A stretch of DNA of 32,000 nucleotides from Sinorhizobium meliloti (GCF_017876815.1 NZ_JAGIOS010000003.1:1440001-1472000), one strand, 5' to 3'. Positions 1 to 32,000 are shown, numbered from the stretch's first letter. A program made the numbers and translations. Notes: a model not told the origin generated them from the sequence alone.

Positions 1-1442
1 GACATCTTCCACAAGGGCGCATGAAAGCGCTTTCCGAACCGGATGGAGCCGTACAGAAAGCCAACACAGGACGAAATAGCGACAAGGAGACTGCTGTAAT
101 GGGTCGGCATTCGATAGCTGAAGCTGTTGCTATCGTTTCTCTGCCCGTTCAAGACTGAAGACATATCGTTGGCTAGCCAGGTCAGGATATCTTCGCCGTT
201 CGAGGCCAGGTAAGCGCTTTGAGCCTTCATGCATATGGCGACTAGAACACCCAGGACCGTACACCGAAAGATTCCCCGCATCACCCTGAGGCCGATTTCG
301 CCGCCCGCGCGTCGATATTCCTCCAGGCGCATCTTCGATCCCTCTTCAATTTTCCCAAGATCATGGAGGATCGTATGAAGCAGGATGAGGCCCGCGAAGA
401 GCAGATAAAAGCAAAGACACATGTAGAGGTAAGCGAGACCAGTGAACACAACGGTCATCGGCACCGATATGACTTCAGGGCGCACAATGGCTAACTTGCC
501 CCAATCTACCGCATAGTTGCCACCGCCGTTGATCAACGGGATCAAGCACACGCCGATCCACTGGAAAAGACCGGCGAACAACACACAGATCAGAAAAACG
601 GCCCAGTATGTATACGAAGAAGCCTCAACGTTGCGCGCCCAAGCATCGTCGCTTTCCATCTTCTCGCTATACCCTGTCAGCCTGAGGCGTCCTTCGTCTT
701 TCCAGAAGACCAGCAGCTCCGTCACGAGCGCAAAAAACAGGGGCAAAAGCACCATGAAAAGGAATGTCCAATTCGGCGCCCAAAGAAACCCAACCTGCTT
801 AACGACACCATCCGCGCGGCCATAAGTGGCGCTGTGGATCCCCACAATGTACGACAAAAATCCAAGCGCGGAGGCACCGGCAAATACCGAGGCGGGCAAG
901 TTCAAGGGCGATCCACGGGTGAAAAGCGCCTCCGATGTTCTTGCCAAGTTGAAACCCTGTCGGCCCGCAGGCCGTGTCTGATTATCGACCATCACAGGCG
1001 GCGGCATGTCTGGAACCCGCAGCGCCGTGCTGCTACCCGCCTTCTTTGAATCTCGCCTCTTGGCGGTTAGCCGTAATTGCGCCGCGCTGAGCTCCATCTG
1101 CCATTCGCTGGTCGCTTCGGGATCGTCGCACCCAAAGATCCGCGCCAGCCAACGAATGTTGGAGGTGCTAATCCCCTTCTCGTTCTGTTGAAACCAGAGC
1201 TGGACCGTCCGCAAATCGACCCCGATCCGGTTGGAGTCGATCTGTGAAATCGCCTCTGCCAAAAGCTCCGGCGTCCATGGGCCTTGGGGAAACCCGTCAC
1301 TGCCTAATGGCCGGCCTGCTCCCGCAGCGGCTAACTGCTTGAACAGTTCCTTGAAATCGCTCCCGTCCTTGGGCGGTGCGACAAAAATCTTTCCGTTCTT
1401 TTCCAAAGGCTTATAGGCCCAAATTTCGTTTCGGTTCGTATC
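1..1442 (-). CDS. XRE-type HTH protein fused to a polytopic membrane domain. The C-terminus lies outside the window. The N-terminus probably extends to ATG 1566 through a frame change.
   Basis: This gene is absent from the ORF track because its stop lies left of position 1. Hand translation of the minus strand is open from 1442 to 1. It reads ...EIWAYKPLEKNGKIFVAPPKDGSDFKELF...RIGVDLRTVQLWFQQNEKGISTSNIRWLARIFGCDDPEA, an XRE-like HTH. Long hydrophobic segments follow: WTFLFMVLLPLFFALVTELLVF, YWAVFLICVLFAGLFQWIGVCLIPL, VVFTGLAYLYMCLCFYLLFAGLILL, VLGVLVAICM, LLVAISSCVGFLY. There is an in-frame TAG at 1443-1445, and the only in-frame start after it is TTG 1406. ORF 1411..1746(-) ends ...LIEAEGTIGYEPKRN in the adjacent frame, so a 1-nt change near 1411-1442 would join the two. 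Confidence 0.55.
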
Positions 1443-1669
1443 CTATCGTGCCTTCAGCCTCAATCAATGGTCTTAACGCCCGCAATGCAACTTGATCGGT
1501 GAGGCATTCCATCATGCTATTGTTGTCGTCATCCAGTTCGCGTTCGTCCCGTGACACCGGCGACATTTCTCCGAGCCCGAGCGCGGCTTTGAGTGCGTCA
1601 GCGCCGGATCGCAAGGTGGGACAAAAAGAAGAGGGCGGGGCGGAAACTGCGATTTCCCTTTGCGAGTTG

Positions 1670-1972
1670 ATGGAGCGGCATATAGCGGCACAACTCGCGA
1701 CCGCGGACGCCGTTCGTGCGTGGGATGAACCCAGGGCGGCCAGCAAGGTTACGAACGTAGCCTATGCAAACCGACTGTTAGATGTTGCGCGGGATGAAGA
1801 AGCCTGCCGGCTTGCGATCATCAATTACAGGCCGCGGGGCGATCGGGAATCGAGGCTGAAGCTGGCCTATATGGCAGCTTACCTCATCGCGACACGTGGC
1901 ACCCTGCAACCCAGTCAGATGAATGCCGTCTTGGAAGACACTCGCGATCGGCCAAGCACATCGGTTTCCTGA
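1670..1972 (+). CDS. hypothetical protein (~100 aa), divergent from the HTH-membrane gene
   Basis: This is the distal part of ORF 1499..1972. ATG 1670 (MERHIAAQLATADAVRAW...) gives a non-overlapping divergent layout with ATG 1566 on the minus strand. I recognise no family and the RBS is weak. Confidence 0.3.
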   Translation: MERHIAAQLATADAVRAWDEPRAASKVTNVAYANRLLDVARDEEACRLAIINYRPRGDRESRLKLAYMAAYLIATRGTLQPSQMNAVLEDTRDRPSTSVS

Positions 1973-2242
1973 GTCTCCTTTACGCCGGATTGCACAATAG
2001 TGTGCTGAGACCACACTGCTGTCGATTATGCCGGGGCGATGTCCCGTATCGACCATTGCGTCGAACACGAGTCGTCACGCATTGCGGTGTGACTACTAAT
2101 GTAAATGCAACAAGGGCTTAAAGGCTGCCACAGGGCAGGAGATCAGTCCCTGGTCAGGCGTGCTGGTCGGGGTTGCTAAGCCTGTCCGGGCGGATGGCGA
2201 CGCTGTAAAGAAGGTCTGCTCCGCGCCATCAGCGGGCCATCC

Positions 2243-2926
2243 TCAGACGGCGATTCTCTGCGCGAACACCAAACAATCGGGCATCAGCGTATTTAGCCCT
2301 TCAACCAGCATGTCCGACACTTCTGCTAGCGCGCCTACCGGCATTGTCTCAAGGCTTTCCAACACAAACCACATGCGGCCATCGACTGCCTCCAGTCGGG
2401 TGCGCGTGCCCTGCCGCCAGTTCCAACGCCGGCATGTGACGCCCGCATCGTCTCGCCAGATGACCTCTCCCGGGAGGGGATTTTCGATCACCACTTCGCC
2501 ATTCATGACTGTTTCGAATGGTTCGCTTCCGTCGGCCACGGTAAGAAGCGGACGCCCAGCATAGGCATCGTAGTTCTCGCCGCCAACGGGAATGGCATAT
2601 TTGAGACTGACGGCGTTATAGAGATCGACGATAGGATTGATCGAAGGAATCATTCCGTCCTTCAACACCCGCTTTCTCAGTGCTTGCGCCGAACAGGGTG
2701 TCCGATTGGGCTTGGCTCCAAACCGGGTATAGGCGTCGGCCCAACTGGTCAAATGGGCGTCCGCCCATGCTGGGCCGCCCCGCAAGACGTAATCGCAGGC
2801 ATCCGTCAGAAGCCCCGTGTGAAGGCTTCCTTCTCCGGCATTTGTTGCGTCGACATGAATGCTCATCGCTCTGAAACCGGGTGCGATTTCCTTGATCCGT
2901 TCGTCGATCACGGGCGATTCAAACAT
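2243..2926 (-). CDS. B3/B4 tRNA-binding-domain protein (COG3382-like)
   Basis: 227-aa ORF. It reads MFESPVIDERIKEIAPGFRAMSI...SINPIVDLYNAVSLKYAIPVGGENYD...RRWNWRQG, which fits the B3/4 domain family as I remember it. Confidence 0.75.
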   Translation of the reverse strand: MFESPVIDERIKEIAPGFRAMSIHVDATNAGEGSLHTGLLTDACDYVLRGGPAWADAHLTSWADAYTRFGAKPNRTPCSAQALRKRVLKDGMIPSINPIVDLYNAVSLKYAIPVGGENYDAYAGRPLLTVADGSEPFETVMNGEVVIENPLPGEVIWRDDAGVTCRRWNWRQGTRTRLEAVDGRMWFVLESLETMPVGALAEVSDMLVEGLNTLMPDCLVFAQRIAV

Positions 2927-2970
2927 CTATTGCTAACTCCAGAATTCCATTCAAGGGCCAATTGCTCGTC

Positions 2971-3600
2971 TCAGACCGGGATCATGTCAGAAACGATCTG
3001 ATCGGTAGGGCTGCGGCTATCGGCAAGTCCGTGTTTCACCCCTTTGCGATCGGCCCCAGGGCGATTTTGGCTCATCTTGCGCTTCCCCTGCAGCGAAACG
3101 ACGGGCATGCGAATACCGACAATGCCGCGAAGCTGAGCCTTGATGTAGGCTTCGGGAGCGTCAGTGACTGCCCAAGGTAGCGAGCGTGACGCCTCGTGAA
3201 TGCCCGTGAGGCGCGACACCACCTCGAATAGTCGTTCGGCTTCTTCGAAAAACTCAACCGGCCCGGTCGCATGAACGGCTGTGTAGTTCCATGTTGGGAC
3301 TACCTTCCCATGCTCGGCTTTTGAGGCGTACCAGGACGGCGTCACATAAGCGTCCGGTCCCATAAAGACCGCAAGTCCATGTCCGACGACAGGAGCCTGC
3401 CACTGCGGGTTCGGTCGCGCCAGATGCGCATAGAGGACGCCCCTTTCTCCCTCCGCCTCATCGAGGAACATAGGTAAGGGGGTGGCCATCGGACCACCGG
3501 GTGTAGCCGTCACGAAATTGGCAAGACGACATTGCCGCATCATTTCGTAGAGCTCGGTCGTGTCTTCCACGGCGAAGGCTGGCGGGGTGTACATAAGCAT
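2971..3600 (-). CDS. paiB: FMN-binding negative transcriptional regulator, PaiB family
   Basis: 209-aa ORF. It starts MLMYTPPAFAVEDTTELYEMMRQ.. and contains ..HLARPNPQW...VTPSWY..K.....VPTWNY..VH, which is typical of PaiB/COG2808. Confidence 0.8.
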   Translation of the reverse strand: MLMYTPPAFAVEDTTELYEMMRQCRLANFVTATPGGPMATPLPMFLDEAEGERGVLYAHLARPNPQWQAPVVGHGLAVFMGPDAYVTPSWYASKAEHGKVVPTWNYTAVHATGPVEFFEEAERLFEVVSRLTGIHEASRSLPWAVTDAPEAYIKAQLRGIVGIRMPVVSLQGKRKMSQNRPGADRKGVKHGLADSRSPTDQIVSDMIPV

Positions 3601-3681
3601 CTCCTTGACGTGAGCTCATTATTCACATCAAGGTGGCACAAGATACACCGCCACTTTTGGAATATCTCATTGGTCCAGTTA

Positions 3682-5127
3682 GTGAAGGGCTCACGAAAGA
3701 GCGGCGCGACCCGCCGCATTTACCTGTCTTTGCGCGACCAGATTACGTCTGGCGTCTACGATGCGGGTGAGAGATTGCCCTCGAGCCGCGCGCTTGCGGG
3801 CGAACTCGGCGTTTCCAGGACCACGGTGACGGCCGCCTACGACCAGCTGATCTCTGAGGGGTATATTACGGTGCGGCAGGGCGCCAAGCCCACGGTCACG
3901 TCCGAGGGACGACATCCGTACACCAGACCCGCATCGCAAGCACAGGAACCCACTCCCCAGGTGTCCGCCTATGCCTCACGTGCAATGGCATTGCCGAAGA
4001 ACATCAGCGCGGAACAGGCGGCGCTTCAATACGACTTCCGGTACGGCGACATTGCTTCGTCGGACTTTCCCAAGCTGGCTTGGCGGCGCGCCCTGAACGC
4101 GGCAGTTCTGGCGTACCGAGAACGGCTTGGCTATGAGCATCCAGCCGGTAACCTGGCACTTCGTCGTGCGCTGCAAGGCTATCTCTGGCGAGCCCGTGGC
4201 ATTGAATGCGATATCACCCAGATCATCGTGGTCAGCGGTTCCCAGCAGGCGTTGGACCTGTGTGCGCGGGTGTTTGTCGATCCGGGAGGCCAGGTTGTCC
4301 TCGAGGAGCCCTGCTACGCGATGGCCCGCAACGTGATGCTTGCAACAGGAGCAATGCCTGTCGCCATCCCCTGCGACAAGGATGGAATGGACACCTCTCG
4401 GCTTCCCGTTCCTAAGGACGTAGCCCTGGCATTTGTAACACCCAGCCATCAGTTTCCGCTGGGCGGCGTTCTACCGTCCGGACGTCGCAAAGCCCTGATC
4501 GAATGGGCGATCTCCGGCAACACCTACATCATCGAGGACGACTACGACGGGGAGTATCGATATGACGTACGTCCGATTCCGCCGCTGTGGATGATCGGTC
4601 AAGGTCGGGTCATCTATGTCGGCACCGTATCCAAGACGCTGTCGCCAACGCTCCGCCTTGGTTACATGGTGCTGCCTGGCACGCTTGCGGAGCCCTTTGT
4701 CCGATGCAAGCAGATCACCGATCGACACAGCTCGAGCTTCGAGCAAGAGGCTCTCGCTTCGATGATCGAAACGGGCGCATATGAAAGCCACGTTCGAAAG
4801 ATGAGGCGACTGAACGCCGAAAGGCGTACGGCATTCCTGAATGCAATGGCCGAAGCGTTTGGCGACGAGGTCGACATCGTTGGCACGTCGGCGGGCCTCC
4901 ATGTCGTCGTGTGGTTCAACCACCTCACTGGCAGCGATGAAGAGCGTTTTGCCGCCTCCGCGAGGCAAGAAGGTGTTGGCATCTACCCAATCTCGCGTCT
5001 GTATGCGGCCCCAACAGATCAACGTGCGGGGTTCATATTCGGATACGCCGGCTTGCCCGTTGAGCAGATTGGAAAGGGTGTGAATGACCTAGTACAGGTC
5101 TACCGATCCAAATTCCGATCGGCATGA
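3682..5127 (+). CDS. MocR/PdxR-type regulator (GntR wHTH fused to a PLP aminotransferase-like domain)
   Basis: ORF 3532..5127. The upstream part overlaps paiB, so the likely start is GTG 3682 (or TTG 3670). The wHTH reads LPSSRALAGELGVSRTTVTAAYDQLISEGYI. The fold-type-I aminotransferase-like body reads ...YVGTVSKTLSPTLRLGYMV... The gene is divergent from paiB. Confidence 0.85.
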   Translation: MKGSRKSGATRRIYLSLRDQITSGVYDAGERLPSSRALAGELGVSRTTVTAAYDQLISEGYITVRQGAKPTVTSEGRHPYTRPASQAQEPTPQVSAYASRAMALPKNISAEQAALQYDFRYGDIASSDFPKLAWRRALNAAVLAYRERLGYEHPAGNLALRRALQGYLWRARGIECDITQIIVVSGSQQALDLCARVFVDPGGQVVLEEPCYAMARNVMLATGAMPVAIPCDKDGMDTSRLPVPKDVALAFVTPSHQFPLGGVLPSGRRKALIEWAISGNTYIIEDDYDGEYRYDVRPIPPLWMIGQGRVIYVGTVSKTLSPTLRLGYMVLPGTLAEPFVRCKQITDRHSSSFEQEALASMIETGAYESHVRKMRRLNAERRTAFLNAMAEAFGDEVDIVGTSAGLHVVVWFNHLTGSDEERFAASARQEGVGIYPISRLYAAPTDQRAGFIFGYAGLPVEQIGKGVNDLVQVYRSKFRSA

Positions 5128-5208
5128 CCGGTTTGGGCCGTCCCCGTCATGTCGCGCGTGAGGGTAAATCCGTCCTGCTGAAGGTGGTCGTGGCACATCA
5201 ACAGAGAT

Positions 5209-5505
5209 TTATGTCGTCCCGGGTCGAGGGTCAGATTGCTCGAAGGTGAAGGAGGTCAGGAGGTTTGTGACAATATTGGTCGCCTTCTCCTTCACCAGAG
5301 TTTCGGTCCATTCATTCGTTCCCCGCAGCCTGAGGTCGCTGTAGATGCTGCCTACCGCACCCTCTTCGATACGCTTTATATGTGCCGTGAAGGCGACTTC
5401 ACCATGAGATTGATAGAGGTCACGGACGACCATGCGGAGGATTTCCTGCATTGCGATCTGCCATGCCGTCGTGCTTGCCTGAAGTTCGAGCGTATCGTCT
5501 GCCAT
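5209..5505 (-). CDS. hypothetical protein (98 aa)
   Basis: Inner ATG 5505 (MADDTLELQAS...) of ORF 5209..5559 is preceded by AGGAAA 5 nt upstream. I recognise no family. Confidence 0.45.
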   Translation of the reverse strand: MADDTLELQASTTAWQIAMQEILRMVVRDLYQSHGEVAFTAHIKRIEEGAVGSIYSDLRLRGTNEWTETLVKEKATNIVTNLLTSFTFEQSDPRPGTT

Positions 5506-5561
5506 GGGATTTCCTGCATTGGGTGGATCACCTGGGTGCGTGGTGAAGCTGGCGACCACGC

Positions 5562-5780
5562 CTATTTTGCCCGCCTCGTGATGAGAGCTGAGGTTGCTCT
5601 CGCACGGTCATCCGACTCTTTTGCCAGCCGGGCTTCCCGCAACCGAGCAGTTTTGGCATCGCGGGCCAGCGTTACGAAATCTTGCTCTTCCACTGCCTGG
5701 TCTCTGGCGAAGAATTGGCTTTGAACCTTGTTGAAAGCGCTTTCCGCCCGTTGACGAGCCTTACTGAACGTCTGTGCCAT
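5562..5780 (-). CDS. small conserved hypothetical protein (72 aa, Lys/Arg/Ala-rich)
   Basis: Inner ATG 5780 (MAQTFSKARQRAESAFNKVQSQ...ARLREARLAKE...). It resembles small proteins common in Rhizobiales, judged from memory only. Confidence 0.5.
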   Translation of the reverse strand: MAQTFSKARQRAESAFNKVQSQFFARDQAVEEQDFVTLARDAKTARLREARLAKESDDRARATSALITRRAK

Positions 5781-5818
5781 AGGTTTTCTTTCTCGGGGTC
5801 GGCCGTTCCATCGGCCAA

Positions 5819-5847
5819 AAAAAAGCCGGGCATCACGCCCGGCCTTG
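5819..5847 (-). terminator. rho-independent terminator downstream of cspA
   Basis: The minus strand reads GCCGGGC-gtgat-GCCCGGC followed by T8 (plus-strand A8 at 5819-5826, stems at 5827-5833 and 5839-5845). Confidence 0.7.
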
Positions 5848-5907
5848 GTTGGTTCATGCCCTCGACAGTGCCAGTACATCCGTGGTCAAGGAGAGCAGGT
5901 ACCGATA

Positions 5908-6117
5908 TTAGGCAGCCTGGAGATTGCAGGCCGACATCTTGCCCGACTTATTGTCGCGCTCCAGCTCGTAGCTGAGCTTCTGGCCTTCGACGATTTCGCG
6001 CATGCCTGCACGCTCGACGGCCGAGATGTGGACAAACGCGTCAGCGCCGCCATTGTCAGGCTCGATGAAGCCGAAGCCCTTGGTAGAATTAAACCATTTA
6101 ACTGTGCCAGTGGTCAT
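5908..6117 (-). CDS. cspA: cold-shock protein, CspA family
   Basis: [38 protein letters not shown]... carries the RNP1 (KGFGFI) and RNP2 (VFVH-like) motifs. The start is inner ATG 6117 of ORF 5908..6282. Confidence 0.95.
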
Positions 6118-6266
6118 GATGAACCCTTTCGTAGCATTGGTGATCGACCGCGATGTTGGTGACATCGTGGATGGTGATAGCGATATTTTTAAAGGAAAGG
6201 TTCGTTCAGGCGCGGTGCCAGTCGCGCGGTAACCAAAGCTCAGCAAGAAAAAGATCGATAAACGCC

Positions 6267-6294
6267 AGATAGTGGTTCGCAATCAGAATGTCAA
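6267..6294 (-). promoter_or_regulatory. candidate sigma70-type promoter of cspA, with a ~140-nt 5' UTR
   Basis: The minus strand reads TTGACA (6294-6289), then 16 nt, then CTATCT (6272-6267). This is close to the alphaproteobacterial CTTGAC-N16/17-CTATAT consensus. A long leader is usual for csp genes. Confidence 0.4.
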
Positions 6295-6393
6295 CCAATA
6301 GTTTTGATGACGTAGCGCTAAAGGCGGTCACAGGTGCGGCGAAGCTAAGCGCAAACCTTCGTTCGCTCACATGCAGGAGCGACACGTTCGCCA

Positions 6394-6750
6394 TCAATCC
6401 TGCGCCGGCTCCCACGGCTCGACTGGATTGCCCTCCGGATCATGAATCCGGGCAAAGCGACCTGCCTCCGAGTTCCACTCATTCAGGTTTCCAGCGCGAT
6501 TCCACTTGCCGTTAGGCTGGCCACCAGCCAATCGAGATCATCGGCTCGGAAATTGACCATCCATTGTTGTTCCGCTCGACCGAAAAGTCCGTGTCCTTCG
6601 AGAAAGGACCAAATATCGTCATCCCCGCCTCCTGCCGCCATACCGACTTGTGCAGGTCGTCAATACCGAGATGCTTTTGATACCATTCGGCCAGGCCAGC
6701 CGGGTTCGCCGCCCAAAAAACAGACCGCCGATTCCAACGGCTTTTGGCAT
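6394..6750 (-). pseudogene. VOC/glyoxalase-family gene interrupted by three -1 frame changes
   Basis: An RBS GAGGAGAG precedes ATG 6750. The pieces read MPKAVGIGGLFF | WAANPAGLAEWYQKHLGIDDLHKSVWRQEAGMTIFGPFSKDTDF.. | WMVNFRADDLDWLVASLTASGIALET | NEWNSEAGRFARIHDPEGNPVEPWEPAQD*. The shifts lie near 6715-6720 (A6 run), ~6564 and ~6487. The last piece returns to the original frame. Confidence 0.65.
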
Positions 6751-6903
6751 AGAGCTCTCCTCATCTTGAAACAGAACAATGCAGCTCATTGGGCGCACGT
6801 GCAATCTGAAGATTAGGAGGGACGTGGTGTCCGCTTCGGGCGAATAGGCGCGGTGACGCAGAAGCGCCAGCAGCAGTTATCCCTCCGGAAGGGTAGGGGA
6901 AAC

Positions 6904-7196
6904 TTAGGTTGGGAAGTTCTCATCCATCCACGGACGAGCGAGCACGAGATCGTCGTCGTTTGCGGCCCATCCATGGCCCGAATCGAGCGCGTGGTGAGTA
7001 ACCACTGCGATCGCTGCGATGAGCTGTTCTGCGACTTGGGAGGCGTGTGCTGTGGTTCTCTCCTGTTGTCACGCAGACCCGAAATGATAAGCACAGGCTT
7101 GCCTGACAATTCGGGAAAAGTGAAATCATCTGAGATTGGCTGTGGCCGTAGCAATATAGCTCCCACGAAATTTTCCGGTGCGAGCGCATGGAGAAT
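6904..7196 (-). pseudogene. C-terminal remnant of a phospholipase/carboxylesterase-type alpha/beta hydrolase
   Basis: It reads ILHALAPENFVGAILLRPQPISDDFTFPELSGKPVLIISGLRDNRRE | TTAHASQVAEQLIAAIAVVTHHALDSGHGWAANDDDLVLARPWMDENFPT*. There is a frame change near 7056. The N-terminal part is missing, and the frame is closed by TAG 7197-7199, about 2 nt from the proposed IS30 left end at 7201. Confidence 0.5.
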
Positions 7197-7200
7197 CTAA

Positions 7201-8289
7201 TCCAAGTGCAACAATGACGGGTGGAGGGTAGGGGATTACCCGCAATCGCGCAAATGGGCCATGAAGACCTCGGCGGGCGTGCGGTAACCAAGGCATTTCC
7301 TGGGCAGTGAATTGAGATGGTGGGCGAGGGCGACCAGTTGCGGCTGGTTGACGGCGGACAGGTCCGTATCGCTCGGCACAAAGCGACGGATGCGCTTGTT
7401 GGTGTTCTCGACCGCGCCTTTCTGCCACGGTGAATTCGGATCGCAAAACCAGCTCCTGGCGCCGAGTCCATCTTCCAAAGCCTTGAAACCGCGAAACTCG
7501 GTACCACGGTCGAAGGTGAAGCTCTGCCGGGCAAAGGCGGGTAGCGGTGAGAAGGCATCGATGATCTTGTCGATGAGCGGACGAGAGTGACGGCTGCCAT
7601 TCTTGATCATCACCGTGTAGCGGCTCTTGCGCTCGACCAGCGAGGTGACATTGGCTTCACCAAGGTCGCGCCGGAAGATCAGGAGATCACCCTCCCAGTG
7701 GCCGAACTGAGAGCGATCGGCAATGAAATCAGGGCGTTGGCTGATCCTGCAGTCCAACGGGATCGAGCCGTCACGGGGTTTGCGGGAGCGGCGTGGGCGG
7801 CGCTTACGACGGCCTTCCGGCAGATGCTGATAGAGCTCCAGCGCATAATCTTCCTTGCTATAGATGAAGCGATAGATCGTCTCGGTGCAGACGCGGACGG
7901 CGCTCACACCATCGGCAAGCAGACGGCCGGCGATCTGCTCCGGCGACCAAAGTGCCTTCAGCTGCTCGATGACCAGTTCGCGCAATTGCGGGTGGCGGCT
8001 GAGCTTGCGCAGCCGTCGCCGACGCTCCTTCGAGATGTCGTTGGCGATACCGCTGTAATAGCCGCTGTATTCCGGAAACTCGGCATCATGAAAGGTATTG
8101 CGCTTCAGTTCACGATAGATCGTCGATCGATGCCGACCGAGTTGGCGGGCGATCTCACCGACAGGAACTTTGCGTTCCACGAGCTGATGCAAACGTCGTC
8201 GATCGGAAAGGGTGAGTTGCGAATAGCAAAGCGACATCCAAAAATCTCCAAGGCGAAGCCTTTGTTTTTATTGGCATGTCGCACTTGGA
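7201..8289 (-). mobile_element. IS30-family insertion sequence, apparently intact
   Basis: The terminal inverted repeats are TCCAAGTGCAACA (7201-7213) and the reverse complement of 8277-8289, TCCAAGTGCGACA. They bracket a single 333-aa transposase gene. Confidence 0.8.
7236..8237 (-). CDS. IS30-family transposase
   Basis: 333 aa. The N-terminal HTH reads IARQLGRHRSTIYRELKRN. The DDE region reads ...GHWEGDLLIF...TFDRGTEF...PNSPWQKGAVENTN... Confidence 0.95.
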   Translation of the reverse strand: MSLCYSQLTLSDRRRLHQLVERKVPVGEIARQLGRHRSTIYRELKRNTFHDAEFPEYSGYYSGIANDISKERRRRLRKLSRHPQLRELVIEQLKALWSPEQIAGRLLADGVSAVRVCTETIYRFIYSKEDYALELYQHLPEGRRKRRPRRSRKPRDGSIPLDCRISQRPDFIADRSQFGHWEGDLLIFRRDLGEANVTSLVERKSRYTVMIKNGSRHSRPLIDKIIDAFSPLPAFARQSFTFDRGTEFRGFKALEDGLGARSWFCDPNSPWQKGAVENTNKRIRRFVPSDTDLSAVNQPQLVALAHHLNSLPRKCLGYRTPAEVFMAHLRDCG

Positions 8290-8575
8290 AATAGAATGTA
8301 CCCGGCATTGATGCTGGTCGGTTTGCGAGAGAGACTCATTCGCAATCGAACGCAGCTCGCCAATGCCATACGCGGGTTTGCCATGGAGTTCGGCATTGCT
8401 GCGGCCAAGGGCATGTGCCGAATCGAACCGTTGCTGGAGCGGATTGCGGCTGATCAATCCCTGCCTGCATTGGCCCGCGAGCTTTTTGCCATGCATGGCG
8501 TTGAGTATCGCCGAAAAGAAGGCGGTCGAGGAAAAACTGACAGCGTTGCATCGCTCCGATGAATTATGTTGTGTG
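8290..8575 (+). pseudogene. internal fragment of an IS110-family transposase gene
   Basis: It reads ALMLVGLRERLIRNRTQLANAIRGFAMEFGIAAAKG...LPALARELFAMHGVEY | AEKKAVEEKLTALHRSDELC, with a frame change near 8510. This is the typical central region of IS110 transposases. Both ends are cut. Confidence 0.65.
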
Positions 8576-8660
8576 AACTTGCAAGGGAGAACAGATGGTG
8601 CGATCGATCCAAGACGCGTGACACTCCGTCAGTTCCAGTGGCCTTTTAGGTCGTTGCCGT

Positions 8661-8668
8661 GTTAGGAA
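8661..8668. repeat. left copy of the 8-bp target-site duplication GTTAGGAA of the IS66 element
   Basis: It is identical to 11367-11374 and lies immediately outside the left IR. Confidence 0.9.
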
Positions 8669-8757
8669 GTAAGCGCCGTCTCCGCCCCATTGGATAGGCT
8701 GTATTTTGAGGCTGGCTGGGCGTGCGAGAAGGTTTCCAGGACTATCTGGAGATTTGC

Positions 8758-9204
8758 ATGGCAGATGATGGATTTGTTGGGCGCTACGAAGTTGTCGAGC
8801 CGCGCCGCGGAAACCGGCGTTGGCCCGATGATGTGAAGGCGCGGATTGTCGCGGAGAGCCTTGAGCCGGGTGTTCGAGTTGTTGATGTCGCGCGCCGTCA
8901 TGACGTTGTTCCGCACCAGCTTTCCTTCTGGCGTCGGCAAGCGCGCGAGGGCATTTTGGCGCTGCCTTTTGAGTCTATGCCGGGCCTATCGGAGAGCGGC
9001 GATGCCGAGCCTGCATTTGTGCCTTTGGCGATTGCGGCAGAGCCGAGCGAGGCTGTGAATGTTTTGGCGCCGCTGAAACTGCGGGAGGCGGTTTCGTCAG
9101 TCTTGACGCTCACGATCGGCCCGGACGTTGTGATGCGGGTTCCCGGCGATGTATCGGTTGAACGTGTGGCGGCCCTGGTGCGCGCCATTCGAGGGACGGC
9201 ATGA
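8758..9204 (+). CDS. tnpA: IS66-family accessory protein TnpA (orf1)
   Basis: Inner ATG 8758. It reads MADDGFVGRYEVVEPRRGNRRWPDDVKARIVAES...VARRHDVVPHQLSFWRRQAREG. Its stop overlaps the tnpB start (ATGA). Confidence 0.85.
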   Translation: MADDGFVGRYEVVEPRRGNRRWPDDVKARIVAESLEPGVRVVDVARRHDVVPHQLSFWRRQAREGILALPFESMPGLSESGDAEPAFVPLAIAAEPSEAVNVLAPLKLREAVSSVLTLTIGPDVVMRVPGDVSVERVAALVRAIRGTA

Positions 9205-9554
9205 TCGTCGCGGGCCAACGACTGCCGATCCTGGTTGCAACGCGGCCGGTGGACTTCCGCTGTGGGCATCAGGCGCTGGCTCTGATGATGCAGACCGAGT
9301 TGAAGCTCGACCCGCATTCCGGGGTGACGGTGATCTTCCGGTCGAAGCGCGGTGATCGTCTGAAAATCCTGGTATGGGATGGCACCGGCATGGTGCTAAC
9401 CTACAAAATTCTTGAACATGGAAGCTTTGCCTGGCCCAAGGTGCAGGATGGGACGATGCGTCTTTCCAGGGGGCAATACGAAGCTTTGTTCGAAGGTCTT
9501 GATTGGCGACGGGTCATGGCGCAACGGGTGACCGCGCCGTCGGCGGCAGGGTAA
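9201..9554 (+). CDS. tnpB: IS66-family accessory protein TnpB (orf2)
   Basis: 117 aa. It reads ...VATRPVDFRCGHQALALMMQTELKLDPHSGVTVIFRSKRGDRLKILVWDGTGMVL.YK.LE.G.F.WP. Confidence 0.9.
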   Translation: MIVAGQRLPILVATRPVDFRCGHQALALMMQTELKLDPHSGVTVIFRSKRGDRLKILVWDGTGMVLTYKILEHGSFAWPKVQDGTMRLSRGQYEALFEGLDWRRVMAQRVTAPSAAG

Positions 9555-9616
9555 ATATACGGCTGCCTTTGCATTGTTTTATTTGGCTTTTTTGTGCTGC
9601 CTTGCTATAAGGCCGC

Positions 9617-11269
9617 ATGTCGTCACCCCTTGATCTCAGCCTGTTTCCGAACCTTCCGCCCGAGGTGGTGAAGGCGTTTGCGGCGATGCAGTTCGAGCTG
9701 TCGGTCGAGCGTGCTGCACGTCAGCATGAGCAGGCTGTGGTTGCCGAAAAGGATGCGTTCATCGCCGAGCTGAAGGAACTGGTCGAGAAGCTTGAAGGTC
9801 AGGTTCACGACTATCGGCGCACGAAGTTCGGGCCGAAATCGGAAAAGCTCGATCCGGCGCAGATGGAACTGGCGCTGGAAGACCTTGAAACGGCAATTGC
9901 CGAAACACAGGCGCGGATTGCCGCCGTCGAGAAAAAGATCGAAGCCAGCGCATCTGATCCGGAAAAAGTCGCTCCTCGCAAGGAGCGTAAGGCCCGTGCA
10001 CTGCCCGAACATTTGCCGCGGGTCGAGCGGGTGATCGAGCCTGAGAGCATCGTTTGTCCCTGCGGTTGCGGCAACATGGTCCGGATCGGCGAAGACCGGA
10101 CGGAACGGCTCGACCGGATTCCGGCGCGCTACGAGGTGATCGTCACGATCCGCCCGAAATACGCCTGCCCCAAGGGTCGAACGGGCATCGTCCAGGCCAG
10201 AGCGCCGGCGCATCTCTTAGAAGGGAGCTGGCCGACCGAAGCCCTTCTGGCTGAGATTGCCGTCTCCAAGCATTCCGAACATATGCCGCTCAACCGGCAG
10301 GCCGAGGTCATGGCGCGACACGGGGTGCCGATAGACCGCACCGTCCTGGCCGATTGGATGGGCAGGACGGGTGCTGCGATCGCGCCGGTGGTCGACCATA
10401 TGGCCAAACGGCTGCTGTGGGAAAGCACGCGGCTTTATGTCGACGAGACAACGGCTCCGGTGCTTGATCCGGGGCGAGGCAAAACGAAGACCGGTTATCT
10501 ATGGGCCGTGTTGCGTGACGATCGCGGCTGGAATGGCTCTGCGCCGCCAGGCGTGGTGTTCCATTACCGGCCCGGGCGTAAAGGCGAATATGCCGCTGAA
10601 ATCCTCGACGGGTTTAACGGGACAATCCAAGTGGATGCCTACGGTGGTTACTCTCACCTCGCCACGTCGGACCGGGTGGGTGGCGATCCCTTGAGGCTGG
10701 CTTTCTGTTGGGCGCACGGGCGCAGAAAGCTGATCAAGGCCACGCCAAAGAGTGGATCGCCCATCGTCGACGAGGCGCTGGTGCGGATCGCCGCGCTCTA
10801 CAAGATCGAAGACAGCATCCGTGGCTCAGATCCCGAACATCGCCGGGCAGTTCGACAGGAGCTGTCCCTCCCGCTGGTGGACGCGTTCTTCACCTGGCTG
10901 GCAGCGCAAGCCAAGCGCATCTCACGCAAGTCTGACCTCGGAAAAGCCCTGGCCTATATGCTAACGCGGCAGGACGGCTTCCGGCTGTACCTGGACGACG
11001 GCCACGTCGATATCGACTCCAACCTGGTGGAAAACGCGATCCGCCGACCCGCCATGAACCGCCGCAATGCGCTCTTTGCGGGGCACGATGAAGGGGGCCG
11101 CAATTGGGCCCGGTTTGCCAGCCTGATCGGCACTTGTAAAATGAACGGCGTTGAGCCCTACGCCTATCTGTGCAACCTCTTCACCCGCCTCGCAAACGGC
11201 CACCTCGCCAAAGACATCGATGCCCTGATGCCATGGGCCTATGCCGCTCGCATCCAGGCCTCACAATGA
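9617..11269 (+). CDS. tnpC: IS66-family transposase TnpC
   Basis: 550 aa. It has a coiled-coil N-terminus, the zinc-finger-like motif CPCGCG...YACPKG, and the DDE body ...YVDETTAPVLDPGRGKTKTGYLW...QVDAYGGY...CWAHGRR... Confidence 0.95.
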   Translation: MSSPLDLSLFPNLPPEVVKAFAAMQFELSVERAARQHEQAVVAEKDAFIAELKELVEKLEGQVHDYRRTKFGPKSEKLDPAQMELALEDLETAIAETQARIAAVEKKIEASASDPEKVAPRKERKARALPEHLPRVERVIEPESIVCPCGCGNMVRIGEDRTERLDRIPARYEVIVTIRPKYACPKGRTGIVQARAPAHLLEGSWPTEALLAEIAVSKHSEHMPLNRQAEVMARHGVPIDRTVLADWMGRTGAAIAPVVDHMAKRLLWESTRLYVDETTAPVLDPGRGKTKTGYLWAVLRDDRGWNGSAPPGVVFHYRPGRKGEYAAEILDGFNGTIQVDAYGGYSHLATSDRVGGDPLRLAFCWAHGRRKLIKATPKSGSPIVDEALVRIAALYKIEDSIRGSDPEHRRAVRQELSLPLVDAFFTWLAAQAKRISRKSDLGKALAYMLTRQDGFRLYLDDGHVDIDSNLVENAIRRPAMNRRNALFAGHDEGGRNWARFASLIGTCKMNGVEPYAYLCNLFTRLANGHLAKDIDALMPWAYAARIQASQ

Positions 11270-11366
11270 GCTCGTCAGATACTCTTCGGTGAGCTCATTT
11301 GACGGCCCGTCGATCAACCTCAGATCGCCGCAACTGAATAATCGATGGGGCGTGGACGCCGCATAC

Positions 11367-11374
11367 GTTAGGAA
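11367..11374. repeat. right copy of the 8-bp target-site duplication GTTAGGAA
   Basis: It is identical to 8661-8668 and lies immediately outside the right IR. Confidence 0.9.
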
Positions 11375-11920
11375 CGCGCGTTGCGGAAACCATCTTGGCC
11401 AGTGGTCATGTGCGACCACACACAAAGGCCGTACATTTGGAAGCAAGCGATCCGACCAAAAATATCTGCAGAAAACCCTTGCAACAGGGAGCCGTCCACA
11501 TATGGAACTACGCCGCCTGAATGGCCGCGGCTTGTCGCTTACGCTTGCTCGCTATGGCAAGCCGGAGAGCTTGAACACCGACCAGGGCTCGCAGTTCACG
11601 TCCGCCGACTTGGCCGAGATCGACATTGTGATGGACGGCAAGGGCGCGTGGCGGGACAAGGTCTTCATCGAGCGGCTCTGGCGTTCGATCAAATACGAAG
11701 AGGTCTATCTCCACGCCTACAAAACCGTGTCCGAGGCCCGCGCTGGCATCGGCCGCTATCTGACTTACAATTGCCGACGCCCACATTCATCCCTTGACCA
11801 GCAGACGCCGGATCAGGCTTACTTCAACACGCTGACGCCGAGATGGCGGCAGCATAATCGAGGCGGAAATCCACTTAGCGAAAAGCCCCAAACTGTTCAG
11901 ATAAACCGAACCACCTCTAG
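11375..11920 (+). mobile_element. IS3-family orfB (transposase) 3' remnant. It probably continues on the other side of the IS66 element (~8576-8660).
   Basis: It reads ...ARYGKPESLNTDQGSQFTSADLAEIDIVMDGKGAWRDKVFIERLWRSIKYEEVYLHAYKTVSEARAGIGRYLTYNCRRPHSSLDQQTPDQAYF. There is an internal deletion between FTS and MDGKG. The upstream frames are degenerate (VVAVLGTRVAETILAS resembles the LVAVLDW..R.VL.W region). The right boundary is uncertain. Confidence 0.7.
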
Positions 11921-11983
11921 TTGGGCTCCTTCAAGAGCTCAGCCTTTCGTACAACATCGAGCGCATGCGCTGCGTGCGTAGGC

Positions 11984-13255
11984 TCATTTGCTAAGCCTCC
12001 TGGACTGGGATTTCGCCTTACCTGCAGTCGTCGAGCGGGAAGCCTGCGACACATAGATTGGGGGACGGCCCCAAACCTCGGATATGAGATCCATTACCTC
12101 CGCATTGACGGAATTCAGCGTTTCCATCGCTTGCTCGTATGCCGATCGGCCTACCGCTCCCGCTGACAGCTCATACAATGATCGATTTTTGAGCCGCGCT
12201 TCCCGGATCGCGTCTGATTCCCAGACGGTCGCAGTCAAGAGATCATCCCCCAGTGAGTCCCGCAGTAGGGCGACAGCCTCCTGCTGTGAGACGTCGCGCG
12301 GGTCGTGCCGTGTCACCAAGAATTTGGTGAAATACTTTACGGGCCTCTCAACTCGTTCGATCAGGGAGGCGCGATGCGACAAAACTCTGACGAACCAGGC
12401 CGTCGACGCGATCTCAGCCAATTGCGGGCGGACCGTCACCAGCAGGCCGGTCGCTGCTTCAAACGCACCCACAGTCAAGTAGCTGGGTTCAGGTGGACAG
12501 TGGATGACGACGACGTCGTAATTCGCCTCGACTTCCTTGATCGCAGACACCATTCTGACGCCAACATCTGGGTTCGTCGCGTCCTCATAGTGCCGCGAAC
12601 ACTCGAAGTCGAACTTGCTGAGCTCGAAAGAGCCCGGCACGAGACCAAGACCATCAAAAGGCGTCGGTCGGATTACCTCATTTATACTGGCCCGCAACGC
12701 GTCATTATAGCGCATCGCGGCATACATACTCACATCGCGGACGGGAAGTTTCGGGACTAAACCGAACATTTCCGACAATGAGCCCCTAGGATCGAGATCT
12801 ATTGCGAGAATGCGAAATCCTTGGAGTGCAAGGCCCTGAGCCAGATAGAACGCTGTAGTGGTTCTTGCGGAGCCGGCGGCCACTGAGATGATCTGTAGTT
12901 TCTCACCCTCGCGCCTCCGCGGGTAAAACTTCAAAGCCTCTTTCGGACGGGCCGAAGCGAGATAAGCACGCAGTTCATTGATTTGTCGAAGCGTATAGGA
13001 GCGTCGCCCTGCGGTCCCGAGCTCCGGTGTGGGTCCCAGACCATCGGTTGACAACTGCCGTAGATAACTGTCCGACACACCGAGAATCTCGGCGACCTCG
13101 CCCAACGAGAAAGAGCGCAAGGTCATGGGGTCTGGAAATGGATATTTGATAGCTACGCCAGACGCGCGTAAGCGATCGATGAGTTCTCTACCAAGACGCT
13201 CGATGCGTTCCGACTTTGTCTCGTCTTCATACGGCGGACTAACAGGTTTTGGCAT
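11984..13255 (-). CDS. RepA/ParA-like protein, copy 1. The HTH is conserved and the Walker A and Walker B motifs are degenerate.
   Basis: ORF 11984..13318. The likely start is ATG 13255, with GAGGA 5 nt upstream. The RepA-type HTH reads LRSFSLGEVAEILGVSDSYLRQLSTDGLGPTPELGTAGRRSYTLRQINELRAYL. The P-loop position reads LQIISVAAGSARTTTAFYLAQGLAL where xKGGSGKTT is expected. DLDPRGS is retained. Walker B reads YDVVVIHCPP (His where Asp is expected). The tail is ...SEVWGRPPIYVSQASRSTTAGKAKSQSRRLSK. Confidence 0.8.
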   Translation of the reverse strand: MPKPVSPPYEDETKSERIERLGRELIDRLRASGVAIKYPFPDPMTLRSFSLGEVAEILGVSDSYLRQLSTDGLGPTPELGTAGRRSYTLRQINELRAYLASARPKEALKFYPRRREGEKLQIISVAAGSARTTTAFYLAQGLALQGFRILAIDLDPRGSLSEMFGLVPKLPVRDVSMYAAMRYNDALRASINEVIRPTPFDGLGLVPGSFELSKFDFECSRHYEDATNPDVGVRMVSAIKEVEANYDVVVIHCPPEPSYLTVGAFEAATGLLVTVRPQLAEIASTAWFVRVLSHRASLIERVERPVKYFTKFLVTRHDPRDVSQQEAVALLRDSLGDDLLTATVWESDAIREARLKNRSLYELSAGAVGRSAYEQAMETLNSVNAEVMDLISEVWGRPPIYVSQASRSTTAGKAKSQSRRLSK

Positions 13256-13401
13256 AACGGTCCTCGCGACGGCTACTCTCCTGCATGTCGGTTTATCGCG
13301 TCGCGGTTCTTCTTGCACGTCTGAAAAAGCCTCGCAAGTCGCAACCGGATAGATTGTGGCGTGTCCATCTAGACCGATCAGCGCGCGCTCGATCTTCTCT
13401 A

Positions 13402-14574
13402 GTCACCTGGAACTAAAATTCACTACATTGTATGCTTGGCCTCTTCATTGGAGGTTGAGGCATGGCAAATGCGACTGGCCGACCAACGGCCCCATTGGTT
13501 TTGAGCGAGGCGGAGCGGGAATATCTGGAGCGACAGGTGCGCAAGCATCGTGTTGCACGCTCCCTGTCGGAGCGGTGCCGGATCATTCTTCGCTGTGGCG
13601 AGGGAGTTCCGAGCAAGGTCGTTGCGGACGAGCTCGGCGTGCATGAACATACGGTTGGCAAATGGCGACGGCGCTTCCTCAAAGACCGACTCGATGGGCT
13701 GCTCGACGAAGTTCGCCCTGGTCGGCCCCGAACCATCGACGACGATCAGATCGCGGCTGTGATCGAGCGCACGCTGCGTTCAACGCCAAGCGATGCGACC
13801 CATTGGTCGATCCGCTCGATGGCAGGGGCCACAGGCTTTTCGCACACGACGATCCGCCGGATATGGAACGCTTTCGGCCTGCAGCCGCATCGCACAGAGA
13901 CGTTCAAGCTTTCCGGCGATCCTTTGTTCGTCGATAAGGTCCGCGACATCGTCGGTCTTTATCTGTCACCTCCCAATCGGGCGCTGGTTCTCAGCGTGGA
14001 CGAGAAGAGCCAAATCCAGGCTCTCGACCGCGAGCAGCCAGTGTTGCCGATGATGCCCGGCGTGCCGGAACGGCGCACGCATTCCTATGTCCGACACGGC
14101 ACAACCACGTTGTTTGCCGCTCTGGATGTCGCCTCCGGCTTTGTCATCGGCAAATGCTACAAGCGGCACCGTGCCACCGAATTCCTGGATTTCCTCAAGC
14201 AGATCGATGCGAGCGTACCGTCCGATTTGGACGTTCATATCGTGATGGACTACTATGCGACCCACAAAACGGCATCGGTCAAAAACTGGCTGATGCGACG
14301 GCCGCGCTACCACGTGCACTTCACCCCGACCTCGGCGTCATGGATCAATCAGGTCGAACGCTGGTTTGCGGAACTGACCCGCAAGCAGCTCCGTCGCGGC
14401 GTCCGCACTTCGACAATGCAGCTCGAAGCCGACATCCGAAGCTTTCATCGAACGCCATAATCAGAACCCGAAGCCCTACAGGTGGACGAAATCCGCAGAC
14501 GACATCCTGGCCTCCGTCAAACGTTTCTGCCAGAAAGTCCAGGACTTATGACACGAATTTCGGATTCGGATGAC
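13402..14574 (+). mobile_element. IS630-family insertion sequence #1, inserted in the leader of RepA-like copy 1
   Basis: The IRs are GTCACCTGGAACTAAAATTC (from 13402) and the reverse complement of the right end, GTCATCCGAATCCGAAATTC. They are flanked by TA (13400-13401) and TA (14575-14576), the target duplication typical of IS630/Tc1. Confidence 0.8.
13462..14551 (+). pseudogene. IS630-family transposase with a frame change near its 3' end
   Basis: ORF 13462..14460 reads ...SVDEKSQIQALDR...HGTTTLFAALDV..G...HIVMDYYATHKT..V..WL...PRYHVHFTPTSASWINQVERWF. After ~14439 the family-typical end FIERHNQNPKPYRWTKSADDILASVKRFCQKVQDL* is read in the +1 frame, with the stop at 14549-14551. Confidence 0.8.
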
Positions 14575-14591
14575 TAGGTCGTAAACTCATA
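14575..14591. repeat. solo terminal repeat of the IS5/IS427-like element. It is a perfect 17-bp inverted copy of 16136-16152.
   Basis: TAGGTCGTAAACTCATA at 14575-14591 is the exact reverse complement of TATGAGTTTACGACCTA at 16136-16152. After 15 nt the sequence no longer matches the IS interior. Confidence 0.7.
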
Positions 14592-14596
14592 GCAAG

Positions 14597-15138
14597 CCCA
14601 CTTCTGGCGCTGGCGTGTAATTTCGCCTCTATCGAGTTTCGTGGAATACATGCTGCATTGTAGACGGGAATGATACTCGAGAAGTAACCGAGCAATTCCG
14701 ACAATGAGCCCTCGGATCGAAATCTATGGCGAGAACGCGGAATCCTTGAAGTGCAGGCCCTGAGCCAGATAGAACGATGTGGTGGTTCTTGCGGGGCCGG
14801 CGGCCAACTGGGATGATCTGTACTCACCCTCGCGCCTCCGCGGGTAAAACTTCCCAGCCTCTTTCGGACGGGCTGGAGCGCGATAAGCACGAAGTTCGTT
14901 GATCCATCGAAGCGTATAGGAGCGTCGACCTGCGGTCCTTAGCTCCGGTGTTGGCCCCAGACCATCGATTGACAACTGGCGCAAATAACTCTGCGACATA
15001 CTGAAATCTCGGCGACCTGTCCGAACGAGAGAGAGCGGAAGGTCATGTGGTTTGGAGATGAATATACCCGCGCGCGCGTTCCCAGAGCTCTTTGCAGTCA
15101 GACGGGGGAAGAGCAAGTTGTTGAATTTTGCTCATCAT
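14597..15138 (-). pseudogene. decayed 5' half of a RepA-like gene (unit 3)
   Basis: ATGATG lies at 15138-15133 (MMSKIQQLALPPSDCKELWERARGYIHL..). The sequence continues ...SQSYLRQLSIDGLGPTPELRTAGRRSYTLRWINELRAY.APARPKEAGKFYPRRREGE...LAAGPARTTTSFYLAQGL, with stops and frame changes. Nucleotide similarity to copies 1 and 2 is visible up to the DLD-coding region. The upstream leader (to 15297) is shared with unit 4. Confidence 0.7.
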
Positions 15139-15299
15139 GACGGATTGTGTCCAATATCGAGAAATATTCCGTCGCGGTTTAATCTCTCTGTCCGTGCCAG
15201 TCAACGGCCCGTGAGCATTTTGCCGCTACCAAACTTACCGGCTCCCTCGGTGCCGCCTTTCGTCAGCCTCGTTGAAGCTTTGTTTTTATTTCCCTTTTA

Positions 15300-16150
15300 G
15301 GGCGTCGACTCATAAACTTTGACACCATATCCTCGCGGCGATGAGCTTGACCGCGGCGAGGTAGTTTCCCGGGTGCTTATCGTATCGGGTTGCGATGCCT
15401 CGGAACTGTTTGATCCTATTGAAGAACCGCTCCACGAGGTTCCGCTGCCGATAGACCTAGCGCGAGAAAACGAGATGACCCTTCCGGTTGGACTTCGGCG
15501 GGATGTTGGTTCAGGCCATTCGCTCGGCGGCCTTGGCCCGGATGGCATTACTGTCGTAGCCCTTGTCCGCCAGCAGGATGTCTCCCTCGCCGAGCTCGTC
15601 CGTCAGCGCGTCGGCCTCGGTGCAGTCGGCGATCTGCCCGCCGGTCAGACGGAGGTTGACGGGGCGACCTTCGGCGTCGACACGCGCGCGTGGATTTTGC
15701 TCGTGAGCCCGCCACGGGAACGTCCCATGCCGCCATCGTCTCCATCCCCCTTTTTCCCGTGGCCGCGTGCTGGTGAACGCGGACACAGTTTGAGTCGATC
15801 ATGACGATGTCGCCATCGTAAGCCTCGGAAGCGGCTTCAAGAAGCCGATCCCAGACACCGGCCTTCCGCCAGCGGACGAAACGGTTGTAGCAGGTGGTCG
15901 GCGGACCATAGCGCTCCGGAATTTCCGCCCAGGGCGAGCCCGTGCGAAACCGCTAGAGGATGCCATTCGGCACCCGCCGATCCTCGACGCGGGGAACACC
16001 CCGCGGTTTGTTGGGCAACAGCGGCGACAGGATTGACCATTCGTGGTCGGTGAGTTCGTAGCGGCGGCGCGTCATTCCAAGGCTCCCTCATTCGGAAGCC
16101 TTGAATCATCGGCGCGACTAAACAACAAGTGATTTTATGAGTTTACGACC
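15300..16150 (-). mobile_element. IS5-family (IS427-like, two-ORF) insertion sequence, inactivated
   Basis: The IRs are GGGCGTCGACTCATAAAC (15300->) and the reverse complement of the right end, GGTCGTAAACTCATAAAA, flanked by TA/TA (15298-99 and 16151-52). The coding region 16075..15310 reads MTRRRYELTDHEWSILSPLLPNKPRGVPRVEDRRVPNGIL*RFRTGSPWAEIPERYGPPTTCYNRFVRWRKAGVWD...MIDSNCVRVHQHAATG / KKGDGDDGGMGRSRGGLTSKIHARV / DAEGRPVNLRLTGGQIADC...DKGYDSNAIRAKAAERMA*TNIPPKSNRKGHLVFSR*VYRQRNLVERFFNRIKQFRGIATRYDKH... Confidence 0.8.
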
Positions 16151-17420
16151 TAGACCTCTTAGATTGGGATTTCGCCTTACCTGCAGTCGTCGAGCGCGAA
16201 GCCTGCGACACATAGATCGGGGGACGACCCCAAACCTCCGATATGATATCCATCACCTCGGCATTGACGGAATTCAGCGTTTCCATCGCTTGCTCGTATG
16301 CCGATCGGCCTACCGCTCCCGCTGATAGCTCATACAGCGATCGATTCTTGAGCCCCGCGTATCCTATCGCATCCGATTCCCAGACGATGGCAGTCAAGAG
16401 ATCATCACCCAGGGAGCCCCGCAGCAGGGCGATCGTCTCCTGCTCTGCGACGTCACGCGGGTCGTGCCTTGTCACCAAGAATTTGAAAAAATCATAATCT
16501 TCGGACTTCCCAGCTTCTTCGATCCTGCGGACGTATTCCGAGAAAATGCTGAGGGACATGGCCGTTGACGCGACATCATCCAATTGCGGGTGGACTGTAA
16601 CCAGCACGCCGGTCGCTGCTTCAAGCGCAACCGGGCCTAAGCCGTCGCGTACAGGTGCACCGGCAATAACGACGACATCGTAATTGCCCTCGACTTCCTC
16701 GATCGCAGACACCAGTCTCGAGTTAGCATCTGGGTTCCTCGAGGCCCCGCTGAGGTAGCGCCGCAAGCGTTCCTCCTCGAACCGGCGGAGCTCGATACTG
16801 CCCGGCACGATATCAAGACCATCAAAATGCGTCGGTCGGATTACAGTCCTAATACTGGCCCGATCGTCATCACAGCGTAACGCGGCATATATGCTTTTAT
16901 TGTAGACCGGCGTCGTACTGGCGGTGTAACCGAACATTCCCGAGAATGAGCCTCGCCTATCAAGATCTACAGCGAGAACACGGAATCCTTGAAGTGCAAG
17001 GCCCTGAACCAGATAGAATGCTGTAGTGGTACTTGCGGAGCCGCCTACTGAGATAATCTGTAGTTTCTCACCCTCGCGCCTCCGCGGGTAAAACTTTAAA
17101 GCATCTTTCGGACGGGCCGAAGCGAGATAAGCACGAAGTTCGTTGATTTGTCGAAGCGTATAGGAGCGTCGCCCTGCGGTCCCTAGCTCCGGTGTTGGCC
17201 CCAGACCATCAATTGACAACTGGCGCAGATAACTGTGCGACACACCGAGGATCTCGGCGACCTCGCCCAAGGAGAAGGAGCGCAAGGTCATGGGGTCTGG
17301 AAATGGAAAGTCGATAGCTACGCCAGAGGCGCGTACGCGATCGAAGAGTTCTTTGGCCCGACGCCGGATGCGTTCCGACGTTCTCTCCTTTTCATGCGGC
17401 GGACTAACAGTTTGTGGCAT
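16143..17420 (-). CDS. RepA/ParA-like protein, copy 2. The HTH is conserved and the Walker A and Walker B motifs are degenerate.
   Basis: ORF 16143..17588. ATG 17420 (MPQTVSPPHEKERTSERI...) is equivalent to the copy-1 start. The HTH is as in copy 1. The P-loop position reads LQIISVGGSASTTTAFYLVQGLAL. DLDRRGS is present. Walker B reads YDVVVIAGAP. The C-terminal ~110 aa are almost identical to copy 1. The last two codons and the stop lie inside the IS5-like terminal repeat. Confidence 0.8.
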   Translation of the reverse strand: MPQTVSPPHEKERTSERIRRRAKELFDRVRASGVAIDFPFPDPMTLRSFSLGEVAEILGVSHSYLRQLSIDGLGPTPELGTAGRRSYTLRQINELRAYLASARPKDALKFYPRRREGEKLQIISVGGSASTTTAFYLVQGLALQGFRVLAVDLDRRGSFSGMFGYTASTTPVYNKSIYAALRCDDDRASIRTVIRPTHFDGLDIVPGSIELRRFEEERLRRYLSGASRNPDANSRLVSAIEEVEGNYDVVVIAGAPVRDGLGPVALEAATGVLVTVHPQLDDVASTAMSLSIFSEYVRRIEEAGKSEDYDFFKFLVTRHDPRDVAEQETIALLRGSLGDDLLTAIVWESDAIGYAGLKNRSLYELSAGAVGRSAYEQAMETLNSVNAEVMDIISEVWGRPPIYVSQASRSTTAGKAKSQSKRSRS

Positions 17421-17694
17421 AACGGGTCCCGCGAAGGCTATTCTCCAGCATGTAGGTTTATTGCCACGGCCCTTCTTGCACGTCTGAAAACGCCGCGCAA
17501 GTCGCAACCGGATAGATTGTGGCGGGTCCACCGCACAATCTAGTCCGATCAGCGCGCGCTCGATCTTCCCTAGGGTTGATTTGCGCATGTACGAAGCCAG
17601 TTTCCCGCTGCGCCCCGTGGAACATTTCTGCCGGTATGAGTGAGTGTGTCACAGCCCGAGCGTTGACATCTATTGGGGCCCGACCCGCAGCTTG

Positions 17695-18021
17695 TTATGC
17701 GGCGAGTAGATAAGAGTTCCTTTTTCGCGCGCTACTCACACCATTGCAGCATCCCGCGGACGAAAGCAGAAGCTCGGCGCGACATCCCGCATGGGCGAAT
17801 GAACCTTGAGCCGACTGGTGATCCTCGGTCCGAACGCGGCCGGTGCGCTGGGCAAAGCGTAAAAGCTCGACCGTGGACCATGGCTTGCGCGAATGCTGAA
17901 CCGCAAACAACCCAGATTGGCGGCCCGGCCAACAAAGATGGGTTGCATCGTCCGGCGGAACGCATTGCAAGTCAGCAAGAGCGCCGGCCGCAACAGCGGC
18001 AAATGTGAGCCAGAGCCTCAT
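17695..18021 (-). CDS. possible small secreted protein (108 aa), or a non-coding ORF
   Basis: Inner ATG 18021 gives MRLWLTFAAVAAGALA|DLQCVPP..., a signal-peptide-like N-terminus. I recognise no family, several overlapping ORFs compete, and third-position G+C is only moderate. Confidence 0.2.
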   Translation of the reverse strand: MRLWLTFAAVAAGALADLQCVPPDDATHLCWPGRQSGLFAVQHSRKPWSTVELLRFAQRTGRVRTEDHQSAQGSFAHAGCRAELLLSSAGCCNGVSSARKRNSYLLAA

Positions 18022-18052
18022 ATCGGTGGAAACCGCCGGGTCAGCTCTCAGC

Positions 18053-18742
18053 CTAAAGCTTCGACAATGTCTCCAACCAACTCTCTTTCGTATTCCCGGC
18101 ACGACGATTGCCTTCCAGCACAAGCTTGGGAACAGTGCTAATCATTGCACTGAATTGCCGATCAACATTTGCGATCGCCGCATCGTTGTCTCGCTTATCA
18201 AGAAGCTCCAGAAGCTCGCTCATGTCATCTCTGATACATGAGAGACGCTCCGGCTGGTGCAAGTCCAACCAACGAATGTATCTCGTCCGAACGTTGTACT
18301 CATGCACGAGGTCCCGCATTATTCTGTTGTTCGAAGCCTTCGCGATACGTTCGTAAAAAGACTGTTGGAACTCCCTGATCAAGTCGTAGTCGGTCCAGCT
18401 GGGAAGAACTACAAACGTAGAGTGCTCATACAGGTTTTCTCTGAACACATGCTTGAGCACCATCATAATAAAATCAAGTTGATCCGACAGTTTCTGTGGA
18501 TCAAGCTTCTTGGTGTAGTAGCCATTGTTGAATAAGCTCATGATGTATTCTTCTATTTCGAGCTGAATCAGTACCTCGCGCACAGGGACAACGCTCGTAT
18601 TCATGACGTTGCTGATCCGGACAGCATAGAGTCGCGTACAGGGGGGGACCTCACAATTGACGATAATCTTCTTGAGTGCTTTATACACTTTGCCGACCTT
18701 GGACTCGTCCCATCCTAGTTTATGTTCGTGGCGACTATACAT
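18053..18742 (-). CDS. GntR-family (FadR/FCD-like) transcriptional regulator, AT-rich gene
   Basis: ATG 18742 is preceded by GGAGGAGAAGGC. The wHTH reads VYKALKKIIVNCEVPPCTRLYAVRISNVMNTSVVPVREVLIQLEIEEYI, followed by an all-helical C-terminal domain. A hand count of 18401-18460 gives 25/60 G+C, against 35/60 at 20401-20460. Confidence 0.65.
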   Translation of the reverse strand: MYSRHEHKLGWDESKVGKVYKALKKIIVNCEVPPCTRLYAVRISNVMNTSVVPVREVLIQLEIEEYIMSLFNNGYYTKKLDPQKLSDQLDFIMMVLKHVFRENLYEHSTFVVLPSWTDYDLIREFQQSFYERIAKASNNRIMRDLVHEYNVRTRYIRWLDLHQPERLSCIRDDMSELLELLDKRDNDAAIANVDRQFSAMISTVPKLVLEGNRRAGNTKESWLETLSKL

Positions 18743-18794
18743 GCCTTCTCCTCCGCGCATAGTTTCTGTTGTTCAAAGAAGTCTGGGGCTGCAG

Positions 18795-19213
18795 CCCGCT
18801 TCTGGCGCTGGCGTGTAATTTCTCCTCTGTCGCGTACCGCGGAATACTCGAGAAGTAACCGAACATGTCCGACAATTAGCCGTACGGATCGAGATCTCCG
18901 GCGGTGACGCGTAATTTTTTGCAGTGCGAAGGCTCTGAGAACGATGTGGTGGTGCGGAGCCGGAGGCTACGAGATGATCTGTGATTTCTTGGCCTCGCGC
19001 CGCCACGGGCAAAACTGCAAAGCCTTCTTCGCACGGGCCGAAGCGGAATAACGTTCGTTTGTGTCGCAAGACGCATCCTGACGGTGTTTGAGCTGCATGT
19101 TGATAAACATCCGTCACGATGTAGACTCGCTTCTCCGTGCCAGTCAACCGAAACTTACGGCTTTATCGGAGCGCCTTTCGTCAGCCTCATTGAACTCTTG
19201 TGTTTATTTCCCT
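18795..19213 (-). pseudogene. heavily decayed 5' part of a RepA-like gene plus leader (unit 4)
   Basis: It is collinear at nucleotide level with unit 3. The shared motifs are CTTCTGGCGCTGGCGTGTAATTTC..., ...TCGAGAAGTAACCGA.CA..TCCGACAAT.AGCC... and ...CCGTGCCAGTCAAC...CGCCTTTCGTCAGCCTC.TTGAA..TTGT.TTTATTTCCCT. The frames are broken throughout. Confidence 0.55.
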
Positions 19214-19289
19214 CACAGTCAGCTGCGGAGTTGTCGCTTGGCACTTATATGTGAGAATGCGGCTGTTTCAGCCGAATGTGGCATTAAAG

Positions 19290-19642
19290 ATGAGAATCCA
19301 ACGGGTGGGATGCGCAAAATAACTGCACTGGGAAGACGCCACCGAACGGCATGTATGGGGCATGATCTCCTCAATAGCGCTGCTGAATCGCACTTGATTC
19401 TGACCCATCATTTTCGCACGCCTCATCATGAGCATCACTGGTCCAGCCCGCTCGAGATGGATACTCCGGCTAGCAGAGCTGATCGCAGATGGAACACCCT
19501 CCATCTCGGCCATGCAATCGCAGAGCGCCGGAATGAAGGACTTGATGTGCCGCCCGAACTTCTGGCGCATATCTCTCCACTGGGTTGGGCACACATATTA
19601 CTGACCGGCGAATATCTCTGGCCTAACGGAGAAACGGCTTAG
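19290..19642 (+). pseudogene. tnpA: 3' remnant of a Tn3-family transposase gene (tnpA)
   Basis: The end of ORF 19088..19642 reads ...RWNTLHLGHAIAERRNEGLDVPPELLAHISPLGWAHILLTGEYLWP. This is the characteristic Tn3-family C-terminus (WNT.YL...LSPLGWEHINLTGDY.W). The upstream frames are degenerate. Confidence 0.7.
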
Positions 19643-19659
19643 AGTGTCATTCCGCCCCC
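19622..19659. repeat. 38-bp terminal inverted repeat of the Tn3-family element (right end)
   Basis: The reverse complement reads GGGGGCGGAATGACACTCTAAGCCGTTTCTCCGTTAGG. It has the GGGG outer end and the 38-bp length typical of Tn3-family IRs, and the tnpA stop lies inside it. Confidence 0.6.
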
Positions 19660-19660
19660 A

Positions 19661-21262
19661 GCCGGAACCGACCCCTCTCTGTACCGCAGCGAAAGCGGCC
19701 GCGCCGTGTTCGCGGTGCAAGGTGATGCGGGCGCGGTCACCGCAATCGCCAGCGGCATTTCCTTCGACGACCATGGCGACATCGATGTCGAGGCGCCGAA
19801 GCTGACGGGCGCCGAGATCGTCGGCCAAAAGCCCTCCCACTTGGTCGAGCACGACGGCGAGTTCGCGGCTTTTTTCGACGGGGAAGGTGTCGCCCGCATC
19901 ATCTCCGAGAAAGCGGTGTTGCAGGGCAAGTCAGACTTCCGGGAGGTAAAGACCGACGCACCGCAGCACGGCGTCGCCGTCGCCTATGGCTCCCATGTCC
20001 TTCTGTCGGAGCCGAACAGGGAGAAGCCCGACGAACTCCCGGTCGGCATCAGGACGGTTGACAAGGCCCGCACGCAGGTCGGCGACATCGCTGAATGCCC
20101 CGACCTCCACGGCGAGGCCTCTTCGGGAAACATTCTGGCCTTCGCCTGCGCGACCGGTCTGCTCGTCGTCACGCATGGAGAAAGCGCGTCGGACATCCGC
20201 CATCTGCCCTATGCGGATTCTTTGCCGGACGGCAAGTCGACCACGCTGATCGGTGGCCGGGGACTGCAGTATTTCCTCGGCAATTACGGTCCCGACAAGG
20301 TCGTTCTGATCGATCCGACGGCTGAGAGCGACGCCTTCCGCCTGATCGAGTTGCCGACGCGGCGCGTGCACTTTGCCGTCGATCCGGTGAGGCCGAAGTT
20401 CGCCTACGTCTTCACCGAGGATGGCCAGCTTCACCAGCTCGATATCGTCGCCGGTAAGATTGCCAATTCGCTCAAGCTGACCGATCCCTATTCGGTGGAC
20501 GGTCACTGGAACGATCCGCGCCCGCGCATCGCCGTGGCAGGGGACAACGTCGTCGTGACCGACCCGCTGGCAGGCAAGCTCCATCTCGTGTCGGCGGGAT
20601 CGTTCACCAGGACCGGCGAGATCGCCGTGGAGGGCAAGCCCTTCAACATCGTGGCCGTCGGCGGAAGCGGCAAGGTCCACGATCACACAGCTGAGAAAGT
20701 TCACGCACATAGCCACGATCCGGCGGTCCAGCAGATCTACAAGGGCCACTTTGAGGACAACCAGGTCCAGGATCGAACCCTGTCGGACTGGGCTGGCGAT
20801 TGGCAGTCGGTCTATCCCTACCTGAAGGATGGAACGCTCGATCCAGTCATGGCGCACAAAGCGGAGAGCGCCGACCAGAGCGCCGACGAGTACCGGGCCT
20901 ATTACGAGATCGGCTATCGAACTAACGTCGAGCGGATCAAGATCGATGGCGACACAGTGACCTTTTTCGAGGGCGAGAAGCCGCTCGAAGCCCGCTATGT
21001 CAGCGACGGCTATGAGATCCTGACCTACGAGAAGGGCAACCGTGGCGTGCGCTTCATCTTCAAGAAGTCCGACGGTGACGCGGACGCTCCGGAATTCATC
21101 CAGTTCAGCGACCACAAAATCGCGCCCGAGGCGGCCGACCATTATCACCTCTACTGGGGAAATGATCGTGCGGCCCTGCTGGAAGAAGTGACGAACTGGC
21201 CGACCTACTACCCGTCTTCGCTGAGCGCGAAGCAAATTGTCGAAGAGATGATAGCGCACTGA
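19661..21262 (+). CDS. aztD: periplasmic zinc chaperone fusion with an AztD-like beta-propeller and a C-terminal ZinT domain. It is 5'-truncated by the Tn3-family end.
   Basis: The frame is open from 19643. It reads ...[36 protein letters not shown]...[17 protein letters not shown]...[11 protein letters not shown]...[28 protein letters not shown]...[11 protein letters not shown], which is AztD-like from memory. The signal peptide and the first ~70 aa are absent. A His-rich linker [14 protein letters not shown] follows. Then comes [27 protein letters not shown]...[11 protein letters not shown]...HYHLYWGND...WPTYYP...VEEMIAH, which matches E. coli ZinT closely. The first in-frame start is GTG 19706. 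Confidence 0.75.
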
Positions 21263-21283
21263 CCGTTGCGCTCCTCTTCGCCT

Positions 21284-21316
21284 GCGCCCGGCCTTCACGG
21301 TCGGGCGCCCCTTTTT
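21284..21316 (+). terminator. candidate rho-independent terminator after aztD-zinT
   Basis: GCGCCCG (21284-90), an 11-nt loop, CGGGCGC (21302-08), then CCC and T5 (21312-16). Confidence 0.5.
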
Positions 21317-21339
21317 CGCCATTAAACCCCGAGGCACCC

Positions 21340-22564
21340 ATGCTTGACACAGCCAAATCCTCCAATCGCCTGCCCGTCACTGTCCTCTCCGGCTTCCTCG
21401 GCGCCGGCAAGACGACACTTCTCAACCACGTGCTGAACAATCGCGAGGGCCGCCGGGTCGCCGTCATCGTCAACGACATGAGCGAGGTCAACATCGATGC
21501 CGCGCTGGTTCGCGATGGTGGCGCAAACCTTTCGCGCACCGACGAAAAACTCGTGGAGATGACCAATGGCTGCATCTGCTGCACATTGCGCGATGACCTC
21601 TTGCAGGAAGTGCGTCGCCTCTCAGAAGATGGTCGGTTCGACTATTTGCTGATCGAGGGCACTGGAATTGCCGAGCCGCTGCCGGTCGCCACCACCTTCG
21701 ACTTCCGCGACGAGAATGGCGAGAGTCTCTCGGACGTCTCCCGCCTCGATACGATGGTCACCGTTGTCGATGCCGCCAATCTGCTGAAGGATTATTCCTC
21801 CCACGATTTCTTGCGCGACCGCGGCGAGGTGGCCGGTGAAGCCGATGATCGCGCCTTGGTCGATCTTCTGGTCGAGCAGATCGAATTCGCCGACGTCATC
21901 GTGCTCAACAAGGTTTCCGACACGCCCGCGAGTGATCTCGATCTCGCTCGTAAGATCGTGCGTTCGCTCAATCCCGACGCCGAACTGATCGAGACGGACT
22001 TCGCTCAGGTCCTGCTGGACAAGGTTCTAAACACAGGCCGTTTCGATTTCGAGAAGGCCGAGCAACATCCGCTCTGGTTCAAGGAGCTGAACGGCTTCAA
22101 GGACCACGTCCCCGAGATCGAAGAATACGGCATCCGCTCCTTCGTCTACCGCGAGCGTCGCCCCTTCGATCCGATGAAGCTCAAGGCCTTCATCAACAAG
22201 TCCTGGCCCGGCGTTGTGCGAGCGAAGGGCTTCTTCTGGTTGGCAACGCGTCCGCACTATGTCGGCGAAATCAGCCAGGCTGGTGCGCTCATTCGAACGG
22301 GCAAGCGTGGCCTCTGGTGGGCGTCAGTTCCAAAGCCGCAATGGCCGGATCATCCCGAGTGGAAGGCCGCCATGAAGCCGTATCTCGATCCTATCTGGGG
22401 CGACCGAAGGCCAAGAGATCGTCTTCATCGGCTGCGACCCGATGGATGAACGCCAGATCCGCGTCGAACTCGATGCCTGCCTCGTCAAGGAAAAGAACTT
22501 CATACCCGGCCACTGGCGCGATCTTCCGGATCCGTTCCCGAGCTGGGAGAGGCAGGCTGGATGA
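21340..22564 (+). CDS. COG0523-family (CobW/ZigA/YeiR-like) GTPase metallochaperone with a 1-nt frame change near 22411
   Basis: It carries the P-loop [12 protein letters not shown], the metal motif [11 protein letters not shown], and ...IEGTGIAEP... The listed ORF ends at 22449 after ..DPIWGDRR. The family-typical continuation [50 protein letters not shown] is in the +1 frame, with the stop at 22562-22564. Confidence 0.85.
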
Positions 22565-22689
22565 GCGTCGAAGCACCAGCCGGGTTTCGGACTGGAGATG
22601 TTGGCAACGCAATCCACTGGCTGGCTGCAAGGCACTGTGCGGATGTCCCCTTCGCGACTGCGATGAATCGCCGTTGCAACGGCGTGTCG

Positions 22690-22971
22690 CGGCGATCGGG
22701 AATACCCTCGACGCATCTACAAAGGCCGCCCACCGAAGATTCATCGCGCAGAAATCCTGCTTCGCCTGTGCCACGTTTCCTGGCGGCGGCGATGCCTTCA
22801 GCCTGTCGCTCGCGTACCTCCACAGCCGCCGGAAAGGCGTTCTTCGACATGCTCGGCGTCTTCGCAGAGTTCGAAACCAACCTGCGGCGAAACGGCCAGG
22901 AACATGCTGTCGCAAAAGTCCCTCTCTGCGGCCGGACTTTTGCGCCTGATATTGCAACGCTAGTCGGCTAA
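22690..22971 (+). pseudogene. decayed serine recombinase (resolvase/invertase) remnant
   Basis: The best piece is TSTAAGKAFFDMLGVFAEFETNLRR (about 22816-22900), which fits the T..GK..F.MLG.FAEFER.LI.ER motif. Weaker N-terminal traces (RVAAIGNTLDASTK..., GGGDAFSLSLAYLHS) lie in another frame. Confidence 0.45.
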
Positions 22972-22976
22972 TGATT

Positions 22977-23519
22977 TCAGCCAGTTTCCGTCGAAAAGTT
23001 AGGATTCCGCGACACATTATCCAAATAGGCGCCGATTTCGGTTCGGCTCTTCAGCAAAAATTTTGAGCCTGCGAATGCCTCAAACAATTGAGAGTGGGCA
23101 AGGAAGCAGCTCGAATTGTTGCGAAGGCGATATTCCGCGATCCATTTTAGGAGTTCTTGGAATTCTTCGACGCTACCACCACCCTGTATCCCTCGCTCTT
23201 TAACGTTCGCAATGCACTCTTCTTCTGGCAAGTCGATCCAGATTAATGTTGTAGCCTGATGCAGTACGACATTCGCCAACCATCCGTACACGCCCTCCAT
23301 CAACCAACTATCAGCTTTTCCGGCCTCCGCGACCTCGTTCGCGACAAGCTGGTTGTTGCGGGCTATCCCATAGTTTCCGGGTTCCCATCGGAGATCGTCG
23401 AGATGGATAGGGGCGCACTGCAATATGTCGCCAAGCTTACGAGCGAGCCACGTCTTTCCGGAGCCGCCATTACCGAAAATCAGGGTCCGGCGCAGATCGG
23501 AGGAAGATATCGAGTTCAA
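22977..23519 (-). CDS. small P-loop NTPase (adenylate-kinase/shikimate-kinase-like fold)
   Basis: 180 aa with a TTG start. The Walker A reads LIFGNGGSGKTWLARKL. The size and layout resemble nucleotide-kinase or topology-modulation-type proteins. A hand count of 23101-23160 gives 29/60 G+C. Confidence 0.6.
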   Translation of the reverse strand: MNSISSSDLRRTLIFGNGGSGKTWLARKLGDILQCAPIHLDDLRWEPGNYGIARNNQLVANEVAEAGKADSWLMEGVYGWLANVVLHQATTLIWIDLPEEECIANVKERGIQGGGSVEEFQELLKWIAEYRLRNNSSCFLAHSQLFEAFAGSKFLLKSRTEIGAYLDNVSRNPNFSTETG

Positions 23520-24035
23520 ATGCGTCCCCTTCCTGTACCTTTCGCAGCAATTCCACTACTTCGGAGACCACCGGCCCCTTGATCGCGGGCGGCTCTGCAC
23601 GTTCGCAAAACTCTCGCCAGACAAAGAACGTCAGTTCAGCACCATCCGTTGGCGTTTCCGCCGGTCCTTCTGCGAAACTTCCAAGCAGACGATATCTCTC
23701 GTTCTTCCAAAACAGTTCCTCCACCCAATCATAGATCGGGATCACATGGAAATGGATCGGATAGCCTGGAGAATGGCCGTAGCGGCCGATATTCACCCGT
23801 TGAGCATGCAATTTCTGCTTCAAGGCTTTCTGAGTTGCTGCCAGCAATGGCCCAAGCTCGGCAAGCGCGCTTCCGATAACTCTGACAGATCATTAGTGTC
23901 CATCTTAGAGCTAACCATCAGATAGCCGGGAAGAGCAGAGTTCATCCGGTGGCTCACCGGCCGTCCGGTTGTCTCGGCAACGCTGAGGTATCTCCAAATT
24001 CCCCCTCCGCTGTAGCCATAAATGTTGCTTGGCTT
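23470..24035 (-). pseudogene. HIT-family (histidine triad) hydrolase-like gene with one frame change and no obvious start codon
   Basis: The N-terminal piece, open from 24035, reads ...GGGIWRYLSVAETTGRPVSHRMNSALPGYLMVSSKMDTNDLSELSEARLPSLG. After a shift near 23849 it reads LLAATQKALKQKLHAQRVNIGRYGHSPGYPIHFHVIPIY (HxHxH-type triad)... It overlaps the kinase-like gene by ~50 nt. Confidence 0.5.
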
Positions 24036-24335
24036 TCAGGCATCTGTCGGTCCGAGCCGCCAACCCGTATCTGCGGCCCACTGATCTGCTTGCCTAATGA
24101 CAGAGGACGGTCCGTGGGGGTCTTTCTCGGCCAATGCCCGCTTCAGAGCGGCATAGGGAATATGCTCATGGGGATGTTGCCGGATATAATCTCTGAACAG
24201 CAGCGCCCACTGCTCATGCCAACTACCGGCCCTGCGAATATGCACATGGGTGCGCTCTTCGCCAGGCTGCTCTCGAAAGTACCGCTTGCTCAAATTTCTG
24301 TTCGACTTCCGCCAAATATAGGCCCCTGAAAATTA
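24036..24335 (-). pseudogene. C-terminal fragment of a GrpB-family (UPF0157) protein
   Basis: It reads ..GAYIWRKSNRNLSKRYFREQPGEERTHVHIRRAGSWHEQWALLFRDYIRQHPHEHIPYAALKRALAEK.., which matches the C-terminal third of GrpB proteins. The nucleotidyltransferase-fold N-terminus is missing. Confidence 0.6.
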
Positions 24336-24399
24336 AAGGGGCGCAGATGTACGGTAGCGCGATCAACGTATGAGCGCCAGATCGACATGTCTATCGGCG

Positions 24400-24742
24400 A
24401 GGTCACAGTCGGGTGGATAGCGACCCGTCCGATTCAGGCTGATTCGGCCAAAGCTTCTGAAGGCTCCGGTTTGCTGAAAGCCGCGATGGCCGAACAAACG
24501 CCGAGGAGCTGCCGCTGCGGCCCGTGCCGAGCCCCCTTGCTAAAATCCGTCTTGCGAAGTCCGCTTTGCCGAAACAGCCCTTGCCGCCCCTGAGCCGCTT
24601 GCGAAAGAATGCTCTCTTGCGCTTAGCCATCTTGTTGCCCCCTTACTTCGATGGACGCGGTCACCAGCTTTGGCCTAGGCTTCTGCTTGGACTTGCCGAT
24701 ACCGCCTTGAAGGTAGAACGCGGCCTGACGCAGAGCTGCCAT
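24400..24742 (-). pseudogene. nifH: decayed 5' fragment of nifH (nitrogenase Fe protein)
   Basis: An RBS AAGGAAG precedes ATG 24742. MAALRQAAFYLQGGIGKSKQ... compares with rhizobial NifH [20 protein letters not shown]. Further on, GKADFARRILARG compares with PKADSTRLILNAK in another frame. Stops and insertions are present. Confidence 0.75.
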
Positions 24743-24821
24743 CTTGCTTCCTTTGTTGTTTAATTATTTGGGTTGTTCGGACACATGAATGCGCAACAGA
24801 TGCGCGCGCCCAAGGTGATCG

Positions 24822-24837
24822 TGCAAAAGTCGTGCCA
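24822..24837 (-). promoter_or_regulatory. sigma54 (-24/-12) core promoter of nifH type
   Basis: The minus strand reads cTGGCACGACTTTTGCAcgatc, that is TGGCAC-N5-TTGCA. It lies about 80 nt upstream of the nifH' ATG. Confidence 0.85.
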
Positions 24838-24901
24838 GGCGGCAGGAGAGTCTGAAATTAAGCTACTGGCTTTCTTTTCAGAGAGTTAGAGCACGTCCAC
24901 T

Positions 24902-25489
24902 TTAATCCGGATCATGTCCTGCTGCTGCGAAGTAGTTCGCACACTCTTGCGGCTCGAAGAGCTTGACGATGTCGCCAACTGTGTTCCACAGGGCGTCGAC
25001 GGAGCGTTCGGCCCTTGCCCGCAGAAGCGCCTTGAGCTTTGAGAAGGCGTTTTCGATCGGGTTGAAGTCGGGGCTATAGGGCGGGAGATAGAGCAGCGTG
25101 CAGCCAGCGGTTTCTATGGCCTGTCGGATGCCATCTGCCTTGTGGGCCGGCAGGTTGTCCATGACGACGATGTCGCCGGGCGTGAAGGTTGGCACGAGAA
25201 CCTGCTCGACATAGGCCTTGAAAGCAACTCCGTTCATCGCCCCGTCAAGGACCATTGGCGCGGTCATGCCGGAGAGCCTGAGCGCCCCGGTGAACGTCGT
25301 AGTTTTCCAATGACCGTGCGGAACGCCCGATCGGCAACGCTCTCCGCGCGGAGAGCGACCGCGAAGTCGGGACATCTTCGTGGAAAGACCCGTCTCGTCT
25401 ATGAAGACGAGGCGGGCTGGATCGAGATCAAGCTGTGCATCGAACCAGTCCTGACGCCGCTTCAGGAGGTCTGGCCGCTCCTGCTCCAA
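24902..25489 (-). CDS. IS630-family transposase, C-terminal DDE ORF
   Basis: It reads [15 protein letters not shown]...[22 protein letters not shown]...[10 protein letters not shown]...[22 protein letters not shown]. Fusion to the upstream ORF would need a frameshift at the A7 run. Confidence 0.85.
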
Positions 25490-25845
25490 TGCATGTGCGG
25501 TCTTTTTTTGAATGTGAAGCCGCGCTTGCGCAGCCAGACGTCGAGGGTGCTGCGGCCGATAGAGACGGATCGGTCCTCTTCCAGACGCAAAACCATCTCG
25601 TTCAGCGTGATGTCCTTCGACGCCTCGATCATGCCGATGATGAAAGCCTCATGATCGTCGAGACGGGAACCTCCAGGTCGACCCTGCTTGGCAGCGCTCA
25701 CCTGACCCTGCCGGGCGCTCGCGATCCAGGCAATCGCCGTCGAAATCCCGATCCCGAGCCGCGCTGCAGTCGACCGCGTGGACATCCCACCAGCCGACGC
25801 AGCCAGAACCCGGTGGCGAAGATCATCACTCAATGCTCGGGCCAT
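25462..25845 (-). CDS. IS630-family transposase, N-terminal (HTH) ORF
   Basis: It reads [16 protein letters not shown]...[19 protein letters not shown]...[10 protein letters not shown] and ends shortly after an A7 run (plus-strand T7 at 25503-25509). Confidence 0.85.
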
Positions 25846-25978
25846 GTTCCCTCCGACAAATCAAAGACAGCAGGAGGGAATCACAGAACGCTCTGAAAAG
25901 GAATCCTCACGCCGCTTCCGCTTTCATCGGACGCGCTCTAGATCTTGAAATTGGCCGCACGGTTGAAGGAATAATCTG

Positions 25979-25994
25979 TGTCCACGAACCGACA
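25979..25994. promoter_or_regulatory. NifA upstream activator sequence (TGT-N10-ACA)
   Basis: TGTCCACGAACCGACA is a palindromic half-site pair. With the IS and one TA removed it lies 89 nt upstream of the TGGCAC element on the minus strand. Confidence 0.6.
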
Positions 25995-26066
25995 AAGGTG
26001 ACGGACAATATGGGTGGTTGTCACGCGTCCGAGCATGTGGAGGCGTGGGCGCTTTTCCGAAACTCT

Positions 26067-26209
26067 GGCATTGGTGGTCGGCCCTCCGATTTGCGTTGCA
26101 TTGCCTTCCTCGAAGCTGCGGACGGCACCGGGCGGAACGCGGAAGCTGTCGCCCGCAGCTTCAAGGAAGGCAATGCAACGCGCAAATCGGAGGGCCGACC
26201 ACCAATGCC
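26067..26209. repeat. 143-bp near-perfect hairpin repeat (55/57-nt arms, 31-nt loop). It may be a RIME/MITE-like intergenic element.
   Basis: The left arm at 26067-26121 reads GGCATTGGTGGTCGGCCCTCCGATTTGCGTTGCATTGCCTTCCTCGAAGCTGCGG. The reverse complement of 26153-26209 is identical except for a CG indel and one C/T mismatch. Confidence 0.75.
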
Positions 26210-26229
26210 AACGAAAGCGCTGATTCTGC

Positions 26230-26700
26230 TTGAAGGCACTAAAAAAACGTTTTGTCGAGACCCGGCGTCGGCGCCCGCCTGATGAAAAGGCGCGTCGACG
26301 CCTCAATCCGGCAAGGCTCGAATGAGGTGGCCTGGCGACGCTTTCAGCCGATGCACCGCGCTTCACCTCGAGGTCGCCCGCGCATCAGAAAAGTACAATA
26401 TTTTTGAAGGGAGTCTCAGCCGTCGAATGCAGCTTTGCCCGGTGCTCTTTCGGGAGGGCCATCTAGGCGAGCACATCGTCCATGATGGCTGCGAGCTTTG
26501 GAACTTTCGGTCTGATCTGATCGGCGACGCTGCGCCATTGCGCGCTGGCTGCCTCCGGGTCTCCTGGCCAAAGGCCTTTGCGATGAAGGCGGAGACACGA
26601 CCCGCCGGCCGCTCTTGCCGGCATGCGTCAGAACGTTTCTCATGAAGTGGATACGTGCATTTCCTCGGGAACGCCCTCGATCATCTGCGCGCAAGCATGG
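26230..26700 (-). pseudogene. IS256-family transposase remnant (C-terminal half, several frame changes)
   Basis: The pieces read RIHFMRNVLTHAGKSGRRVVS, AFIAKAFGQE.., QWRSVADQIRPKVPKLAAIMDD.., LPKEHRAKLHST, then weak traces of the ...IKRR...FPN...RL.GA region. The lower boundary is uncertain. Confidence 0.6.
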
Positions 26701-26880
26701 CGACGATTGCCTGAAGGAGCTTCGATGGTTTTATGATCGCCGCGACTCGAGAGGCGAAGGCCGATCTCGCCGCCTGGCTGGGAAAATGGTCGGTCCGCCA
26801 TCCGCGCCTGACCTCCTGGGTCGAGGAAACCATCGAGCAGACGCTGACCTTCTTTCGTCTGCCGCGCCGGGACGAACGGG
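26700..26880 (+). pseudogene. second, different IS256-family transposase fragment, head-to-head with the previous one
   Basis: It reads LKELRWFY | AATREAKADLAAWLGKWSVRHPRLTSWVEETIEQTLTFFRLPRR. Homology then ends just before the stop of the hydrolase gene on the other strand. Confidence 0.55.
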
Positions 26881-26896
26881 GAAATAGCCCCGCTTG

Positions 26897-28087
26897 CTAC
26901 GGCGACAGCGCTCCTCGGATAGCCCTGACCGCCGCCAGCGCTGTCCGCGTCCGCGTAGTGCTGACGAATTCCGGCCAGCTCGACAGGACAACCGCCGCGA
27001 AATCCGCCATCGGGTCGATGTAGATCAGTTGTCCGAAGACGCCGCGGGCCATATAGACGCCGCGTGCGGTATCCTCGATCCAGAACTGGTTGTGATATGC
27101 ACCGGCGGGTAAAACCTCTTGATAGATGCCGCCGAAGAGTGTCGGATCAGCACCGAACCGTGTCCCGGCAATCCACTCGGTCGACACGATACGCCCGCCG
27201 TTAATCTCGCCGCCGCGAAGATGCAGCAGGGCGAAACGAGCATAGTCCCGAAGAGTCGCATTGAACCCGCCGTCGCCGAGAGCATAGCCGGCAGCGTCCA
27301 CGGTGAAATAGGCGTCTTCCTCCGCCCCCATCGGCGCCCACAATTCACGGCTGACGAGTTCTGCAAGCGGGGTAGCGGCGGCGCGCTGTAGAACGAAGGA
27401 CAGTACATCCGTCTCGATCGAGCGATAGCGGAAGGAAGTACCGTGCGGGCACTCCAGATCCTTCAAAGACAGGATCAGGTCCCAGATATTCGTGTGCCAG
27501 CTCGGGTTCCAACGATTCTTCCAGCCGCTGGCGACATCCAACTGCGCCATGTGGGAATCGAGCGCGGTATAGGTCTCATCGAAAACCACGCCGCTGGTCA
27601 TGTCGAGCACGTGCTGGACGGATGCGCCGCGGTAGGCCGTCGCCTCCAGCTCCGGCAGATAATGCGTCAGGGACGCGGCCGGATCGACCACTCCGCGGCC
27701 GATCAGGATGCCGGCCACGGTGCCGACGACCGACTTGGCAATCGACTGCGAGAGGTGCTGGGTATGCCGTGTCATGCCGTTCAGGTAGCGCTCGGCGACG
27801 ATCTTGCCGCCATGGAGCACCAGGAAGCCATCGGCATAGCTCGTCTCGAGGAAGCTGCCAACGGTATAGGCCTGTCCCTCCGCCACGAAGGGAATGGCAT
27901 CGATATCCCGAAGATCGGACGGTAACAGACTTGCCGGCCCCGATCCGCGCCAGACCTGTGTGGTGGGCAGCAGGTCCCGAACATGCTGGAAGGTCCATCG
28001 GTTCCAGGGCGCGCGGTCCCAGTTTTGCATTGGAATGAGAGAATTGCCGGGTGCAGTCGGATCACGGAATGGCGAAATACTGGTCAT
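26897..28087 (-). CDS. beta-lactamase-fold serine hydrolase, NylB (6-aminohexanoate-dimer hydrolase)-like
   Basis: 396 aa. It reads APWNRWTFQHVRDLLPT..., ADGFLVLHGGKIVAERY, the SxxK motif in LSQSIAKSV, VQHVLDMTSG and ...SSWPE. From memory these match NylB/EII blocks in the same order. Confidence 0.8.
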   Translation of the reverse strand: MTSISPFRDPTAPGNSLIPMQNWDRAPWNRWTFQHVRDLLPTTQVWRGSGPASLLPSDLRDIDAIPFVAEGQAYTVGSFLETSYADGFLVLHGGKIVAERYLNGMTRHTQHLSQSIAKSVVGTVAGILIGRGVVDPAASLTHYLPELEATAYRGASVQHVLDMTSGVVFDETYTALDSHMAQLDVASGWKNRWNPSWHTNIWDLILSLKDLECPHGTSFRYRSIETDVLSFVLQRAAATPLAELVSRELWAPMGAEEDAYFTVDAAGYALGDGGFNATLRDYARFALLHLRGGEINGGRIVSTEWIAGTRFGADPTLFGGIYQEVLPAGAYHNQFWIEDTARGVYMARGVFGQLIYIDPMADFAAVVLSSWPEFVSTTRTRTALAAVRAIRGALSP

Positions 28088-28115
28088 GCATGCTCTCGTT
28101 TGCGTTTGAAATGGA

Positions 28116-29045
28116 TCAATCGTTCCGGCGGAGATAGCTGCCTCCGACGAACTCTCCGAAGAGGGTGCCCATGTCGCTCATCATGGCGAAGTTACGCTTA
28201 GCCTTCGGCCCTAGTTTGGTGGCAACGGCGTCGATGAGCAGATTCAGCACGACACTGAGGCTTGCCGTAGAATCCCAGAAAGTTTTCACATGCGTATGCG
28301 CCTCGAAGACGAAGCGCGTATAGGCAAAAGCCCAGTGACTGAACTTGTCGGTGACGATGACCAGCGGCATGTCCATCGACTTCAGCTTCTCCACCAGCTT
28401 GATGCCGCGGGTCGCGTACGAGGCCGTGTCAACGAGGACGACGGCGCTCTGCTTGGGATCTGCATTGATGATCTCGCCAAACGTGCCCGAGGCGTTGTCG
28501 ATGAAAATCACGTTGGAGCGCGCCCAGAGCAGGCGGCTGGCGAAATCCATGGCCAACCCCTTCGAGGCCTGAAAGCCGACGACATAGATGGTGCGCGCCT
28601 TCACGAGCAGGCTTGCGGCCTCGTCCCACACGTCGGTGGTAGTCAAGGCGTAGGCCTTCACGATAGCGTCGAGTTCCAGCCGCAGGCTTTCCTGGAGCAT
28701 CTGCTGTCGGCCTTCGCGCATTTGAAAACGAGACATGTAATCGTCGACTTCGCTATCCTTCTCCGCGACCGCGAAGCGCAACCGCTTCTTGAGGTCGCGC
28801 AGGTTCTCAAAACCGAGGCCACGAACGAACCGCGTGACGGTCATTTCGCTGACGCCCACGGTCTCAGCTATGCTGCTGCCGGTCTCGAAGGGCAATATCT
28901 GGATATTATCCAGGATATAGGCCGCAAGGGTTTGCTCCGAGGGCGAGAAACCGGACATGCGGTCGCGCAGGATCGCTTCGATGTCTATTTTCTGCTCAAC
29001 GTCGCTCGATCCATTAGAATCCGTGCCGCTTCGTGCTTTCACCAC
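28116..29045 (-). CDS. MurR/RpiR-family transcriptional regulator (HTH + SIS domain)
   Basis: 309 aa. It reads SPSEQTLAAYILDNIQILPFETGSSIAETVGVSEMTVTRFVRGLGFENLRDLKKRL, followed by a SIS-like domain (IYVVGFQASKGLA...). Confidence 0.85.
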   Translation of the reverse strand: MVKARSGTDSNGSSDVEQKIDIEAILRDRMSGFSPSEQTLAAYILDNIQILPFETGSSIAETVGVSEMTVTRFVRGLGFENLRDLKKRLRFAVAEKDSEVDDYMSRFQMREGRQQMLQESLRLELDAIVKAYALTTTDVWDEAASLLVKARTIYVVGFQASKGLAMDFASRLLWARSNVIFIDNASGTFGEIINADPKQSAVVLVDTASYATRGIKLVEKLKSMDMPLVIVTDKFSHWAFAYTRFVFEAHTHVKTFWDSTASLSVVLNLLIDAVATKLGPKAKRNFAMMSDMGTLFGEFVGGSYLRRND

Positions 29046-29057
29046 AGTGACAGACTC

Positions 29058-30509
29058 CTAGAAATTGCCGGCGTGAATGGCTGGACGCCCCTGCCCCCAG
29101 ACGCCGGGAGCGCTGTCCACCTCTTCCTCGATTTGCCGCGCCGCCGCAAGCAGCAGATCCTCCCGTCCAAAACGGGCGACAAGCTGAATCCCAATAGGTA
29201 GACCATCCCGGCTGCGTCCAAGCGGTAGGGAGATCGCGGGCTGTCCCGTCGCATTGAACAACGCAGTATACGTCTCCTTCGGCGCAAGATCATTGAACAC
29301 GCCTTCCGCATCGATGCCCGCCCGATCGGGATCGAACGTGCCGATCGGTTCCGGCAGCATTGCGCTGGTCGGTGTCAGCAAGAGATCATATCCAGCAAGG
29401 AAGCATCCGACCTGCCGCGTCACCCGATCATAGACGGCAAGCGCGTCGATAAGCTGTGCACCGCTGATGCCGAGTCCCCATCGATAAAGAGCATATACGC
29501 TTGTGCCAAGCGCTTCCTCGAGCGAGCGATCCATATGCCGCGCCATAGCCGGAATATGTGCGGCAGCGTCGGCAGCCCAGATGACCTTTTGCGCCTGGAG
29601 GAAGGCCGGATAATCAAAGTCCGGCGATGCCTCCTCGACATGGTGGCCAAGGGATGAAAGCCGCTCCGCCGCCGATCTTGCCGCGGTGGCAACCTCCGGG
29701 TCGATCTGCACACCGGACCATGAGCGCGTGCACAGGGCGATGCGCAGCCCCACCGGTCGGTGCTTGATGGCGTCGAGATAGGTGTCCACTGGCGGCGCGA
29801 TCTCATAGCCGTCGCCGGCATCGGGGCCATGGCACAGGTCGAGCAGAGCTGCGGTATCGCGGACTGAGCGTGTGAGCATGAAGGCCGTTGCCAGGCCCAG
29901 AAGCGGGGCATTCCCATTCGGCGCGCCGGTAACTCGCCCGCGTGAAGGTTTCAGACCGATCAAGCCGCAGAACGCGGCCGGATTGCGAATTGATCCACCG
30001 CCGTCGCTGCCCTGTGCAAAAGGCACGATGCCTGCGGCGACGGCCGCGGCGCCGCCGCCGCTGGAACCCGCGACGCCGCGCTCTGGGTTCCACGGATTGC
30101 GCGTTGCCCCATAGAGGGGCGATTCCGTCGCCGCCGGCACGCCGAATTCGGAACTCGTCGTGCGGCCGACATTGCTTAGGCCGCCGGCGCGCAACCGTGT
30201 CCAGTAGACGGAGTCATGGCCGGCGCGGTAACCTTGCGCCAGACGGCTGCCGAATTCGGCCGGGCGGCCCAATTCGATTGGGAAGTCCTTGGTGAGGGTG
30301 GCAATTCCACCGAAGGGGGTGGCGGACGCCACCTCCGGCAGGATCTCGAGCGCGTCCGGATAGAGTTCGATGACGGCGTTCAGCGCAGGGTTCACGGCCG
30401 CGACGGCCTGTTCGACGCACCGGCCGAGCTCCTTTGGCGTGACCTCTCCTTTCGCCAGCAGGTGGGCGAGGGCGGTTCCATCATGGGCTGCATATTCATC
30501 AAGGCGCAT
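29058..30509 (-). CDS. amidase-signature (AS) family amidase
   Basis: 483 aa. It carries GATRNPWN, GGSSGGGAAAVAAGIVPFAQGSDGGGSIRNPAAFCGLIGLKPSRGRV and a C-terminal ...TGQPAISLPLG...GLPIGIQLVA.FGREDLLL. Its start overlaps the ABC gene stop by 11 nt. Confidence 0.9.
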   Translation of the reverse strand: MRLDEYAAHDGTALAHLLAKGEVTPKELGRCVEQAVAAVNPALNAVIELYPDALEILPEVASATPFGGIATLTKDFPIELGRPAEFGSRLAQGYRAGHDSVYWTRLRAGGLSNVGRTTSSEFGVPAATESPLYGATRNPWNPERGVAGSSGGGAAAVAAGIVPFAQGSDGGGSIRNPAAFCGLIGLKPSRGRVTGAPNGNAPLLGLATAFMLTRSVRDTAALLDLCHGPDAGDGYEIAPPVDTYLDAIKHRPVGLRIALCTRSWSGVQIDPEVATAARSAAERLSSLGHHVEEASPDFDYPAFLQAQKVIWAADAAAHIPAMARHMDRSLEEALGTSVYALYRWGLGISGAQLIDALAVYDRVTRQVGCFLAGYDLLLTPTSAMLPEPIGTFDPDRAGIDAEGVFNDLAPKETYTALFNATGQPAISLPLGRSRDGLPIGIQLVARFGREDLLLAAARQIEEEVDSAPGVWGQGRPAIHAGNF

Positions 30510-32000
30510 GGGTCACTACCGGTTGCGAAGGGGGAATCGCAGGGGCCGACGGCAGTCGAGCCAACGAGCCGACCAGCGCCTGCGTATAGGGGTCCTGCGG
30601 CGTGAACAGAACCTGCCGCGCCACGCCCTGCTCAACAACGCGCCCGGCTTTGAAGACATAGACACGCTGGCAAAGGCTGCTCACCACGGCGAGATCGTGC
30701 GAGATGTAGAGCAGCGTCAGCGAGCGCTCACGCTGGAGACGCACGAGCAATTCCAGGACCTGCGCCTGTGTCGTGACATCGAGCGCCGAGGTGATTTCGT
30801 CGGCGATGAGAAGCTGCGGTTTCAGTGCCAATGCTCGTGCAAGGCCGACGCGCTGACATTGGCCGCCGGAAAGCTGCAGTGGCTTGCGATCGCGCAGGCT
30901 GCTCGGCAATTCCACCATATCCAGCAAGACGTCGGCCTCTTTCCGCGCCGCCTTTCGGTCCGCGATGCCATGCCGCCAGATCGGCTCGGCGACGGCCTCG
31001 GCAATGGTCAGGCGCGGATTGAGTGAATCGTACGGGTTTTGGAACACCATCTGCACACGGCGACGGAACGCCGTCAGCGCCTCCCCCCCGAGCGCGCCAA
31101 CATCCTGCCCGTCCAGACGGATCGCGCCGCCGCTCGGCGTGTTCAGGCGAATGATCGACCGGGCGAGCGTGCTCTTGCCGGAGCCGCTTTCGCCTACGAT
31201 ACCAACCCTTTCGCCGGTATTGATCTTAAGGTCTATGCCGTCGATGGCCCGGAAGGGATTGTCGGTTCCGAAGCCGCCGAGCAGGCCCCGCCCGGCGGGG
31301 AACGCCACCGAAAGATTTTCGATGCTCAGCAGCGGCGTTGCCCGATCCGGACCGCTCACAGTGCCATAGCTCTTGCGGCCTGGCTGGGATTCGATCAGCA
31401 GTCTTGTATAGGGATGGCGCGGCCGGTTGATGACTTCATCGATCGGCCCCTGTTCCACCACCTCGCCATTCCGCATGACCACCACACGCGAGCAGATATC
31501 CGCGACGACGCCGAGATCGTGCGAAATGAGGATCATCGCCAGCCCGTTCTTGCGATTGAGCTCCTTGAGCAGTTCAAGGATGCGGGCCTGCACCGTAACG
31601 TCGAGAGCGGTCGTCGGCTCGTCGGCGATCAACATCTTCGGCTGGCAGCCGATCGCGGCGGCAATCATCACCCGTTGTTTCATGCCGCCGGAAAACTCGT
31701 GCGGATAGGACCGTGCGCGCTTTTCAGGCTCGCGGATACCCACATCCTCCAGCAACTTGATCGCGCGGTGTAGGCCTTCGCGCTTGCCGATCCCAAGGTG
31801 CCGGAGCATCGGCGCCGCGACCTGCTGGCCGATGCGGCGCAATGGATCGAGATGCGATGCCGGGTTCTGGAAGATCATACCGATGTCGCGGCCGCGAATG
31901 GCACACAGCTCGTCCTCGCCAAGCGTCAGCAGGTCGCGTCCGTCGAGCCTGACCGTGCCCTCGGCGCGTGCCGTAGCCGGCAGCAGCCGCATCAGGGCGC
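30499..32000 (-). CDS. ABC transporter ATP-binding protein with two fused ATPase domains (Dpp/Opp D-F type). The N-terminus lies outside the window.
   Basis: There are two sets of motifs. The first is LSGGMKQR-type (FSGGMKQRV) with LIADEPTTALD. The second is GESGSGKST, LSGGQCQRV and LIADEITSALD. The frame is open to the right edge of the window. Confidence 0.9.
   Translation of the reverse strand, partial: ALMRLLPATARAEGTVRLDGRDLLTLGEDELCAIRGRDIGMIFQNPASHLDPLRRIGQQVAAPMLRHLGIGKREGLHRAIKLLEDVGIREPEKRARSYPHEFSGGMKQRVMIAAAIGCQPKMLIADEPTTALDVTVQARILELLKELNRKNGLAMILISHDLGVVADICSRVVVMRNGEVVEQGPIDEVINRPRHPYTRLLIESQPGRKSYGTVSGPDRATPLLSIENLSVAFPAGRGLLGGFGTDNPFRAIDGIDLKINTGERVGIVGESGSGKSTLARSIIRLNTPSGGAIRLDGQDVGALGGEALTAFRRRVQMVFQNPYDSLNPRLTIAEAVAEPIWRHGIADRKAARKEADVLLDMVELPSSLRDRKPLQLSGGQCQRVGLARALALKPQLLIADEITSALDVTTQAQVLELLVRLQRERSLTLLYISHDLAVVSSLCQRVYVFKAGRVVEQGVARQVLFTPQDPYTQALVGSLARLPSAPAIPPSQPVVTHAP

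What the first reader, a model, noticed from the sequence alone, without database searches (positions are those of the whole stretch)
11984..19213. Four RepA/ParA-like units; the two full-length copies are ATPase-dead but keep long open frames, and there is no repB or repC
Seen in the sequence: ORFs 11984..13255 and 16143..17420 (both minus) carry the RepA-type N-terminal HTH (LRSFSLGEVAEILGVS.SYLRQLS.DGLGPTPELGTAGRRSYTLRQINELRAYL) and the RepA-like C-terminus. The deviant Walker A position, xKGGSGKTT in ParA/RepA, reads VAAGSARTT in copy 1 and VGGSASTT in copy 2. Both signature lysines are lost and the loop is shorter. The Walker B VIDCPP reads VIHCPP in copy 1 and VIAGAP in copy 2. Both ORFs nevertheless stay open for more than 420 codons in a region where most neighbouring genes are broken. 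Their 5' and 3' thirds are near-identical at nucleotide level, while the centres have diverged (mosaic or gene-conversion pattern). Two further decayed 5' halves (14597-15138 and 18795-19213) lie in the same orientation. No repB, repC, antisense ctRNA locus or parS-like 16-mer is present. Established knowledge: RepA of repABC replicons is a ParA-type ATPase that also acts as autorepressor and incompatibility determinant. Inference: these may be retained pseudo-ATPase derivatives that act only through DNA or RepB binding, as regulators, incompatibility or exclusion factors, or partition decoys. Alternatively they are slowly decaying relics of tandem duplication.
Basis: partly seen in the sequence, partly recalled or inferred. 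Interest (0 to 1): 0.7.

Follow-up and report, generated by a model that had tools for sequence, protein, structure and literature searches.

The report
RepA-derived DNA-binding proteins without ATPase site
Two genes annotated as plasmid-partition ATPase RepA belong to a widespread rhizobial plasmid lineage that has lost the ATP-hydrolysing site but keeps its DNA-binding parts under selection, so they are probably DNA-binding regulators and not partition motors or dead genes.

Summary
The window (S. meliloti SM11 pSmeSM11c) has two full-length RepA-like ORFs (11984-13255 and 16143-17420, minus strand) and two truncated copies. I found no repB, repC, ctRNA or parS.

The degenerate P-loop is not local decay. 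About 64 protein clusters from Sinorhizobium, Rhizobium, Neorhizobium and Mesorhizobium share four derived features:
- a 3-residue deletion that removes the signature lysine;
- loss of the Walker A lysine in most members;
- loss of the Walker B aspartate;
- a new conserved C-terminal tail.

With the motif columns removed, the clade is monophyletic in 200/200 bootstraps. Members never have repB or repC beside them.

Selection is modular. ω is 0.18 for the HTH plus linker, 0.35 for the C-terminal part and 0.76 for the ATPase core, with similar dS throughout. The divergent centre therefore reflects relaxed constraint, not gene conversion. Neutral drift would keep a frame this long open with P of about 1e-3 or less per pair. 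Some members elsewhere are frameshifted.

The truncated copies carry the clade's conserved leader. One of them sits in front of a GntR gene, and that arrangement is conserved across genera.

Best reading: these are nucleotide-independent, operator-binding derivatives of a type Ia ParA. The function is untested.

The parts
11984..13255 (-). Copy 1. Full-length RepA-derived pseudo-ATPase, 423 aa, deposited as AEH81356 'Replication protein RepA'. P-loop VAAGSARTT, Walker B VIHCPP, conserved HTH, clade-specific C-terminal tail.
13265..13305 (-). Copy 1 leader inverted repeat CGCGACGC-N25-CCGTCGCG, lying between the upstream region and the start codon. Candidate operator or leader hairpin. GAGG Shine-Dalgarno follows.
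13462..14460 (+). IS630-family transposase (DDE_3 plus HTH domains). It occupies the position that the GntR gene holds in unit 2 and in relatives.
14595..15295 (-). Fragment 1, a truncated and frameshifted pseudo-repA. Coding remnant about 14640-15060 (gene nt 116-540). It keeps the clade leader: 19-nt box 15255-15273, -35-like GTTGAC 15193-15205, inverted repeat 15136-15176.
16143..17420 (-). Copy 2. Full-length RepA-derived pseudo-ATPase, 425 aa, deposited as AEH81360. P-loop VGGSASTT, Walker B VIAGAP. At least 11 distinct intact alleles of this type occur in S. meliloti isolates.
17513..17542 (-). Perfect 9+9 bp palindrome TAGATTGTG-N12-CACAATCTA, 93-122 nt upstream of the copy 2 start. Found only upstream of copy-2-type genes (SM11, ml46, RCAM1750). 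Copy 1 keeps only one good arm, at 13350-13371.
18053..18760 (-). GntR/FCD-family regulator, 235 aa, upstream of copy 2 on the same strand. Intact and in the same arrangement in S. meliloti, S. medicae and R. indigoferae, and nearby in Mesorhizobium AR02.
18793..19213 (-). Fragment 2, a truncated pseudo-repA. Coding remnant about 18793-19051 (aa 97-168, frameshifted). It keeps the clade leader: 19-nt box 19173-19191, -35-like 19136-19148, inverted repeat 19077-19118. It ends 33 nt before the GntR start codon. The whole arrangement is conserved in relatives.

Best explanation
Copies 1 and 2 belong to a single, fairly young lineage derived from the RepA partition ATPase of repABC plasmids, and that lineage is spreading horizontally. 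(RepA is a type Ia ParA: an N-terminal winged HTH joined to a ParA/MinD-fold ATPase.)

Shown:
- The lineage has lost the ATPase active site: deletion of NFK including the signature lysine, loss of the Walker A lysine in most members, and loss of the Walker B aspartate.
- It has lost its partners repB, repC and parS.
- It has gained a conserved basic C-terminal tail of about 25 residues.
- The HTH plus linker and the C-terminal region are under purifying selection. The ATPase core evolves almost freely but stays in frame and is still predicted to adopt the ParA fold.

Inferred mechanism:
- The protein is a nucleotide-independent dimer that keeps only the site-specific, operator-binding (repressor) activity of a type Ia ParA. 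Canonical ParA and RepA show that activity in the apo or ADP state.
- It can no longer switch to the ATP-bound state that binds nonspecific DNA and drives partition.
- Its likely targets are conserved elements of the clade's own leader: a 19-nt box, and an inverted repeat CGTGACGG-N26-CCGTCACG between a -35-like GTTGAC and the start codon.

In this window:
- That leader also survives on the two truncated copies. One of them now sits directly in front of a GntR/FCD regulator gene, an arrangement conserved across genera. The GntR gene is therefore probably expressed from, and controlled through, a captured pseudo-repA leader.
- Unit 1 is the same module with an IS630 element in place of GntR.
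For: Active-site loss is clade-wide.
- P0001-P0062, P0087 and P0113 all lack NFK. Most lack the Walker A Lys and the Walker B Asp. Canonical neighbours P0063-P0120 are intact.
- The profile alignment to Soj confirms the register.
- In the AF2 model the loop between strand 121-127 and helix 130-143 is reduced to about 2 residues, and the core still folds (pTM 0.73, core pLDDT 80-90). Foldseek gives ParA/Soj at target-normalised TM about 0.8 and type Ia ParAs at query-normalised TM about 0.6.

Single origin.
- The pseudo/canonical split has 200/200 bootstrap support with motif columns removed.
- The clade collapses into one 50%-identity representative (797 bits), and the best canonical hit scores 341 bits or less.

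Retention.
- Median ω over 12 intact members: HTH plus linker 0.18, C-terminal part 0.35, ATPase core 0.76, N-terminal leader peptide 0.89. dS is similar everywhere, 0.23-0.45.
- Neighbouring genes give a local baseline ω of 0.13-0.58.
- Copy 1 versus copy 2, Fisher test: N-terminal part p=0.023, C-terminal part p=2e-6, centre p=1.
- P(no stop | neutral) is 2e-4 to 1.2e-3 per pair.
- About 55 of the 60 listed plasmid tblastn hits are single uninterrupted pieces.
- At least 11 intact 425-aa alleles of the copy 2 type occur on about 240 contigs. Of 33 variable positions, none lies in the 76-residue HTH plus linker.
- The HTH and C-terminal entropies equal those of canonical RepA. The C-terminal tail is conserved in the clade and absent from canonical RepA.

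Solitary genes. No repB or repC lies within about 6 kb in L006-L010 and L015-L019.

Mechanistic precedent.
- F ParA binds its promoter equally well and specifically in the apo and ADP forms, and is a dimer without nucleotide (PMC8465637).
- Rhizobial RepA dimerises without nucleotide, binds its operator specifically in the ADP form and nonspecific DNA in the ATP form (PMC4492784).

Cis elements.
- The 19-nt box has none expected by chance. It lies 99-121 nt upstream of intact clade genes in four genera and upstream of both fragments and of GntR.
- The leader inverted repeat is 79% complementary, against 20-50% when one arm is slid.
- The same layout occurs in a canonical repA leader.
- The fragment-then-GntR arrangement is conserved in L002, L003, L004, L016 and L017.
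Against: - No transcript, protein, DNA-binding or phenotype data exist for any member in the searched literature.
- The ATPase core has ω 0.76, and 1.05 for copy 1 versus copy 2. Copy 2 versus its nearest alleles gives ω about 0.95. This is compatible with weak or recently relaxed selection on the SM11 copies.
- Frameshifted members exist: three of the four loci from the annotation-independent genome scan and about 5 of 60 plasmid hits.
- The leader inverted repeat shows no significant covariation (57/500 shuffles reach the observed score). It is degenerate upstream of copy 2. The 19-nt box is absent upstream of copies 1 and 2 themselves.
- The copy 2 palindrome is restricted to one subgroup.
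- From memory, not checked here: in P1 ParA some Walker A mutants lose repressor activity, so operator binding without nucleotide is not guaranteed.
- Copy 1 and some other members keep an Arg at the Walker A Lys position, so residual nucleotide binding cannot be excluded for them.
Confidence: 0.55

Rival explanations
1. Trans-acting plasmid-competition factor. The protein targets true repABC replicons and not its own leader. It would bind their operators or titrate their RepA or RepB, and so act as an incompatibility, exclusion or copy-number determinant against co-resident or incoming plasmids.
For: - The HTH is nearly the same as in the closest canonical RepA group.
- The clade leader repeat has the same layout as a canonical repA leader (GACGG-N25-CCGTT), so operator cross-recognition is plausible.
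- 61 of 68 host plasmids are conjugative.
- Fast protein evolution (whole-gene ω 0.55, GntR partner 0.6-0.7) and recent spread between genera (low dS) fit a conflict gene.
- RepA-operator specificity is thought to underlie the coexistence of repABC plasmids (PMC4492784).
Against: - The HTH is invariant across hosts that carry different resident repABC plasmids, whereas canonical RepA-operator pairs are plasmid-specific (PMC4492784).
- No parS or repABC operator is linked to the gene.
- The ATPase core, where a RepB partner would act, is the least constrained region.
- No experimental data.
Confidence: 0.22
2. Slowly decaying relics. The ORFs are non-functional remnants of repABC operons or duplications, and have stayed open by chance or through annotation bias.
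For: - The central block has ω of about 0.8-1.05, and copy 2 versus its nearest alleles gives about 0.95.
- The region is rich in IS elements and has truncated copies alongside.
- Frameshifted members occur in R. ruizarguesonis and Ensifer USDA 6670 and in about 5 of 60 plasmid hits.
- Protein databases list only open ORFs.
Against: - The clade is monophyletic with shared derived features, including a gained and conserved C-terminal tail.
- HTH ω is 0.18 and C-terminal ω 0.35, at the same dS as the core.
- P(no stop | neutral) is about 1e-3 or less per pair.
- About 90% of DNA-level hits are uninterrupted.
- Many intact alleles exist within S. meliloti, and none varies in the HTH.
- Synteny is conserved between pRL10 and S. 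meliloti plasmids.
Confidence: 0.13
3. Still a working nucleotide-dependent partition or positioning ATPase with an unorthodox active site, using an unlinked ParB-like partner.
For: - The Walker A' aspartates (IDLD) and several core motifs remain conserved.
- Copy 1 and some other members keep Arg at the Walker A Lys position.
- The ParA fold is retained.
Against: - The signature Lys is deleted in all members. The Walker A Lys is Ser, Thr or Gly in most. The Walker B Asp is replaced by His, Ala, Ser or Arg.
- The core is 3-8 times more variable than in canonical RepA and has ω 0.76.
- No ParB-like gene or parS lies nearby in any locus.
Confidence: 0.04

Closest known systems
RepA of repABC replicons (NCBIfam TIGR03453; type Ia ParA of alphaproteobacterial plasmids)
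   Same: 54-58% identity to the nearest canonical RepA. Same N-terminal HTH, linker and ParA fold. The leader has a related inverted-repeat layout. Both copies score just above the family cutoff (370 and 364 bits versus 348).
   Different: The NFK deletion removes the signature Lys. The Walker A Lys and Walker B Asp are lost. A conserved C-terminal tail of about 25 aa has been added. The gene always stands alone, without repB, repC, the repB-repC ctRNA or parS. The ATPase core is under relaxed constraint.
Repressor mode of type Ia ParA proteins (F ParA/SopA, P1 ParA)
   Same: A winged HTH plus a ParA-fold dimer. Apo or ADP forms bind widely spaced inverted motifs in the promoter (PMC8465637). 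The parts conserved in this clade are those needed for that activity.
   Different: F and P1 ParA are active ATPases that alternate between repressor and partition modes and work with ParB and parS. This clade would be fixed in the nucleotide-free mode and has no partner genes.
[quoted passage not shown] 2020, PMC7276703)
   Same: Very probably the same genes. They are solitary repA homologues on R. leguminosarum plasmids, and the paper counts them as 4 of 24 repA sequence groups.
   Different: They are mentioned in one sentence as a nuisance for plasmid typing. The paper gives no motif, selection, phylogenetic or functional analysis. I did not verify identity with this clade sequence by sequence.
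ParA/MinD-fold proteins used as regulators or scaffolds (e.g. FleN/FlhG, TadZ/CpaE with atypical Walker A) - recalled from memory
   Same: A ParA/MinD fold used for regulation or localisation and not for DNA segregation. Some have atypical nucleotide sites.
   Different: These are different subfamilies without the type Ia N-terminal HTH. FleN and FlhG are active ATPases. None derives from RepA. The comparison is a recollection, apart from the fold-level similarity.

Membership tests
RepA partition ATPase of repABC (TIGR03453) | Whole-protein match above the curated cutoff | tested here: met
   369.8 and 363.8 bits against a cutoff of 348.45. The margin is small. The related PRK13869 model is not reached (313 and 311 bits against 446).
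RepA partition ATPase of repABC (TIGR03453) | Deviant Walker A xKGGxxK[ST] with both lysines | tested here: not met
   VAAGSARTT (copy 1) and VGGSASTT (copy 2), against ANFKGGSAKTT in canonical RepA. The profile alignment to Soj 6iub confirms the register.
RepA partition ATPase of repABC (TIGR03453) | Walker B aspartate (VIDCPP) | tested here: not met
   VIHCPP and VIAGAP. Across the clade the position is His, Ala, Ser or Arg.
RepA partition ATPase of repABC (TIGR03453) | Encoded in an operon with repB and repC, with a ctRNA between repB and repC | tested here: not met
   tblastn with RepB and RepC gives E of 0.7 or worse across the window. No Rfam ctRNA match. No repB or repC next to 12 other clade members.
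RepA partition ATPase of repABC (TIGR03453) | Linked parS centromere (GTTNNCNGCNGNNAAC-type palindrome) | tested here: not met
   No match at up to 1 mismatch in the window. The consensus used comes from general knowledge of repABC parS sites.
Type Ia ParA (large ParA with N-terminal HTH) | N-terminal HTH domain followed by a ParA/MinD alpha/beta fold | tested here: met
   MerR-type HTH plus AAA_31/CbiA in Pfam. AF2 model pTM 0.73. Foldseek: V. cholerae ParA2 7npd TMq 0.61, P1 ParA 3ez2 TMq 0.59, Soj/ParA cores TMt about 0.8.
Type Ia ParA (large ParA with N-terminal HTH) | ATP binding and hydrolysis that drive partition | not testable with these tools
   The motifs predict loss. Confirming it needs biochemistry.
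Pseudogene (non-functional relic) | Frameshifts or premature stops relative to family members | tested here: not met
   Copies 1 and 2 are full length, with family-typical start and stop. The feature is met for the two fragments and for some members elsewhere.
Pseudogene (non-functional relic) | Neutral evolution (ω about 1) along the whole gene | tested here: not met
   Whole-gene ω 0.55, HTH 0.18, C-terminal part 0.35. Only the ATPase core (0.76) and the N-terminal leader peptide (0.89) approach 1.
GntR/FCD transcription regulators (partner gene 18053-18760) | N-terminal GntR winged HTH plus C-terminal FCD domain | tested here: inconclusive
   FCD scores 35.3 bits (cutoff 24.3), so it is met. 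GntR HTH scores 20 bits (cutoff 27), below the cutoff. RefSeq annotates the orthologues as GntR family.

The most novel reading that the evidence does not exclude
This is a horizontally mobile family of ParA-fold transcription factors that never bind nucleotide, descended from a plasmid partition ATPase. The family is used in plasmid-plasmid conflict or in control of symbiosis plasmids. It would silence or tune rival repABC replicons, or a small regulon that includes the captured GntR gene. Its fast-evolving core and N-terminal dimerisation helix would be under diversifying selection to avoid mixing with resident RepA proteins. Together with the sporadic independent P-loop losses seen in other RepA lineages, this would make conversion from motor to repressor a recurrent route of innovation for type Ia ParA proteins.
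Probability: 0.15. Interest if true: 0.8.

Novelty: new variant of a known kind. Interest (0 to 1): 0.6.

Why it matters
Biology. If the reading is right, this is a natural separation-of-function experiment on a type Ia ParA. Evolution has removed the motor and kept the repressor, in a lineage that moves between rhizobial genera on conjugative and symbiosis plasmids. It gives a direct way to ask what the nucleotide-free state of a ParA can do. It also raises the question of whether such proteins take part in incompatibility or regulation among the many repABC replicons that share a rhizobial cell.

Practical consequence, already visible. Annotation pipelines name these genes 'plasmid partitioning protein RepA'. 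They inflate counts of repA groups (PMC7276703). Some finished plasmid records have been rotated to start at this gene although no repB or repC follows. A simple filter would prevent mis-typing of replicons: the NFK deletion, or absence of KGGxxK[ST], together with the C-terminal tail.

Tried and rejected
- Genome-collection scan with copy 2. It returned only 4 loci because the back-translated patterns were too specific. They served as a small annotation-independent sample and nothing more.
- Sigma-70 promoter and terminator scan of 11900-19400. Counts equalled the shuffled expectation, so it was uninformative.
- Copy 2 palindrome TAGATTGTG-N12-CACAATCTA as a clade-wide operator. Rejected, because it occurs only in the copy 2 subgroup.
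- Covariation in the leader inverted repeat. Not significant, so I claim no RNA structure or compensatory evolution.
- Gene conversion as the cause of the conserved ends. Rejected, because dS is similar in all regions.
- Obligatory GntR partnership. Rejected, because GntR accompanies only part of the clade.
- Defence-system membership. PADLOC gave only a weak generic HTH hit.
- repB or repC downstream of the copies placed at coordinate 1 of some plasmid records. None present.
- Antisense ORFs (for example 12084-12482 and 16243-16497 on the plus strand) as the reason the frame stays open. They differ in length between the copies and are typical of GC-rich DNA, so I did not pursue them.
- Literature searches for functional or expression data. 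They found only a one-sentence mention of isolated repA-like genes, and proteome detection of a neighbouring gene (pRL100106). Several searches were swamped by unrelated terms (phaC2, 'repair').
- S. meliloti 1021 pSymA was not among the listed hits, so I could not reach its large expression datasets.

Full report
**Source and observation**

The window is identical to Sinorhizobium meliloti SM11 megaplasmid pSmeSM11c (NC_017327.1), at about 225-257 kb.

- Both match the RepA equivalog TIGR03453 only just above its cutoff (370 and 364 bits against 348). Both carry a MerR-type HTH followed by an AAA_31/CbiA domain.
- tblastn with a canonical RepA from a complete repABC operon (L005) finds four RepA-like segments. 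Two are full length. Two are partial: 14999-14701 (aa 59-162) and 19050-18855 (aa 97-168).
- The RepB and RepC of that operon find nothing better than E=0.7 in the 32 kb.
- No Rfam family for the repABC antisense RNA matches. The parS-type palindrome GTTNNCNGCNGNNAAC has no match at up to one mismatch.

**The motif changes are real and define a clade**

Canonical RepA reads ANFKGGSAKTT at the deviant Walker A and VIDCPPQ at Walker B. Copy 1 reads VAAGSARTT and VIHCPP. Copy 2 reads VGGSASTT and VIAGAP.

- Orthologues in other S. meliloti strains, and a roughly 70%-identical one in S. medicae, carry the same kind of lesion and are full length.
- A search of 5.8 billion protein clusters gave about 64 clusters with the lesion (P0001-P0062, P0087, P0113). 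They come from S. meliloti, S. medicae, at least ten Rhizobium species and Neorhizobium galegae. Loci and plasmid hits add Mesorhizobium.
- All of them lack the three residues NFK, which removes the signature lysine. Most also lack the Walker A lysine and the Walker B aspartate. They are 403-434 aa long.
- The next hits (P0063 onward, 54-58% identity) are ordinary 402-aa RepA proteins with intact motifs.
- A profile of the clade aligned to H. pylori Soj places SVA---AGSASTTT opposite AVANQKGGVGKTTT.
- With the P-loop and Walker B columns removed, the clade separates from canonical RepA in 200 of 200 neighbour-joining bootstraps.
- In an exhaustive HMM search of 1.84 billion representatives, the clade collapses into one 50%-identity cluster (797 bits). 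The best canonical RepA scores 341 bits or less.
- The clade has a further shared derived feature. Canonical RepA ends at ...VWGR. Clade members continue with a conserved basic tail of about 25 residues, PPxYVSxASRSTTAGKAKSQS.

**The gene always stands alone**

None of the twelve clade members I examined outside the window has repB or repC within about 6 kb.

- One paralogue group is syntenic between R. johnstonii 3841 pRL10 and S. meliloti megaplasmids. In both it lies next to Fe-ADH and class III PHA synthase genes.
- By megablast the clade occurs on 68 plasmid records: 41 Rhizobium, 25 Sinorhizobium, 1 Mesorhizobium, 1 Neorhizobium. 61 of them are typed as conjugative.
- Some finished plasmid records start at this gene, as if it were the replicon's repA, yet nothing like repB or repC follows.
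- Both SM11 genes are deposited as 'Replication protein RepA'.

**Selection**

I used Nei-Gojobori estimates on 12 intact members, with 61-63 informative pairs per region.

| Region | Median ω |
|---|---|
| Whole gene | 0.55 |
| First ~43 codons | 0.89 |
| HTH plus linker | 0.18 |
| ATPase core | 0.76 |
| C-terminal part | 0.35 |

- Median dS is similar in all regions (0.23-0.45).
- Neighbouring genes on the same plasmids give a local baseline ω of 0.13-0.58. The HTH and the C-terminal part are therefore constrained like ordinary functional genes, and only the ATPase core is relaxed.
- For copy 1 versus copy 2, the deficit of non-synonymous change is significant in the N-terminal part (p=0.023) and the C-terminal part (p=2e-6). 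It is absent in the centre (p=1).
The ends look near-identical because amino-acid change is selected against there. Synonymous divergence is the same along the gene.
- Copies 1 and 2 (dS 0.28) are not recent duplicates. Copy 1 is closer to Mesorhizobium genes (dS 0.17-0.18).
- Simulated neutral substitution at the observed divergences leaves the frame free of stops in only 0.02-0.12% of trials per pair.
- At the DNA level, about 55 of the 60 best plasmid tblastn hits are single uninterrupted pieces.
- Within S. meliloti the copy 2 type exists as at least 11 distinct full-length alleles on about 240 contigs. Their 33 variable positions include none in the 76-residue HTH plus linker, where about 5.9 would be expected (P about 0.0015).

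Against this:
- Three of the four loci from the small annotation-independent genome scan are frameshifted.
- Copy 2 versus its nearest alleles gives ω of about 0.95, on about 40 substitutions.
- So decay does occur in the family. Selection on the SM11 copies themselves cannot be shown separately.

**Structure**

An AlphaFold2 model of copy 2 built on the clade alignment has pTM 0.73 and pLDDT 80-90 through the ATPase core.

- It keeps the alternating strand-helix order of the ParA fold.
- Only about two residues link strand 121-127 to helix 130-143, where canonical proteins have the phosphate-binding loop.
- Foldseek matches ParA/Soj cores at TM about 0.8 (normalised to the target). It matches the full-length type Ia proteins V. 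cholerae ParA2 and P1 ParA at TMq about 0.6.

**The surrounding module**

The two 'decayed 5' halves' are truncated copies that keep the clade's complete leader.

- A 19-nt box, AATGAGGCTGACGAAAGGC, lies at 15255-15273 and 19173-19191. None is expected by chance.
- The same box lies 99-121 nt upstream of intact clade genes in S. meliloti, R. leguminosarum, Mesorhizobium and R. indigoferae.
- After the box comes an invariant GTTGAC, then an inverted repeat CGTGACGG-N26-CCGTCACG, a GAGG Shine-Dalgarno and the start codon.
- The repeat is 79% complementary across 14 leaders, against 20-50% when one arm is slid. Covariation is not significant.
- A canonical repA leader has the same layout, GACGG-N25-CCGTT. 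The element is therefore probably inherited from the repABC control region.
- Fragment 2 ends 33 nt before the start codon of a GntR/FCD regulator (18053-18760).
- The arrangement of fragment, then GntR, then full-length gene is conserved in other S. meliloti strains (95% identity), S. medicae and R. indigoferae. In Mesorhizobium AR02 the GntR gene is near the fragment but not adjacent to the full gene.
- The GntR gene is intact in all five lineages and evolves fast (ω 0.58-1.03).
- In SM11 unit 1, an IS630 transposase (13462-14460) occupies the GntR position.
- Copies 1 and 2 have a different upstream region. Copy 2 has a perfect 9+9 palindrome at 17513-17542, restricted to its subgroup. Copy 1 keeps only one good arm.

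**Mechanism**

Shown:
- loss of the catalytic motifs;
- a single origin of the clade;
- loss of the partner genes;
- modular constraint along the gene;
- a retained predicted fold;
- conserved leader elements.

Established by others:
- F ParA binds its promoter specifically and equally well in the apo and ADP forms, and is a dimer without nucleotide (PMC8465637).
- Rhizobial RepA proteins dimerise independently of nucleotide. They bind their own operator in the ADP form and nonspecific DNA in the ATP form (PMC4492784).

Inferred:
- A RepA that cannot bind or hydrolyse ATP would stay permanently in the operator-binding state.
- The regions kept under selection here (HTH, linker, C-terminal part) are the ones that state needs.
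- I therefore read these proteins as dedicated site-specific DNA-binding regulators. The most likely target is the clade's own leader, including the copy of it that now precedes GntR.

Main rival: the same DNA-binding activity directed at true repABC operons, as an incompatibility or competition factor. The evidence does not separate the two. Plain decay and residual ATPase function are much less likely.

**Novelty**

The genes are in the databases under the RepA name.

- I found no description of the shared active-site loss, the C-terminal tail, the selection pattern or the leader elements in the searchable literature.
- That library lacks most subscription-journal papers, including the main repABC reviews.
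- I class this as a new variant of a known kind.
- A few other RepA representatives show independent P-loop degeneration. I did not follow them up.

Noticed in passing
window 5817-5948 (-): Sub-threshold match to the alphaproteobacterial sRNA family ar35 (RF02346): 36.8 bits against a gathering score of 45, E=0.0013, over the full model length. A weaker overlapping SorX match is also present.
   Followed up: no
window 19706-22449 (+): Just beyond fragment 2 lies a 518-aa protein with a C-terminal ZinT/YodA zinc-recruitment domain, followed by a CobW/COG0523-type GTPase. This looks like a zinc-homeostasis pair and is unrelated to the RepA-like units.
   Followed up: no
P0155, P0165, P0174, P0182, P0184, P0216, P0245: Several full-length representatives of other RepA lineages also have degenerate Walker A loops, while most keep the Walker B Asp. 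Loss of the ATPase site may be recurrent in the RepA family.
   Followed up: no
CP140962.1 and NZ_CP140966.1, coordinate 1 (L018, L019): Finished plasmid records are rotated to start at the pseudo-repA gene although no repB or repC follows. The RepA annotation of this clade appears to mislead the choice of replicon origin, and probably replicon typing too.
   Followed up: partly
L013 and L014 (R. ruizarguesonis Vaf-46 plasmid CP171850.1, 112-124 kb and 396-408 kb): The same plasmid carries two copies of a clade member in opposite orientation. Both are frameshifted (one and two frameshifts) and share the first frameshift.
   Followed up: partly
L012 (Ensifer sp. USDA 6670) and P0057: A frameshift at about codon 86 fuses the clade gene to an upstream ORF. 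The result is a 604-aa predicted protein with a PF13714 domain hit, which is an annotation artefact of a broken copy.
   Followed up: partly
L015 (pRL10 100.5-106.8 kb) and L007/L008 (S. meliloti): One paralogue group is syntenic across genera, next to Fe-ADH and class III PHA synthase phaE/phaC. The adjacent hypothetical protein pRL100106 is detected in pea bacteroid proteomes (PMC7900000, PMC7105596).
   Followed up: partly
Related loci L002-L017, several genes: Synonymous divergence between Sinorhizobium, Rhizobium and Mesorhizobium copies of this gene and its neighbours is low (dS 0.08-0.6). This suggests recent horizontal spread of these plasmid regions among symbionts of mostly galegoid legumes (Medicago, Pisum, Lens, Trifolium, Galega, Oxytropis, Sulla).
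   Followed up: partly
window 2971-5127: A PaiB-like FMN-binding regulator and a divergently placed MocR-type (GntR HTH plus aminotransferase) regulator. The same pair lies upstream of the single GntR/repA-like module in S. meliloti RCAM1750 (L003). SM11 therefore appears to differ mainly by IS insertions and by the extra unit 1.
   Followed up: no
window 7236-11981 and 15319-16109: A cluster of IS elements and remnants flanks the units: an IS30-like element (HTH_38 plus rve), an intact 550-aa IS66 transposase, an rve_3 fragment and an IS5-type DDE_Tnp_1 fragment.
   Followed up: no
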